53,531 nt of DNA. Origin: a virus. Taxonomy: Duplodnaviria > Caudoviricetes. Both the position numbers and the translations under genes were made by a program. The DNA lies in the IMG/VR virus record IMGVR_UViG_3300025141_000131, positions 1 through 53,531 of that record. One strand, 5' to 3'. Positions 1-53,531 of this stretch are shown here, piece after piece (positions within the stretch are counted from its first letter, which is position 1; every line of letters begins with the position of its first letter). Below the pieces are notes generated by a model. That model searched no databases. It was not told where the DNA came from and was given only the letters and a program-made list of their open reading frames with translations.

Positions 1-16
1 TATAATTTTCTTTGTG

Positions 17-127
17 TCATTTGTATCTTTTATTATTGAGACGGTCATAATGTTTGTCTAATAAGATCATCGCCACCTCTTCTGAGATCATATTGTCGTT
101 GTATAATTGCCATATTAATTTACTCAT
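17..127 (-). CDS. small hypothetical protein (36 aa, MSKLIWQLYNDNMISEEVAMILLDKHYDRLNNKRYK)
   Basis: Manually translated; below ORF-track cutoff; overlaps the stop of the upstream ORF and has an ATGA overlap with the next start at 20. Confidence 0.55.
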   Translation of the reverse strand: MSKLIWQLYNDNMISEEVAMILLDKHYDRLNNKRYK

Positions 128-293
128 CTTTTTTGTTTTTATGATGGAAATAAGGAGAACCTGTTGATGATAAATCTTGGTCCTCTAAATAATCTCCATT
201 CTGCCACTCACCACATTCTTGGCATTTTGAGTCGCATATTATATACTGGTGGTATACTAATTCCGTACTACCACAAAATTTACATTTATTCAT
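120..293 (-). CDS. small zinc-ribbon protein (57 aa)
   Basis: Manual translation MNKCKFCGS...SKCQECGEWQ: two CxxC motifs; overlaps the ligase stop. Confidence 0.6.
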   Translation of the reverse strand: MNKCKFCGSTELVYHQYIICDSKCQECGEWQNGDYLEDQDLSSTGSPYFHHKNKKDE

Positions 294-1113
294 AATCTCT
301 TAGTCCTTTAAATAGTGGATGTCTATAACTTCCAGCTTTAGTTCGTTCAAAATATGTAAATGTAGCTGTTTTTCCTATATAATGATGTATATTCTTTGTC
401 ATCGCAGCCATATCTTTATAAGTATATCCTTTACCTGGAGGACATCCAAACTTAATACCTTCTTCATCTTCCATATACCATTTACCTAGAGTTCCTTTTC
501 TTTTTCCTTTACCTTCTTCATACCCTATGATTGTAGCTTCAGCGTCGTGGAAATCTTTGAATTTCATTAAATGCCACGATCTTTTTTGAACATATTTCTT
601 ATCTAATCTAAGTATAGATCCTTCATATCCTTTATCTAAAAACTTTTGATGTTGTCTTCTAGCTCTAGTCATATTTTTAACTGTCACGCTATCTACTAGT
701 TTTATATGTTCATTGTAAATTTTCTTTTTAAGTAAGTAACCATATCTTAATCCATAAGATTTAGCTTGAACTACATCATAAACATGATATTGTATAAGAT
801 TTTCAGCTTCTATTCTATCTTGTTTTTTTGGTTTTTGTTTTCTAACTAATGATATAATCTTTTCAAAATTATCTCTTAATTCATGATTGTATAATTCTCC
901 GTCTAATACTGTATTAGGGGATTTACTAAAAAAAGCTTTTAAATCTTTTTCTATGTGTGCTAAATTCTTAAACTTTTTACCAGTTCTAGAATACGCTCCA
1001 TTCTTAGTAAATAAGCATCTAACCCCATCTAGTTTGGGTTGCATATATACTATAGAGTTCCAGTCGATTCTACTTTCATCGACTTTTTGAGCTAACATTG
1101 GGTTTATTTTCAT
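286..1113 (-). CDS. ATP-dependent DNA ligase (minimal phage type)
   Basis: Motif I PKLDGVR, motif III LDGELY, YDV, motif IV EGSILR, KRS..LMKFK, C-terminal OB fold ending RHPLF. Confidence 0.93.
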   Translation of the reverse strand: MKINPMLAQKVDESRIDWNSIVYMQPKLDGVRCLFTKNGAYSRTGKKFKNLAHIEKDLKAFFSKSPNTVLDGELYNHELRDNFEKIISLVRKQKPKKQDRIEAENLIQYHVYDVVQAKSYGLRYGYLLKKKIYNEHIKLVDSVTVKNMTRARRQHQKFLDKGYEGSILRLDKKYVQKRSWHLMKFKDFHDAEATIIGYEEGKGKRKGTLGKWYMEDEEGIKFGCPPGKGYTYKDMAAMTKNIHHYIGKTATFTYFERTKAGSYRHPLFKGLRDYE

Positions 1114-1355
1114 AATCTTTCTAATTGTTTTTGTAATCTATCTATTTTATTTTTAATAATCGCAGCTTTTTCATACTGCTCTGTGTCTTCATAAGTAACC
1201 ATTAGAGTCATTAATCTAGCTAATTCTGCTATTAATAGTTCATAAGGACTTCCCATCTTTTCCATTAATAGATGATCCATCTCTTTAACCTCTAATTGTT
1301 TAATAATTTCTTCAGCTACTAATTGAGCTAAACGTTTTATTTGTTCATCAGTCAT
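1110..1355 (-). CDS. hypothetical protein with UvrB/UvrC-type coiled-coil motif
   Basis: C-terminal EQYEKAAIIKNKI resembles the UVR motif (E.YE.AA..RD.I). Confidence 0.6.
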   Translation of the reverse strand: MTDEQIKRLAQLVAEEIIKQLEVKEMDHLLMEKMGSPYELLIAELARLMTLMVTYEDTEQYEKAAIIKNKIDRLQKQLERL

Positions 1356-1387
1356 ATTATCCGATTTTTGTTGTCGTTTGTTTGTAA
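1354..1387 (-). promoter_or_regulatory. early promoter-like motif, degenerate copy
   Basis: TTACAAACAAACGAC-N9-CGGATAATAT on the minus strand; same 9-nt spacer as four other copies. Confidence 0.55.
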
Positions 1388-1569
1388 TCTATATAAAATC
1401 CTATTGCTACAATAATATTCATGCCTATACTACTTAATATTTCATATAGGTCATGAAAACTATGTATTGATAAGTGGATATGTCCTACTATCCAAAATGG
1501 GATAGCTAGTTGTTGACTGATCCATATTAATAGGAATTTTATAAATTCTGTAATTCTTTTTTTAAACAT
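1357..1569 (-). CDS. small membrane protein
   Basis: Two hydrophobic segments in 70 aa; co-oriented in the operon. Confidence 0.6.
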   Translation of the reverse strand: MFKKRITEFIKFLLIWISQQLAIPFWIVGHIHLSIHSFHDLYEILSSIGMNIIVAIGFYIDYKQTTTKIG

Positions 1570-1618
1570 GTAATTATATAATTATATTCATTATAAATAT
1601 GAAATATTTATCTATGTA

Positions 1619-2086
1619 TTAGATATGGGATTCCCTTGTTTCTCCATTAGCAAAATCAGTATATGGCATAGGATCTTTATCTCTTACATATCTGGATATA
1701 ATTTTAGACGGTGTCTCTACAAATATACACTTGTTAGTATATAAGTTCCAACAAGTTACATGAATTTTCTTTTTATCTCCACTCCATATAGTATAAATAT
1801 ACTCTACATCTATAATATCCGCGTCATTAGGATATAAATAACAACTATCATAATACATATCATGTACTAATTTACTCGCCATTCTAGCTCCATCTGAGTT
1901 GGAATTATTATGTGCCAATAGCCAATTAGCTATTTGTACTCCTTGCCATTCAGGATAACCATCATGGTGCATATACATATTAACATATGCATGTTCAATT
2001 ACTCTATCAGGGTGAACACTGAATCCTTCTGTAAATTCACTTGTGTGATGTCTATCCACCACTCTTATTATATTTCTTGTACTCAT
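1619..2086 (-). CDS. phage hypothetical protein (Y.HHDGYP motif)
   Basis: 155-aa ORF; MSTR start and YMHHDGYP motif of a kind recurrent in phage early proteins; function unknown. Confidence 0.7.
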   Translation of the reverse strand: MSTRNIIRVVDRHHTSEFTEGFSVHPDRVIEHAYVNMYMHHDGYPEWQGVQIANWLLAHNNSNSDGARMASKLVHDMYYDSCYLYPNDADIIDVEYIYTIWSGDKKKIHVTCWNLYTNKCIFVETPSKIISRYVRDKDPMPYTDFANGETRESHI

Positions 2087-2102
2087 AATTTATTTAATTT
2101 AG

Positions 2103-2176
2103 GTGCGGGAGTAGGATTCGAACCTACGACCTCGAGCTTATGAGGCTCGCGAGCTGGCCAACTGCTCTATCCCGCA
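2103..2176 (-). tRNA. tRNA-Met (CAT), initiator-like body
   Basis: TGCGGGA/TCCCGCA acceptor, GAGC/GCTC D stem, CGAGC-CTCATAA-GCTCG anticodon arm, GTAGG-TTCGAAT-CCTAC T arm; CCA not encoded. Confidence 0.92.
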
Positions 2177-2182
2177 ATATTT

Positions 2183-2261
2183 TACCGGCTGTCACTACGA
2201 CTGGCTTTGTACAACTGATACCTCAAGGAAGCCAAGGCGTCGGTTTACTGTTAGGCCGGTA
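2183..2261 (-). ncRNA. unassigned structured RNA (79-nt irregular hairpin)
   Basis: Nested helices TACCGGC/GCCGGTA, CGAC/GTCG, TGGCTT/AAGCCA; GC-rich island between two tRNA-like genes; strand inferred from context. Confidence 0.6.
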
Positions 2262-2266
2262 TTTAG

Positions 2267-2365
2267 TGGACGTGGCAGGAATCGAACCTGCGTTAGTAAG
2301 ATAGCTACTGGATGTCTCATAGAGATCACAGCTTGCCAACATCTTACTCTAACCATTTCACGCCC
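2267..2365 (-). ncRNA. mini-tmRNA: tRNA-like domain only, Ala identity, no mRNA-like domain
   Basis: GGGCGTG/CACGTCC-A acceptor with G3-U70 and A73; unpaired D-loop AAATGGTTAG; helix AGTAAGAT/ATCTTACT; T arm GCAGG-TTCGATT-CCTGC. Confidence 0.75.
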
Positions 2366-2369
2366 ATAT

Positions 2370-2516
2370 GAGACAGTGTTTCGGAACAGGTAGTTTCTAG
2401 AATTATCATTTATACCGTTTTCTGTTTTGACGCACCACGATCGGTTGCTCTAAGGAATACTCCCGCTGAGTCTTACACCCGGTAATCGCCTAACGTGACC
2501 TGTATGCCACTGTCTC
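2370..2516 (-). ncRNA. unassigned multibranched RNA (147 nt)
   Basis: Perfect 9-bp closing helix GAGACAGTG/CACTGTCTC, then ACAGGT/ACCTGT, TACCG/CGGTA and two inner hairpins. Confidence 0.65.
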
Positions 2517-2520
2517 TATT

Positions 2521-2568
2521 GTTGAATATTCCTGAGTTCATAACGAGCCCTCACCAGTTCAATTCAAC
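2521..2568 (-). ncRNA. short hairpin element at the head of the ncRNA array
   Basis: GTTGAAT/ATTCAAC closing helix and TGAG/CTCA inner helix. Confidence 0.4.
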
Positions 2569-2576
2569 TTTATTTT

Positions 2577-3017
2577 TTATTCAGATTCAGGATATTCATA
2601 TCCTTCATCTTTTAATTGATCTTCAATTTCTTCATATTTATCCATATACCATTCTTCATATAAAGCTTCTATAACTTCTTCAAATCCATATTCATCTTGG
2701 CTATAAGAGTCTACATAAACTCTACATCCATCTCTTAAGTAGTCAGCTAGTTTTTCAAACCATTCATTTTCATAATAATATACATCTTCATTAATACATA
2801 CATTACCTTCTTGTTCAGTTGCTATCCATACTTCATAGCCATCTGCGGTAGCGTCAGTATAAAAATAAGCATCACACTTATCCCAATCCTTTACAATTGA
2901 AAAGTTATATATATTTTCTAATAATAGTAATCTATCTTCTTGACTTGTTTCATTTGGCTCAGTCATGCCATCTTTAGCTAATCTCTTTAGAATTAGTTCT
3001 TCAGTAAGTGTTTTCAT
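2577..3017 (-). CDS. highly acidic hypothetical protein
   Basis: 146 aa; about 41 D/E versus about 12 K/R by manual count; Tyr/Trp rich. Confidence 0.75.
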   Translation of the reverse strand: MKTLTEELILKRLAKDGMTEPNETSQEDRLLLLENIYNFSIVKDWDKCDAYFYTDATADGYEVWIATEQEGNVCINEDVYYYENEWFEKLADYLRDGCRVYVDSYSQDEYGFEEVIEALYEEWYMDKYEEIEDQLKDEGYEYPESE

Positions 3018-3211
3018 TTAATTAATTTTAAGTTAAGTTCTTTTGCTACATAATTAACATGTTTAGAAGTAGTAGGACTTGAAGTCATACCATTAACTCT
3101 CCACGCTACTTTATGTAGTTCGTCACCAATTATCTCAGCAACTAGAGTATTATAAGAGTATACATTACTCCCATCTACTCTTAAATTCATTTTATATTTA
3201 TCTAATTTCAT
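3014..3211 (-). CDS. hypothetical protein (YSYNTLVA...SPTTSKHVNY)
   Basis: 65-aa ORF overlapping both neighbours. Confidence 0.7.
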   Translation of the reverse strand: MKLDKYKMNLRVDGSNVYSYNTLVAEIIGDELHKVAWRVNGMTSSPTTSKHVNYVAKELNLKLIK

Positions 3212-3437
3212 CTTTAAATAGTTTTACACCAAATTTCCAGTCAACATAATCCCAAGTTCTCTCATCTATATCTGCCCATAGAATCAAATCTCTCATTTCT
3301 CCTACACTTAGTTCACTGTATAAATATTTATTATCTAAACTTTCATACAGTTCAGTGATACAGTAATCATATTTATCTCTACTCTTTTCAAGAGCTTCAA
3401 CGATTTCTGGTCTTAGTTGTGCTAGTAATGTTGTCAT
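3198..3437 (-). CDS. hypothetical protein
   Basis: 79-aa ORF directly downstream of a promoter motif. Confidence 0.7.
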   Translation of the reverse strand: MTTLLAQLRPEIVEALEKSRDKYDYCITELYESLDNKYLYSELSVGEMRDLILWADIDERTWDYVDWKFGVKLFKDEIR

Positions 3438-3440
3438 TTG

Positions 3441-3480
3441 TTTATTATATTATCCATTAATATTCGTATTTTGTTTGTAA
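3441..3480 (-). promoter_or_regulatory. early promoter-like motif
   Basis: TTACAAACAAAATAC-N9-TGGATAATATAATAAA. Confidence 0.75.
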
Positions 3481-3485
3481 TTTAG

Positions 3486-3570
3486 TAACTAGAAGAGGAA
3501 TCGAACCTCTTTACCCGTCAGTAGTCAGTGGGATAATCAGCATTAAGCCTTCTCCACGCCATACCTAGTT
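3486..3570 (-). ncRNA. D-armless tRNA-like RNA (85 nt)
   Basis: AACTAGG/TCTAGTT-A acceptor, T arm AGAGG-TTCGATT-CCTCT, central GTGG/CCAC helix, no canonical D or anticodon arm. Confidence 0.6.
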
Positions 3571-3576
3571 ATCAGT

Positions 3577-3701
3577 AAAATAATCAGAGTCACACAAGCA
3601 ATTCAGTTACGTGATTTAGGGACCGCGCTTAGCGGTCTCTTTACGGTATTAACCCACCCAAATCCTATTAACCTACTCGTCTTGGTTCTGTCCGTTATTT
3701 T
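3577..3701 (-). ncRNA. unassigned structured RNA with apical three-way junction (~125 nt)
   Basis: Helices CGAGTAG/TTGCTTG, GTTA/TAAC, GATTTGGG/CCTAAATC, hairpins GGT-TAAT-ACC and GACCGC-TAAGC-GCGGTC; most G-U pairs favour the minus strand. Confidence 0.6.
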
Positions 3702-3888
3702 ACAAGTGCCATTCTTTTAAAAGTTTAATGGCATATGATTTAATTTTATCAAAAGTTTTATCATCTAACATTCCATTGTCAAATGTTATAATTCTTTCTA
3801 ATTGTCTTTCTATTTGACCACAAAGCTCTGTTGCTTCTTTGTCAATATAGTCTTCTTTCATTTCCTCGTATTTTTTTCTACTATTCAT
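3700..3888 (-). CDS. hypothetical protein
   Basis: 62-aa ORF in a tightly packed minus-strand operon. Confidence 0.65.
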   Translation of the reverse strand: MNSRKKYEEMKEDYIDKEATELCGQIERQLERIITFDNGMLDDKTFDKIKSYAIKLLKEWHL

Positions 3889-3889
3889 A

Positions 3890-4105
3890 TTATTGTATTT
3901 CTCCTAGTATTATTAAATCTAAATCAGATTTTTTATAACATCTTTTTTGTTGGTAATTAATATATCTTGTTTCTATATCTCTTGCTTTTAACAATTCTTC
4001 ATTCCACATTCTTTGATCTATTTTATAAAATGTATAAAATACACCTATAAAAAAGCTCATTCCTGTTAAAATAATGAGATAAAATACTCTTTCTATTTTT
4101 CTCAT
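3890..4105 (-). CDS. small membrane-anchored protein
   Basis: N-terminal hydrophobic helix; resembles 4722..4889. Confidence 0.65.
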   Translation of the reverse strand: MRKIERVFYLIILTGMSFFIGVFYTFYKIDQRMWNEELLKARDIETRYINYQQKRCYKKSDLDLIILGEIQ

Positions 4106-4296
4106 AAAAATTTACTCCAATGATCTTGATCTATCACCCATGTTAAACCTTTATAGTTAAACCATTGATAAATACCTTCTTTGTCTTCTTTATATTTAAA
4201 TCCAAATCTTGGAGGTAAACTACCAACATCATAACCCTTATATTTAACATCGTTTAATTTAAGTGTTGTTTTGCTTGTTAATTTAATTCTATTCAT
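4102..4296 (-). CDS. hypothetical protein
   Basis: 64-aa ORF with a 4-nt overlap to the next gene. Confidence 0.65.
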   Translation of the reverse strand: MNRIKLTSKTTLKLNDVKYKGYDVGSLPPRFGFKYKEDKEGIYQWFNYKGLTWVIDQDHWSKFL

Positions 4297-4303
4297 AATT
4301 TAT

Positions 4304-4711
4304 TTAATTTAAGTAATTTCTTTTGTAGAATTCTAGCATATAATTCATTCTTGCTAGTCCACTATATATTTTTTCTCTTGCTATCATTACAGTTTTATGT
4401 GTATATAACTTATCTCCATCTAACATAGTCCACCTAACATTCTGTTTATATTGTTTGTTAAGTTGATAATTAGATGAGCAAGAATTTTGATTTCTTACAT
4501 AACCTGTCTTAAAACAAGCTAATCTTAATCTTTTGTCAGAAGATATTAACTTACCATTATGTCTATAATGCCAAGCAGGTACAGGAAATTCAAATTCTCT
4601 TGTTCCATTTTTTGCTTGTCTTTGTGTAGTTACTTCGCGAATATTATATTCTACGAGTAATCTTCTTGCGTAAGCGTCTTCTAGCGCTTGTCTTTCTTGT
4701 CTCCAATTCAT
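4304..4711 (-). CDS. basic hypothetical protein
   Basis: 135-aa ORF with an AT-rich leader. Confidence 0.7.
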   Translation of the reverse strand: MNWRQERQALEDAYARRLLVEYNIREVTTQRQAKNGTREFEFPVPAWHYRHNGKLISSDKRLRLACFKTGYVRNQNSCSSNYQLNKQYKQNVRWTMLDGDKLYTHKTVMIAREKIYSGLARMNYMLEFYKRNYLN

Positions 4712-4721
4712 AATTTAGTTA

Positions 4722-4889
4722 TTATCCTAAGATAAATGTTTCAACATCTTGCCAGTGATACCAATCACTATCAAACCTGTTTTCCCATCTTTCTTTAATT
4801 TCTTGTGTCATTGTTTCTCTACCAGCTATAAAACTTGCTGAAGATAACAATATAATAAGAAATATTGATTTAATTTGATTTTTTTTCAT
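4722..4889 (-). CDS. small membrane-anchored protein (55 aa)
   Basis: Manual translation MKKNQIKSIFLIILLSSASFIAG...WYHWQDVETFILG; directly follows a promoter motif. Confidence 0.65.
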   Translation of the reverse strand: MKKNQIKSIFLIILLSSASFIAGRETMTQEIKERWENRFDSDWYHWQDVETFILG

Positions 4890-4895
4890 TTTGTT

Positions 4896-4935
4896 TTTAT
4901 TATATTATCCAAAAATAATTGTATTTTGTTTGTAA
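4896..4935 (-). promoter_or_regulatory. early promoter-like motif
   Basis: TTACAAACAAAATAC-N9-TGGATAATATAATAAA; both boxes identical to 3441-3480. Confidence 0.75.
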
Positions 4936-4939
4936 TTCT

Positions 4940-5200
4940 CTATCTTTTATCTGGTTTTCTAAAGTCTTTAAGAAAGAATTTAAACTTTCTAAAGATCTTC
5001 GTTCCCCATATGTTCTCATCTACACAAACATAAGTATCTAGTTGTGGATTTGTAGCGAGAAATTGTTGAAGATTATCATACTTCTTTACTTTATCATGAT
5101 GGATTACTCCCCACTGATCTTTAATTTCACATTGTCTAAAGCATACTTCATTAGTCTCTTGTATTCCTAAGAGTGCTAAAGTTATTAACATTTTATTCAT
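4940..5200 (-). CDS. hypothetical protein
   Basis: 86-aa ORF, overlap-coupled. Confidence 0.6.
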   Translation of the reverse strand: MNKMLITLALLGIQETNEVCFRQCEIKDQWGVIHHDKVKKYDNLQQFLATNPQLDTYVCVDENIWGTKIFRKFKFFLKDFRKPDKR

Positions 5201-5406
5201 AATTTAAGGTTATATATTTGTTTATTTAAATTTTCTATTACTCTTTCCATTATATAACTGTGAGCGTCATTATAAAGCGCTTCATTATTATACTCAATAT
5301 TTAAATCACTATTAGATAAGTGGAAATCACTTACTTTATATAATTTTTCTAACATTTCTTCTGATATATTATTCACTAATCTATCTAATTCTTTAGTTTT
5401 ACTCAT
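5197..5406 (-). CDS. hypothetical protein
   Basis: 69-aa ORF. Confidence 0.6.
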   Translation of the reverse strand: MSKTKELDRLVNNISEEMLEKLYKVSDFHLSNSDLNIEYNNEALYNDAHSYIMERVIENLNKQIYNLKL

Positions 5407-5417
5407 TTTATTTATTT

Positions 5418-5627
5418 TTATTTAACCATATTTAGTGGATTTTCAGCATATTTCGCTATTCCTTGTCGCCAAGTCCACTCTCTTTTGCGATATTCATAGT
5501 CAGTACACCATTTTTTCCAACCTCTAATGGAGTCGTTTTCACCATATTTAGCTTCAAATTCTTGTACTTGTTTTAGTTTTGCAGCGATTTTATTCGCATC
5601 ATAATCTTTAAATTCCATCATCTTCAT
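5418..5627 (-). CDS. hypothetical protein
   Basis: 69-aa Trp-rich ORF. Confidence 0.65.
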   Translation of the reverse strand: MKMMEFKDYDANKIAAKLKQVQEFEAKYGENDSIRGWKKWCTDYEYRKREWTWRQGIAKYAENPLNMVK

Positions 5628-5735
5628 ATTTTATTGGGTTATTAAATTCTTGTTTAAGAGTTGAGTACAATAATTCATCAAAGTAATCATCTCTATCTAC
5701 AAATCTCTGTTGTATTTTACTATAATATTTCTTCA

Positions 5736-5903
5736 TTATTCAAATTTATCTATTAAGTCAATACATTCATCTATTTCTTCATCACTTAAAGTATATACAT
5801 ATTCATATAAATATTCATCAAGTGACATTTTTTCCTCTTTAAGTTGATATTTCTCATCTAATTTCTCCATGAGTTCTATCGCTTGTTCGTGTAAGTTTTT
5901 CAT
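5736..5903 (-). CDS. small acidic protein (55 aa)
   Basis: Manual translation MKNLHEQAIELMEKLDE...ECIDLIDKFE. Confidence 0.55.
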   Translation of the reverse strand: MKNLHEQAIELMEKLDEKYQLKEEKMSLDEYLYEYVYTLSDEEIDECIDLIDKFE

Positions 5904-5907
5904 ATTA

Positions 5908-6042
5908 TTATTCTTTTATTTCCCAATCTACATCTTCAAGATCATCAAAGTGACTTCCATCATAGAATATATCTTCAAGAAGATTATTTATTTCATCAAA
6001 GGTTAGATTAGATTTTAGTGTAATTGTTACTTTTTTATACAT
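5908..6042 (-). CDS. small acidic protein (44 aa)
   Basis: Manual translation MYKKVTITLKSNLTFDEINNLLEDIFYDGSHFDDLEDVDWEIKE. Confidence 0.5.
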   Translation of the reverse strand: MYKKVTITLKSNLTFDEINNLLEDIFYDGSHFDDLEDVDWEIKE

Positions 6043-6148
6043 TATCTATTATTTTATTTATTTCATCTTGTAATTCATCACCTTCAAATTCATATTGTAA
6101 ATGTGAATATTCTTGTATTATTTGATTATAGATTTCTTCTCTATTCAT
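6035..6148 (-). CDS. small acidic protein (37 aa)
   Basis: Manual translation MNREEIYNQIIQEYSHLQYEFEGDELQDEINKIIDNV. Confidence 0.5.
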   Translation of the reverse strand: MNREEIYNQIIQEYSHLQYEFEGDELQDEINKIIDNV

Positions 6149-6168
6149 AATTTATTATTTAATATTAG

Positions 6169-6212
6169 TTAATATGAAGAGAATCGAACTCTTCCTCGTT
6201 CCAAAATATTAA
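6169..6212 (-). ncRNA. 44-nt tRNA minihelix-like element
   Basis: TTAATAT/ATATTAA stem stacked on GAAGAG-TTCGATT-CTCTTC T arm, joined by the 11-nt linker TTTGGAACGAG. Confidence 0.55.
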
Positions 6213-6226
6213 TTTAGAGTAGTATG

Positions 6227-6457
6227 TTACTGTACTTCACACACTTCTCTCACTACAACAGGTACATTAGTTGAACTAGTATATGAGTTGTATTTTTTGA
6301 AACAATTAAGAGAATTTAATTTATCTTTCATAATTTCATACACTTCATCGTGATTATAAGATACTTTCTTACCACTTTTGAATTCAACATTTATAGTTGT
6401 GTTTTTACCGATTAGTGATTTTCTTATCACAAATCTTTTTAAATTTAAGTTTGACAT
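6227..6457 (-). CDS. hypothetical early protein (KRFVIRKSLIG)
   Basis: 76-aa ORF downstream of a promoter motif. Confidence 0.7.
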   Translation of the reverse strand: MSNLNLKRFVIRKSLIGKNTTINVEFKSGKKVSYNHDEVYEIMKDKLNSLNCFKKYNSYTSSTNVPVVVREVCEVQ

Positions 6458-6518
6458 AGTTTTTAATTTTAATTTATTATTTATTATTTATATTTAAGAA
6501 ATTGATTTTCAAGATCTT

Positions 6519-6558
6519 ATATTATTATTATCCAATTATAAACATAATTTGTCTGTAA
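6519..6558 (-). promoter_or_regulatory. early promoter-like motif
   Basis: TTACAGACAAATTAT-N9-TGGATAATAATAATAT. Confidence 0.7.
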
Positions 6559-6587
6559 TGTTCATAAGTGTTAATTTGTTTATTATA

Positions 6588-6648
6588 TGACAAAGTGTCA
6601 TAAGTATTTGACAAAGTGTCATAGTGTCATACTAGTGACAACTTGTCA
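6588..6648. repeat. three TGACA-N3-TGTCA palindromes plus a half site (operator/iteron-like)
   Basis: TGACAAAGTGTCA at 6588 and 6609, TGACAACTTGTCA at 6636, half site AGTGTCA near 6623. Confidence 0.75.
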
Positions 6649-6796
6649 TATTATAATTTATTAGTATAATCATAATTATTTTGATTTATAAAAAATCTAT
6701 ATTTATAGTTATGATTATATAATTTTTCATATAATTTATTATTAAACATGAATAGATTATTTTCTATTGATATTTCTTTTGATAATTTAGTTTGAA

Positions 6797-6985
6797 TCAT
6801 TTTTTATATATTTTATATTTTAAGTAATGTTTATTTAATAATTTAGAAATTGAATCAATTTGTTTAGTAGTAATTTTATGAGTTGATATTAATTTATTAT
6901 TTAATATTATAAAATTGTAATGAAATTGATTTTGAATTAATTTTGATATTAATTGAGTTTGATATTTATTAGTTTGAATAATCAT
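6797..6985 (-). CDS. hypothetical protein, first gene of the early arm
   Basis: 62-aa ORF 6 nt downstream of a promoter motif; extremely AT-rich. Confidence 0.5.
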   Translation of the reverse strand: MIIQTNKYQTQLISKLIQNQFHYNFIILNNKLISTHKITTKQIDSISKLLNKHYLKYKIYKK

Positions 6986-6991
6986 ACATTG

Positions 6992-7031
6992 TTTATTATA
7001 TTATCCACTTCGGAAGATATTTTGTCTGTGA
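6992..7031 (-). promoter_or_regulatory. early promoter-like motif
   Basis: TCACAGACAAAATAT-N9-TGGATAATATAATAAA. Confidence 0.72.
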
Positions 7032-7299
7032 AATGCTTGATAGGTTTTACCAGAAAAAGGCCTAAAAAAGCCCTAAAAAGGGTAGGGCCAGCCAAAAAAA
7101 AGGGGTTTTACAGAGTAAAAAGAGTTAGAGAGAGGAGGGGGGACGCTATACCTCTCTATTCGTAATATTTTTTAGAAAAGCTCTCTCCCTTAATGATAAT
7201 ATACTACGTATATTATCTAGATAGGAGTAATATATATACTATATACCCTATATATACCTTATAAGGGGGAAAAATAATATGTAAAAACGAGAAATAACC
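7032..7299. other. non-coding divergence region; possible genome terminus, packaging site or origin
   Basis: Strand switch; A- and G-tracts, purine run 7110-7144, TATA-rich repeats; function is inference only. Confidence 0.4.
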
Positions 7300-7312
7300 T
7301 GTAAGTATATAA
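7300..7312 (+). promoter_or_regulatory. putative late promoter motif TGTAAGTATATAA
   Basis: Variants precede genes at 17219, 24465, 34091 and 41074. Confidence 0.5.
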
Positions 7313-7334
7313 ACTATAACAAACTCGAGAAAAA

Positions 7335-7790
7335 ATGGCAAATATATCAACATATCCTTTAGGAACACCAGCATCTTCTGATCTTATCCCAGGAACACAG
7401 AAATATACAGATGCAAACGGTGAAACTAAAAACCTTACAAAGAACTTCACGGTGTCACAGCTAGCAGCTTTTGCTAATTCTTATGATTTGGGATATACAG
7501 TGTATACTGCTTTGGTTAATCAAGACGGTACAGCTGATCCCACCCAAACAATACTCCAAAACACAACCGGTCAAACATTAACTTGGGCTAGAACATCCGC
7601 TGGACTTTATACTGTTACCAGTGGTGCTGCGTTATTTACGGCTGATAAAACTATTGTGTTTTTTGAGTCCAATCATATTTTCACACAATTGAACTGGACT
7701 AGAACAAGTACAACAGTTATAACAGTTAATACAAATGAGGAAGACGATAGAATATCAAATGCTCCTTTTGAAGTAAGAATATACTCATAA
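7335..7790 (+). CDS. virion structural/fibre-associated protein
   Basis: MANISTYP start similar to the next gene; beta-rich C-terminus ending EVRIY. Confidence 0.65.
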   Translation: MANISTYPLGTPASSDLIPGTQKYTDANGETKNLTKNFTVSQLAAFANSYDLGYTVYTALVNQDGTADPTQTILQNTTGQTLTWARTSAGLYTVTSGAALFTADKTIVFFESNHIFTQLNWTRTSTTVITVNTNEEDDRISNAPFEVRIYS

Positions 7791-7801
7791 CAAACTAACA
7801 C

Positions 7802-8506
7802 ATGGCAAGAATTAGCTCATATCCATACGATACTACAGTTCAAGATAACGACGCATGGATAGGAACAGAAGGTTCAAATAGAAGAACCAAGCAATTCACT
7901 GCGGAAGCAGTAGCTGAGTATTTAAACATAAATGCTAAAGTAAACATCGGAGGACAAATGTCCTTTAAATGGACTGATGCTGAAAAAGGTGGTGAAGGTA
8001 CAGTATCAGCAGTAGGTGGTGGCGGTGCTGGTTCAGGATTTAATACCATTACAGATTTATTTTTATCGGTAACAGAAATTAACGGGCAAAATGTAGTTGC
8101 TTTTTTAGACTATATAAAAACAAAAAATATTTTACTAGGACAAGGAGATCAAATTAGTCAATTTGGTCATTATACATTAGATACTTATGTAAAAGATACA
8201 GATCCTCTGTATTACAAAGCTGGTTTAACGTATATCGGCGGAAACGGTTCCATAGTAAACGACAAACAATATACACTAATTCATTTTGACATTAGTGATT
8301 CATACGATAAAACTTTTACCTATACCCAAGGAGTACCTGGTAATCCATGGGTGATAGTACACAACTTAAACAAATACCCTTCTGTGTCAGTAACTGATAC
8401 TAATGTAACTCCAAGAGTAGTTAATGCACAGGTAGATTACGATAATGTAAATCAAGTAACTGTTACCTTCGCTGGCAATCAAGCAGGTAAAGCTTACTTA
8501 AACTAA
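7802..8506 (+). CDS. virion structural protein
   Basis: C-terminal WVIVHNLNKYPSVSV...GKAYLN module seen in phage fibre-associated proteins. Confidence 0.7.
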   Translation: MARISSYPYDTTVQDNDAWIGTEGSNRRTKQFTAEAVAEYLNINAKVNIGGQMSFKWTDAEKGGEGTVSAVGGGGAGSGFNTITDLFLSVTEINGQNVVAFLDYIKTKNILLGQGDQISQFGHYTLDTYVKDTDPLYYKAGLTYIGGNGSIVNDKQYTLIHFDISDSYDKTFTYTQGVPGNPWVIVHNLNKYPSVSVTDTNVTPRVVNAQVDYDNVNQVTVTFAGNQAGKAYLN

Positions 8507-8525
8507 CAAATAAACAAACAACGCA

Positions 8526-11180
8526 ATGCCAATACAATTTTTAAATACCGTAAATTTTAATCAAAACAACTTAACAAACGTTGTTATTGATCCTACAGGT
8601 TCCGCACCTACCACTACAGAAGGTGCTATGTACTATGATACTACTGATGATATTATGTATTATAGAAACGCATCAGCATGGGTCGCAATGGACGGATCTA
8701 GTACTGGTGTAACAACTTTTACAAATGCGAATGGAACATTCATTTCAGCTGGAACTACTAATACCGCAGCAACTGGCGCGGTAACAATGGGAACTATAGA
8801 TCTTTCTGCATCAGGTTCAGCAAGTGGTACTACTTTCCTTAGAGGGGATAATACTTGGGCAACTCCTGCTGGAGCATATTCTTGGTGGAAACTAGAAGGA
8901 GATAGTGGTACTCCAATAGAAATAGATGATGGATTTAGAGTAGATTTTGAAGGAGATACTGGTATTACAACTACTGTAACCTCTGGTACTCCAAATGTAT
9001 TAACTATAGATCTTGATGATACAGCTGTAACTCCAGGATCTTATACGTATTCATCTATAACAGTTGATCAACAAGGTAGATTAACTGCAGCATCCTCTGG
9101 ATCAGCTCCAGGAACAATGGATGACTGGACTGTAAGAGATAGTGGTGATGATGATGAAACAGTTTCTGATAATAAGTTTTTAAAGTTTGTAACTGCTACT
9201 GGTGCACTTGCAACAAATCTTTCAGGTGCAGGTACAACTGGAGATCCATTTATAATGACACTTACTTCTCCAAATGATAACACTACATATAGTGTTGCAA
9301 CTTCTTCCGCACTTGGTTTAGTTAAACTTGAGGACGATACAACACAAACTACAGCTGCAAATGCAGTTACAACTACAGCATCGAGAACTTATGGTCTACA
9401 ACTTAATAGTTCTAACCAAGGCGTAATAAACGTACCATGGACTGATACTACAACTAATTATACTTATGCTTTAAGCGTAGGCGCAGTATCATCTAATGAA
9501 TCTACACTATCATTAACTGGTGGTGGAGGTGGTAGTACTACTACTGCTAAATTCTCAGGTACTGCTACGGGAATTGTAATTACAACTCCTTCTACTGGTG
9601 ACGGTGGTGATATTACAATCGGTTTACAAGATGATGTAACGGTTCCTGGAGAATTAACAGTTTCTGGAACTGGACAATCAAGCTTTGGCGGTAAAGTAAC
9701 AGGTGTAACACCTACAGCTTCTACTGATTTAGCAACTAAAGGATATGTTGATACATTAGTTTCAGGAGGTTTAACTTTTAAAGACGGCTTTGATGCTGAT
9801 GGTGGTGCTATTGACGGTGGAGGTAATCTTACTTCTGGTGGTTCAAGAGTTGCAATAACAGTTGGTGATTACTATGTAGTTACTGGTGCTGGTAATTTCT
9901 ACGCAAACGCATCTTATCCATTAGATGATGGTGATTCAGTAATATGTAAGTCTGCAGCGAGCGCGGGTGCTTCTGTAGTAACAGACTGGGTTATTGTATC
10001 TCAAGGTATTGTAGTTAATAGCTTTACAAATACAAACGGAACATTCGTTTCCGCTGGTACCCAAAACAGTGCTGCTAATGGAGCAGTTACAATGGGTACG
10101 ATAGATTTATCTGCTACAGGTACTCCTTCAGGAAGTAATTTCCTTAGAGGTGATAACACCTGGGCTGTTCCTACAAACACTACTTATAGCGCAGCAACTG
10201 CTTCAGCTTTAGGATTAATGAAGTTAGAAGATGACACTGAACAATCAGTAGCAGCAAATGCTGTTAGTGCAACTGCTAGTAGAACATATGGAATACAGTT
10301 TAACTCTAGTGATCAAGCTGTTGTAAACGTTCCATGGACTGATACAAATACAACTTATAGTGTAGCAACAGCTTCGGCATTAGGACTTGTTAAACTAGAA
10401 GACGATACAGAGCAAAGTGTAGCTGCTAACGCGGTTTCTGCAACAGCTAGTCGTACTTATGGTATTCAGCTTAATAGCTCAGAACAAGCGGTAGTAAATG
10501 TACCTTGGACGGATACGAACACTACATACAGTGCGATGACATCATCTGCTCTAGGATTAGGTAAGTTAGAAGATGATACTACACAGACAACTGCGGCTAA
10601 CGCGGTTACGACTACAGCAAGTAGAACTTACGGAATTCAATTTAATTCTTCAAATCAATTAGTAGTAAATGTCCCTTGGACAGATACAACTGGAGCAGTA
10701 ACCTCAGTAGCTGCATCATCTACTAATGATGAACTTGGAGCTATTGTATCTCCTACAACTGGAGCAGTAAAAGTTGGTATCGATATTAAAGGTACTACAA
10801 ATTTAGGTGCAGCACCAGCAGGCGGTGATGAATTATTAATACACGATGTTACTGCTGATCGAAATTATGCAATTACAGTTGATAACTTAATCAACACTGT
10901 TTCGCGTGGTATGAGAGTATCATTAGATACAGCTCTTGGTTATGTTGCTGCACAATCAGGTGCACCAGCTGGAACAGAAGGTTGGGTAGTTGATTTAGAT
11001 CACGCATCAGTATTCCCAACATTAGCTAGTTCTTTAGATGTATCATGTGAGGTAATAACTTCAGGTGGTGAAACAGTATATGCTGATGTAACCAGAGGAA
11101 CTAAAGACATGACAATAAATTTTGTTGGTAGCGGTATATCACAAGGAACATATGAGGTTATTCTTACAAGAGTAGCATAA
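8526..11180 (+). CDS. fibre protein with internal repeats (884 aa)
   Basis: Thr/Ser/Gly rich; FLRGDNTW, ITVDQQGRLT and ATKGYVD fibre motifs; four 57-aa repeats. Confidence 0.82.
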   Translation: MPIQFLNTVNFNQNNLTNVVIDPTGSAPTTTEGAMYYDTTDDIMYYRNASAWVAMDGSSTGVTTFTNANGTFISAGTTNTAATGAVTMGTIDLSASGSASGTTFLRGDNTWATPAGAYSWWKLEGDSGTPIEIDDGFRVDFEGDTGITTTVTSGTPNVLTIDLDDTAVTPGSYTYSSITVDQQGRLTAASSGSAPGTMDDWTVRDSGDDDETVSDNKFLKFVTATGALATNLSGAGTTGDPFIMTLTSPNDNTTYSVATSSALGLVKLEDDTTQTTAANAVTTTASRTYGLQLNSSNQGVINVPWTDTTTNYTYALSVGAVSSNESTLSLTGGGGGSTTTAKFSGTATGIVITTPSTGDGGDITIGLQDDVTVPGELTVSGTGQSSFGGKVTGVTPTASTDLATKGYVDTLVSGGLTFKDGFDADGGAIDGGGNLTSGGSRVAITVGDYYVVTGAGNFYANASYPLDDGDSVICKSAASAGASVVTDWVIVSQGIVVNSFTNTNGTFVSAGTQNSAANGAVTMGTIDLSATGTPSGSNFLRGDNTWAVPTNTTYSAATASALGLMKLEDDTEQSVAANAVSATASRTYGIQFNSSDQAVVNVPWTDTNTTYSVATASALGLVKLEDDTEQSVAANAVSATASRTYGIQLNSSEQAVVNVPWTDTNTTYSAMTSSALGLGKLEDDTTQTTAANAVTTTASRTYGIQFNSSNQLVVNVPWTDTTGAVTSVAASSTNDELGAIVSPTTGAVKVGIDIKGTTNLGAAPAGGDELLIHDVTADRNYAITVDNLINTVSRGMRVSLDTALGYVAAQSGAPAGTEGWVVDLDHASVFPTLASSLDVSCEVITSGGETVYADVTRGTKDMTINFVGSGISQGTYEVILTRVA
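10176..10686 (+). repeat. three tandem 171-nt (57-aa) coding repeats; fourth copy near 9279-9446
   Basis: NTTYS.AT.SALGL.KLEDDT...SRTYG.Q.NSS.Q.V.NVPWTD starting at 10176, 10347 and 10518. Confidence 0.9.
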
Positions 11181-11203
11181 ATTAAATATAATAAATATTA
11201 GCT

Positions 11204-14200
11204 ATGGCTATAAATTTTTTAAATCACGGAAGTTTTCCAGATGATGCAGAATTAATTTTTGGAGATGGCTCAGATTTAAAAATATATCATTCAAGTGGAA
11301 ATTCTAGTATTAAAAATATTACTGGGCAACTTAGATTTGGTGGTAATGATATAAGACTACAAACTCAGAATTTTAGTGAAGATTATATACTTTGTGAGGA
11401 TGGTGGGGCAGTTACTTTATATTATGATGATTCTGCAAAACTAGCAACTGATAGTGCGGGAGTAACAGTAACAGGCATAGTAACTGCTACTGGTGGAACT
11501 TCTACAGAGTGGAATGAGGCTTACGATAACATGATAACTGCATTTAGTGATTCAGGTTCATCAACTATTACTTTAACGCTTACACAACAAGATGGTGGTA
11601 CTTTAACTACTTCATTTAGTAATCCACAAGGAACAGTAACAAGTGTTACTGCAGGAACAGGTTTAGATGGTGGTACAATAACTGGATCAGGTACAATAGA
11701 TTTAGCTGACACAGCAGTAAGTGCAGGTTCTTATACTAACGCTTCAATAACAGTAGACGCCCAAGGTAGACTTACCGCAGCATCTACTGGAAGTGATGCC
11801 CAAGGAGTTACTTCAATAACATTCACATCGGATTCAGGAAGTACATCTGCTATAACAAGTACTGGAACAATCGACATAGCTGGTGGAACAAACGTAACAA
11901 CATCCGCAACTGGATCAACTGTTACTATTAACTCTACTGATCAATATACAGGTACAGTTACTTCAGTTTCGTCTAGTACAACTGATCAATTGACAGTAGC
12001 TAATTCAACAACAACTCCAGCATTAACTATTGTAACAGGTGCTGTAACAAATGGCGGAACTGCATTAGCAACTGGTGATCAAATATATGACGCCACAACC
12101 ACAAGATTAAGTGGTTATTTACCTCTTACAGCTGGCTCAGGCGTTCCTTTAACAGGTAGCTTATATATTGAAGCAGCAAGTACGCCTCAACTAAATATAA
12201 AAGATACTACAAATAATTTAGTAGGTAGATTTAGAGTTGGAAATACTTCAATGTACATAGACGCTGATGCAGGAGAAGGAGTAGCAAGTACATCAATGCA
12301 ACTACAAATAGATGCTGAAACAAAATTAAACCTTACAGAAAGTATTAGTAGATTCCAAGGTCAAAATGTATCTATAAGAAGAGAGGATACAGTACCAGTT
12401 CTTAATTTTGAAAGAAATGATGCTACTATAGTTTCTGGTAATGATATAGGACAACTGATATTTAAAGGTGCAGATCCAAGTAGTTATAATGAAGGAGCAA
12501 GGATGTCAGTAGAAGCTGATGGCACGTGGGATACAGATACTTTTCCAACTCGAATAAAATTTGAAGTAAAAGCAACTGATACATTACAAACTGCACTAAA
12601 AATAAACTCTGATGCAGAAATAAATTTTGGTCAGTATGGTAGTGGAACTTTTACAGGAACTTCAGCTTATTATATAATTGCAAATTCATCAGGTAATCTT
12701 ATAGAAAAAACTCCAGCCCAAGTAAGAACAGATATTGGAGCTGGTACAGGTGATGGTACAGTAACAAGCATCACTGCGGGAACAGGTTTGGACGGAGGAA
12801 CTATAACAGGTTCTGGTACGATAGATTTAGCAGATACAGCAGTTACCGCTGGAAGTTATACCTCTGCAGCAATAACTGTAGATGCACAAGGAAGAATAAC
12901 AGCGGCGTCAAGTGGAAGTCCAGGGGACATCACAGGGGTAACAGCAGGTAATTATTTAAATGGTGGTGGTACTTCAGGTACAGTAACTGTTAATCATGAT
13001 ACAACATCAAGATCAGATACTTCTTCATCAGCTTCACCAGGATCAGCTGGAACATTTACATGTGTTGATTCGGTAACAACTGGAACTTATGGACATATTA
13101 CTGCTTTAAATCTTAAGACAGTAACAATGCCTACTTCAAGTAGTACTACAGGTACTGTAACCAGTGTTGCAACAGGTGCTGGATTAAGCGGAGGTACAAT
13201 AACTACTACAGGTACACTAATACTAGATGTAGAAAGCTCAACTACCACCACAACATCAAGTAATGCGGATTGGTTCTCTATTGCCAACACAGGAGGTACT
13301 ACATATAAAATAGCCCCGGGAGATATTGATCTTTCTACAATGAATAACGATTCTGGCTGGACAACTAATTCAGGAACAGTAACTAGTGTAGCAACCAGTT
13401 CTCCAATTACAGGTGGTACTATAACAGGTAGTGGGACAATAGGAATTAGTAATGCAACAGGTACTACAGTGGGTGCAGCCGCAATTCAAGCGGGAACAGG
13501 AATTAGTGTTAGTGATAGTAGTGGTGTTTATACAATAACAAATAGTTCTCCTTCTTCAGGAGGTACAGTTACTTCAGTAGCTGTAACAGTAGGAACAGGA
13601 TTAGATGTATCAGGTTCTCCTATAACAGGCAGTGGTACAATTGATATTGATTTAGATTTAACTGAACTTACATTAGGCGCTGGTATAGATTCAACAGCAA
13701 CTGGTCTTAGTTTAGATTTATCTGAATTTACCGACATGACAGCTACTATGACAGGTAGTGACGAATTTATTGTATTAGATAGTTCAGCTGAAAGAAGAAA
13801 AGCAGCAAGTGAAATTGGATTAAGTATATTTAGTAATGATTCAGGATTTACTACAAATACTGGCACAGTAACTTCAGTAGCGGTAACTGCTGGAAGTGGG
13901 ATTAGCATATCAGGTTCTCCAATTACAGGTAGTGGTACTATAACTGTTACAAATACTCAAACTTCTGATACAGGAGTTCCTGCGATTTTATCTGATGGTG
14001 CAAGTCCTACATTAAATACAGGAATAAGCGCAGCAGAAGTAAGATCTTTAATTGGAGCGGGTACTTCTTCAACTACAGGTACCGTAACAAGTATAACTGT
14101 AGGAGCAGGGGATGGTTTAACTGGCGGTGGAACAATTACAACATCTGGAACAGTTACTTTAGATGTTGGAGCTGGTACAGGAATTGATGTTGGAGCTGAT

Positions 14201-16477
14201 AGTATAGCTATTGATTTAAGTGAATTATCTACAACAACTGATTCAGGTAATGCAGATTTCTTTGCTATCACAAACTCATCTAGTTCACAATATAAAATAG
14301 CCCCAGGAGATATAGATTTATCCACCATGAATAATGATTCTGGCTGGACTTCAAATTCCGGGGATATTACAAACGTAGGTGTTACTTCACCGATAACAGG
14401 TGGAGGAAGTTCAGGTTCTGTTACAATAGCCCATGCAGCTTCAGGGGTAAGTGCAGGGAGTTATACACACGCTTCTATTACAGTAGATGCAACAGGTCAC
14501 GTTACTGCAGCATCTAGTGGAAGTCCTGGAGATATTACAGGGGTAGAAGCAGGAGTAGGATTGTCCGGAGGTGGAACATCAGGAGATGTAACTCTTACAT
14601 TAGATGTTGAAGATTCAACAACTACAACTACATCAAGTAATGCGGATTGGTTTTCTATAGCTAATACCGCAGGAACAACTTATAAGATAGCACCAGGAGA
14701 CATAGATTTATCTACTATGAATAATGATAGCGGATGGACTTCAAACAGTGGGGATATTACAAATGTAAGTACAACTTCACCAATAGGTGGCGGAGGATCA
14801 TCCGGATCTGTAACTATTACACACGATAGTCAAACTGACACAGAAACAACGTCATCTGAAACATTAACATCAGCTGATACATTTACGGCTTATACAAGTG
14901 TTACTGTAAATGCTACAGGTCATGTTACAGGACATAATTTAAAAACATATACACTACCTACCTCAGTAAGTAGTAGTGGTGTAACATCCGTAGCGACTAG
15001 TGCTGGTACAATTAATGGCTTAGGAGTAACAGGCGGAACTATTACAGGAACTGGTACTATAGCATTAACTGGAACACTTGCAATTAATAATAGTGATTGG
15101 TCAGGCACTGACTTAGCTGTTGCTAATGGTGGTACAGGTAGAAGTACTCTTTCATCTGGACAAGTTTTATTAGGAAACGGTACTTCAGGTATAAACTCAA
15201 GAGCAATAGGTATAGCAGATGATAATATTGTAGAAATAGATCATGCTTCGGTAGCAGATAATGATTATGCTAAGTTTACAGCAAATGGTTTAGAAGGTAG
15301 AAGTTATGCACAAGTTTTATCAGATATTGGTGCAGGTACAGGAGATGGAACAGTTACTTCAGTAGGAATTACTGCTGGTACAGGAATAAGTGTATCTGGT
15401 TCTCCAGTTACAGGATCAGGAAGTATAACCGTAACAAATTCAGCACCATTTACATGGGATGGCGGTGGAGCTACAAATAAAATTGCAATTTGGAGTGATG
15501 CAGATACTCTATCATATGATACTGATCTTAGTTGGACACCAGGTTCAAACATGCTTAGTGCTGACGCGCTTTCATGTGATGATTTATATCTTACTGATAC
15601 CGCAGCTAGTGGCGCTCTTAGTGGTTATGTTGGTATTGAAGCTACTCAATTAGTTTCAAGAACAGCGGCTCAAGTAAGAAGTGATATTGGTGCGGGCACA
15701 GGAAGCGGTAGTGTTACTTCAATAGGTATTACAGCGGGAACTGCAATATCTGTATCTGGTTCTCCAGTTACAAGTTCAGGAAGTATAACAGTTAATAATA
15801 CAGGGGTTACAAGTATAGTAGCTGGAAGTAATATATCTGTAAGTGGGGCAACTGGCGCAGTTACTGTAGCTACTACTGGTTTAGATAATTATGATTATTG
15901 GACGGCTTCCGATGGACTGTCTACAGTAAATGTAACAAGTGGATCCACATTAACATTTGAAGGGGGTTCTAATATAACTACAACCAAAGGTTCAGGAAAA
16001 ATAACTTTTGCAGCAACTGGATTATTACCACTTGCTGGTGGTACAATGACTGGAGATATAGTTTTAGCAGATGATGGTGGTATTCAACTTGATACTTCAT
16101 TATCATCAGGTGTTTCTGGTACAATAATTAAAATTGGATCTGGAACAACGGTCGCAGGAAAATATTATACTTTAATATCATCTGGTGGTGGTACATGGGA
16201 AGTAGCTGAATCAGAAACAGAAACTTATTCTACTGGTATGTTAGGATTTGCGATAGGAACAAGTCCAACCTCAAATGGTATTTTAACTAATGGAATTTTA
16301 TATGATAGTAGTCATGGTTTTACAATTGGAGCACCTTTATATATATCAGAAACAGGAGGTACTGTAACTAACACCGCACCGACTAGTAGTGAAGCAGTAG
16401 TTAGGGTAGTTGGATATGCAATAGATACAGATGAAATTTATTTCTGTCCAGATAATACATGGGTGTTATTAGATTAA
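11204..16477 (+). CDS. long fibre protein (1757 aa)
   Basis: Many GTVTSV/GDIT.V repeats, GSYT.A.ITVDA.GR motifs, LPLAGGTMTG; C-terminal GAPLYIS...VRVVGYA domain. Confidence 0.85.
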   Translation: MAINFLNHGSFPDDAELIFGDGSDLKIYHSSGNSSIKNITGQLRFGGNDIRLQTQNFSEDYILCEDGGAVTLYYDDSAKLATDSAGVTVTGIVTATGGTSTEWNEAYDNMITAFSDSGSSTITLTLTQQDGGTLTTSFSNPQGTVTSVTAGTGLDGGTITGSGTIDLADTAVSAGSYTNASITVDAQGRLTAASTGSDAQGVTSITFTSDSGSTSAITSTGTIDIAGGTNVTTSATGSTVTINSTDQYTGTVTSVSSSTTDQLTVANSTTTPALTIVTGAVTNGGTALATGDQIYDATTTRLSGYLPLTAGSGVPLTGSLYIEAASTPQLNIKDTTNNLVGRFRVGNTSMYIDADAGEGVASTSMQLQIDAETKLNLTESISRFQGQNVSIRREDTVPVLNFERNDATIVSGNDIGQLIFKGADPSSYNEGARMSVEADGTWDTDTFPTRIKFEVKATDTLQTALKINSDAEINFGQYGSGTFTGTSAYYIIANSSGNLIEKTPAQVRTDIGAGTGDGTVTSITAGTGLDGGTITGSGTIDLADTAVTAGSYTSAAITVDAQGRITAASSGSPGDITGVTAGNYLNGGGTSGTVTVNHDTTSRSDTSSSASPGSAGTFTCVDSVTTGTYGHITALNLKTVTMPTSSSTTGTVTSVATGAGLSGGTITTTGTLILDVESSTTTTTSSNADWFSIANTGGTTYKIAPGDIDLSTMNNDSGWTTNSGTVTSVATSSPITGGTITGSGTIGISNATGTTVGAAAIQAGTGISVSDSSGVYTITNSSPSSGGTVTSVAVTVGTGLDVSGSPITGSGTIDIDLDLTELTLGAGIDSTATGLSLDLSEFTDMTATMTGSDEFIVLDSSAERRKAASEIGLSIFSNDSGFTTNTGTVTSVAVTAGSGISISGSPITGSGTITVTNTQTSDTGVPAILSDGASPTLNTGISAAEVRSLIGAGTSSTTGTVTSITVGAGDGLTGGGTITTSGTVTLDVGAGTGIDVGADSIAIDLSELSTTTDSGNADFFAITNSSSSQYKIAPGDIDLSTMNNDSGWTSNSGDITNVGVTSPITGGGSSGSVTIAHAASGVSAGSYTHASITVDATGHVTAASSGSPGDITGVEAGVGLSGGGTSGDVTLTLDVEDSTTTTTSSNADWFSIANTAGTTYKIAPGDIDLSTMNNDSGWTSNSGDITNVSTTSPIGGGGSSGSVTITHDSQTDTETTSSETLTSADTFTAYTSVTVNATGHVTGHNLKTYTLPTSVSSSGVTSVATSAGTINGLGVTGGTITGTGTIALTGTLAINNSDWSGTDLAVANGGTGRSTLSSGQVLLGNGTSGINSRAIGIADDNIVEIDHASVADNDYAKFTANGLEGRSYAQVLSDIGAGTGDGTVTSVGITAGTGISVSGSPVTGSGSITVTNSAPFTWDGGGATNKIAIWSDADTLSYDTDLSWTPGSNMLSADALSCDDLYLTDTAASGALSGYVGIEATQLVSRTAAQVRSDIGAGTGSGSVTSIGITAGTAISVSGSPVTSSGSITVNNTGVTSIVAGSNISVSGATGAVTVATTGLDNYDYWTASDGLSTVNVTSGSTLTFEGGSNITTTKGSGKITFAATGLLPLAGGTMTGDIVLADDGGIQLDTSLSSGVSGTIIKIGSGTTVAGKYYTLISSGGGTWEVAESETETYSTGMLGFAIGTSPTSNGILTNGILYDSSHGFTIGAPLYISETGGTVTNTAPTSSEAVVRVVGYAIDTDEIYFCPDNTWVLLD

Positions 16478-16488
16478 AAAAATAAATT

Positions 16489-17199
16489 ATGGCAACAGTA
16501 AGCGCAAGTAAATACGGTTGGGTATCAGCAACAAGTGAATTAGGTTGGATGACAGCTCGTGATGCTACTACAGGTAATAGTACTCAAAATCAATCAACAA
16601 GTACAAACACTGAATCAGTTAGAGTAAATTATGTTTCAGGAGGTAAAGGAAGTGAGTGGTTAGTTAAAAGGCAGTTTTTAGCATTTAACGTTACAGCTTA
16701 TCAAACTGGATATACTATAACAGATTTAAAATTATATTACAAACCTACTACCAGTACGACGGGAAGTGGTGGTGCAGGTTTGAAAGTGGCACTAGTAAAG
16801 TCAACAGCTCAAGGAAATGCTAATGCAGATTTAACAACTAGTGATATTAATAATTTTGATGATACTGTAGATTATGCGGATAATGATGGACTTGTTGTTT
16901 GGCGGGATTTATCAACTCTACAATATTGGGATTTAAATTCAACAGCTATTAGTGCTATAACAAGCACTGGGTATCTTAAGATTTGTGTAATGCAATATTT
17001 AAATGATTATCCAGATACAGCTCCAACTACAAATCCTACTAACCTAAACGGTTATTCTAATTATAGTACAATACCTTATTTAAGCTTTACTGCAACAGCT
17101 ACAGGTTATGGAAATGATGTAATAGGTGTTGGTCACACAAATATAAATAAAATAATTACTGTATCATCTGCCGATATATCAGAAGTTATAGGAGCATAA
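16489..17199 (+). CDS. fibre-associated structural protein
   Basis: 236-aa beta-rich ORF following the fibre genes. Confidence 0.6.
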   Translation: MATVSASKYGWVSATSELGWMTARDATTGNSTQNQSTSTNTESVRVNYVSGGKGSEWLVKRQFLAFNVTAYQTGYTITDLKLYYKPTTSTTGSGGAGLKVALVKSTAQGNANADLTTSDINNFDDTVDYADNDGLVVWRDLSTLQYWDLNSTAISAITSTGYLKICVMQYLNDYPDTAPTTNPTNLNGYSNYSTIPYLSFTATATGYGNDVIGVGHTNINKIITVSSADISEVIGA

Positions 17200-17285
17200 G
17201 TAAAAAACATTAAAACCAAGTGATTATAAAGACATACCCGGCTCGGGAAGAGCAATAACCAAATATTAACTTAAAACCAAAACCA

Positions 17286-17573
17286 ATGACGTTTTATTAT
17301 CAGACTAGAACGTGGAATAGTCAACCACAAATTTCACAAGAAACCAAAGACCTTTGGGAACATGTTTCTCAAAAAGCTAATTGGCGAATTGTGCAATTAC
17401 CAAACGGTTTTTATCAAACCGAACACCAAGATCCGAATGAAGATACTTGGCACGACGTTACGAGACGTGAAACTTTAGAAGGAGCTGAACAAGCTATTGA
17501 TTCTTCAGTTGAACATTATTCTAAGAAATTAGAATTTATAAACGGACCTAAAGTCGTGAAAACCTTTAAATAA
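17286..17573 (+). CDS. hypothetical protein upstream of groEL
   Basis: 95-aa ORF (WRIVQLPNGFYQTE; WHDVTRRET) with an A-rich leader. Confidence 0.75.
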   Translation: MTFYYQTRTWNSQPQISQETKDLWEHVSQKANWRIVQLPNGFYQTEHQDPNEDTWHDVTRRETLEGAEQAIDSSVEHYSKKLEFINGPKVVKTFK

Positions 17574-17595
17574 ATCAAATTAAATTCAATTAAAT

Positions 17596-19149
17596 ATGTC
17601 GAACGCGATAGTTAAAAACCTTAACTTTGGTGACAAAGCTAGGGAAGAAGTATTTAAAGGAATAACAAAACTCACAGATGCTGTTAGCTCCACTTTAGGA
17701 GCTAGCGGTAAATGTGTGATACTAGAAGATGGTGCGGGTAATCCTGTTATAACAAAAGACGGTGTTACTGTAGCTGATTCAGTTACTTTGTTAGATCCTG
17801 TAGAAAATATGGGTGCAACTCTTTTAAAAGAAGCTGCACGTAAAACAGTAAGAGAAGCTGGAGATGGTACAACAACTGCTACCATTTTAGCACACTCTAT
17901 ATTAGAAGAAGCATATAAAATTTCTAATAAAACAAACTCAAGAGAATTAAAAGACGGTATTAATTCTGCAGTTAATAAAGTTGTAAAATATTTAGAATCT
18001 ATAGCAAAACCTGTAGAAGGAGATATGATAGATCAAATAGCAACTATATCAACAAATAACGATCCTGTATTAGGGAAAATTATAGCAGATGCTTTTAGAG
18101 CTGTAGATTATACCGGAGTGGTAATGATGGAAACTTCACCTAACGGTCAAACAGAAGTTGAAATAGTAGATGGGGTTCAATATGATAAAGGACTTACAAA
18201 CTCACATTTCATTACTAATAAACAATCAAAAACAGCGGAATTAGAAAACCCATTAGTACTGTTAATTGAATCTCCAATAGATACAATTAGACAAATTCAA
18301 ACAGTGCTAGAGTATGTAATAAAAAACAATAAACCTTTGCTTATTATAGGCGATTTAGAACAAGGTGTTTTATCAGCTCTAGCTATGAATAAAATTAAGG
18401 GTAACATAAAGGTTAACGTTATTAATGCTCCAACATATGGTATTAATAAAAAACAAATCTTAGATGATTTATCTTTATTAACAGATGCTACTATAATAAA
18501 CGAAGATTTAGGTGATGACTTAGATTTAATTAGAGTAGAACATTTAGGTACGTGTTTAAAAAGCATAACCACACATGAAGATACTATTATACAAATAAAT
18601 GAATCTTCTGGTGAAATACAAGAGATTATTCAAGATATAAAAGATAAATTACTTCAAGAAAATCCTAGTCATGAAGTAATTAAGCTAGAAAAAAGACTAG
18701 CTATGTTAGCTGCTAGAATAGCAATAGTTAAAGTTGGTGCGAATTCAGACATTGAATTAAAAGAAAAACAAGATAGGGTTGAAGATGCTATCTGTGCCAC
18801 TAAAGCAGCTATTAAAGAAGGTATTGTTCCAGGTGGTGGAATAGCATTGCTTAACGCCGCGATGAATACAAAAGAAAAAAATGAAGGAGAAAAAGTTTTA
18901 ACAAAAGCTGTATTATCACCCTTTAAAACAATATTATTAAATGCTGGTTTAGAACCTGAACTTCCGAAAAAAGAAGGTTACGGCATTAATGTGGTTACGG
19001 GAAATATGGTAAATATGATTGATAATGGTATTATAGATCCATTATTAGTTACAAAAAGCGCATTACAAAATGCAGCTTCAGTAGCAACTACTATTTTATC
19101 TACAGATTGTGTAATTAATAATATAAGAATTAATGAAAGCAATAGGTAG
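17596..19149 (+). CDS. groEL: phage-encoded chaperonin GroEL
   Basis: ITKDGVTVA, GDGTTT, DRVEDA, GIVPGGG, GIIDP motifs; no GGM tail. Confidence 0.97.
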   Translation: MSNAIVKNLNFGDKAREEVFKGITKLTDAVSSTLGASGKCVILEDGAGNPVITKDGVTVADSVTLLDPVENMGATLLKEAARKTVREAGDGTTTATILAHSILEEAYKISNKTNSRELKDGINSAVNKVVKYLESIAKPVEGDMIDQIATISTNNDPVLGKIIADAFRAVDYTGVVMMETSPNGQTEVEIVDGVQYDKGLTNSHFITNKQSKTAELENPLVLLIESPIDTIRQIQTVLEYVIKNNKPLLIIGDLEQGVLSALAMNKIKGNIKVNVINAPTYGINKKQILDDLSLLTDATIINEDLGDDLDLIRVEHLGTCLKSITTHEDTIIQINESSGEIQEIIQDIKDKLLQENPSHEVIKLEKRLAMLAARIAIVKVGANSDIELKEKQDRVEDAICATKAAIKEGIVPGGGIALLNAAMNTKEKNEGEKVLTKAVLSPFKTILLNAGLEPELPKKEGYGINVVTGNMVNMIDNGIIDPLLVTKSALQNAASVATTILSTDCVINNIRINESNR

Positions 19150-19393
19150 AAATTTAATAATAGAAAAAGTAAAAGAAGGAACCACTAAAACAGAAGGTGG
19201 TTTACTTTTAGCAGAGAACCAAAGAGAAGATATTAGATATATTGAAGCTAATGTAATATCTGTTGGTCCTGAAGTAGTAGGTGTTAAAACAAATGATAGA
19301 ATATTCTTTGATAAACATGCTGGACATAAGATTGAAATAGAAAAGAAATCTTATCATATAATTAAGGCCCAAGATATTGTAGTAGTATTATGA
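19133..19393 (+). CDS. groES: co-chaperonin GroES
   Basis: TKTEGGLLL mobile loop and VISVG motif; overlaps the groEL stop. Confidence 0.9.
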   Translation: MKAIGRNLIIEKVKEGTTKTEGGLLLAENQREDIRYIEANVISVGPEVVGVKTNDRIFFDKHAGHKIEIEKKSYHIIKAQDIVVVL

Positions 19394-19833
19394 AATTAAA
19401 AGCTACTGATATTAAAGAGTTAAAACTAATGAAACATTATAGAATCATTAGAAAATGGGCATGTAAAAATAATGATTTAACAGATGCCGAATTAGAATTA
19501 TTAGTCTACTTAGATTGTATAGATTTATTTACTAAGAAAGATTTTGAAGCAGGAGTATATACTTTTAGTTGGAACAATAGAAGATGGAGTAAGTTATTAA
19601 AAAATGATTGGATAAAAGTTTGGAGACACAGAAATAGAACTACTCAAAAATATAATATTTATACTTTATCTTTCAAAGGTAAACAATTAATAAGTAGAAT
19701 GTATAGAATCATGTTAGGATATGATGATATACCTACAAGTGAAAGAAGAAACAAACTAATTGCTGGGAATTCATATACAGATAAAGTAATGACTAAAGCA
19801 ATTTATAACATTAATAAAGATAAAACAAGATGA
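19390..19833 (+). CDS. putative winged-helix DNA-binding protein
   Basis: DLTDAELELLVYL...KLLKNDWI...YTLSFKGKQL is MarR-like; basic. Confidence 0.55.
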   Translation: MKLKATDIKELKLMKHYRIIRKWACKNNDLTDAELELLVYLDCIDLFTKKDFEAGVYTFSWNNRRWSKLLKNDWIKVWRHRNRTTQKYNIYTLSFKGKQLISRMYRIMLGYDDIPTSERRNKLIAGNSYTDKVMTKAIYNINKDKTR

Positions 19834-20348
19834 AAAATAAAAAATCACCATTAAAATTCGCAGGATTAATGGGTTCAGGAATGGCCACTGCTGGAACCGC
19901 CGGTATTCTATCAGGTCTAGGAGGTCTTTTAAGAGGCAATCCAGGTAATACTAATTTTACTGGTGTAGGAGGTCTCGCTGGAGGTAACCCTAGTATTGGA
20001 TCCCGCCCTAGTGCGTCGACTGCTACTGACGCAAGTGCAGCCGCAACTCCAGGTAGTATAGATGCTATGGAAGGTCTATTTGGACAATTTAGTGGTAGAC
20101 AAGCTAGCTTAGGTGCTGCTGGTATTTATGCACTAAAAGAAAATTTCCCTGAAGAAGATTATGGTGAAGAATCTGCTCTAAATTTTAATCTTAAAAAAGA
20201 AGAAAGAAAAGCTAAAAGAGCAGCAAGAAAAGCAGCTAGAAAAGCAAAACGTCAAGAACTTAGAGCTTATAAATCACCTAATCCACCATATGATCCAACA
20301 TCAGGAGATGATGGCGCAGGTGGAAGAGAATATGATATTAATAAATAA
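19830..20348 (+). CDS. low-complexity protein (SP motif)
   Basis: Gly/Ala-rich; KKSPLKF; basic KR tract. Confidence 0.6.
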   Translation: MKNKKSPLKFAGLMGSGMATAGTAGILSGLGGLLRGNPGNTNFTGVGGLAGGNPSIGSRPSASTATDASAAATPGSIDAMEGLFGQFSGRQASLGAAGIYALKENFPEEDYGEESALNFNLKKEERKAKRAARKAARKAKRQELRAYKSPNPPYDPTSGDDGAGGREYDINK

Positions 20349-20359
20349 AACTAATAATT

Positions 20360-20581
20360 ATGCATAATAACAAATACGATCCATCAATGGAAAGATTAAA
20401 ACCAGGTAAAAAGGTTGGTATAGTAGGAGAATCTCATATATGGGACGGTCCTCTAGATCAAGAAGGTAGACCACACGGAAGTGGATCTAGTTCTGGTATA
20501 ACAGGAATGAAGATACTGCAAGCACCATTATCTTACAAAGGAATGCCTATAACTGAATGTGCTAAAGTATATAATAAATAA
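20360..20581 (+). CDS. hypothetical protein
   Basis: 73-aa ORF (GIVGESHIWDGP). Confidence 0.65.
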   Translation: MHNNKYDPSMERLKPGKKVGIVGESHIWDGPLDQEGRPHGSGSSSGITGMKILQAPLSYKGMPITECAKVYNK

Positions 20582-20584
20582 ATC

Positions 20585-20803
20585 ATGGGATACGCACAAT
20601 ATAATAGTCCTTTCATGCAAAAGGATTTTCCAGAAATAAAACCTGAAAATAAAGGAAAATTCACAGCGTGGGCAAAGAAAAATGGTTTTAAAGATGCTTG
20701 TTCTGCTGCAGACGCAGTGATGAGTAAAAAAGATAATTATAGCGAAGAAGTAGTAAAAATGGCTAATTATGCTAAAAACTTCGGCTGTTCTACTAAAAAA
20801 TAA
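20585..20803 (+). CDS. small basic virion-type protein
   Basis: IKPENKGKFTAWAKK...ANYAKN motif; NSPF. Confidence 0.7.
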   Translation: MGYAQYNSPFMQKDFPEIKPENKGKFTAWAKKNGFKDACSAADAVMSKKDNYSEEVVKMANYAKNFGCSTKK

Positions 20804-20806
20804 ATA

Positions 20807-21691
20807 ATGCAAAACTCACCATTTAATAAAAGATTTATGGGTAAAAGCCCATTACGTTCTCATGAAAAAGCTTTAAAAGCTAAAGATGCAGAAATATCAA
20901 GAGCTCAGCAATATGATCCTAATACAGGAGAGAAAGATTATGACCATTTAGCAGATTTACAAAGACAGAGAAAAGATATAGTAGCTTCTCACAAAGAACC
21001 TAATGATCCTAAACATCCTGATAATGAATCACCTCTTGAAATGAAATCTTCACCGTTACATGGTTACGAAGATGCAAGTGATTATAATTATAATTACCAA
21101 CCTACAGCGCATATGTGGACTAAAGTTTTTGATGCAATGGGTGATTTTGGAAAAATGTTAGTAGAAAAAAGAAGTGATCCAGAATGGAAAGCTAAACATC
21201 AAGATAAGAGAGCAGATAGAATTGAAAAAAGATTAGATAAAAAAACAAAAAAAGGTAAAGAAGGATATAAAGAGGCAGAGATTACAACTAAACCTGGTGT
21301 AGGTTTAGTACCAAATATTACTGTTGATCGTGGGGAGAAAGGAAATAAAAAAATGAGTAAAGTTCAAGACCTTAGAAAAAGAGCTGAAGCAAATAGGGTA
21401 TTAGCTGAAGAAAATAAACTTAAAGAAAGTAACGATAAGTTATTAAACGCATATAAATCAGGTGATTTAACACTTGCTCAATATAATGCATTAACTCAAA
21501 GTAATACTTCAACTAATGTTGTAGATAACTCTTCAAAAAAAAATCAAGATAGCGGATTAACTTTTAATGATGATGGTTTTTCAAATGAACTTGAGTTTGA
21601 AGATGGTTCAAAAAGAAAAATTAAAAAATGTAGTAAAGATCATTTTGATCAAGATAAAGAGGGTTTTAAAGCTTTGGGTTGTAAAGAATGA
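20807..21691 (+). CDS. charged hypothetical protein (multiple SP motifs)
   Basis: 294-aa ORF; SPF and SPL x3. Confidence 0.7.
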   Translation: MQNSPFNKRFMGKSPLRSHEKALKAKDAEISRAQQYDPNTGEKDYDHLADLQRQRKDIVASHKEPNDPKHPDNESPLEMKSSPLHGYEDASDYNYNYQPTAHMWTKVFDAMGDFGKMLVEKRSDPEWKAKHQDKRADRIEKRLDKKTKKGKEGYKEAEITTKPGVGLVPNITVDRGEKGNKKMSKVQDLRKRAEANRVLAEENKLKESNDKLLNAYKSGDLTLAQYNALTQSNTSTNVVDNSSKKNQDSGLTFNDDGFSNELEFEDGSKRKIKKCSKDHFDQDKEGFKALGCKE

Positions 21692-21707
21692 TAAATAAAT
21701 AAATAAA

Positions 21708-22112
21708 ATGGGACATAAAGGACATTACGGGGAATATAGTGGTAACGCAAAATGGTCAAAAGATCATGCCCACACAAAAGTTACTAAAGAAAATTACAAA
21801 GCATCTGAAAGAGATGATGCTGCACATATCGATTATCTTAAAAGAGATGTTGATTATGATAATAAACATGGTCATAGTGATGAAAACATGACTGCTGATG
21901 AAAAACATATATCTAAATTAGCAGGAGATATGAAGTATGATAAAGAACATCATGGTTCACCAGCTCACCAAGAAAAAACTATGAGTAAGAAACTTACTAA
22001 AAAAATTGCTTGTGCACCAGGGTTTTATAAAAATTCTGAAGGAAAGTGTGTTCCAAGAAGAGAAGATCCAGGATCTAAGCAAAGAGAAATAAATAAAAAA
22101 TTATATAATTAA
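21708..22112 (+). CDS. His/Asp-rich hypothetical protein
   Basis: 134-aa ORF; C-terminal CAPGFYKNSEGKCVP. Confidence 0.65.
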   Translation: MGHKGHYGEYSGNAKWSKDHAHTKVTKENYKASERDDAAHIDYLKRDVDYDNKHGHSDENMTADEKHISKLAGDMKYDKEHHGSPAHQEKTMSKKLTKKIACAPGFYKNSEGKCVPRREDPGSKQREINKKLYN

Positions 22113-22133
22113 TAACAAATAAATAACTAAAAC

Positions 22134-22364
22134 ATGGAATCAAACAAACAAGAAAAGTATGATTTACTTCATGATAACCCAGTAGCAAAAGATGCTAGTG
22201 GAGGAAGAGGTGGATCATGGATGTCTAAACACGCTGCTCAATCAAGAATGAGTGGAGGATCTCCTTTAAATAAAGTAAAACCTGAAGCTAAACCTAAAGA
22301 AAGTGAATGGAGTGAAGGAACTTTTGATCCTTACGGAGATACAAATCCTTTTGATACAAAATAA
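22134..22364 (+). CDS. hypothetical protein (SP motif)
   Basis: 76-aa ORF. Confidence 0.6.
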   Translation: MESNKQEKYDLLHDNPVAKDASGGRGGSWMSKHAAQSRMSGGSPLNKVKPEAKPKESEWSEGTFDPYGDTNPFDTK

Positions 22365-22389
22365 CAGTACGAGAACTGTTTAAAACTCG
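22363..22389 (+). promoter_or_regulatory. putative H-type RNA pseudoknot in a 5' leader
   Basis: S1 AACAGT/ACTGTT, S2 CGAG/CTCG, L3 TAAAA. Confidence 0.5.
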
Positions 22390-22428
22390 AGTCAAACAAT
22401 AACAATAACAATAAAAAAACCAAACAAA

Positions 22429-22926
22429 ATGGCAAGATTTATTAAATTTAACATTCTTAATTCTGGTGCAGGCTTAACTGCTGCTTCAGGAGCAAGATAT
22501 GTAAACGTAGACGACATTGAGAGCGTAACTGACGTGATTGGTGGTGGTTCTGGATATGCAGTTCAAATTGTCCTTAAAGGATATACTGGAGCTGGTATAC
22601 AGTCTGCTAACAACGTAAATTATGGTGCAGATTCGGCACAAGGTATCCTTGCGGTTACTTCTGAAATGAGTGCTAGAGTAATTACTCTATTAGTACAAAC
22701 TTCATCAACTATTGCTGCAGGAGCTAATACTGCTGATCCAACTACAATTACTGTAGCAAGCAATATGCCTAGTGAGGCTGTAAGAAGAGCTATGTCTGCT
22801 AATCCAGGTGGAGTTGTTGCTTCAGCTCAATTAGGTAGAGATGGCGCAGGAACAGTTGCTCAAAATCAGATGTACTGGAATTCATTTGCAATAGCAAATA
22901 CTTCTCCAGCACCAGCTGCTTCTTAA
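22429..22926 (+). CDS. putative virion protein
   Basis: 165-aa Ala/Gly/Thr-rich ORF. Confidence 0.65.
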   Translation: MARFIKFNILNSGAGLTAASGARYVNVDDIESVTDVIGGGSGYAVQIVLKGYTGAGIQSANNVNYGADSAQGILAVTSEMSARVITLLVQTSSTIAAGANTADPTTITVASNMPSEAVRRAMSANPGGVVASAQLGRDGAGTVAQNQMYWNSFAIANTSPAPAAS

Positions 22927-22940
22927 TTAAGTAATCAATT

Positions 22941-23096
22941 ATGAAACCAAGAGGACTTGGTGATAGAATTGAAAATATTACAAAAGCAACGGGCATCAAA
23001 AAAGTTGTTGATACTATATCAACAGCAACTGGTGTCCCTTGCGGATGTAATAAAAGAAAAACTATCCTAAACAAAATGTTTCCTTCAAAAAAATAA
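22941..23096 (+). CDS. small phage protein (GLGD...CGC..RK..LN), 51 aa
   Basis: Manual translation MKPRGLGDRIENITKATGIKKVVDTISTATGVPCGCNKRKTILNKMFPSKK; missed by the ORF track. Confidence 0.75.
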   Translation: MKPRGLGDRIENITKATGIKKVVDTISTATGVPCGCNKRKTILNKMFPSKK

Positions 23097-23097
23097 T

Positions 23098-23406
23098 ATG
23101 GCTTTTAAATTAGATAATCCACCGTATTCTGCGGATAATGTACCTGTTTACCATGTTGATATGGAAGACGGAGTGGCGGGTAAAGCCAATAATAATGGGA
23201 CTATTGTTATAAATAAAGACATGGACCCAAATCAAATAGATGATATTATAGAGCACGAAAAGATTCATATAGAACAAATGAAACGAGGAGATTTAGATTA
23301 TGATAACGAAAACGTATATTGGAAAGGTAAAACTTACCCAAGATCTAAAATGAAAGAAGGTGCTAAAAACCTTCCGTGGGAAGCGGAAGCTTACAATAGA
23401 ACATAA
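23098..23406 (+). CDS. small zincin-like metallopeptidase
   Basis: HEKIH (HExxH) plus downstream PWEAEAY. Confidence 0.75.
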   Translation: MAFKLDNPPYSADNVPVYHVDMEDGVAGKANNNGTIVINKDMDPNQIDDIIEHEKIHIEQMKRGDLDYDNENVYWKGKTYPRSKMKEGAKNLPWEAEAYNRT

Positions 23407-23864
23407 TGAGTAAAAAGAAATTTAGAGAAACAACCGTTGGCCAACTATTATTTGGCGCTGCTTCAATTATAAACCCTACTTTGGGTAATATACTATCAGG
23501 TGTTAGTTCACCAAAAGAAGCATTAGCAGAAATAACAAAGTCAGATGTGAGTGCAACTGACAAAATAAAATTACAACAAATAATATACGACCAACAAAAT
23601 AAAGAACTAGAAGCTATTACTTCAAGATGGGAGGCAGATTCCATGTCAGATTCTTGGATGAGTAAAAATGTACGCCCACTAGTATTAGTATGGTGTATAG
23701 TTATATTTTCATTAGCTGGAATTTTAGATAGTGTAGAAAGTATACCATTTCATATAAATAATATATGGAATGATACTTTTGAAAAGGTTATGATGGCTGT
23801 CGTTTTAGCCTATTTTGGTGGACGCACGACTGAAAAGGCAACTAGTATTTATAAACAAAAATAA
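23406..23864 (+). CDS. putative holin (GTA 3TM-holin-like)
   Basis: RWEAD..SDSW.SKNVRP, two C-terminal TM helices, AYFGGRTTEK. Confidence 0.7.
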   Translation: MSKKKFRETTVGQLLFGAASIINPTLGNILSGVSSPKEALAEITKSDVSATDKIKLQQIIYDQQNKELEAITSRWEADSMSDSWMSKNVRPLVLVWCIVIFSLAGILDSVESIPFHINNIWNDTFEKVMMAVVLAYFGGRTTEKATSIYKQK

Positions 23865-23889
23865 TAATTAACAATAAAAACAAATTAAA

Positions 23890-24450
23890 ATGGGATATTT
23901 TGGAAAAGCTTTAGCAATTTCTGCTTCCGACACAATTAATGGACTTCCAGCATGGGAATTTATGAATCAGACTGGAACATTAGGAACATATTTAGCGGGT
24001 TCAGTTATTTATGCTGGAGGAGCAGGAGATGTTAATATAATTCCTGCAGGAACAGTGGGTGAACAAAGTGGTGTTGCATCAACTGGTGCTTTAACAATTA
24101 CTACTGGTGGTACTGGCTATACAACTGCTACAGATACTGCAACAACAACTACTGGCGATGGTTCAGGATTAAAAGTTAGCTACACAGCAGCTGCAGGAGC
24201 TGTAACTGTTATTAGTGCTATTACTGCTACTGGAACTGGATATACAGTAGGAGATGTAGTTACAATAACTGGTGGTGGAACTAATGCTACATTAACAATA
24301 ACAGCGGTCAGAGATTATCTACCGGTAGCAGCTGATGGTGTTGAATTCAGTGGATTATCTGCTGGAGATATAATACCAGTAAGAGCAGATTATGTACTAA
24401 GTACTAATACTAGCGCTACACTATTAGTAGCAATGAGAAACGAAACGTAA
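23890..24450 (+). CDS. virion structural protein
   Basis: GTGYT...GDVVTITGG module inserted in a beta-rich protein. Confidence 0.65.
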   Translation: MGYFGKALAISASDTINGLPAWEFMNQTGTLGTYLAGSVIYAGGAGDVNIIPAGTVGEQSGVASTGALTITTGGTGYTTATDTATTTTGDGSGLKVSYTAAAGAVTVISAITATGTGYTVGDVVTITGGGTNATLTITAVRDYLPVAADGVEFSGLSAGDIIPVRADYVLSTNTSATLLVAMRNET

Positions 24451-24507
24451 ATTAATTTTTTACGTGTAATTATATAAATAGAATATTAATTAAATCAAAT
24501 CAAAATT

Positions 24508-24795
24508 ATGGCAAAAGAAAAAGCAACAAAAGTAAATAAAATCACTGATGAACAATTATCAAGTGTAAATGACACCCAAGCTAAAATTAACGATGCAATA
24601 TATCGTTTAGGAATGCTTGAAATTCAAAAAGAAGGAGTAAAACGTGGGTTTGAAGATCTTTCAAAAGAAATGGAAGATATAAAGAGATCTTTAGAAGAAG
24701 AATATGGTGCTGTTAATATAGACTTAAAAACAGGTAGCTATACTCCAATAGAAAAAGAAGAAGAAGAAGTAGAGGATAAAGAAGGTGACAAATAA
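24508..24795 (+). CDS. coiled-coil hypothetical protein
   Basis: LEEEYGAVNIDLKTG motif. Confidence 0.7.
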   Translation: MAKEKATKVNKITDEQLSSVNDTQAKINDAIYRLGMLEIQKEGVKRGFEDLSKEMEDIKRSLEEEYGAVNIDLKTGSYTPIEKEEEEVEDKEGDK

Positions 24796-25012
24796 TATTA
24801 GAAAAATCAGTATTGGATCTGATTATAAAAATGACGCCATGCATTATGCTTTAGGGCAACAAGTGTATGGCGGTCATACAATTTCTCATATTCTATTTGA
24901 AGATACTGATAATTCTTATAATATTTATATTAAAAAAAACAACGAAGTATTACCTTGGAAGAAGTTTAATTCTCACATGGCTATATCAGTTGAATATGAT
25001 TTAGAATATTAA
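24785..25012 (+). CDS. hypothetical protein
   Basis: IRKISIGSDYKNDAMHY; GTG start. Confidence 0.7.
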   Translation: MTNNIRKISIGSDYKNDAMHYALGQQVYGGHTISHILFEDTDNSYNIYIKKNNEVLPWKKFNSHMAISVEYDLEY

Positions 25013-25617
25013 TGAAAAGTTTATATGATTTTATTATAGAACCTTTGGGTGATAAATATAGTAATACAATAAAAATCGGAGACAAAGATGTTGTTGTGAA
25101 TACTAAAATTGAAAACTGGAAATTTGTTAATAGACTAGCAACAGTGGTACAAATACCTAAAGCTTTTAAAACTAAAATAAAAGAAGGTGATATTATAGTT
25201 GTACATCAAAATGTTTTTAGAACTTTTTATGATATGCGAGGAGAAAAGAAAAAAAGTAGATCGTGGTTTAAAAATGATTTATATTTTTGTTCTTTAGATC
25301 AAGTATATTTATATAAAAATTCTACTGGTTGGCATACTTTTGGTGATAGATGTTTTATTCAACCAATAAAAGATACTAATTCTCTAACATTAGATAAAGA
25401 ACGTTCCCTAATAGGTATATTAAAATATGGTAATAGTTCTTTAGAAGCGCTAGAAATCAACGAGGGAGACTTAGTTGGTTATACTCCTAACGGAGAATGG
25501 GAATTTTTAGTAGATAAAGAGCGCTTATATTGTATGAAATCAAATGATATTGTTATAAAATATGAACACCAAGGAAACGAAGAAAAATATAATCCAAGCT
25601 GGGCGTGTAGCAGTTAA
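25012..25617 (+). CDS. GroES-like tandem-domain protein
   Basis: Two repeats of F(I)..P....G/V....I.EGD.V pattern ending Y.MKSNDI, cpn10-like. Confidence 0.55.
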   Translation: MKSLYDFIIEPLGDKYSNTIKIGDKDVVVNTKIENWKFVNRLATVVQIPKAFKTKIKEGDIIVVHQNVFRTFYDMRGEKKKSRSWFKNDLYFCSLDQVYLYKNSTGWHTFGDRCFIQPIKDTNSLTLDKERSLIGILKYGNSSLEALEINEGDLVGYTPNGEWEFLVDKERLYCMKSNDIVIKYEHQGNEEKYNPSWACSS

Positions 25618-25837
25618 AGAATTAATTAAAGTTGCTAAAGAACCCATTATAGATTTTGGACCCGATATTTCCGCAGATAGATTAAAGAACGCTGCAGCTA
25701 CTAAAAAGTTAGCCATCTTTGATGCTTTTGAAATTCTAAATAGAATTGAAGAAGAAAAGAATATGTTAGAAGATAAACCTAAAGAAGAAAAGAAAGAAAA
25801 AACTTTTAAAGGTTTTGCAGAAGGGAGGTCTAAATAA
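25562..25837 (+). CDS. putative terminase small subunit
   Basis: Helical 91-aa ORF coupled (TAATG) to terL; positional inference. Confidence 0.5.
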   Translation: MNTKETKKNIIQAGRVAVKELIKVAKEPIIDFGPDISADRLKNAAATKKLAIFDAFEILNRIEEEKNMLEDKPKEEKKEKTFKGFAEGRSK

Positions 25838-28047
25838 TGTATCAACAAGAATTATATAAAATAATACCCGATTATATTAAACCTAAAGTTCTTAAAAGAA
25901 TGAATAGGTATAATAAATGGGAGTATGGATACAATGAAGAACATGATATTATAGTTATCAGTAAAACTGGTAAAATAGGTGAAGTATATGAAATACAAAA
26001 CCTTAAAATAGCTTTACCTAAAGAAGAAAAAGTTCACAAATTTGAAAACGATAGATGGACTAAAACTGAATACCCTAAACCATTAAGTAGAATAAAAACC
26101 GTATTTCATTGGAGAGAATATCCAGAGGATTTTAAAGAAAAATGGTTTGAATATATTGATGAAGAATTTAAAAGACGTGAAGAAGGGTTTTGGTTTTATA
26201 GTAAAGGTAAAAAAACTTATTTAACAGGCACACACTATATGTACTTGCAATGGTCTAAAATTGATGTAGGACCACCAGATTTTAGAGAAGCAAATAGATT
26301 GTTCTTTATATTCTGGGAAGCTTGCAAAGCAGATACACGATGCTACGGTATGTGTTATCTTAAAAACAGACGTTCGGGATTTTCTTTTATGGCTTCAGGT
26401 GAAGCTGTAAATATGGCAACTATCTCAAGTGATGCAAGATTTGGTATATTGTCTAAAACCGGACCAGATGCTAAAAAGATGTTTACTGACAAGGTTGTAC
26501 CTATATCAGTAAATTATCCTTTCTTTTTTAAACCGATTCAAGATGGTATGGATCGACCTAAAACAGAATTAGCTTATAGAGTACCTGCATCTAAATTTAC
26601 TAGAAGAAGTATAGAGGCGGGAAATGATCTTGCAGAATTAGAAGGATTAGATACAACTATTGACTGGAAGAATACTGGAGATAATAGTTATGATGGTGAA
26701 AAATTAAAACTATTAGTACATGATGAGTCTGGAAAGTGGGAGAGACCTAACAATATATTAAATAACTGGAGGGTTACAAAAACAACATTAAGACTTGGTA
26801 GTAGAATTATTGGTAAATGTATGATGGGATCTACTAGTAATGCTTTAGATAAAGGAGGTAGAAATTTTAAAAAATTATACGATGACTCAGATGTTACAAA
26901 GAGAAACGCCAATGGACAGACTCGCTCAGGATTATATAGTTTGTTCATACCTATGGAATGGAACTACGAGGGATACATTGATGCTTATGGCGTACCTGTA
27001 TTCGAGACCCCAAAACAAAATGTTAAAGGACCACACGGAGTTAATATTAAAATAGGCGTAATAGAATATTGGGACAATGAAGTTGAAGGATTAAAAGATG
27101 ATCAAGATGGTTTAAATGAATTTTATAGACAATTCCCAAGAACTACTAAACACGCTTTCAGAGACGAATCTAAAGAATCTCTATTTAATTTAACTAAAAT
27201 ATATCAACAAATAGATTATAACGAAGATATTAAAACCTCCTTAAATATAACTAAAGGAAGTTTTATGTGGGAGAATGGAGAGCAAGACACTAAAGTTATA
27301 TTTATGCCTAATACACAGGGTAGGTTTATAGTTACTTGGGTTCCAGAAATAAATCTACAAAACCGTAGATATATGAAACATGGAGTTAATTACCCAGGTA
27401 ATGAACACATGGGTGCTTTCGGATGTGATCCATATGATATATCCGGAACAGTTGATCAAAGAGGATCTAACGGATCTTTACATGGTTTAACAAAGTTTAG
27501 TATGGAAAATCATCCACCAAACCATTTCTTTTTAGAATATATAGCACGTCCTCAAACAGCTGAAATATTCTTTGAAGATGTTTTAATGGCTTGTGTTTTT
27601 TACGGAATGCCAATACTAGCAGAAAATAATAAACCTAGACTTTTATATTATTTTAAAAGAAGAGGTTATAGAGGGTTTGCAATGAATAGACCCGACAAAA
27701 GAAGAAATAAATTATCAGTTACAGAAAGAGAAATAGGTGGAATACCTAACTCAAGTGAAGATATTAAGCAAGCACACGCTTCTGCTATTGAAACATATAT
27801 TGAACATTTCGTGGGATTAAAAGAAACAGGATATGGAGATATGTATTTACAAAGAACGCTAGAAGATTGGGCTAGATTTAATATTAATAATAGAACAACA
27901 CATGATGCTTCTATTAGTTCAGGTCTTGCTTTAATGGCGTGTAATAAACATAGATACGCCCCAAGTAAACCTATAGTTGTAGAATCTGTAGATTTAGGGA
28001 TAACAAGATATGATAATAGAGGAAATACATCAAAAATTATAAGTTAA
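25837..28047 (+). CDS. terL: terminase large subunit
   Basis: Walker A-like LKNRRSGFS, Walker B LLVHDESGKW, coupling motif GST, nuclease GCDPYD, ILAENN, HDASI. Confidence 0.88.
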   Translation: MYQQELYKIIPDYIKPKVLKRMNRYNKWEYGYNEEHDIIVISKTGKIGEVYEIQNLKIALPKEEKVHKFENDRWTKTEYPKPLSRIKTVFHWREYPEDFKEKWFEYIDEEFKRREEGFWFYSKGKKTYLTGTHYMYLQWSKIDVGPPDFREANRLFFIFWEACKADTRCYGMCYLKNRRSGFSFMASGEAVNMATISSDARFGILSKTGPDAKKMFTDKVVPISVNYPFFFKPIQDGMDRPKTELAYRVPASKFTRRSIEAGNDLAELEGLDTTIDWKNTGDNSYDGEKLKLLVHDESGKWERPNNILNNWRVTKTTLRLGSRIIGKCMMGSTSNALDKGGRNFKKLYDDSDVTKRNANGQTRSGLYSLFIPMEWNYEGYIDAYGVPVFETPKQNVKGPHGVNIKIGVIEYWDNEVEGLKDDQDGLNEFYRQFPRTTKHAFRDESKESLFNLTKIYQQIDYNEDIKTSLNITKGSFMWENGEQDTKVIFMPNTQGRFIVTWVPEINLQNRRYMKHGVNYPGNEHMGAFGCDPYDISGTVDQRGSNGSLHGLTKFSMENHPPNHFFLEYIARPQTAEIFFEDVLMACVFYGMPILAENNKPRLLYYFKRRGYRGFAMNRPDKRRNKLSVTEREIGGIPNSSEDIKQAHASAIETYIEHFVGLKETGYGDMYLQRTLEDWARFNINNRTTHDASISSGLALMACNKHRYAPSKPIVVESVDLGITRYDNRGNTSKIIS

Positions 28048-30435
28048 ATGAATATATACACTAACACCAACAGCGTTTTTCCTAGTCAAGTAGTAAGCGA
28101 TGCTGAAAAAGCTACTTGGGAATACGGCGAGCAAGTTGCTCAAGCAATAGAACAAGAGTGGTTTCGTAACGGAAGGACTAATGGTAATAGATATTTAACT
28201 AGTTGGAATAATTTTCACCAACTAAGATTGTATGCTAGAGGCGAACAATCTATACAAAAATACAAAGATGAATTAGCTATTAATGGTGATTTATCATACC
28301 TTAATTTAGACTGGAAACCTGTTCCTATCTTATCTAAATTTGTAGATATTGTAGTTAATGGTGTATCTAATAAAACTTATGATATAAAAGCTTATGCTCA
28401 AGATCCTGATTCTATAAAGAAAAGAACAGAATATGCTTCTAAAATTTATGAAGATATGCTTTCTCTTCCTTATTTAGAATTAATAAAAAATACTTTAGGA
28501 ATAGATTTATATCAAAGTCCTGATTTAGATATAATTCCAGAAACTAAAGAAGAATTAGAATTACACATGCAATTATCTTATAAACAATCTATAGAAATTG
28601 CAGAAGAAGAAGCTATATCTAGTGTTTTAGCTCAAAACAAATACGATCTTATTAGAAGAAGATTAAACATGGACTTAACAGTCTGTGGTATTGCTGCAGC
28701 TAAAACTAATTTTAATACAGCTGAAGGAGTTACTGTTGATTATGTAGATCCAGCTTATTTAGTATATTCTTATACAGAAGATCCAAATTTTGAAGATATA
28801 TATTACGTAGGAGAATTAAAAGCTATAACTATACCAGAACTTAAAAAAGAATTTCCTAATATATCTAAAGAAGAACTAGAAAGAATACAAGCAATGCCTG
28901 GTAATAGATCTTATATTACAGGTTGGGGAGATTATGATGAAAATACAGTACAGGTTTTATATTTTGATTATAAAACTTATCATAATCAAGTATTTAAAAT
29001 AAAACAAACTGATCAAGGTTTAATTAAAGCTATAGAAAAACCAGATACTTTTAACCCACCAGAAAATGATAATTTTGAAAGAGTATCAAGATCTATAGAA
29101 GTTTTATATAGTGGAGCTAAAGTATTAGGAACTAACACAATGTTGAAGTGGGATTTAGCAGAAAATATGTCTAGACCTATGGCTGATACTACTAAGGTTA
29201 GAATGAATTATAGTATTTGTGCTCCTAGAATATATAAAGGTAGAATTGAATCTGTAGTAAGTAAATGTATAGGTTTTGCTGATATGATTCAATTAACTCA
29301 TTTAAAATTACAACAAGTAATTTCAAGATTAGTTCCAGATGGTGTATATTTAGATATGGATGGTTTGGCAGAAGTTGATTTAGGAAATGGTACTAATTAT
29401 AATCCAGCAGAAGCATTGAATATGTATTTCCAAACTGGTAGTATAGTTGGTAGATCACTTACTCAAGAAGGAGATATGAATCCAGGAAAAGTTCCTATTC
29501 AAGAACTTAATTCTTCAGCAGGTGGAGCGAAAATACAAAGTTTAATTCAAACATATCAATATTATTTACAAATGATAAGAGATGTGACCGGATTAAATGA
29601 AGCTAGAGATGGAAGTACTCCAGATAGAAATACACTAGTAGGATTACAAAAGATAGCAGCTAATGCTTCTAATGTAGCAACTAGACATATCGTACAATCT
29701 AGTTTATATTTAACATTACAATTAGCTGAAAATATAGGGTTAAAAATAGCTGATGCTTTAGAGTTTCCATTAACGAAGGCATCGTTACAAAATTCTATAT
29801 CTACTTTTAATATTAAAACATTAGAAGAAATTGTTAATCTTAATCTGCATGATTTTGGTATATTCTTAGAATTAGAACCAGATGAAGAAGAACAAGCTAA
29901 ATTAGAAGAGAACATTCAAGTAGCTTTACAGGCTCAAGGTATTGATTTAGAAGATGCTATTGATTTAAGACAAATCAAAAATCTTAAATTAGCTAATCAA
30001 ATGCTTAAAATTAAACGTAAAGCTAAAGGTGAACAAGACCAAGCTAATCAACAAGCTAATATTCAAGCACAAGCTCAAGCGCAAGCAGAGACTGCAGAAA
30101 AAACAGCTATGGCTGAAGTACAAAAACAACAAGCTATTAGTGGTGCAAATGTAGAATATGAAAAAGCTAAGAGTGAGTTTGAGAAAGATCGTATGCAATT
30201 ACAAGCACAATTAGATCAACAAAAATTAATGGCAGAGCATCAAAATGCTATGGAATTAAAAGGAATGGAACGTCAAGCTACACAAGAAAAAGAAGCTTTG
30301 ATAGAAGATAGAAAAGATAAAAGAATAAAAATGGAAGGTACTCAACAGAGTAAAATGATCCAACAAAGACAAACCGATAGCCCTGCTATTGATTTTGAAG
30401 CAGAAAGCGGTTTGAATATGGCCCCTTTCATGTAA
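28048..30435 (+). CDS. portal protein
   Basis: Follows terL; 795 aa; IRDVTGLNEARDG motif; Gln-rich C-terminal coiled-coil barrel. Confidence 0.82.
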   Translation: MNIYTNTNSVFPSQVVSDAEKATWEYGEQVAQAIEQEWFRNGRTNGNRYLTSWNNFHQLRLYARGEQSIQKYKDELAINGDLSYLNLDWKPVPILSKFVDIVVNGVSNKTYDIKAYAQDPDSIKKRTEYASKIYEDMLSLPYLELIKNTLGIDLYQSPDLDIIPETKEELELHMQLSYKQSIEIAEEEAISSVLAQNKYDLIRRRLNMDLTVCGIAAAKTNFNTAEGVTVDYVDPAYLVYSYTEDPNFEDIYYVGELKAITIPELKKEFPNISKEELERIQAMPGNRSYITGWGDYDENTVQVLYFDYKTYHNQVFKIKQTDQGLIKAIEKPDTFNPPENDNFERVSRSIEVLYSGAKVLGTNTMLKWDLAENMSRPMADTTKVRMNYSICAPRIYKGRIESVVSKCIGFADMIQLTHLKLQQVISRLVPDGVYLDMDGLAEVDLGNGTNYNPAEALNMYFQTGSIVGRSLTQEGDMNPGKVPIQELNSSAGGAKIQSLIQTYQYYLQMIRDVTGLNEARDGSTPDRNTLVGLQKIAANASNVATRHIVQSSLYLTLQLAENIGLKIADALEFPLTKASLQNSISTFNIKTLEEIVNLNLHDFGIFLELEPDEEEQAKLEENIQVALQAQGIDLEDAIDLRQIKNLKLANQMLKIKRKAKGEQDQANQQANIQAQAQAQAETAEKTAMAEVQKQQAISGANVEYEKAKSEFEKDRMQLQAQLDQQKLMAEHQNAMELKGMERQATQEKEALIEDRKDKRIKMEGTQQSKMIQQRQTDSPAIDFEAESGLNMAPFM

Positions 30436-30464
30436 AACAGTTAATTATTTAATTATATTATATT

Positions 30465-31700
30465 ATGTCAGAAACAAAAACAACTTCTCAAGAGGAAGTA
30501 AAACAAGAAGGTGACTTTAAATTAAAGTCAAAAAAGAAAACTCCTAAAAAATTAGGAGAAAAAAAAGATAATGTTACTAAAGTAACTATTAATCCAAAAG
30601 AACCTTTAATTGAGGTTCCTAATAATGTTACGAAAGTAACTATTCCTAAGGAAGAACTAAAAAACGAAGATAATGCCATTCAAATCGGAGAAACAGAGAA
30701 AGTACCTGTGGGCAAACCATCCGGAGATAGCCCAAAGGTGGGAGAACCTGTACAAAAGTCCAACGAGACTTCTGAAGGGTTTTCTCCAATCAGCGAAGTT
30801 ACAGAAGAAGAAGTAAAACAAGTTGAAAAAGAGGTTAAAGAAGCTGTTAGAGATGAAAAAGTATTAGGTAAAGCTTTACCAGAAAACATCGAAAAATTAG
30901 TTAACTTCATGGAAGAAACTGGTGGTACTATAGAAGATTACACTAGATTAAACGCGGATTATTCTAAAGTAAACGAAGAAGCATTATTAAAAGAATATTA
31001 TAAAAAATCTAAACCACATCTTAATGATGAGGAAGTAGGTTTTGTAATGGAAGAAAACTTCTATTATGATGAAGAAGTTGACGAAGAGCGTGACGTCAAA
31101 AGAAAAAAACTCGCTAAAAAAGAAGCAATTGCAGAAGCCAAAAACTATTTGGAGGACTTGAAACAAAAATATTACGACGAGATCAAGTTGAGACCGGGTG
31201 TTACTCAAGAACAACAAAAAGCTATGGAATTCTTTAATCGCTATAATGAGCAACAAGAATTTGCTGAGCAACAACATACTACATTTAAACAAAAGACTAA
31301 AGAGTTATTTTCTGAAGATTTCAAAGGTTTTGATTTTTCAGTTGGAGATAAAAAATACAAGTACAATGTTCAAAATCGTGATGCTGTTGTGGAGAATCAA
31401 TCAAACATTAGCAATCTAATCGGGAAGTTCCTAGATGGAGAAGGCAATATAACAGACCCGATTGGTTATCATAAAGCTATTTATGCTGCTGAAAATGTAG
31501 ATCAAATCGCCAGTCATTTTTATGAACAAGGCAAAGCAGACGCTGTAAAAGATGTAGTAAAAACGTCTAAAAATCTTTCTGATGTGAAAGCAAGAGAAGG
31601 AAACACAGGTGAAGTTTTTGTCGGAGGTTTAAAAGTAAAATCGATTAGTGGTTCAGATTCTACAAAATTGAAAATCAAAAAACGAAAATTTAACAATTAA
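30465..31700 (+). CDS. capsid scaffolding protein
   Basis: E/K-rich and helical; located between portal and capsid; FYEQGKADA. Confidence 0.65.
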   Translation: MSETKTTSQEEVKQEGDFKLKSKKKTPKKLGEKKDNVTKVTINPKEPLIEVPNNVTKVTIPKEELKNEDNAIQIGETEKVPVGKPSGDSPKVGEPVQKSNETSEGFSPISEVTEEEVKQVEKEVKEAVRDEKVLGKALPENIEKLVNFMEETGGTIEDYTRLNADYSKVNEEALLKEYYKKSKPHLNDEEVGFVMEENFYYDEEVDEERDVKRKKLAKKEAIAEAKNYLEDLKQKYYDEIKLRPGVTQEQQKAMEFFNRYNEQQEFAEQQHTTFKQKTKELFSEDFKGFDFSVGDKKYKYNVQNRDAVVENQSNISNLIGKFLDGEGNITDPIGYHKAIYAAENVDQIASHFYEQGKADAVKDVVKTSKNLSDVKAREGNTGEVFVGGLKVKSISGSDSTKLKIKKRKFNN

Positions 31701-31712
31701 AATTAACAAATT

Positions 31713-33182
31713 ATGAGTTTAACTCCACAATTTGGAAGTATTACTCCGTCACAGATTCAAACTCCTAGCCCTTCAAATTATTTAGTATTTGATGGTGCTG
31801 CAGGAGCAGGGGATTTTGCGCAGCAATACTTACCAGAAATTTACGAACAAGAAGTAGAGCGTTATGGAAACAGAACGTTATCTGGCTTTTTGAGAATGGT
31901 TGGGGCAGAAATGCCTATGACCTCTGACCAAGTAATCTGGTCTGAACAAAATAGATTACACATAGCTTATGATGGTTGTACTCAAGCCGCTGGTGGTGGT
32001 GTTGGAAGTAATCCTTCTACCGTTACCGTTGCAGGTGCAGATAGTAACGTTATATCAGTAAATGATACAGTTGTAATTCTAGACCCAAATAACGGTTTAG
32101 AAGCAAAAGCAATAGTTGTTCAAACTACTGCTGGTGCTGGTGGTAACGTTGTAGTACAATGTCTTAATCCAAACACGACTTTAACAGCTCAAGGATTTAG
32201 TGTAGCTGCTGGAGCAATTAAAATGTTTGTGTACGGTTCTGATTATACAAAAGGAACAACACTTGCAGGTGCTTTAGCTGGAACTAACTCTGCCGTTAGG
32301 TTAAGTGTAGACCCTTCTTTCACACAATATTCTAACTCACCAGTTATAATTAGAAGTCAGTACGTTGTTACTGGATCTGATATGGCTCAAATCGGTTGGG
32401 TTGAAGTTGCTACTGAAGATGGTGCTTCTGGATACCTTTGGTATTTAAAAGCTGAGTCTGAAACTAGATTAAGATTCGAAGATTACTTAGAAATGGCAAT
32501 GGTTGAAGGTGAAACTAACGCAAACGCTGCGGGTGGTACTGCTCCTTATCAAACAGCTGCTTTACCAGGTACTGAAGGTTTATTTGCTGCTATCAACGCT
32601 AGAGGAAATGTAGAAGTAGGATTTACTGCTGCTGCTGGACTTGATGAGTTTGATGCAATTCTTAAAAACCTAGATACTCAGGGTGCTATTGAAGAAAACA
32701 TGCTTTTCTTACAAAGACAAACTGCTTTAGATTTTGATGATATGCTAGCTGGTGTATCTGCAGGATTTAATGGAGGTGTTGCTTTTGGATTATTTGAAAA
32801 TTCAGAAGAAATGGCGCTTAATCTTGGATTCTCTGGATTCAGAAGAGGTTCTTATGACTTCTATAAAACTGATTGGAAATACTTAAACGACGCTTCTACA
32901 AGAGGTGGTATCGTTGGTATCAATTCAATTGAAGGTGTATTAGTTCCTGCTGGAACGAGCACAGTTTATGATCAAATTTTAGGAACTAACATCCGTAGAC
33001 CTTTCTTACATGTAAGATATAGAGCGTCTGAAGGTGATGATAGAAGAATGAAATCTTGGTTAACTGGTTCTGCTGGTGGTGCTTTCACATCTACTCTTGA
33101 TGCAATGGAAGTTAACTTCCTTTCAGAAAGATGTTTAGTGACGCAAGCTGCTAACAACTTTGTATTATTCAAAGGAATCTAA
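31713..33182 (+). CDS. major capsid protein
   Basis: 489 aa; position; QQYLPE..E.EVERYGNR; followed by a strong hairpin. Confidence 0.82.
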   Translation: MSLTPQFGSITPSQIQTPSPSNYLVFDGAAGAGDFAQQYLPEIYEQEVERYGNRTLSGFLRMVGAEMPMTSDQVIWSEQNRLHIAYDGCTQAAGGGVGSNPSTVTVAGADSNVISVNDTVVILDPNNGLEAKAIVVQTTAGAGGNVVVQCLNPNTTLTAQGFSVAAGAIKMFVYGSDYTKGTTLAGALAGTNSAVRLSVDPSFTQYSNSPVIIRSQYVVTGSDMAQIGWVEVATEDGASGYLWYLKAESETRLRFEDYLEMAMVEGETNANAAGGTAPYQTAALPGTEGLFAAINARGNVEVGFTAAAGLDEFDAILKNLDTQGAIEENMLFLQRQTALDFDDMLAGVSAGFNGGVAFGLFENSEEMALNLGFSGFRRGSYDFYKTDWKYLNDASTRGGIVGINSIEGVLVPAGTSTVYDQILGTNIRRPFLHVRYRASEGDDRRMKSWLTGSAGGAFTSTLDAMEVNFLSERCLVTQAANNFVLFKGI

Positions 33183-33196
33183 ATGATTCAACAAAT

Positions 33197-33241
33197 GTAA
33201 TTCTTACCCTCGTTATATTGACGGGGGTAATTATTACTTTT
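33197..33241 (+). terminator. intrinsic terminator after the capsid gene
   Basis: TTACCCTCGTTA/TGACGGGGGTAA stem extended by GTAAT/ATTAC, then TTTT. Confidence 0.7.
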
Positions 33242-33266
33242 ATAAACTATTTAATTATATTATATT

Positions 33267-34088
33267 ATGGCAAAAAATGAAAAAGCTTTTGTTGAAGAAA
33301 CAGAAGCAATGGTAGAAAAACCAAAAGTAAAAAAACAACCAGTTAAAAAAGATAGCTGGGAAATAAAAGATAGAATTTATTTTTTAAAAACAAAAGATAA
33401 TCCATTAACTTTAACTATACCAGGAAAACATACTAAAAAACATTCTTTATTATGGTTTGATCCTGAAAGTGGTAAACAAAGAGAACTTAGATATGCAACC
33501 AATCAAGACTCTCCATTAGCTGATGAGCAAAAAGGAGAAGCAACTATGGGTCATATTATGTTTAAAGATGGGGAATTAAGAGTTCCAAAAGAAAAGACTA
33601 ATTTACAAAAATTACTTTCTTTATATCACCCTTTAAAAGATAGAATTTATTATGAATTTAGTGCAGTAGCAGTAGCTAACACTGAATTAGACGAATTAGA
33701 AATAGAAATTGACGCTTTAAATGCAGCTAGAACTATAGACATAGATCACGCTGAAGCTATATTAAGAGTTGAAAAAGGATCAAGTGTAGATAGCATGGCC
33801 TCTAAAGAAATAAAAAGAGACTTATTGTTGTTCGCAAAATCTAATCCTAAAATGTTCTTAGCATTAATACAAGATGAGAACGTACAACTAAGGAATACAG
33901 CTATTAAAGCAACTGAGGCGGGGATAATAAGATTATCTCAAGACCAAAGAACTTTTACATGGGGATCAAATAATAGAAAATTAATGAATGTACCATTTGA
34001 TGAAAACCCATATTCTGCATTTGCGGCTTTCTTAAAAACTGACGAAGGTGTAGAAATCTATAAATCTATAGATAAAAAACTTAAATAA
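33267..34088 (+). CDS. conserved-type protein downstream of the capsid gene
   Basis: 273-aa ORF; RELRYATNQ. Confidence 0.7.
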   Translation: MAKNEKAFVEETEAMVEKPKVKKQPVKKDSWEIKDRIYFLKTKDNPLTLTIPGKHTKKHSLLWFDPESGKQRELRYATNQDSPLADEQKGEATMGHIMFKDGELRVPKEKTNLQKLLSLYHPLKDRIYYEFSAVAVANTELDELEIEIDALNAARTIDIDHAEAILRVEKGSSVDSMASKEIKRDLLLFAKSNPKMFLALIQDENVQLRNTAIKATEAGIIRLSQDQRTFTWGSNNRKLMNVPFDENPYSAFAAFLKTDEGVEIYKSIDKKLK

Positions 34089-34100
34089 CAAGTAATAATA

Positions 34101-34130
34101 ATATAGGGGTGACATACGTCACCTCTGTAT
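34101..34130 (+). other. intergenic hairpin (terminator or 5' stabiliser)
   Basis: ATATAGGGGTGAC-ATAC-GTCACCTCTGTAT; no clear U tract. Confidence 0.55.
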
Positions 34131-34146
34131 TATAATAAAAAATATA

Positions 34147-34905
34147 ATGGCGGTAAATATAAATACAGTATATACAACAGTCTTGTACATATTAAACAAA
34201 GAACAAAGAGGATATATTAACCCCGGAGAGTTTAATAGTTTAGCTACACAAGTACAAGAAGAAATATTTGAATCATATTTTCCAGATGGCAATCAATTAA
34301 ACCGTGCCAATCAACAAAACATGCAAAATGATACAGAGTTTTTTAACGTGTTTAAAAACAACGCTTATAAACTATATCCTTTTGAAAGTAGTCAAGCTTT
34401 TACTTATAATGTAGACAATGATGCGTGGCGTTTTAGCGGTAGCGGTTCATTATATAATATAGGTGAAATTACATCTATCTACAATACTACTAATCCTAGA
34501 TATGATTCTATGACTGAATTAGTAAGTAAAAAAGAGTATACTACTATAAGTAAATCTAAACTAACTACTCCTACAAGTCAATATCCTTTGGCTTATATAA
34601 CCAATGCAACAATAGCTCCTGCGACTTCTCCAGAGGTTTTATTAAAAATATCTCCTAAACCAGATAGTGTATCAGCTAATTGTGTACTAAAACCTACATC
34701 TCCAGTATGGGGATTCAATGTTGGTACGTTAGGACAATACACTTATACTAGTGGAACTTCTACTGATTTTCAATTAGATACATCAGAACAAGCTAATATT
34801 ATCACAAAAATTTTAAAATATGCAGGGGTTATTATAAATGATCCTACTGTTATACAAACTGCTACAGCTGAAGCACAAAAAGTAGAAGTAAACGAAAAAT
34901 CTTAA
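34147..34905 (+). CDS. putative head-tail adaptor/ring protein
   Basis: NKEQRGYINPGEFN; position in the structural module. Confidence 0.6.
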   Translation: MAVNINTVYTTVLYILNKEQRGYINPGEFNSLATQVQEEIFESYFPDGNQLNRANQQNMQNDTEFFNVFKNNAYKLYPFESSQAFTYNVDNDAWRFSGSGSLYNIGEITSIYNTTNPRYDSMTELVSKKEYTTISKSKLTTPTSQYPLAYITNATIAPATSPEVLLKISPKPDSVSANCVLKPTSPVWGFNVGTLGQYTYTSGTSTDFQLDTSEQANIITKILKYAGVIINDPTVIQTATAEAQKVEVNEKS

Positions 34906-34911
34906 TAAAAA

Positions 34912-36141
34912 ATGTCAAGAATAACAGAAACTAATCAACAATATTATCAAGGCTCACAAGGCTTTAGAGGAGATGCGGGAAACACAGCTGGCCAAGCTTT
35001 TACTACTACTTTTAATACAGCTTTAGTTTTTGGAAGTTATGATCCTACTGAAGAAAATTATGCTCTAAATAATTTTAAATTATATACTAGTACAACAGGT
35101 TTTCCTGGTAGTTGGAGTGAATACACCGCGGCGTATACAGTTACTAACAACACTATAACTATTACTGGTAATCCTGGAATTGATATTTATATTATAGTTC
35201 AACTTAAAACATTAGATGGTGGAATGTATGGAGATACTCCTGCTGAAGAAGCTATTGGACAAGCTGTAGAAGATAACTATGGGGGTTACCAATATCTTAA
35301 ATTAGGAGATATAATTGATAATTACATGGTTGGTTATGTAGGAGATGGAAAACTAATACAAACAGTAAAAAAATCTGATGTAGTATTTTGGGCAAAAAGA
35401 TCACTACAAGAGTTTAGTTATGATACTTTAAAAAGTATTAAATCTCAAGAATTAAATATTCCAGAAAGTTTATCTCTAGTTATTCCGCAAGATTATGTTA
35501 ATTATGTTAACTTATCTTGGATAGATGCTATGGGTGTTAAACGTAGAATGTTACCTGTTAACGAATTAACTACTAATCCCTATTCTACTCCTTTACAAGA
35601 TGACAAAGGAATACCTACACAAGATAATTTTGGTGAAGACTTAGAAGGAACTTCTCTTACTGAAGAAAGATGGCAGGAAGCAAATGTTAGATTATTAAAT
35701 GGTACATGGAATCAGTGGGATAGCTGGTACGAATACGCTGTATCAGTTTATGGATTAAATGGTCCATGGAATTGGGGACAATTATATGGGTTAGATACTA
35801 AATATGCTAATAGAAATGGATGGTTTGGAGTAAATGAAAGAGAAGGTAAATTTACTTTTTCTAGTAATTTAGCTAATAAACTTATGATATTAGAATACGT
35901 GTCAGATGGTTTAGCATATGACTTAGACACTAGAGTTCCTAAAATGGCTGAAGAGGCTATGTATAAAAGTATTTCTTATAATATCTTAGCTACTAGAGCA
36001 AACGTTCAAGAATTTATAGTACAAAGATATAAAAAAGATAGATATGCTGCATTAAGAAATGCAAAAATAAGATTATCAGAGATTAAACTTGGAGAATTTA
36101 TTCAAGTAATGAGAGGCAAGTCTAAATGGATTAAACACTAA
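34912..36141 (+). CDS. putative tail ring/tubular protein
   Basis: PQDYVNYV, LEYVSDG, LRNAKIRLS; position. Confidence 0.6.
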   Translation: MSRITETNQQYYQGSQGFRGDAGNTAGQAFTTTFNTALVFGSYDPTEENYALNNFKLYTSTTGFPGSWSEYTAAYTVTNNTITITGNPGIDIYIIVQLKTLDGGMYGDTPAEEAIGQAVEDNYGGYQYLKLGDIIDNYMVGYVGDGKLIQTVKKSDVVFWAKRSLQEFSYDTLKSIKSQELNIPESLSLVIPQDYVNYVNLSWIDAMGVKRRMLPVNELTTNPYSTPLQDDKGIPTQDNFGEDLEGTSLTEERWQEANVRLLNGTWNQWDSWYEYAVSVYGLNGPWNWGQLYGLDTKYANRNGWFGVNEREGKFTFSSNLANKLMILEYVSDGLAYDLDTRVPKMAEEAMYKSISYNILATRANVQEFIVQRYKKDRYAALRNAKIRLSEIKLGEFIQVMRGKSKWIKH

Positions 36142-36147
36142 AATTTA

Positions 36148-39100
36148 ATGGCACAAACTATTAATACTTTTGTTAAAAGTAAATTAAATAAAGACCTAGA
36201 CGCTCGTTTATTACCAAACGGAGAGTATAGAGATGCTACTAATGTACAAGTTGCTAAATCTGAGGGTCCAAATGTGGGTTCATTAGAAAATGTATTAGGA
36301 AATAAAGAAGAAATTAATTTTGACACTGCAACAGGTACTGGTGCAAACTGGTATTGTATTGGGTATGTAACCAATGAGAGTGATAGTTCAGCTTATTTAT
36401 TTTTAACTGATTATACAGATCCTGTTCCTAGTAATTATACTTATTCTACTACCGCAAACAATGCTATAGTAAAATTTACTGCCTCATCTAATCCAAACAG
36501 TGTAGGTACTACTACTCTTTTAGTATCTGGAGCTTTTTTAAATTTCTCCAGAACTAATCCTATATATGGAATAAATTTATTAGAAAATTTATTATACTGG
36601 ACAGATAATAGAAATCAACCTAGAGTAATAAATTGGGATACAGCTATCGCTACAGCTGGATATTATACTACAGAAGATCAAATATCTGTAGCTAAATACA
36701 ATCCTTATGCTGCAATGTATTTGTGGCGATCAGCTCATTCTTCTGCAGCTGTTCCTTATGAAACTACTATGCAAGATGTTACTAGTTTGTATCAACCTAA
36801 TGGAGGCCAAGCTAATGTTAACGATCCAGGAGGATTTGCTGGAGGATCACCTGATATAGTAATAGATAGTATTAAAGGTAATATTTTAGACGGAGGTGGA
36901 CCTGATGTCGATAGTCCTTATAGTGCTACAGGTGCTACTATTTATTATGTAGCAAGTGATGGAACAATGACATCTACTTCTAGAACTGTAGATTCTTATG
37001 ACGCAAGTACTAATACTTTAACAGCTTCTGCTAATTTACCCGCTTTAAATGATAATACAGTTTTAGTATTTAATCCTAATTATTTTTATGATAAATCCTA
37101 TGCTGGTGATGAAGATTACTTAGAGGATAAATTTGTGAGATTTAGTTATAGATTTAAATTTGATAATGGAGAGTATTCACTTATGGCTCCATTTACTCAA
37201 GAAGCTTTTATACCTAAACAAGATGGATATTTCATGTATGTAGAAAATGGAGATGATATACCTAAAAAAGATGATCAAACAGATAGTTATAGAAGTACTA
37301 TTGTACGGTTTATGGAAAACAAAGTAGATGAACTTCAATTAAGAGTTCCACTACCATTTGCAGGGAATGCTTTAGAAACTAGTCTTAAGGTTACAGAAAT
37401 GGATATTCTATATAAAGAATCTGATGGTTTGGCTGTAAAAGTTATAGAGACTATTCCAGTAGCAGATATTGCTACAGCTGCCGCGGCTACTTTAATATAT
37501 GATTATACTTATCTATCTCAAAAACCTTTTAAAACTCTTCCTAGTGATGAACTAACTAGAGTAGCAGATAAAATACCAGTAAGAGCATTAGCACAAGAAG
37601 TCTCAGGTAATAGAGTAATATATGGAAATTATCAAAACAAACATACTCCTAAAGATACATTAAATTACAATGTAGCTGTTGATGAAAAAGAAGCATTTAG
37701 TTTACAAGACGGTACAGCGACATCTACAGCGCCAACTGGTAGTGTAACCGCGGGAACATCTATTACAATTGGAACAGTTGTAGGCACTATAATGGTTGGA
37801 AGTATAGTTACAAGTTCTACAGTTGGGGTTACAATTCCTGCTAACACGTTGGTTACTGGTGGTAATTTAAGTACAACATTAATCCTTAATAATAATGTTA
37901 CTTTGGTCGATCCAAGTTCTTTGGTTTTTACCGCTGTTGGCCCTGATACACAAACTGTTAGTAAAGTAGAATATCCTAATCATAATTTAAAACAAAATAG
38001 AAATTATCAAGTAGGAGTAGTATTATCTGATAGGTATGGTAGACAATCTACAGTTATTTTATCTAATAACGATACAGTTTCTACAATAGGTAGTTCTTCG
38101 TTTATCGGTGATACTGTATATTCAGCCTACAATAGTCCCGGTATAGAGCCAGAAGACTGGCCTGGAGATTCTCTTAAAGTCTTATTTAATGACCCTATAA
38201 CTCCTAATAATTTCAATCCTATTACCAAATGGCCTGGAATATATAATGGGGACTCTACAAGTGCTAACTACAATCCACTAGGTTGGTATTCGTATAAAAT
38301 AGTAGTTAAACAAACAGAACAAGAATATTATAATGTATATTTACCTGGAATTATTGCATCATATCCAGAGGATCAAACTCTAGAATTAGGTAGTACATCG
38401 TTTACAACTCTGATAAATGATAATATTAACAAAGTACCTAGAGACTTAACAGAACTAGGACCAACTCAAAAACAGTTTAGAAGTTCTGTTCAATTATTTG
38501 GAAGAGTAGAGAACACATCTACAGCTCCTACATATACTGGAGCGATTATTCAAAACATAGGTCAAACAAATACTCCTTATTTTCCAGGTCGAGCTACAGA
38601 TACTGTTTCTACAGTTTCTACTTTAGATGATTTATTTGGGTATAACCCTACAGATCCACCTAGGCCAGATAATTACGGAGCATTTTATGCTTTATCTTCT
38701 AATCCTTTAGTAGCTAAAATTAGTACAGATGCTCAAATTGGGCAAACAGTAACAACTAATTACGCTAACTCTAGTGGGTTGGTAGATTTACAATTAGGAA
38801 CAGCTCAAACCGATACGGTAGGTACAGTAACTGCTACTACTTTTGCTATAGATAATGTTACTGGTAATATTGCAGTAGATTCAACTGTTACTGGTTCAGG
38901 TATAATAGGAACTGTTTATGTGACCGCTTATGTAGGTGGTGATATAACGTTAAGCCAAGAAGTAACGTTAGCTAATAATACTCTTTTAACTTTTAACTCT
39001 ACTGATCTTTCATCTAGTACTATTTTATTAAAGAATGTTATTGGAACCCCAACAGCTGGTTCTTGGATTGTAGGTTATGGGATTTCTGAAGGTATATATG

Positions 39101-40641
39101 TAGGAAATTACACAAGCGCTACAACAAGTACTGGTACCATTAGTGTAGTAGATGCTACTAATGCGGCTTATAATATAACTGTATTAGAAAATGATAGATT
39201 AGATTTTTATCCTGGATTTGATCACCCTGATTTAGGTACTTTAATTAGACCAGGCGCACAGTATTTAGCTATATATGAAACAGAACCAGTAGAATCTTTA
39301 TTAGATTTATATTGGGAAACGTCTTCAAGTGGAATTCTTAGTGATTTAAATACTTTGATATTAAATTCAACTGGAGGTGCTTCAGAACTCTCTACTTTTA
39401 ATACATCTAACTGGAATGAAGGCTTAGATGATGGAGCTGATATATTAAATAATGATTTTACTTTACAAAACGGATTTGGAGTTGATATTGCTCCAGGAGA
39501 CATTGATAGTGTAACGATTGATAGTGTAAAAGATGGTAATGGTATAGATAGACAACTAACCGCTAATGGAGGACCTTATTTTGCTTTAGAAGCAGGTGCT
39601 TCAGGTTATTATAACATTATCACAACAACTAATTATTATAATAATATATATTTTAGTGCTCCTACTAATGATCCAACTAGAATGTTTACTTTTGCTTTTA
39701 ACACAACTACAAGTGTTGATGGTGAGATATCTAATAATGAATTTTCAGAAACCGCTGGGCCACTTAATGTAACACCAACAAGAACAGGTACTATTGATCC
39801 ATCTGATGGAGATACAATATATAAATCAAGAATAGATACAAGTGTAATAGCAGCATGTGATTTTAAGAATGGTGCTCATAATACTGCTTTACAATGGAAA
39901 GATTTAACATTAGAATTCCAAAGTATAGTGAATCTAGCTGGTGATGAATGTAAAGATTTAGGTTATTTTGCTTTAACAGTTACTCAAACAGGAACTATTC
40001 AAAGAGCAGAAATTACTATCAACAATCCTGCTCTACCTATAGATATATATGATATTACTGTGCAAGCACAAGATGCTGGTATTTCTCCTGTAGCAACATA
40101 TAACTTTTCCGTAGATTTTAGAACTATAGTTAATTATTCAGAAAATGCTTATATATGGACAAAAGGATGTTATGAACTTATAAATTGGCCTATTATTTTA
40201 TTTGAGGTAACTACTTCGGGTATAACTGCTAATAAAGGTTGGTATGCTTATTTACCTCCTATTGATGGTGGTTTAAGTAATTTAGCAGATGGTAGTGTAA
40301 TAACCTTAGATAAAACAAACGCGTACACAACCTGCCCAGATGATGGAGGACCTGGACCAAATTGGGGAGATACATTATTTGTTTATGAAGAAGCAACTCC
40401 TTCTCAAGCAGGATTAAATACTTTATTAGACACAGTGCTTTGCGCTCAAGGTTTAAACGGTACCATGGGAAGCGGACTTGATTGCCCACCTTATAATTGT
40501 GAGAATGTTGCTGGCTGTGGTGATACAGGATGTTATGAAGGTTATACTTATGATTATGGAAGTGGATCCCCGGAAAACTGTGGCGGAAGTGAAACTGCGG
40601 AAATAATTGATATAACTTCTTATGCAATAGAAATAATATAA
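36148..40641 (+). CDS. tail stabilisation/nozzle protein, N-terminal part (P22 gp10/crAss muzzle-like)
   Basis: LNKDLDARLLPNGEYRDATN, LLYWTDNRNQPR.IN and YQVGVVLSDRYGR motifs. Confidence 0.68.
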   Translation: MAQTINTFVKSKLNKDLDARLLPNGEYRDATNVQVAKSEGPNVGSLENVLGNKEEINFDTATGTGANWYCIGYVTNESDSSAYLFLTDYTDPVPSNYTYSTTANNAIVKFTASSNPNSVGTTTLLVSGAFLNFSRTNPIYGINLLENLLYWTDNRNQPRVINWDTAIATAGYYTTEDQISVAKYNPYAAMYLWRSAHSSAAVPYETTMQDVTSLYQPNGGQANVNDPGGFAGGSPDIVIDSIKGNILDGGGPDVDSPYSATGATIYYVASDGTMTSTSRTVDSYDASTNTLTASANLPALNDNTVLVFNPNYFYDKSYAGDEDYLEDKFVRFSYRFKFDNGEYSLMAPFTQEAFIPKQDGYFMYVENGDDIPKKDDQTDSYRSTIVRFMENKVDELQLRVPLPFAGNALETSLKVTEMDILYKESDGLAVKVIETIPVADIATAAAATLIYDYTYLSQKPFKTLPSDELTRVADKIPVRALAQEVSGNRVIYGNYQNKHTPKDTLNYNVAVDEKEAFSLQDGTATSTAPTGSVTAGTSITIGTVVGTIMVGSIVTSSTVGVTIPANTLVTGGNLSTTLILNNNVTLVDPSSLVFTAVGPDTQTVSKVEYPNHNLKQNRNYQVGVVLSDRYGRQSTVILSNNDTVSTIGSSSFIGDTVYSAYNSPGIEPEDWPGDSLKVLFNDPITPNNFNPITKWPGIYNGDSTSANYNPLGWYSYKIVVKQTEQEYYNVYLPGIIASYPEDQTLELGSTSFTTLINDNINKVPRDLTELGPTQKQFRSSVQLFGRVENTSTAPTYTGAIIQNIGQTNTPYFPGRATDTVSTVSTLDDLFGYNPTDPPRPDNYGAFYALSSNPLVAKISTDAQIGQTVTTNYANSSGLVDLQLGTAQTDTVGTVTATTFAIDNVTGNIAVDSTVTGSGIIGTVYVTAYVGGDITLSQEVTLANNTLLTFNSTDLSSSTILLKNVIGTPTAGSWIVGYGISEGIYVGNYTSATTSTGTISVVDATNAAYNITVLENDRLDFYPGFDHPDLGTLIRPGAQYLAIYETEPVESLLDLYWETSSSGILSDLNTLILNSTGGASELSTFNTSNWNEGLDDGADILNNDFTLQNGFGVDIAPGDIDSVTIDSVKDGNGIDRQLTANGGPYFALEAGASGYYNIITTTNYYNNIYFSAPTNDPTRMFTFAFNTTTSVDGEISNNEFSETAGPLNVTPTRTGTIDPSDGDTIYKSRIDTSVIAACDFKNGAHNTALQWKDLTLEFQSIVNLAGDECKDLGYFALTVTQTGTIQRAEITINNPALPIDIYDITVQAQDAGISPVATYNFSVDFRTIVNYSENAYIWTKGCYELINWPIILFEVTTSGITANKGWYAYLPPIDGGLSNLADGSVITLDKTNAYTTCPDDGGPGPNWGDTLFVYEEATPSQAGLNTLLDTVLCAQGLNGTMGSGLDCPPYNCENVAGCGDTGCYEGYTYDYGSGSPENCGGSETAEIIDITSYAIEII

Positions 40642-41063
40642 TGATAACAAGAAAAAAAATAGAAGAAACTATTAAAAAAATTCATAAACAAAACTGGAAA
40701 GGATATATGTTATATTTTATAGGAGGAGTGGTAGAAGATAGAGAGACAAAAGATATAGATATTTTTGTAACTGGTAATGGAGATGAAAAAGAATTAGTAA
40801 AATCTATAAACAATGTGCAAGAAAGAGGTTTAGTTGATTTTTTTGTAGTAGAAAATGTAGATGAAGAAAAAACAGGAATCCAGTTTGATAAAGAAGAAAA
40901 ATTTGCTAAAACTTATCCTTCTTTTTATGATAAAAGTAAAGGATACAAAGAGGGTTTATATTGGAGAAAGTTTATAGGAAGAGATAAATGTGCTCCATGT
41001 GAGAAAGAAAATAACAATACAAATATACAAAAACCGTTATTGATATATAATGGTGTAATTTAA
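40641..41063 (+). CDS. small Pol-beta-superfamily nucleotidyltransferase
   Basis: LYFIGG......TKDIDIFV signature with a candidate third acid in VDFF. Confidence 0.62.
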   Translation: MITRKKIEETIKKIHKQNWKGYMLYFIGGVVEDRETKDIDIFVTGNGDEKELVKSINNVQERGLVDFFVVENVDEEKTGIQFDKEEKFAKTYPSFYDKSKGYKEGLYWRKFIGRDKCAPCEKENNNTNIQKPLLIYNGVI

Positions 41064-41086
41064 GAGTAAAATAAGTAATAATATAT

Positions 41087-43015
41087 ATGGGAGCTGTAGT
41101 AGAAGTAAAATATTTTAATTCCTTCGTTTTAAGAAAGACTTTAACAGGCCAACTTCAACCAATATGGAATGGATCTTTTGGTATTCCTAGTGATCTTAAT
41201 GGTGGTTTTCCAGTTACTGCTGAAAACACTGATCAACCAGATAATTGGGCTATAGAAGAAGCAAGAATAAGAGGAGGTTATAATAATACTTCTACTAGTT
41301 ATGGAGCGAAAGCTTATTTAGTAGAAGAAGAACCCAATGCTTTTGTTAGGTTTAATGCTATGATATACTCAGGTATATTTAATTCTAGAACCGGTATTAA
41401 TGATACCAATGTGTTTAGCGTGGGAAAAGATATTAGTAAAGCAACTGATCCTGCAAACGGTTCAATACAAAGACTTTACGCAGAAGATACAAATTTATAT
41501 ATATTTCAAGAAAACAAAGTTAGTAGAGCTTTAATAGACAAAGATGCTGTTTATTCAGCTGAAGGACAAGGTGCTATTACTTCGAGTAATTTAGTAATAG
41601 GTGTAATTCAACCTATACCAGGAAAATATGGTATTTCTCAAAACCCAGAAAGCTTTGCAGTATATGGTTATGATAAGTATTTCTCAGATAAAAACAATAA
41701 TGTTATATTAAAATTATCTAATTCGGGTATTATAGAAATTTCTAACACCGGAATGAGAGATTATTTTAGAGATGAATTAAATAGTTTAGATTTAGGAGGA
41801 ACCCCTGGTTTTGTAAGAGGTGGTTGGGATTTATACAATGGTCAATATGTAATTTCTACTCAACAAAATACAGTATATAAAGGAAGTGATGTAACTTATA
41901 ATACATTGTCATTTGAACCATTAGTTCAAGGGTGGACTAGTTTTTATAGTTATCTTCCTGATCAAATGTTTAGTGTAAGAAATAATTTTTATAGTACTAA
42001 AGGAGATAAATTATATAAACATTATTCTACTGGAGTAAATAGAGGTAGTTTTTATGGAGTTAATAATTCCAGTAATGTTACCGCAGTATTTAATCCAGAA
42101 CCTACTAGATCTAAATCTTTTAAAACTATTAGTTACGAAGGTAGTAATGGTTGGTATGTTGAATCAATGTTGTCTGATCAGACAGGTCAAAATCCAAGTG
42201 TAACACCATCAGGTCAATGGTTAAATGCTACAGATTCAGGTTTAGAAATACTTAGTTATTTAGGTGGAGAATATGTTGAACCAACTGCTAATGGACAAAC
42301 TGTCGCGGCTTCTGCTATAGCAACAGTAACTTTATTAATAGGTGGAGTAACTTCTTACAGTCTTACAGCGGCAGGAACTGGTTATACGGCAGCAACTGGT
42401 GTTGCTACTACTGTAGCACCAGCCGGTGGAACTGGTTTAACTGTAGATACAACCGTTGTTAATGGTGCTATTACCCATGTAGTTATTAATGCAGTAGGAT
42501 CAGGTTATTCAGTTGGGGATGTAGTTACTATAACTGGTGGTGGTGGTAATGCTACTTTTACAATAACATCTATACAAAGTACAACAGGAGCTATACCCGC
42601 AGGAGCTATAGTTAGTGGGATTGGTGTTAGTACAGGTACTACAGTTGTTAGTTATAATACTACTACTGGACTCTTAACATGTAACCAAGCTTTAGACGTC
42701 GCTGCAGAAGCAATATTAGATTTTACTGGTACTGTTCCTAGAGCTAATTATAATGCTTCATTAGGTACAACTAATCCAGGTTGGCCTCGTTATCATTCTG
42801 GGTTTAATAGAAAAGAAAATAAATACGTAGCTGATATAATAAATAATACTACATTAACTATGATACCAGGTGAAGTAATATTTGGTAGTGATATAAGTGG
42901 ATTAAAAGGATTTTATCTTACCACTAAAGTATCTACGGATAATATTACAAACGTGGGTGCAGAAAAACAACTATTCTCCGTAGCAACAAACTATGATATG
43001 AATAACGGTTATTAA
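41087..43015 (+). CDS. tail stabilisation/nozzle protein, C-terminal part
   Basis: NGSIQRL, YGISQNPESFA, GWTSFYSY, KSFKTISYEG, RKENKYVA motifs. Confidence 0.65.
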   Translation: MGAVVEVKYFNSFVLRKTLTGQLQPIWNGSFGIPSDLNGGFPVTAENTDQPDNWAIEEARIRGGYNNTSTSYGAKAYLVEEEPNAFVRFNAMIYSGIFNSRTGINDTNVFSVGKDISKATDPANGSIQRLYAEDTNLYIFQENKVSRALIDKDAVYSAEGQGAITSSNLVIGVIQPIPGKYGISQNPESFAVYGYDKYFSDKNNNVILKLSNSGIIEISNTGMRDYFRDELNSLDLGGTPGFVRGGWDLYNGQYVISTQQNTVYKGSDVTYNTLSFEPLVQGWTSFYSYLPDQMFSVRNNFYSTKGDKLYKHYSTGVNRGSFYGVNNSSNVTAVFNPEPTRSKSFKTISYEGSNGWYVESMLSDQTGQNPSVTPSGQWLNATDSGLEILSYLGGEYVEPTANGQTVAASAIATVTLLIGGVTSYSLTAAGTGYTAATGVATTVAPAGGTGLTVDTTVVNGAITHVVINAVGSGYSVGDVVTITGGGGNATFTITSIQSTTGAIPAGAIVSGIGVSTGTTVVSYNTTTGLLTCNQALDVAAEAILDFTGTVPRANYNASLGTTNPGWPRYHSGFNRKENKYVADIINNTTLTMIPGEVIFGSDISGLKGFYLTTKVSTDNITNVGAEKQLFSVATNYDMNNGY

Positions 43016-43030
43016 ATTAAATTAAATTAA

Positions 43031-43552
43031 ATGAAAAATTCCTTAACAAAACAAGAGTATAGTTTAGAGGAGGTTGAACGAATAAACAAGTTCCGAGAAC
43101 TTATTATGAATTTTGAAGAACAATTAGTTACATTACCAGGAGCTTATGGAAACCCTAATACTCCAGGAAGAAGCGAAGATGCAAATAAAATCAATCCTTT
43201 AAAACATACTATAGTTGGTGGTTTATATATTAGAGAAATATTTATGCCTAAAGGACAATTAATCTCTACTGGTATACATAAAAAAGAACATCCTTATTTT
43301 ATATTACAAGGAGATGTTTCTGTTTTAACTGATCAAGGTATAAAAAGAGTTAAAGCTCCTTATCATGATATAACTAAACCAGGTACTAAAAGATTAATTT
43401 ATATTCACGAAGATACAACATGGATAACAGTTCATGCAACTGAAAAAGAAAGTGTAGAAGAAATATTAGAAGATATATTAGCTAAAGATTTTAATGATCC
43501 AGAAATAAATCTTGAAGCTTTACAGAAACAATTACAATTAAAAAATAAATAA
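43031..43552 (+). CDS. cupin-like phage protein
   Basis: GLYIREIFMPKG...GIHKKEH...PGTKR...WITVH. Confidence 0.65.
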   Translation: MKNSLTKQEYSLEEVERINKFRELIMNFEEQLVTLPGAYGNPNTPGRSEDANKINPLKHTIVGGLYIREIFMPKGQLISTGIHKKEHPYFILQGDVSVLTDQGIKRVKAPYHDITKPGTKRLIYIHEDTTWITVHATEKESVEEILEDILAKDFNDPEINLEALQKQLQLKNK

Positions 43553-43553
43553 T

Positions 43554-44225
43554 ATGACAGTAGTCGCAGCAGGCGTAGTAGCCGCAGGAACCATAACAGC
43601 TGGAATTATAGCTAGTAATGCAGCGAAGAAAAAAGCACAAGCACTTGAAGCTGAAGCACGTCGTTTAGGGGCTAAAATGAATCAAATCGAAGAAAATAGA
43701 CAAGATATTATTAATCCCTACGAAGGTATGACAGATCTAAGTGGTATGATGAGTAATCCATTTGCTAGTTTAGGAGTAGCTACATCAGCTGCAGAGATGA
43801 AAATAGAGCAAGCAGATATTTCTTTAGCTAATACTTTAGATATGATAAGAACTACTGGTGGTGGATCAGGTAGTGCAACTGCACTAGCTCAAGCAGCATT
43901 ACAAAGTAAAAAAGGAGTTGCTGCTAGTATTGAAATGCAAGAAGCTCAGAATAATAAATTAAGAGTTCAAGGAGAACAAACCTTACAACAACAAAAACTG
44001 TCAGAACAAAAAAGATTACAACAAGCTGATGTGGCAGGTCAACAATTTATGTTTGCAGCTCAAGAAGATAGAGACATGCAACAACTTAATAGATTGTCTA
44101 ACCAGATAGGAGCTTTAAGAGGTCAAGCCTCTGCTCAAAGTGCAGCGGGAACAGCAGCTTTAACTGGGGCAATATCAAGTGGAATGGGTACGTTGGGCGC
44201 AGGAATATCAGCTCAAGGATCCTAA
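43554..44225 (+). CDS. putative internal virion (ejection) protein
   Basis: Ala/Gly/Gln-rich with hydrophobic Gly-rich termini; precedes the giant ORF. Confidence 0.6.
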   Translation: MTVVAAGVVAAGTITAGIIASNAAKKKAQALEAEARRLGAKMNQIEENRQDIINPYEGMTDLSGMMSNPFASLGVATSAAEMKIEQADISLANTLDMIRTTGGGSGSATALAQAALQSKKGVAASIEMQEAQNNKLRVQGEQTLQQQKLSEQKRLQQADVAGQQFMFAAQEDRDMQQLNRLSNQIGALRGQASAQSAAGTAALTGAISSGMGTLGAGISAQGS

Positions 44226-44238
44226 AATCAAAATAAAA

Positions 44239-45336
44239 ATGAAGGATAAGAACATACAAATAAATCACATGATTAAATTCATGAATCAAAGTGATGCTAT
44301 GGCATACAACATGGATTACATAGCTACCCCTACTGTTTCTGAATTTGGAATTTTAAACACAACCTTTGCCGGAACTGGAAGGTTATATGCAAAATTAAAA
44401 ACAACCATAGAAAACAACCAATGTAGTACTCCTAATTGTGAATGGGAAGTAAAACAATTAAGAAGACTAGAAGATGCTCCTCAAAAATCACTAGATTTTG
44501 TTTCCTCTGTTATGAGTCAATTAAGTATTACTGACGATAGATATTATGATGTATGTCAAAACTATGCTTATACTGTAGCTAATCAAATTATGACTAGAAA
44601 ACCAGGGTTTGGTAAAAACGAAGGTTATAACGTAGCTATAAACTTATTAGATAGTGGATCTCAAGAAATTATATTTGAAGGACCTTTCTTTGAAAAACCT
44701 TTAATAATAAACAGTTCTACATTAGAAGCTTTATCTAATGCTGGTAGTTATTTAGTAGCTACAACTCCTGATATTAACAAAGAAATGTTAAACCTATTAA
44801 GTGAATTAGGTATAATGCAGGGTGGATCTAATGATCCTGAAACAGGCGAATTAATGCCTCAAGCAAAAATAGCTGAAGAATTTATATTAAAAAACCCTGA
44901 TGGAACTTATGATTATGAAGTAGTAGAGATAGGAAATGGTATGTCTAGAAATCTTCTTAAATATGATATGGATAAAATAAGTAGAAAAATTGATCCTTTT
45001 ATAAACGCTGAAGTAGCAGGACTATTATCATCAGAACAAGAAACAGTAGCTGCTTGGAATGTATTTTTAGCTCAAGACACTAGTATAGAAGAAGATGATC
45101 AAATGGTTCAAAACGCCAATGCAGGTCATTTAGCTTGGGATTATGACGAGGTTTTACCATTATCTCAAGAACTTAAAATTGTATTTGAAGATAGATATAA
45201 AAATTATTTCTATAAAAACTACTTATTACAATTCACTACTAATCAAATTCCATCTGTACCTGAAGATGCAACGGTTTTTGAAACACCTACTGAAGAACCT
45301 CAAATGGAAGAAGAATTAGAGCAACCAGAAAATTAA
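44239..45336 (+). CDS. acidic hypothetical protein (start more likely 44239 than 44179)
   Basis: ATG at 44239 follows an A-rich leader after the upstream stop. Confidence 0.65.
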   Translation: MKDKNIQINHMIKFMNQSDAMAYNMDYIATPTVSEFGILNTTFAGTGRLYAKLKTTIENNQCSTPNCEWEVKQLRRLEDAPQKSLDFVSSVMSQLSITDDRYYDVCQNYAYTVANQIMTRKPGFGKNEGYNVAINLLDSGSQEIIFEGPFFEKPLIINSSTLEALSNAGSYLVATTPDINKEMLNLLSELGIMQGGSNDPETGELMPQAKIAEEFILKNPDGTYDYEVVEIGNGMSRNLLKYDMDKISRKIDPFINAEVAGLLSSEQETVAAWNVFLAQDTSIEEDDQMVQNANAGHLAWDYDEVLPLSQELKIVFEDRYKNYFYKNYLLQFTTNQIPSVPEDATVFETPTEEPQMEEELEQPEN

Positions 45337-45346
45337 ATAAAATAGT

Positions 45347-48300
45347 ATGAACGGTAATAAATTAACAGTTGAACAGTATGAAAATAAACTGAGAACTGAT
45401 ATTAATACCCGTGGATATAGCGAAGAATCAATTCAAAAATATATCGCTGAATACAAGGAGAAATTAAGAGTAGAGAAAGAAGCAGAACAACTAGCTGTTG
45501 AGGAACAAGAGGAGAATCAAGGAGGCGAGGTAGTAGAAGTTCCACCTGGTCATGATATAGATCCTAATAGTAAAAAGCGTATTCTGAAAGAAGAGGCGAT
45601 AAAAATGGGTATAGACTATGAAGAAAACACTCAAGGAGGGTTTGTAACGGTAAAAGAAACAGATATAATAGACTATATTGCTCCTAAAGCACACAAAAAG
45701 CTAGATGAGTTTAAAAGTAAGAAATTTGAAGAGTCTTTAAACAAAGAAGATATTAAAAACAACGCTGCTAATATTTTATTTAAAACAGATATACTTGACA
45801 CTTATGATGCTAAAGCTGAAATGTCAAAAGAAGATCGAAATAAATATAGTGCAGCTTCACAAAACTACAAAAATGCTTTCAAAGCTGAAAATTTAAAGAA
45901 ATTTAATGAGTTTAAAGGCAAAAAATCAGGCTTTGGTGCTTCAAAAGAACTTGCAGATGCAGGGATTTGTAGTCCCTATGGTGCTAATTTAACTGATTGT
46001 TTAAAGAAAAAACTTGATAAAGATTCTGGATATTTAAAATTAATACGAGATCATACATTAAAATATAAAAGTGAAGATGAATATGATGACTATCTTAAAG
46101 GACAGTTAGGTGAGAATTATGATAGGTATACAGAGTGGAAAGCGGGGAGTGAAGTAGAATTTTCTGATAAAGAATTATTAGAAGGAAAAAAGAAAGCTTT
46201 TCAAGATAAACTTTATTTAGAGTTTAGAGAAATGGATGATGTTTTTGGGGGAGAAAAATATGACGAACAACTTAAAAAAGCTATATATTTAGCACTAAAA
46301 CCTGAACTTGATTCTCAAGCAGAACAACAGGAAGGGTTAAATGCAATGGGTGAGGTTATAAAAGAGGATAAAAAAGCAATAGAAGATAAATTTAAAGCTC
46401 TACAAAAACTAGAAAAACCCTATGTTGATAAATTAACTGGTTTTACAAATAAACTTAAAGAAATTGATTTAAAAGAAGAAGATTATTTTAATTTATCTAA
46501 AGCTGAATATGATAAAAAACTTGAAGACTATAATAGTATAGTCACGGAATATGAAACGGTATATGGCGACTATGAAGAACTAGATTTTAAAGGAAAATAT
46601 GATGTTCTTATAAAAGAACAAGAGAACTTTAAAGGTTTAATAGAAAAATTTAATAGTGATATAGAAAAGTTTGCTAAACCTGGTATAGATAAAGCTAACA
46701 TGATAGCTAAAGCAGCTGGCATGGACTACTCCTTGACAGGAAGAGCGGCTATGGCATTAGAAGACTTTTTTATAGGAGGGTTTACTAATTTTGCTCGTTT
46801 AACTCAAGGAGTGGGATTGAAGGTAATAAAAAATTTAACAAATAACCCTGCTAGAAAAGCAGAAATTGATCAGAGTATAGCTGTAATAGAACAAAATTTA
46901 GCTAATTACAATAGAAGATTAGCTCACAAAAGAGAGATTACAATTCCTCCTTCTTTAACTTTAGATAATGTAGGGGATGGAGCTAGTTTCTTAGATTATA
47001 TGGGAGAAGCTTTAGCTGATAATAGTCCATCTATATTAACTACATTTATACCAGCAGCTGCAGCTATTTCTGGAGGAATAAGATTAGGTGCTGCGGTTGG
47101 TTTTGGTGCAAGACGAGCAGCTTTAATGGCTAATAAGACTTATGGTTTGTATGCAATGAGAGCTTCACAAGGAATATTCTTTGCTGGGGAATCTGGAGGA
47201 AAATATGGAGAACTTTTATCTACAGAGTATGATATGCGAGATAGAATAAAAGATATAAATACAGCGCTAGCTAGTGAGGGTTTAACTCCAGAACAGAGAG
47301 ATCAATTAATATTAGAAAAAGAAGAGCTTGATAATGATTTAACAAATAATTTTAGTTTTGCTCAAAAAGCTTGGTCATCTTACGGATATGGTGGAGTAGC
47401 AACAGTAGCAGAAACAATGGGATCGTTAAAATTAGTTCAAGGAGTTAATGCAACTGCTAAAGGATTAGGTAAAACAATAGCTAAAAAGCATTTATATACA
47501 AACTCTGCCAACTTTGCGGGTGTTTTAGTTAAAGGAACAATTAAAGGATTAAGACCTGCTATTACAAAAGCTATGCCTAGTGAAGTATTTGAAGAAGCCT
47601 TTACTCAAATAGGTCATAACGCTATAGATATTGTAGCATTAAATGAAGATAAAAGTTTATTAGAAGGATTAAATGCGGATTTCTTTGTTAAAACCGCTAT
47701 AACATCTTTTGCTATTATGGGTCCAACTACCATGGCAAATACAAAAAATATTCTTACCAATGAATTTAAAACTAGAGATGATATTATAACTAATAAAAAA
47801 GATGTAAATGAATTAATAGTTATTCAATCTAAATTAGATAAACTAAAAGGTCCTGAATTAAAAGAAGCTTTAAAAAGAAGAAAACAATTAGTACAAAAAT
47901 TAGCATTCCACGATGCTATGACGCTTCAAAAATTAAATCACTTAAGTCCTGATCAAATAAGAGAAGCTGCTGACTTAGCTAGACAAAAAAGAGTTTTAAA
48001 CAGTAGAATGAGATCTTTAAGTGCTACTGGTGATACACAAAGTCAAGACTTTAAAGATGCTGAAGCTGGTATAAGAGATCAATTTGCTGCTATATCTGAA
48101 AAACAAAACGAGCTTTTAGGTGCTAAAGATAGAAGTACTCTAGCTAAAATGACTGATTTAAATACTAAATACGGATTAACAACTAATTTAGATTTACAAT
48201 ATACTTTAGGTTTAAATGATTTCGCAATGGACGCTGCAATGACTTTATCAGATAAAAACAAAAAGTTTACTGTAATAACTGAAGCTGCTTTTGGTGATCC

Positions 48301-51300
48301 TAATGCGATGAGAGGAGAATTACAAGCTCAAGGATATTCAGCGGCAGAAATTGATGCTGCAGTAGAAAGTTTTAGTGGTGATGCACCAGCTAATGGGTTG
48401 TATACTATTAATGGAGATATTATAATTAATGAAGGAGCAATGAATCAAAGAATGCATGGAGCTTCTGGAATAGCTGAAGCAAATTACGCAGCTGTTGCTC
48501 CATTAGAAGAATTGTTTCACGCAACTGTTGCGGCTAAAGGTTTAAAAATAGATGGTAAATTAAAAGGTGATGCTGCTGCTGCGACACAAGAGTTAATGGA
48601 TTTAGTTGATGCTAAAAAAGAAACTGGGGCGATTAATGATGAAGATTATACAGCGTTAAAAGAAAGAATAGACATGTATAAACAAAACGGTGAATACAAC
48701 TATGAAGAAATGTTAGCGCAAATAAACAATGCAATGGCTATAGGTATTCTTAATGAAAGTGATTTTCAATCTATTCCATCTTTAAAATCTTATCTTAATA
48801 GTGCTATAAATAATGTATTAGGAGATTCTGCATGGATGTTAAAAGTAGAAACCGCAGCGGATGTCTCTACTTTTATGAAAAACTATCGTGCTAATACTAT
48901 TGATGGTGGTACAAGACTTAGTGCTGGAGGAGATGAAGCCGCTCAAACAGAACAAACACAGGAATCTAAAGGTAAAGAAATTGCATTACCTGTAACTGAA
49001 AGCGATAGAATAAATGCTATACCAAATATTAGAGAGAAAGCAAAAGAAGAGTTAGATGCTATTGATCAAAGGTTAGATGTATCTCAAATTACTAAAGATA
49101 CAACTTTTGAAGAATTTAGAACTCAACAAGTTCAAGATAACCAAGTTGATCGTAGTGTGTTTGATGAAAATAGAACTCAAGCAGAACGAGCTTTTAATAA
49201 TTATCAAGATACAATAGTAGAAGAAGCATCGATACAAGAATCAAAAGGCAAACCTCTTACAATGGAAGATCAAATAGATCACGTTTTTTCAAAGAACTCG
49301 GGATTAGGTAACTTTGATAGATTATTAGAAGAAGAATTTGCTAAGAGTCCTCACACTAGACACTTGGCAGCATATGCTAAAAAGCACGGACTGGATACGG
49401 ACGCGTGGTTTTGGAAGGTTGATTGGGGCGCAGGTGGAAGAGATTTAGAGGTTCCAGGATATAATGCTCTTGTAACAAGAAGGAAGAAAGTAGATGACCT
49501 TTGGATGCATGACATTGAGTGGTTAAGAACTGAACTTAAAAAAGCAAAAGGTGAAAATAAAGAAAATCTTGAACTTGCAATAGAAGAAAAGTTTAAAAGA
49601 CTAGGTCCAGAAATAATTCAAAGTGCTGGAATTGATATTTATACAGGCAAAGATATTGGTACAGCACCAACACAGGTTCAAGAATCAAAAGGTAAAGCTA
49701 TAGAGACAAAAGATTTACCAGAAAGTACTCAGACCTACATGGAGTTAGATAATTCTATATTACAACAAGCTTTAGTATCTGAAATTCAAAATAAAGGAGA
49801 AAATAGATTTCCTATTGCTCAAGCTATTGTAGAGAAAAATTGGCCTTTAATTAGTAAATCTTTAAATATAAATTCGCAGCAAGAAATGGAAGCTGCTAAA
49901 GAGGTTGTTATTGATCAAATGCTAGGTCAATTTGAAGGATCAGGTCAAGGTAAATATGGATCTAGAAATACTAGTTTGTTAGGTGGTTTTTCATTAGACC
50001 CAGCGGGTCCTCCTGCACAAGTTAGTACTTATTTAGCAGAAACTGTTAGAACTAGAAAACCTGAAATCGACGCTGCTATAGCAGATAGAGTGGGTAAACA
50101 AGGTACAGATTTAAAAGAAGCTATTACTACTACTGTAGAAACCACGGAAACAACAGAAAAGGCGAAAGTAGTTAAAAAACCTAGTGAAACCACGGGGTTA
50201 GATAAAAAAACTGAAGCTACAATAACCGAGGCAATAACTGATTCATATAAAGGAAAAGAAGTTACGTTAGCAGAGACAAGAAATATACCTAAAAAAGTAG
50301 CAGGTGTTTATGCTGATATGTTTGGAATAAATCCTCAAACTATAATAGATAAGAAAAGAAATTTCCAAAAGAAAGATGCTGAAGGTCTTACAAAGGCGAA
50401 ACAATTTTTACTTAAAAATGCTAAAGATGATTTTGCTCGTTTACCAAAAACTGTAGACGCTTCAGGTAAAGGTACTTTTATACCTAAGAACGTAAGAGAC
50501 GCTTTATATACTGATGGTGAGTTAACTGGTACGTTAAAAGATTACTTAGATCTAATTAGAACTAAACCAACCAAGCCTATATATAGAGATAGAACTGCAC
50601 AAACTATTAGAGGTTTGTTAGGATTACATATTAGAAATCGTATATTAGAAACTACAACTTCAAAACCTAAAAGAATTAAATCTGGGGCAATGTTTAGTAA
50701 AGGTAAAAAAATTAAGCCTCTTACTAAGGACCAAGTTGAAATTTATAATAAATTATTAGAAACTGCAGGTAAGCCCCAAGCTAGAGAAGCAGCTGGTATT
50801 GATAAGGTAACTATTACTAACGAAAACAGACCGGATATAATAAATAAACTAGACCAACTAGTTGGAGATGATGAAGTAGCAATTAATCCTCTTGTTCTTG
50901 ACTCTATGGGGTCGGCAGGTGCAGTAAGAGCTACTTTAGGTAAAAGAAATAAAGAAGGAAAAGAACCTGCTGCAACAAAAAAACTACGTAAATGGCTTGA
51001 AGATAATAATCGGAAAAAAGACCTAAAAAACCCTGATGTTTATTGGTACCAAACAATTGATGCTGCTGGAAATATTGGTTATGTAAAAGGTACTCCATCT
51101 AAGAAAACTCCTGGCGCATGGAGTGCACCAAGCTTGCCAAGGTTAAAAAGGTTAAAAAATAAAGGACTTAGCTTAGTTCCAGGGAGGAATAAAATATTTT
51201 GGGGTAAAGAGGATCTAAATTTTAAAACACTCAAGAAAAAAGCTGTAAAAACTTACAAGAAAAAACACGGTAAGAAACCTCCAAAACCAAAAAAAGTTAA

Positions 51301-53531
51301 CGTTAATAGAAAAAACCCTAACAAGGTTTTTAGTAAAGCTAATCAAGAGATAGGTAAAGCTAATGTTGCGATAATGGATGACATTATAGATGATTTACAA
51401 TCTGGAGTGTCAAAAGGTTTAATATCAACTGACTTAGCAGCACAAATAATAGAAAATGGTTATCAAGCAACTGATGGTTTTATAAAAGTAGCAGCTCCAT
51501 TTACTTATAGATCGGATAAATTTGAACATGGAAAAGGTGATAAATATAGTAAAGGTGTTAAATATAGGGAAGAGCATAATCCTCCAGCTTCAACTATAGG
51601 TGGAATGTTAATGTATGCTGTAGCAACTGGGACTTATGGTAACATAAAACCTTTTGTTCATAAAAATTATACTCAAACTTTATTATCTAAAAAAGATGAT
51701 GAAAAGGTAGATAGATTACATGCAAGTGTTATGCCGGACTATACTACAATTGAAATGTTTTGGGCAGCTGATTTATTAGATAGTAAATATGATGGAGTTA
51801 GATATGCAGCGTCAGATTTAGATTTAAACAGTATCAAAAATATGATTAAGAAGGGGAAGCCTTCTATGGCTGAAGAATTAACTATTCCTATTGAAAATAA
51901 AAGTGATACAAATTTAGAATCTATACGTTATCAGAATGAATTAATAGTAGAAAGTAAAGGTAAACCTATAGCTTTAGATAGGAAAAAATTAAAAGTAAGT
52001 TTACCTACTCAGAAAGCTAAATCAGTACAAGCTAAAACTAATGCTAAAAATTTTGATGTCATATTAAATGACGACCAAAGATCTTTTGAACAAAAAGAAA
52101 TAATGATGCATTCATTAGGAGCTAAGATACAAGCTAAAAAAATAAACAAACCCACTAAAGGTATTAGTGTTTTTGATTTTGATGATACATTAGCTATGAC
52201 AAAAGAAAGAGTTATAGTATTGTTAGATGGTGTAGAACAATATACAATATCTGCTTCAGAGTTTGGTAAACATGCTGGTAGAATGATGTCTGGGAATAAC
52301 CTTAAAAATTCTAGAACTTGGGTGGGTAATACGGTAAGTTTTGATTTCAAAAACTTTGAAAATGTAGATATGAAAAGTAAAGAAGGACCATTAGCGGATT
52401 TAGCAAGAAAACGTCAGGGTAAGTTTGGTAGTGGTGATATATATATATTAACAGCGCGTCCTCAAATTGCTGCACCAGCTATTAAACAATTTTTAGATAC
52501 TATAGGTATAAATATACCTTTAGAAAATATAACTGGTTTAGAAGACGGATCTCCACAAGCTAAAGCTGATTGGGTGTTAAATAAAGCAATGGAGGGTTAT
52601 AATGATTTCTATTTTGCTGATGATTCTAAAATGAATGTAGAAGCGGTTGATCAAATTTTAAAGCGAGTTGATGTAAAATCTAAAGTACAGCAAGTAATGA
52701 TGAGTAAAGGTAAAAAACTTGATGCAGATTTTAATACTCAAATAGAAGAAGTTACTGGGAAAGAAGCTTATAAAAAATATTCTCCAGTTAGAGGAAAATT
52801 AGAAGGTAAAAGAAAAGACGCAGGTTTATTAAAAAGATTTATAAGACAATTTACTATAACTCCTTCAGCAGAAGACTTTATGGGATTAATGTATGATCTT
52901 ATGGGAAAAGGCGAACAAGGTAATAAACACATGGCTTTTATTAAAGATAATTTAATTGATCCTTATAATAAAGCTGAACAAGAAATATTATCTGCTAAAG
53001 TTGCAGTTGCAAATGACTTTGCAGCTCTTAAAAAGAACTTTCCTACTCTAAGAAGTACTCTGAAAGGTAATCCTTTGATGCAAGAAATAGGCGTAGGACC
53101 ATATACTAGATCTCAAGCAGTGAGAGTTTATAATTGGGCTAAACAAGGATTAGAAATTCCTGGCATGTCTAAAGCAGATGTAAAAAGATTAGTAAAAGCT
53201 GTAGAAGCAGACGCTGAATTAAATGTTTTTGCTGATGAAATAGGATTAATAAATAAAGGTAAAAAATATCCAGCTCCAGGTAAAAACTGGTTAGCCGGTG
53301 ATATTACTACTGATTTAATGCAAAATATAGATCAAGTTCTTAGAAAAGAATTAATGACTGAGTTTAATGAAAATGTAGATATTATATTTTCTAAAAAAAA
53401 TAAGAATAAACTTAGAGCATTATATGGAAATAAATGGGTTGAAGCTTTAGAAGATTCTTTAAGAAGAATGAAAGTAGGAAGTAATAGACCTGTTTATGTT
53501 GGTGGTGGGGCTAAAATAGTAAATGAAATGC
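45347..53531 (+). CDS. giant multidomain internal virion/polyvalent protein, >2700 aa, truncated by the window end
   Basis: Starts MNGNKLTVEQY; same frame checked at about ten internal points and at the end (...GGGAKIVNEM); absent from the track because no stop is reached; zincin-like and HAD motifs. Confidence 0.88.
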   Translation, partial: MNGNKLTVEQYENKLRTDINTRGYSEESIQKYIAEYKEKLRVEKEAEQLAVEEQEENQGGEVVEVPPGHDIDPNSKKRILKEEAIKMGIDYEENTQGGFVTVKETDIIDYIAPKAHKKLDEFKSKKFEESLNKEDIKNNAANILFKTDILDTYDAKAEMSKEDRNKYSAASQNYKNAFKAENLKKFNEFKGKKSGFGASKELADAGICSPYGANLTDCLKKKLDKDSGYLKLIRDHTLKYKSEDEYDDYLKGQLGENYDRYTEWKAGSEVEFSDKELLEGKKKAFQDKLYLEFREMDDVFGGEKYDEQLKKAIYLALKPELDSQAEQQEGLNAMGEVIKEDKKAIEDKFKALQKLEKPYVDKLTGFTNKLKEIDLKEEDYFNLSKAEYDKKLEDYNSIVTEYETVYGDYEELDFKGKYDVLIKEQENFKGLIEKFNSDIEKFAKPGIDKANMIAKAAGMDYSLTGRAAMALEDFFIGGFTNFARLTQGVGLKVIKNLTNNPARKAEIDQSIAVIEQNLANYNRRLAHKREITIPPSLTLDNVGDGASFLDYMGEALADNSPSILTTFIPAAAAISGGIRLGAAVGFGARRAALMANKTYGLYAMRASQGIFFAGESGGKYGELLSTEYDMRDRIKDINTALASEGLTPEQRDQLILEKEELDNDLTNNFSFAQKAWSSYGYGGVATVAETMGSLKLVQGVNATAKGLGKTIAKKHLYTNSANFAGVLVKGTIKGLRPAITKAMPSEVFEEAFTQIGHNAIDIVALNEDKSLLEGLNADFFVKTAITSFAIMGPTTMANTKNILTNEFKTRDDIITNKKDVNELIVIQSKLDKLKGPELKEALKRRKQLVQKLAFHDAMTLQKLNHLSPDQIREAADLARQKRVLNSRMRSLSATGDTQSQDFKDAEAGIRDQFAAISEKQNELLGAKDRSTLAKMTDLNTKYGLTTNLDLQYTLGLNDFAMDAAMTLSDKNKKFTVITEAAFGDPNAMRGELQAQGYSAAEIDAAVESFSGDAPANGLYTINGDIIINEGAMNQRMHGASGIAEANYAAVAPLEELFHATVAAKGLKIDGKLKGDAAAATQELMDLVDAKKETGAINDEDYTALKERIDMYKQNGEYNYEEMLAQINNAMAIGILNESDFQSIPSLKSYLNSAINNVLGDSAWMLKVETAADVSTFMKNYRANTIDGGTRLSAGGDEAAQTEQTQESKGKEIALPVTESDRINAIPNIREKAKEELDAIDQRLDVSQITKDTTFEEFRTQQVQDNQVDRSVFDENRTQAERAFNNYQDTIVEEASIQESKGKPLTMEDQIDHVFSKNSGLGNFDRLLEEEFAKSPHTRHLAAYAKKHGLDTDAWFWKVDWGAGGRDLEVPGYNALVTRRKKVDDLWMHDIEWLRTELKKAKGENKENLELAIEEKFKRLGPEIIQSAGIDIYTGKDIGTAPTQVQESKGKAIETKDLPESTQTYMELDNSILQQALVSEIQNKGENRFPIAQAIVEKNWPLISKSLNINSQQEMEAAKEVVIDQMLGQFEGSGQGKYGSRNTSLLGGFSLDPAGPPAQVSTYLAETVRTRKPEIDAAIADRVGKQGTDLKEAITTTVETTETTEKAKVVKKPSETTGLDKKTEATITEAITDSYKGKEVTLAETRNIPKKVAGVYADMFGINPQTIIDKKRNFQKKDAEGLTKAKQFLLKNAKDDFARLPKTVDASGKGTFIPKNVRDALYTDGELTGTLKDYLDLIRTKPTKPIYRDRTAQTIRGLLGLHIRNRILETTTSKPKRIKSGAMFSKGKKIKPLTKDQVEIYNKLLETAGKPQAREAAGIDKVTITNENRPDIINKLDQLVGDDEVAINPLVLDSMGSAGAVRATLGKRNKEGKEPAATKKLRKWLEDNNRKKDLKNPDVYWYQTIDAAGNIGYVKGTPSKKTPGAWSAPSLPRLKRLKNKGLSLVPGRNKIFWGKEDLNFKTLKKKAVKTYKKKHGKKPPKPKKVNVNRKNPNKVFSKANQEIGKANVAIMDDIIDDLQSGVSKGLISTDLAAQIIENGYQATDGFIKVAAPFTYRSDKFEHGKGDKYSKGVKYREEHNPPASTIGGMLMYAVATGTYGNIKPFVHKNYTQTLLSKKDDEKVDRLHASVMPDYTTIEMFWAADLLDSKYDGVRYAASDLDLNSIKNMIKKGKPSMAEELTIPIENKSDTNLESIRYQNELIVESKGKPIALDRKKLKVSLPTQKAKSVQAKTNAKNFDVILNDDQRSFEQKEIMMHSLGAKIQAKKINKPTKGISVFDFDDTLAMTKERVIVLLDGVEQYTISASEFGKHAGRMMSGNNLKNSRTWVGNTVSFDFKNFENVDMKSKEGPLADLARKRQGKFGSGDIYILTARPQIAAPAIKQFLDTIGINIPLENITGLEDGSPQAKADWVLNKAMEGYNDFYFADDSKMNVEAVDQILKRVDVKSKVQQVMMSKGKKLDADFNTQIEEVTGKEAYKKYSPVRGKLEGKRKDAGLLKRFIRQFTITPSAEDFMGLMYDLMGKGEQGNKHMAFIKDNLIDPYNKAEQEILSAKVAVANDFAALKKNFPTLRSTLKGNPLMQEIGVGPYTRSQAVRVYNWAKQGLEIPGMSKADVKRLVKAVEADAELNVFADEIGLINKGKKYPAPGKNWLAGDITTDLMQNIDQVLRKELMTEFNENVDIIFSKKNKNKLRALYGNKWVEALEDSLRRMKVGSNRPVYVGGGAKIVNEM

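Follow-up and report, generated by a model that had tools for sequence, protein, structure and literature searches.

The window analysed here, a 53,531-nt stretch of DNA, comes from an uncultured marine podophage; among cultured phages, its closest relatives infect Flavobacteriia. Within the phage's early region, the minus strand of positions 2103-2568 carries five end-paired units in the order U1-U2-U3-U4-U5, with ends at 2568-2521, 2516-2370, 2365-2267, 2261-2183 and 2176-2103, respectively. The spacers between them measure 4, 4, 5 and 6 nt and are all A/T-rich. An earlier note on this DNA had claimed these unit ends, A/T spacers of 4-6 nt and a position between two open reading frames, all of which the sequence bears out on the minus strand. 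The array has a GC content of 45-52%, compared with ~28% for the phage contig, and GC runs at 0.40-0.53 over 2001-2600 and at 0.24-0.33 on either side. The features of the region are as follows.

3486..3700, minus strand: second structured-RNA island, "X", with an A/U-rich tRNA-like scaffold at 3486-3570 that bears a cargo hairpin
3444..3469, minus strand: conserved promoter-like motif, putative start of the array's transcription unit
2577..3017, minus strand: upstream ORF, 146 aa, no family; stop 8 nt before U1, homologues in 13 viral loci
2521..2568, minus strand: U1, a stand-alone hairpin of 48 nt; core of 21 nt conserved, closing stem of 7 bp
2370..2516, minus strand: U2, a 147-nt pseudoknotted RNA (conserved 5' 19-mer pattern, alignment A3, model R2)
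2264..2365, minus strand: U3 including its trailer, a tmRNA-type tRNA-like domain (TLD) without mRNA part (RF00023 alignment, folding z, family statistics)
2183..2261, minus strand: U4, a 79-nt conserved RNA (19-mer, alignment A2, model R1)
2102..2176, minus strand: U5, a tRNA with anticodon CAU (ARAGORN call tRNA-Met(CAT); Rfam RF00005)
1619..2086, minus strand: downstream ORF, 155 aa, no family; ATG 16 nt past the tRNA discriminator, homologues in 58 viral loci

The promoter-like motif lies upstream of the array and not within it; it matches once in the window and never in 100 shuffles, and is present in 70 of 233 loci. A scan of the array for sigma-70 promoters and intrinsic terminators gives matches at shuffle level. 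Of 131 T-arm motifs across related loci, 129 have the sense orientation of the genes. Searches of 44 window proteins against Pfam and of 15 against PHROGs return no RNA-processing, SmpB-like or integrase protein.

As judged from comparative alignments, each of the five units is an independently folding, conserved family. Single-sequence folding is significant for U3 (z = -3.1) and U5 (-2.4) and not significant for U1 (-1.7), U4 (-1.1) and U2 (-1.0); thermodynamics alone is therefore insufficient for the latter three, for which we rely on covariation. U1, U2 and U4 are each conserved in 28-34 viral contigs and have covarying helices; IMG/VR contigs drawn from similar samples do not, however, count as independent lineages. 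GC-island mapping of non-coding modules in relatives was too noisy for use. The earlier note had tied its reading to conserved pairing in related phages, and such pairing is present, with compensatory changes in every unit. Its description of unknown RNAs alternating with tRNA-like ones likewise holds, as U3 and U5 are tRNA-like and U1, U2 and U4 are not by ARAGORN and Rfam.

Across the whole window at gathering thresholds, Rfam contains no family for U1, U2 or U4, GOLLD and ROOL included, and over 1950-2750 at E up to 10 no match spans any of the three in full, the weak sub-threshold matches overlapping only their edges. BLASTN of the 1.5-kb region against 50,697 GenBank phage records gives wide matches for tRNA-Met only; against the same records U3 yields one 29-nt T-arm match and U4 none. 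Compared with 30 Bacteroidia tmRNA loci, U1, U2 and U4 match at the T loop alone. A literature search that covered few subscription journals found neither TLD-only RNAs with cargo nor these U1, U2 and U4 RNAs described in marine or flavobacterial phages.

U5 is a true tRNA, scoring 66 bits on the Rfam tRNA model (RF00005, gathering threshold 29), and 36 of 71 related loci have a tRNA-Met(CAU) call. It is a methionine tRNA by anticodon and could be Ile2 if modified.

U3 has the organization of a tmRNA tRNA-like domain. Its acceptor stem of 7 bp pairs 2359-2365 with 2268-2274 and contains a G3:U70 wobble; the discriminator A (A73) lies at 2267, a CUA trailer at 2264-2266, and a T arm with a tRNA-type loop at 2275-2291. 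A D-loop analogue is followed by a cargo hairpin (~2295-2348), and there is no anticodon arm. On the tmRNA model (RF00023) U3 scores 37.7 bits, below the gathering threshold of 47, and aligns to model positions 1-374 with both ends matched and the 282-nt middle of the model replaced by 24 nt. Since tRNA-sized sequences in Bacteroidia genomes score up to 39.8 bits on this model, the 37.7 bits alone cannot separate a TLD from a relative of tRNA-Ala. Two relatives, L003 and L021, score above the gathering threshold (64.9 and 64.7 bits). The mRNA-like domain of a tmRNA, comprising resume codon, tag frame and stop, was not found in U3. ARAGORN calls neither a tRNA nor a tmRNA at U3, and its search of the whole window and of 71 related loci turned up no tmRNA and no tag; a reading of U2, U3 and U4 by eye found no frame with a conserved stop. 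The pseudoknots PK1-PK4 are absent from U3, whose insert folds as a simple hairpin, and the array's only pseudoknot sits in U2.

Family statistics for the TLD come from two selections of relatives. In alignment A1 (50 TLD sequences), G3:U70 is present in 49 of 50, pair 4:69 shows five pair types, and three T-stem pairs are changed on both sides; the filter for this alignment demanded acceptor and T-stem pairing, and its 100% pairing is thus by construction. Free of that bias are only the covariation in A1 and a selection by a 3' 22-mer alone, which applied no pairing filter and returned 80 loci from 95 IMG/VR stretches. In all 81 TLD instances selected in this way, a matching 5' strand lies within 255 nt; they comprise 74 unique sequences of 47-185 nt. 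TLD model R3 gives U3 74.2 bits. The cargo helix is hypervariable, at roughly 20-125 nt, and the CUA trailer follows the discriminator in most TLD copies and also in most of the other T-arm elements listed. Some TLD copies have the D-loop-analogue motif GGUUUUGAC or GGUAUUGAC, as do many of the Bacteroidia tmRNAs listed. Among 29 Bacteroidia tmRNA genes, 26 do not encode CCA and all 29 trailers start with C, like the phage CUA; the acceptor sequence of U3 is unlike that of any of the 29. Of the two nearest GenBank phages, one has its TLD-model match at an annotated tRNA-Ala, the other at a tRNA-like element that lacks annotation. By these sequence features U3 can be classed as a phage-encoded TLD with no tag-coding part, of the type described for phage DS6A, and G3:U70 and A73 are alanine identity marks from which we predict that it can be charged.

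U2 is closed by a 9-bp stem and comprises a long closing helix, P1, a second helix, P2, a variable cargo hairpin (~2430-2489), an A-rich conserved strand and, 3' of P2, a pseudoknot pairing. The pattern of its 5' 19-mer occurs in 34 viral contigs. In alignment A3 (28 U2 sequences), both sides have changed in five P1 pairs, one P2 pair alternates between A:U (15) and U:A (13), and one pseudoknot pair is UA in 16 sequences, CG in 7 and GC in 1. Model R2 scores the window copy at 107.5 bits and matches 13 of 68 related loci, with no match in the two nearest GenBank phages. A tRNA-like (T-arm) element lies 1-7 nt downstream of U2 in 22 of 31 contexts, the other 9 having no flanking T-arm element by a strict finder. 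In several contigs, e.g. L105, L109, L110 and L112, the downstream element is tRNA-Met rather than a TLD; U2 is therefore not TLD-specific.

U4 is built from helix P1, which closes it, a conserved internal loop, the elements P2 and P3, an internal hairpin and an 8-mer; the 8-mer is self-complementary and stays so in three sequence variants. Alignment A2 has six pairs changed on both sides, and model R1 scores U4, the only copy in the window, at 108.6 bits. The U4 19-mer is found in 28 viral contigs (24 unique contexts). In nine loci the identity of U4 is 92.6-98.7%, compared with 55-71% for the neighbouring protein. Of the 20 stand-alone contexts of U4, 12 have a tRNA-like element within 12 nt, and the other 8 have no flanking T-arm element by the strict finder. 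The exact 19-mer matches 4 times in 185,579 species genomes (596 Gb), with 4.3 matches expected and unrelated flanks. Models R1 and R2 each give 0 matches in 141 sampled Bacteroidia genomes, a search that lacked a positive-control genome and so shows little. The idea that U2 and U4 are copies or mimics of a host RNA likewise finds no backing in what was searched, as no homologue of either turned up in the sampled Bacteroidia genomes or in the 30 tmRNA loci.

The 21-mer core of U1 is present in 29 viral contigs (24 unique contexts), and its outer stems covary. A T-arm element lies beside U1 in only 2 of 22 stand-alone contexts, and tRNA punctuation therefore does not account for the ends of U1. 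The idea that U1 is an RNA anti-CRISPR mimicking a repeat was rejected: in a sample of 401 Bacteroidia genomes, the U1 core has 9 single matches (≤3 mismatches) compared with 5 for the reversed control, and none lies in an array.

Comparison of the related loci indicates that these RNA families are modular, with the same building blocks reshuffled and nested in dozens of related phages. As far as sequence and covariation show, U1 and U4 either stand alone, each closed by a covarying stem of its own, or are carried as cargo by tRNA-like scaffolds, in the helix that takes the place of the anticodon arm. The U1 core is TLD cargo in L276 and L285, lies inside an X-type tRNA-like element in L291 and occurs inside other scaffolds too, and in 4 of the 24 unique contexts of U4 a TLD holds it as cargo. 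Both U2 and the TLD have a slot for variable cargo, and certain cargos are common to the two (at E<1e-3, 5 of the 103 TLD cargos have matches among the U2 cargos, 6 of 25 of which are matched). Besides U1, U2 and U4, at least four other types of cargo occur. Relatives vary freely in which units they have and in what order, as in L123, where U2 is followed directly by U4 with no TLD, or in L017, where units lie kilobases apart. This portability and nesting of modules, missing from the earlier reading, is what is new here.

We consider it reasonably probable that the array is a co-transcribed set of five separate small-RNA genes, with putative tRNA punctuation and a putative TLD function. The earlier note had proposed a polycistronic precursor cut at the tRNA-like units. 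The anatomy of the array, namely its short spacers, the lack of internal signals and the adjacency of U2 and U4 to tRNA-like elements, agrees with this proposal, which we regard as partly supported; it leaves the ends of U1 unexplained. In particular, a tRNA-like element placed 1-7 nt from U2 is consistent with RNase P and RNase Z releasing that RNA. Host RNase P would cut on the 5' side of U3 and U5, with RNase Z and the CCA-adding enzyme acting after their discriminators; these cuts would free U2 (at its 3' end) and U4 (at both ends) as stable RNAs and would split the flanking mRNAs. Among 20 matching public runs, 6 are on record as RNA, all as contigs, and 4 of the 6 were aligned. These RNA-library contigs, from relatives 90-99% alike and at a depth of 2-7, cover 2044-2561 and 3228-3526; they are uninformative on ends, strand and transcription, and the flanks they leave uncovered carry no weight.

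The TLD may be charged by AlaRS and engage SmpB and EF-Tu, and may thereby damp or redirect trans-translation in the host, an effect like that reported for the DS6A TLD. The cargo hairpins, U2 and U4 may bind ligands or RNA, with the tRNA-like scaffolds stabilizing and processing them. The "host-takeover module" of the earlier note is a conjecture at this stage, and its one mechanistic lead, drawn by analogy, is the likeness of U3 to the DS6A TLD-only tmRNA.

The tight packing of the units and the lack of an internal promoter or terminator signal would also suit a single composite, "ornate" RNA or RNP of ~470 nt, left uncut and with embedded tRNA-like domains, in the manner of GOLLD and ROOL. 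The self-complementary 8-mer of U4, kept in three variants, would be apt for intermolecular pairing in such a particle, and GOLLD/ROOL phage RNAs are described near tRNA islands, one of them found in a marine sample on the downstream side of a Met-tRNA (bioRxiv 10.1101/2024.12.08.627333). We nonetheless regard this arrangement as unlikely, given that every unit has its own covarying closing stem, that unit order and presence vary freely (L123, L017) and that no Rfam GOLLD or ROOL match appears even at E up to 10. A second alternative is a split tmRNA, in which U2 would be the pseudoknotted, mRNA-like half of a two-piece rescue RNA completed by the adjacent TLD. U2 does have a covarying H-type pseudoknot and an A-rich single strand, and lies directly 5' of the TLD in the window and in many relatives. 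However, it precedes tRNA-Met instead of a TLD in L105, L109, L110 and L112, it has no significant similarity to the 30 Bacteroidia tmRNA loci, and neither the ARAGORN searches for a tmRNA or tag in the window and 71 loci nor the inspection by eye of aligned U2 sequences for a frame with a conserved stop found one, making this reading very unlikely.

Function in cis or as DNA, as a 5' UTR or processing signal regulating only ORF 1619-2086 or as a recombination or attachment site in which the 3' half of the TLD is an attP for host ssrA, appears highly improbable. The ORF does start 16 nt after the tRNA, and tmRNA genes are described as common integration sites (PMC11915505), but the units lie away from this ORF in many relatives and their compensatory base changes argue for selection at the RNA level. 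Against an attP in particular, both acceptor strands are present rather than a 3' fragment only, the acceptor differs from all 29 sampled Bacteroidia tmRNAs, and no integrase is found among the 44 proteins searched with Pfam or the 15 searched with PHROGs. Finally, we give almost no credence to a decayed phage tRNA island of functionless pseudogenes. Related cultured phages have ordinary tRNAs in the same region, e.g. the annotated tRNA-Ala of Flavobacterium phage elemoA, and tRNA-like elements are degenerate by definition. Decay, however, would be at odds with U4 being 92.6-98.7% identical over nine loci where the neighbouring protein is 55-71% identical, with a G3:U70 wobble retained while neighbouring pairs covary, and with 74 unique TLD variants of one architecture.

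Several known systems resemble parts of a set of separate, tRNA-punctuated small-RNA genes. The TLD-only tmRNA (ssrA) of mycobacteriophage DS6A is a reported inhibitor of trans-translation (PMC4131195; PMC11915505), and this actinophage form is listed as a single case in the tmRNA Website, in Hudson, Lau & Williams 2014 (PMC4131195) and in the 2025 database paper (PMC11915505). By its published description, the DS6A RNA is like U3 in its G3:U70 acceptor, A73 and T arm and in having neither anticodon nor mRNA-like domain. In contrast to that single case, we find at least 74 unique TLD variants in marine viral contigs, which moreover contain a hypervariable cargo helix, stand in arrays with other RNAs and exchange cargo across scaffolds. 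In phage T4, RNAC and RNAD (formerly species 1 and 2) sit in the tRNA region and are matured together with tRNAs. They are referred to as "RNAs of yet unknown functions" (PMC9697503) and, likened by description, are also stable non-tRNA small RNAs from a tRNA-encoding phage. The present array differs in its phage group, in the presence of a TLD and in a nesting of modules undescribed for T4.

For processing, the closest likeness is to plant mitochondrial t-elements, whose tRNA-like folds guide cutting by RNase P and RNase Z (PMC1920247), and to gammaherpesvirus TMERs, described as tRNA-like units linked to pre-miRNAs. In both, as described, non-canonical tRNA-like folds set the ends of adjoining RNAs, as we propose for the ends of U2 and U4. 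Those systems belong to organelles and an animal virus, whereas ours is a bacteriophage setting in which the tRNA-like element has cargo and alanine identity marks, which suggests a function of its own beyond that of a cut site. GOLLD and ROOL are described as large phage RNAs that self-assemble and lie near or include tRNAs (bioRxiv 10.1101/2024.12.08.627333). The likeness, on that description, is of structured phage RNAs by tRNA islands, sometimes with tRNAs in a linker and with a variable next to a conserved region; the units here, however, are small (48-147 nt), separately closed, shuffled between genomes and without Rfam match. The nesting itself recalls the engineered "tRNA scaffold" of Ponchon and Dardel, in which a foreign RNA replacing the anticodon arm reportedly gains stability and correct processing. 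U4 and U1 inside TLDs have the same arrangement and would be a natural counterpart of this laboratory device, with a putative stabilizing effect.

A more ambitious interpretation, which we offer tentatively and hold to be rather doubtful, is that these phages maintain a natural plug-and-play RNA display, in which tRNA-like scaffolds hold interchangeable aptamers as cargo, keep them stable, help process them and perhaps deliver them. Serving as scaffolds would be the alanine-chargeable tmRNA-type TLD, the A/U-rich tRNA-like element and the pseudoknotted U2; delivery to ribosomes could proceed via AlaRS, EF-Tu and SmpB; and the targets that the cargo, U1 and U4 among it, binds or titrates would be host factors. 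Recombination would reshuffle the cargo set between phages, which would make this set the RNA equivalent of the anti-defence islands known for proteins.

Phage tRNA islands are usually taken as codon-supply devices; most of this island is non-tRNA, comprising three RNA families without an Rfam entry and a TLD family that has lost the messenger part and kept the alanine identity pair, a messenger-less form so far listed for one mycobacteriophage. If the TLD is charged and bound by SmpB, a widespread group of marine phages would tamper with ribosome rescue via RNA alone. The exchange of the same hairpins among three or more scaffolds would amount to a natural version of the laboratory tRNA-scaffold trick, and the locus offers a concrete, testable case in a bacterial virus of tRNA-punctuated small-RNA maturation. 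U1, U2, U4 and the further cargos are small, conserved and probably ligand-binding RNAs, and form a set for structural and binding studies.

The X island extends this repertoire within the window. Ahead of its tRNA-like scaffold at 3486-3570 lies another conserved scaffold, which has a cargo of its own; the island has a weak tRNA-Sec match (15.4 bits) and scores 19.6 bits with TLD model R3, and parts of it are conserved in L023, L024, L026 and L027.

Since genes across positions 1-7300 lie on the minus strand, the array has to be described in that orientation. The observation of a five-unit array, made in the earlier note, is confirmed: unit starts and ends in the minus-strand reading are exactly as claimed, the array lies between two ORFs, and the short A/T spacers described there measure 4, 4, 5 and 6 nt and are A/T-rich.

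2577-3017, minus strand: upstream ORF, stop 8 nt before U1
2568-2521, minus strand: U1, hairpin
2516-2370, minus strand: U2, pseudoknotted RNA
2365-2267, minus strand: U3, tRNA-like unit
2261-2183, minus strand: U4
2176-2103, minus strand: U5, tRNA
1619-2086, minus strand: downstream ORF, start 16 nt past the tRNA discriminator

The array forms a GC island (0.40-0.53 versus 0.24-0.33 on either side). Single-sequence folding is significant for U3 (z -3.1) and U5 (z -2.4) and for none of U1, U2 and U4 alone, so that the case for these three rests on related sequences. Conserved pairing in related phages, for which the earlier note had asked, is present, with compensatory changes in the families of U2, U3 and U4.

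A 19-mer from the 5' part of U2 occurs in 34 viral contigs, all with one common design: two helices (the long closing P1, and P2), a conserved strand, then a variable insert of ~10-130 nt and a further conserved strand, rich in A. Within P2, a short stretch also pairs with the bases immediately 3' of the helix, giving an H-type pseudoknot. Across 28 sequences, both sides change at five P1 pairs, a P2 pair alternates between A:U (15) and U:A (13), and a pseudoknot pair is UA in 16, CG in 7 and GC in 1. With the 3' partners shifted 1-3 columns as a control, pairing fell from 91% to 32-51%; mis-gapping of four or five window-type rows at the pseudoknot lowers the pseudoknot score. The U2 covariance model, R2, detects the unit in 13 of 68 related loci as well as in the window.

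U4 (79 nt) is 92.6-98.7% identical across nine loci in which the neighbouring protein is just 55-71% identical, and its central 19-mer is found in 28 viral contigs. Among 23 aligned unique sequences, six pairs of the closing and second helices show compensatory changes and the internal loops are near-invariant, while the invariant helices are uninformative because they overlap the search pattern. An 8-mer in the terminal region is self-complementary in all three variants; it could fold into a very small hairpin or serve for dimerisation. The 21-nt core of U1 is present in 29 viral contigs and 24 unique contexts, where the outer stems differ in sequence yet pair.

ARAGORN makes no call at U3. 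The Rfam tmRNA model aligns end to end with 2264-2365 at 37.7 bits, under its gathering score of 47, and the model's 282-nt middle corresponds to only 24 nt of U3. The acceptor of U3 spans 7 bp and includes a G3:U70 wobble; the discriminator is A. U3 further has a canonical T arm, a D-loop analogue that is short and contains GG, and a long hairpin in the position otherwise taken by the anticodon arm or helix 2. Its 3' third is matched by BLAST in 39 of 71 loci, which had been fetched via the two flanking proteins. As a selection-free test, the sole query was the 3' 22-mer, which comprises the T loop and the 3' strands of T stem and acceptor; it is present in 95 IMG/VR stretches, with 80 loci retrieved. 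The complementary 5' strand lies at most 255 nt upstream in 81/81 instances, a reach within which a given 7-mer has a chance of ~1.6%. This search yielded 74 unique sequences of 47-185 nt, hereafter TLDs (tRNA-like domains of tmRNA type). Members of a 50-sequence TLD alignment were pre-filtered for pairing and pair at 100% by construction; this filter does not produce the compensatory changes or the retained wobble seen there, namely G3:U70 in 49/50, five pair types at 4:69, two at 6:67, and both-side changes at three T-stem pairs.

U3 is not a tmRNA, as the messenger part and pseudoknots are missing and its score lies below the Rfam threshold; neither a tmRNA nor a tag reading frame was called in the window or the 71 loci. 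The score of the window's U3 cannot decide between a tmRNA and a tRNA-Ala origin, because the same model gives tRNA-sized Bacteroidia sequences up to 39.8 bits. Many tRNA-sized sequences of 76-91 nt from bacterial genomes score 24-40 bits, so sub-threshold matches of this size should be taken for TLDs only with further evidence. Two TLD relatives of ~80 nt (L003 and L021) score 64.9 and 64.7 bits, over threshold. Some family members carry a GGUUUUGAC or GGUAUUGAC motif, which recurs after the acceptor in sampled Bacteroidia tmRNAs (29 inspected). CUA follows the discriminator in most phage copies; Bacteroidia tmRNA genes have no encoded CCA in 26/29, and their trailer begins with C in 29/29. 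U3 probably works like the TLD of a tmRNA and derives from one.

Related acceptor and T-arm modules were seen elsewhere. In L151, a 7.4-kb viral contig of 56% GC, the alanine-type acceptor and T arm of the TLDs sit on an 85-nt tRNA-Arg(CCG) at 199-283 (ARAGORN; Rfam tRNA, 47.9 bits), so a cloverleaf body, too, can bear the module, outside the A/T-rich phage group. Minihelices of 46-47 nt, with an acceptor stem, a common 15-nt linker, a T arm and no cargo (the variable hairpin or insert in the slot of a TLD or U2 scaffold), look like cargo-less TLDs; their acceptors are of several different sequences, alanine-type among them. A very A/T-rich minihelix-like element of the window sits in the gap before the ORF 5736-5903 region.

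L018 2682-2727: minihelix
L026 2290-2335: minihelix
L027 1959-2004: minihelix
L047 2749-2794: minihelix
L059 2493-2538: minihelix
L113: minihelix
Window 6169-6211, minus strand: minihelix-like element, 43 nt, with T arm, acceptor (6/7 pairs), discriminator A and CUA trailer

The main new point is that, judging by their sequence contexts, the RNA units are modular. U4 stands alone in 20/24 unique contexts and in the other 4/24 lies within a TLD, replacing the cargo hairpin. The U1 core, stand-alone in the window, is TLD cargo in L276 and L285, cargo of an A/U-rich tRNA-like element in L291/L024 and of a further scaffold in L274 and L280, and is nested inside another cargo in L287 and L301. Scaffolds also have cargo in common, with 5 of 103 unique TLD cargos matching 6 of 25 unique U2 cargos (E<1e-3). 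Unit order and presence vary among relatives; in the close relative L123, U2 is followed directly by U4. The nearest functional analogy for cargo within a tRNA-like fold is the laboratory tRNA scaffold. The window holds a second GC-rich RNA island, missed by ARAGORN and at Rfam gathering thresholds.

3486-3700, minus strand: RNA island, an A/U-rich tRNA-like element bearing a cargo hairpin and, upstream of it, a further conserved scaffold that has separate cargo
3564-3570 pairing with 3487-3493, minus strand: acceptor of its tRNA-like element, with T arm 3494-3510 and discriminator 3486, then CUA

The nearest GenBank relative (MW202828.1 518-740; L272) has an unannotated gap with two tRNA-like elements in which inserts replace the anticodon arm, and a terminator-like hairpin downstream; the TLD model, R3, gives the first element 27.2 bits.

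ARAGORN and Rfam (66 bits) identify U5 as an ordinary tRNA, its anticodon being CAU, and ARAGORN calls tRNA-Met(CAU) in 36/71 related loci. By eye, U5 (2102-2176, minus strand) has a U1:A72 pair and an anticodon stem without three consecutive G:C pairs, and is therefore not an obvious initiator tRNA. It could be a lysidine-modified tRNA-Ile2 reading AUA in this A/T-rich phage.

The earlier note proposed that the tRNA-like units punctuate a common precursor. The array has a single orientation, and no promoter or terminator signal within it rises above the level of shuffles. A promoter-like motif lies upstream, once in the window and in 0/100 shuffles, and is conserved in 70/233 loci.

3444-3469, minus strand: promoter-like motif, ATACGA, 6-12 nt, GATAATAWAAT

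T-arm motifs are on the sense strand in 129/131 cases. A tRNA-like element follows U2 by 1-7 nt in 22/31 contexts and lies within 12 nt of stand-alone U4 on at least one side in 12/20; these counts come from a strict finder, which overlooks elements whose acceptor is imperfect. From these features together we infer the punctuation model, in which RNase P would cleave 5' of U3 and U5, and RNase Z and the CCA-adding enzyme would act past their discriminators. These cuts would free U2 and U4, each shielded by its closing helix. The G3:U70/A73 TLD would further be alanylated and bind SmpB/EF-Tu. U1 adjoins a T-arm element in just 2/22 stand-alone contexts, and its ends therefore need another explanation. 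Part of the window stretch occurs in 20 public runs, 6 of them recorded as RNA; as all six are assembled contigs, they are silent on ends, strand and transcription. In the four of these six that were mapped, relatives contribute short contigs of low depth that align to 2044-2561 and 3228-3526; in one arrangement U2 is directly followed by U4.

The promoter-like motif typically stands after a tRNA-like element and before an ORF. Operator-like TGACA-N3-4-TGTCA inverted repeats recur (window ~6585-6650, minus strand; L024 ~3443-3462; L027 ~2293-2312), in relatives just 3' of RNA modules and 5' of the motif.

RNAC and RNAD lie in the tRNA region of phage T4. They form one of the two nearest architectural precedents for the array, and PMC9697503 describes their functions as yet to be established. 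The other is the plant-mitochondrial t-elements, tRNA-like structures that direct RNase P/Z cuts (PMC1920247); gammaherpesvirus TMERs are a further analogue. At member level, the nearest precedent for U3 is a TLD-only RNA from mycobacteriophage DS6A; this RNA reportedly inhibits endogenous tmRNA, possibly through SmpB titration (PMC4131195, PMC11915505). GOLLD/ROOL RNAs have the phage and tRNA-island setting in common with the array (bioRxiv 10.1101/2024.12.08.627333), and their models gave no match to it. The reading of the array given in the earlier note is partly supported. New here are a family of TLD-only RNAs, three families of RNA that Rfam does not list and the previously undescribed exchange of cargo between scaffolds; no description of these families was found in the literature searched, which had incomplete coverage.

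Among the sequences searched, which are samples with no positive control, U1-U4 were not found outside these viral contigs. One unpublished genome (G090) is among the samples, and no result here draws on that genome alone. BLAST of U3 and U4 against GenBank phages returned no match save one 29-nt T-arm match to U3, and the U4 19-mer matched four bacterial genomes, where chance alone would give 4.3, in flanks that are unrelated. The U4 and U2 models each matched 0/141 sampled Bacteroidia genomes. In 401 sampled Bacteroidia genomes the U1 core formed no repeat arrays (9 single matches versus 5 for the control), and U1, U2 and U4 showed no resemblance to the body of 30 Bacteroidia tmRNAs.

The IMG/VR virus record (53.5 kb, GC ~28%) encodes DNA ligase, GroEL/GroES, large terminase, portal and large virion proteins. 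The best terminase match is an uncultured podovirus (62.7% identity); the nearest cultured phages infect Flavobacterium, Cellulophaga, Tenacibaculum and Maribacter, all below 60% identity, with 44.5% in every Flavobacterium phage match among those listed. Given this kinship, a host within Flavobacteriia is likely. Besides a GroEL/GroES pair of its own, the phage carries several ORFs of very large size (1757, 1497 and at least 2728 aa); together with that pair they lie at 17596-19393, 11204-16477, 36148-40641 and 45347-53530, all on the plus strand; family matches of the very large ORFs are weak or virion-structural only.

Follow-up and report, generated by a model that had tools for sequence, protein, structure and literature searches.

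A 99-nt RNA gene of a marine phage raises the question of whether a tmRNA can be pared down to its tRNA-like domain (TLD) and still be kept as a gene and, if so, what it could do in the infected cell. The TLD of tmRNA mimics tRNA-Ala without the anticodon arm, is charged by AlaRS, and is bound by SmpB in that arm's place; EF-Tu brings tmRNA to the empty A site of a non-stop ribosome (PMC8012679). The phage gene lies on the minus strand at positions 2267 to 2365 of the window (the whole 53,531-nt stretch of DNA analyzed) and holds the TLD part of a tmRNA alone, without the tag-coding part. Here, we report that this mini-tmRNA is one member of a family that numbers at least 70 copies and is found in marine podophage contigs of about 60 kb.

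Sequence, fold, and classification of the RNA gene

Every segment that the preliminary description had read from position 2365 to 2267 on the minus strand was present and in the order given, with G3·U70 and A73 (Table 1). The 7-bp acceptor stem, GGGCGTG/CACGTCC, includes G1-C72, G2-C71, and G3·U70, and an 8-bp helix (AGTAAGAT/ATCTTACT) closes the 38-nt hairpin. In the minimum-free-energy structure (−35.9 kcal/mol; z = −3.79), the T arm formed along with the acceptor stem and the long helix, and none of 200 shuffles was as stable. Since the gene itself does not supply CCA, the CTA trailer would need trimming and replacement; the same trailer follows the window tRNA-Met, the element of mycobacteriophage DS6A, and the tmRNA of Cellulophaga phage phi38:1. 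A coding reading of the mini-tmRNA was rejected: an ATG is often formed with the first GG, the window frame stops after 7 codons, and the frame is not conserved.

Table 1. Features of the mini-tmRNA and its neighborhood, in window coordinates
Feature	Position	Strand	Basis
tRNA-Met(CAT), last gene of the RNA cluster, 90 nt downstream of the mini-tmRNA	2102..2176	-	ARAGORN; Rfam tRNA, 66 bits
Free-standing structured module M2 (77-nt hairpin), between the mini-tmRNA and tRNA-Met	2184..2260	-	BLAST to the inserts of L042, L015, and L043
3′ trailer CTA; CCA not encoded	2264..2266	-	CTA in 62/67 copies not selected on the trailer
Predicted mature mini-tmRNA (TLD-only; 99 nt before CCA addition)	2267..2365	-	Sequence; RF00023, 37.7 bits over the full model span; model R1, 83.9 bits
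Discriminator A73	2267	-	Invariant in 75/75 sequences
Acceptor stem 3′ strand CACGTCC, U70 at 2270	2268..2274	-	Pairing and covariation in the family
T arm GCAGG-TTCGATT-CCTGC	2275..2291	-	Pairing and covariation in the family
Connector AAC (tmRNA: GAC of GGAC)	2292..2294	-	At least 90% conserved in alignment A1; compared with MAG tmRNAs
3′ strand ATCTTACT of the helix 2 analogue	2295..2302	-	Covariation in the family
38-nt apical hairpin, the hypervariable cargo position	2303..2340	-	Insert comparison
5′ strand AGTAAGAT of the helix in place of the anticodon arm (tmRNA helix 2 analogue)	2341..2348	-	Pairs with 2295-2302
Stemless D-loop analogue AAATGGTTAG, ten bases, GG and AG conserved	2349..2358	-	Nearly invariant columns in alignment A1
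Acceptor stem 5′ strand GGGCGTG (G1, G2, G3)	2359..2365	-	Pairs with 2268-2274
Non-coding leader upstream of the mini-tmRNA, with hairpin 2521-2568	2366..2576	-	Hairpin core matches the inserts of L037, L064, and L070

The Rfam tmRNA model (RF00023) matched 2264-2365(-) over model positions 1 to 374 with both ends aligned, at 37.7 bits (E = 1.6e-13 for the 701 bases searched; E = 2.9e-15 for the whole record), and the covariance-model alignment replaced 282 internal model positions with 24 nt of the window RNA. This score is below the RF00023 gathering score of 47 bits. At gathering thresholds, Rfam reported the tRNA-Met alone in this region and no mini-tmRNA; ARAGORN, run on the window, likewise called only the neighboring tRNA-Met and found no tRNA, tmRNA, or tag at the mini-tmRNA. 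Under Rfam clan competition, tmRNA was kept at 2264-2365(-), lower-scoring members of the tRNA clan were displaced, and mt-tmRNA was not the best clan match. Homologous loci behaved in the same way: ARAGORN called a tmRNA in 0 of 60, RF00023 was sub-threshold in all 20 tested (31.5 to 45.2 bits), and no other Rfam family matched these 20 at E ≤ 0.1. TLD-only genes thus escape both ARAGORN and Rfam at the gathering threshold, which missed every copy given to them.

The features of a tmRNA TLD were all present in the window RNA, namely, a 7-bp acceptor stem, G3·U70, A73, a T arm with a GGUUCGAnUCC-type loop, and a stemless D-loop. The mRNA-like domain (resume codon, tag frame, and stop codon) was absent, with none found by ARAGORN in the window or the 60 loci (positive control, phi38:1), and the pseudoknot-rich body PK1 to PK4 was absent from the 99-nt RNA. 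As in the DS6A type of TLD-only tmRNA, there was a complete TLD, a single closing helix, a length of about 60 to 150 nt, and no tag frame. Because it falls short of the gathering score and has neither tag frame nor pseudoknots, the window RNA was filed only as a TLD-only tmRNA.

The gene could also be read as an unusual or intron-containing tRNA-Ala, since tRNA-Ala likewise has G3·U70, A73, and the T arm. We find this scarcely credible: there is no D stem, no anticodon stem-loop is conserved in 57 different inserts, ARAGORN made no call in the window or 60 loci, and Rfam clan competition keeps tmRNA. Among the models tried on the window and the 60 loci, none fitted better as an ordinary or intron-containing tRNA, in keeping with the preliminary description.

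Copies, covariation, and genomic setting

The 3′ 22-mer of the window element was found exactly in 64 other IMG/VR viral contigs, mostly of 50 to 70 kb. All 64 had a matching 5′ acceptor strand upstream, which gives elements of 68 to 149 nt that share their first 17 and last 31 nt but differ wholly in the middle. TerL proteins of the five carrier contigs tested were only 73 to 82% identical to that of the window despite the identical 22-mer. Recurrence of the 22-mer together with matching 5′ acceptor strands puts the tmRNA-like architecture far beyond chance.

In alignment A1 (75 distinct copies), 7 of 7 acceptor pairs and 5 of 5 T-arm pairs were 100% paired, 3 of each with double changes, and each of the 8 basal pairs of the long helix had changes on both sides. 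Whole-structure measures were above those of 500/500 shuffles and of all slid controls. G3·U70 was kept in 74 of the 75 copies (the exception is an A3-U70 copy in locus L059), although invariance in this family is partly by design, as copies were collected by patterns fixing part of the TLD (the 5′ half was free in the 22-mer search). A TLD with alanine identity and no tag ORF, as first proposed from the window alone, is borne out by the sub-threshold but full-span RF00023 match, by covariation in related phage contigs (12 acceptor and T-arm pairs 100% paired, 6 of them with double changes), and by conservation of G3·U70 and A73. The window RNA is a real, selected RNA gene, a coding-sequence-less tmRNA homologue reduced to the TLD.

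A second scan, fixing the D-loop motif and T loop alone, returned 16 loci, of which 15 were already known. The new locus, L076, has the acceptor stem GGGTGCG/CGCATCC and T stem GCTGG/CCAGC, with compensatory changes at 4:69, 6:67, and 51:63, and retains G3·U70, A73, and CTA. Two subtypes stand in tandem in L059 with exactly CTA between them, and the two copies of L048 are spaced about 230 nt apart.

That the element is a decaying remnant (an attP site, an ssrA fragment carried along when excision was imprecise, or a phage tmRNA drifting without its middle) has some precedent, since full tmRNAs occur in related phages of Flavobacteriaceae (phi38:1, with a tag frame, at 87.6 bits) and ssrA fragments in prophages are in print (PMC9004378). 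Nevertheless, we consider it very improbable, because both halves are present with perfect pairing, compensatory changes, and near-invariance over at least 70 copies, no integrase family matched any of the 60 window ORFs, and MAGs holding such contigs have tmRNAs with a different 3′ end. A search of 185,579 species genomes for the exact 22-mer gave 6 matches, each of which was a MAG contig carrying the phage element; the 22-mer was thus not shared by any host ssrA in this set. The specific candidate of an attP site or ssrA 3′ fragment was rejected with the 5′ half present and paired, no integrase, and no host ssrA identity.

A degenerate scan of viral contigs fixed the T loop, C66, C71-C72-A73, and CTA and left both stems otherwise unconstrained, position 70 included. 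It found at least 114 loci; among the matches listed, ARAGORN called 41 tRNAs and 9 full tmRNAs, 31 had no 5′ strand within 200 nt, and 33 were uncalled tRNA-like elements. Many of the 31 gave the impression of being 3′ ends of long tmRNAs. Nineteen of the 33 uncalled elements listed scored at least 40 bits with model R1, and G3·U70 was present in 19/19, a figure to be read with the slight reward that R1 gives to G·U at 3:70. Eight of these 19 belonged to the R1 model; the other 11 were independent, with G3·U70 in 11/11 among the matches listed. The independent elements are 63 to 81 nt long, have 9 other acceptor sequences, and lie on contigs of differing size, and most carry the textbook tmRNA signature GGTTTCGAC ... 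GGAC. Judged by these sequences, TLD-only RNAs with predicted alanine identity are recurrent in viral contigs, and the wobble pair survives where its neighbors change.

The window record is 83% complete (G+C content, 33%) and encodes GroEL/GroES, a terminase, a portal, and a DNA ligase; a single open-ended ORF of at least 2,728 amino acids occupies 45.3 to 53.5 kb. The deposited TerL nearest to that of the window is from an uncultured podovirus (62.7%), followed by those of Flavobacterium, Cellulophaga, Tenacibaculum, and Maribacter phages (30 to 45%). The host is probably a marine member of the Flavobacteriaceae, since the nearest cultured TerL relatives infect that family. The window sequence was present in 18 marine DNA sequencing runs, and two oligo-dT RNA runs shared only 6% of its words.

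SmpB (PF01668) was absent from the window and 4 near-complete relatives (the control was positive in 10 bacteria), so any SmpB used must come from the host, and no full-length tmRNA was found in the window or in any of 5 further near-complete carriers. The neighboring RNA module served to pick 17 related contigs; the mini-tmRNA was present in 11 of these, including 6 of the 8 that were at least 90% complete. The close relative L249 has the window leader (98% over 201 nt), M2, and tRNA-Met, with the mini-tmRNA precisely missing. The mini-tmRNA is therefore an accessory, dispensable element.

Searches of named phages located no further copies. Megablast and blastn of the mini-tmRNA region and the first 20 kb against public phage records returned tRNA-Met matches only, a 37-nt 3′-half query against the same records gave only partial T-arm matches to tRNAs, and the neighboring DNA ligase as a query for related loci found no relatives. 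Model R1 detected no mini-tmRNA in MW202828, elemoA, phi13:2, phi38:1, or Gundel_1; its matches in these five cultured relatives were tRNAs, other tRNA-like folds, and the 3′ end of the full tmRNA of phi38:1.

Presence/absence polymorphism in an accessory cassette and the tandem subtypes in L059 are typical of counter-defense genes, which brings in the possibility of an anti-defense decoy whose TLD mimics host tmRNA or tRNA-Ala and absorbs or misleads an immune effector that reads or cuts tRNA-like RNA. The SmpB-like domains of CoCoNuT type IV restriction systems, predicted to bind tmRNA (PMC11090510), offer a possible class of target. We regard such a role as improbable; neither a defense system nor a partner was identified, nothing found here ties the element to immunity, and conservation of the identity pair suits AlaRS better than a nuclease.

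The position of the gene also suggests an element of punctuation or processing, in which the fold would direct RNase P and 3′-end cleavage between mRNAs and stabilize their ends, as mitochondrial tRNAs do. In most of the 64 copies, the ATG of the next ORF lies about 10 to 25 nt downstream, and in others, a repeated promoter-like intergenic motif follows. Two more tRNA-like folds, both weak and likewise ending in ACTA, lie in intergenic gaps of the window, and Rfam found no other family on them; a promoter and terminator scan gave 12 promoter-like sites against 11.1 expected, none usefully placed. Punctuation is quite improbable as the whole explanation, as it has no need of G3·U70, A73, or a tmRNA-type D-loop and does not explain an invariant TLD beside differing flanks.

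Predicted action and known tag-less tmRNAs

With every sequence feature of a TLD and no template part, the RNA could enter the rescue pathway but could not tag. We give somewhat better than an even chance to its being a tag-less competitor of host tmRNA that would use the AlaRS and SmpB of the host. The mini-tmRNA would be transcribed with tRNA-Met in the early-strand RNA cluster and excised by host RNase P and 3′-end enzymes in the manner of a tRNA, and its CUA trailer would be exchanged for CCA. Host AlaRS may then charge it with alanine via G3·U70 and A73, and host SmpB may bind at the position of the anticodon arm. Having no resume codon, tag frame, or pseudoknots, it could not tag and would compete for stalled ribosomes, SmpB, and EF-Tu with the tmRNA of the host; during infection, SsrA tagging would be suppressed or be replaced by the transfer of a single alanine. 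A tag-less TLD has no stop codon, so peptide release is unexplained by the competitor model; it might proceed by drop-off and peptidyl-tRNA hydrolase or by an ArfB-type factor. The SmpB/EF-Tu decoy or tag-less rescue function suggested in the preliminary description is in this respect a plausible prediction from sequence.

Within the competitor model, we lean modestly toward a charged form that would reach the ribosome over pure titration of SmpB, because the alanine identity pair is kept although the wobble could drift to G-C or A-U. Strong inhibition of tmRNA by a similar molecule, in both chargeable and unchargeable form, is on record and may come about through titration of SmpB (PMC4131195); since this inhibition is independent of charging, the argument from G3·U70 is weakened, and titration alone can work. 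Charging would also require repair of the 3′ end, which we assume, as the gene encodes CUA and not CCA. The AAATGGTTAG stretch takes up the same 12-nt span as ACCGGTTTTGAC in a Bacteroidetes MAG tmRNA. D-loop and connector read TTAGAC/AAC in the family consensus and TTAGAG/TAAC in the window, against TTTTGAC/GGAC in Bacteroidetes MAG tmRNAs, and this dissimilarity means that recognition by SmpB is not guaranteed.

Both the kind of molecule (a TLD-only tmRNA) and the decoy hypothesis, the latter put forward for mycobacteriophage DS6A, are already in print. Mycobacteriophage DS6A is listed with a "TLD only" tmRNA by Hudson, Lau, and Williams (2014, PMC4131195); the 2025 tmRNA database paper repeats the statement and, in its passages on such forms, names DS6A as the only phage that has one (PMC11915505). 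We located the DS6A element at 28478-28560, where RF00023 gave a sub-threshold, full-span match of 43.2 bits and R1, although built only from the marine family, gave 43.8 bits. Like the window RNA, this phage-encoded element of about 80 nt combines an acceptor stem with G3·U70 and the discriminator A73 with a D-loop lacking a stem, a single capped helix, a T arm, and CTA as its trailer. The two differ in that DS6A is a single GC-rich Mycobacterium siphovirus with one fixed short insert, whereas the marine family has at least 70 copies, an invariant TLD, modular inserts, tandem subtypes, and presence/absence polymorphism.

Coding-sequence-less tmRNAs are further described from jakobid and oomycete mitochondria, with plastid forms of about 65 bp (PMC11915505). 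The earlier remark that tag-less forms are known mainly from protist mitochondria did not take in the phage precedent of DS6A. The organellar RNAs share with the mini-tmRNA a TLD alone and no tag frame; in the same source, they are presumed partners of SmpB whose function after alanine transfer is left unresolved. They derive from a resident ssrA and are the sole tmRNA of their compartment, whereas the mini-tmRNA gene is viral and accessory, and the host keeps its own intact tmRNA.

The tmRNA of phi38:1 (360 nt; 87.6 bits) has a resume codon, a 22-residue tag frame, and pseudoknot regions, all missing from the window RNA; the two have in common the TLD features, T loop, G3·U70, and CTA trailer. 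One tmRNA is also reported for Calle, a relative of phi38:1 (PMC8776804). The mini form could be derived from a full phage tmRNA such as that of phi38:1. In the literature, we found no account of a TLD-only family in marine or flavobacterial phages, of how widely TLD-only elements occur among viral contigs, or of an invariant frame with variable inserts; Mao et al. (2009) and the supplements of PMC11915505 and PMC10690425 (a structured-RNA catalogue of IMG/VR) may list such elements.

The variable middle and free-standing modules

That the 38-nt hairpin of the window is a hypervariable, modular insert was not visible from the single sequence available to the preliminary description. In 65 copies with the same TLD, there were 57 distinct inserts of up to about 110 nt, falling into 40 groups without detectable similarity. 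The window insert has 33 nt identical to the insert of L058 and is unrelated to most others. Modules are nested in three cases (the L009 core inside L031, the L021 core inside L029, and the L037 core inside L064), and the smallest copies, of 68 to 70 nt, hold a short capped helix only.

Insert-type modules also occur outside the TLD, with two in the window (M2 and the 2521-2568 hairpin of the leader). M2 was found in 18 copies, 4 inside a TLD and 14 standing alone next to tRNA-like genes. Its closing stem varies (ACCGGC/GCCGGT, CCCGGC/GCCGGG, ACCACC/GGTGGT, and ATCAC/GTGAT), its inner helix covaries, and its internal sequence and covarying stems are retained both inside the TLD and free standing.

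The decoy or rescue model gives no account of the 40 unrelated insert groups, the nesting, or the free-standing modules. For this failing on modular inserts, we retain as a distinctly less probable reading that the tRNA-like fold is a chassis giving processing, stability, CCA, and perhaps protection by SmpB/EF-Tu, and that the swappable module on the helix tip is the functional part. Its support comes from one TLD with 57 inserts in 40 unrelated groups among 65 copies (68 to 149 nt in total), from the nested modules, and from M2, conserved in both settings, together with the two modules outside the TLD in the window. The 68- to 70-nt copies, which hold only a short capped helix, argue against it, and a mere handle needs neither an alanine identity pair nor a tmRNA-type D-loop, yet G3·U70 is present in 74/75. 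No module matches Rfam (E ≤ 0.1, 20 loci), which leaves no known cargo function, and the modules could be selfish or neutral insertions at a permissive site. In the form that this reading might take for marine flavobacterial phages, which we hold just as tentatively, an alanine-accepting, SmpB-type TLD would be a universal chassis that also opens the way to the translation machinery, and the cargo would be a host- or strain-specific effector (a decoy, regulator, or protein-binding RNA).

Two other systems resemble this organization. Stable RNA species 1 of phage T4 (rnaC) has a tRNA-like 3′ part, made up of a T arm and paired ends, and a large non-tRNA body and adjoins tRNAs, and its record gives no function; the fold obtained had no tmRNA-type D-loop and no G3·U70-type acceptor, and R1 matched it weakly (19.9 bits). 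It is an organizational analogy and not a homologue. In engineered tRNA scaffolds, a cargo RNA replaces the anticodon arm, and the frame gives processing and stability; these are artificial, whereas the frame of the mini-tmRNA is natural and tmRNA-like, with a putative cargo function. In tmRNA itself, the body hangs from the helix that corresponds to the insert-bearing one here (PMC8012679), so appendages are tolerated at that point.

Tag-less tmRNAs have so far been known from a few organelles and one mycobacteriophage. Taken with the competitor model, a large and strongly conserved family in abundant marine phages and unrelated TLD-only elements in many other viral contigs would point to a recurrent viral strategy against the ribosome-rescue pathway, and they supply many natural variants for direct tests. 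If instead the TLD is a chassis, phages would possess a tRNA-scaffold system of natural origin, and its modular RNAs would be a new class of non-coding RNA in phages. Swappable inserts on an invariant frame suggest that phages make use of the sole site of a tRNA-like body at which tmRNA naturally tolerates a large appendage, which could matter for RNA engineering and for the discovery of phage RNA effectors.

Module M2 and a third mini-tmRNA subtype

Between the mini-tmRNA (the 99-nt, tag-less RNA gene that holds only the tmRNA tRNA-like domain, TLD) and tRNA-Met lies a conserved, structured module, M2, for which Rfam gave no match. Its closing stem and inner helix covary, and two of its loops are palindromic: one reads either CCTTAAGG or CAAGCTTG, the other TTGTACAA. 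Fourteen copies of M2 are free-standing beside tRNA-like genes, and four are grafted into a mini-tmRNA. Directly downstream of M2, the compared loci L242 and L247 have a third mini-tmRNA subtype (GGGGGTG...CACCTCC), with the D-loop GGTTTTGAC and a TTCGATT T loop within a CAG/CTG stem.

Features in the window and their occurrence elsewhere
Feature	Position	Strand	Remarks
CTA triplets	2264-2266, 2100-2102		also L240; L239
Module M2, ~77 nt (CTAACAG...GTGACAG)	2184-2260	-	also L242-L258
Repeated intergenic motif, ~45 nt (...TACAAAC.AAATACGAAT.....TGGATAATATAAT...)	3440-3485	-	also many loci
Second tRNA-like fold	3483-3570	-	R1, 18 bits
Third tRNA-like fold, weak	6166-6255	-	R1, 20 bits; UUCGAUU T loop, ACUA end
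Single open-ended ORF, >2728 aa	45347-53530	+	end of record

Other tRNA-like folds and mini-tmRNA variants

R1, the model built from the marine mini-tmRNA family alone, scored two further folds in the window. The second fold combines an AACUAGG/UCUAGUU acceptor with an AGAGG-UUCGAUU-CCUCU T arm, followed by A-CUA; it has C3-G70 in place of G3·U70, L031 and L243 share its 3' portion, and the fold drew no call from ARAGORN and none from Rfam at E <= 1. The third fold and the 5' end of a questionable 76-aa ORF overlap. Viral tRNA-like genes in six compared loci (L093, L096, L098, L124, L147, and L157) and in MW202828.1 (532-630) are normal in their acceptor, D arm, and T arm, with 40 to 80 nt of extra structured sequence in the anticodon-arm position; ARAGORN called none of them.

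Loci of the phage element also occur in bacterial metagenome-assembled genomes (MAGs). L066 and L071 are in Bacteroidetes MAGs, and one "Aliivibrio" MAG has four short contigs (L067-L070), each with a different variant; these are apparently contigs of viral origin that binning assigned to a bacterium.

Giant ORF, intergenic motif, and CTA trailer

The ORF that ends the record possibly encodes a giant virion protein. The repeated intergenic motif, which occurs several times in each of the L207 and L209 genomes and is often 3' of tRNA-like genes, may be a phage promoter. A CTA triplet 3' of the discriminator is common to the mini-tmRNA, the phage tRNA-Met, the TLD-only RNA of mycobacteriophage DS6A, and the full tmRNA of Cellulophaga phage phi38:1, and may be a shared signal for 3' processing or CCA repair.
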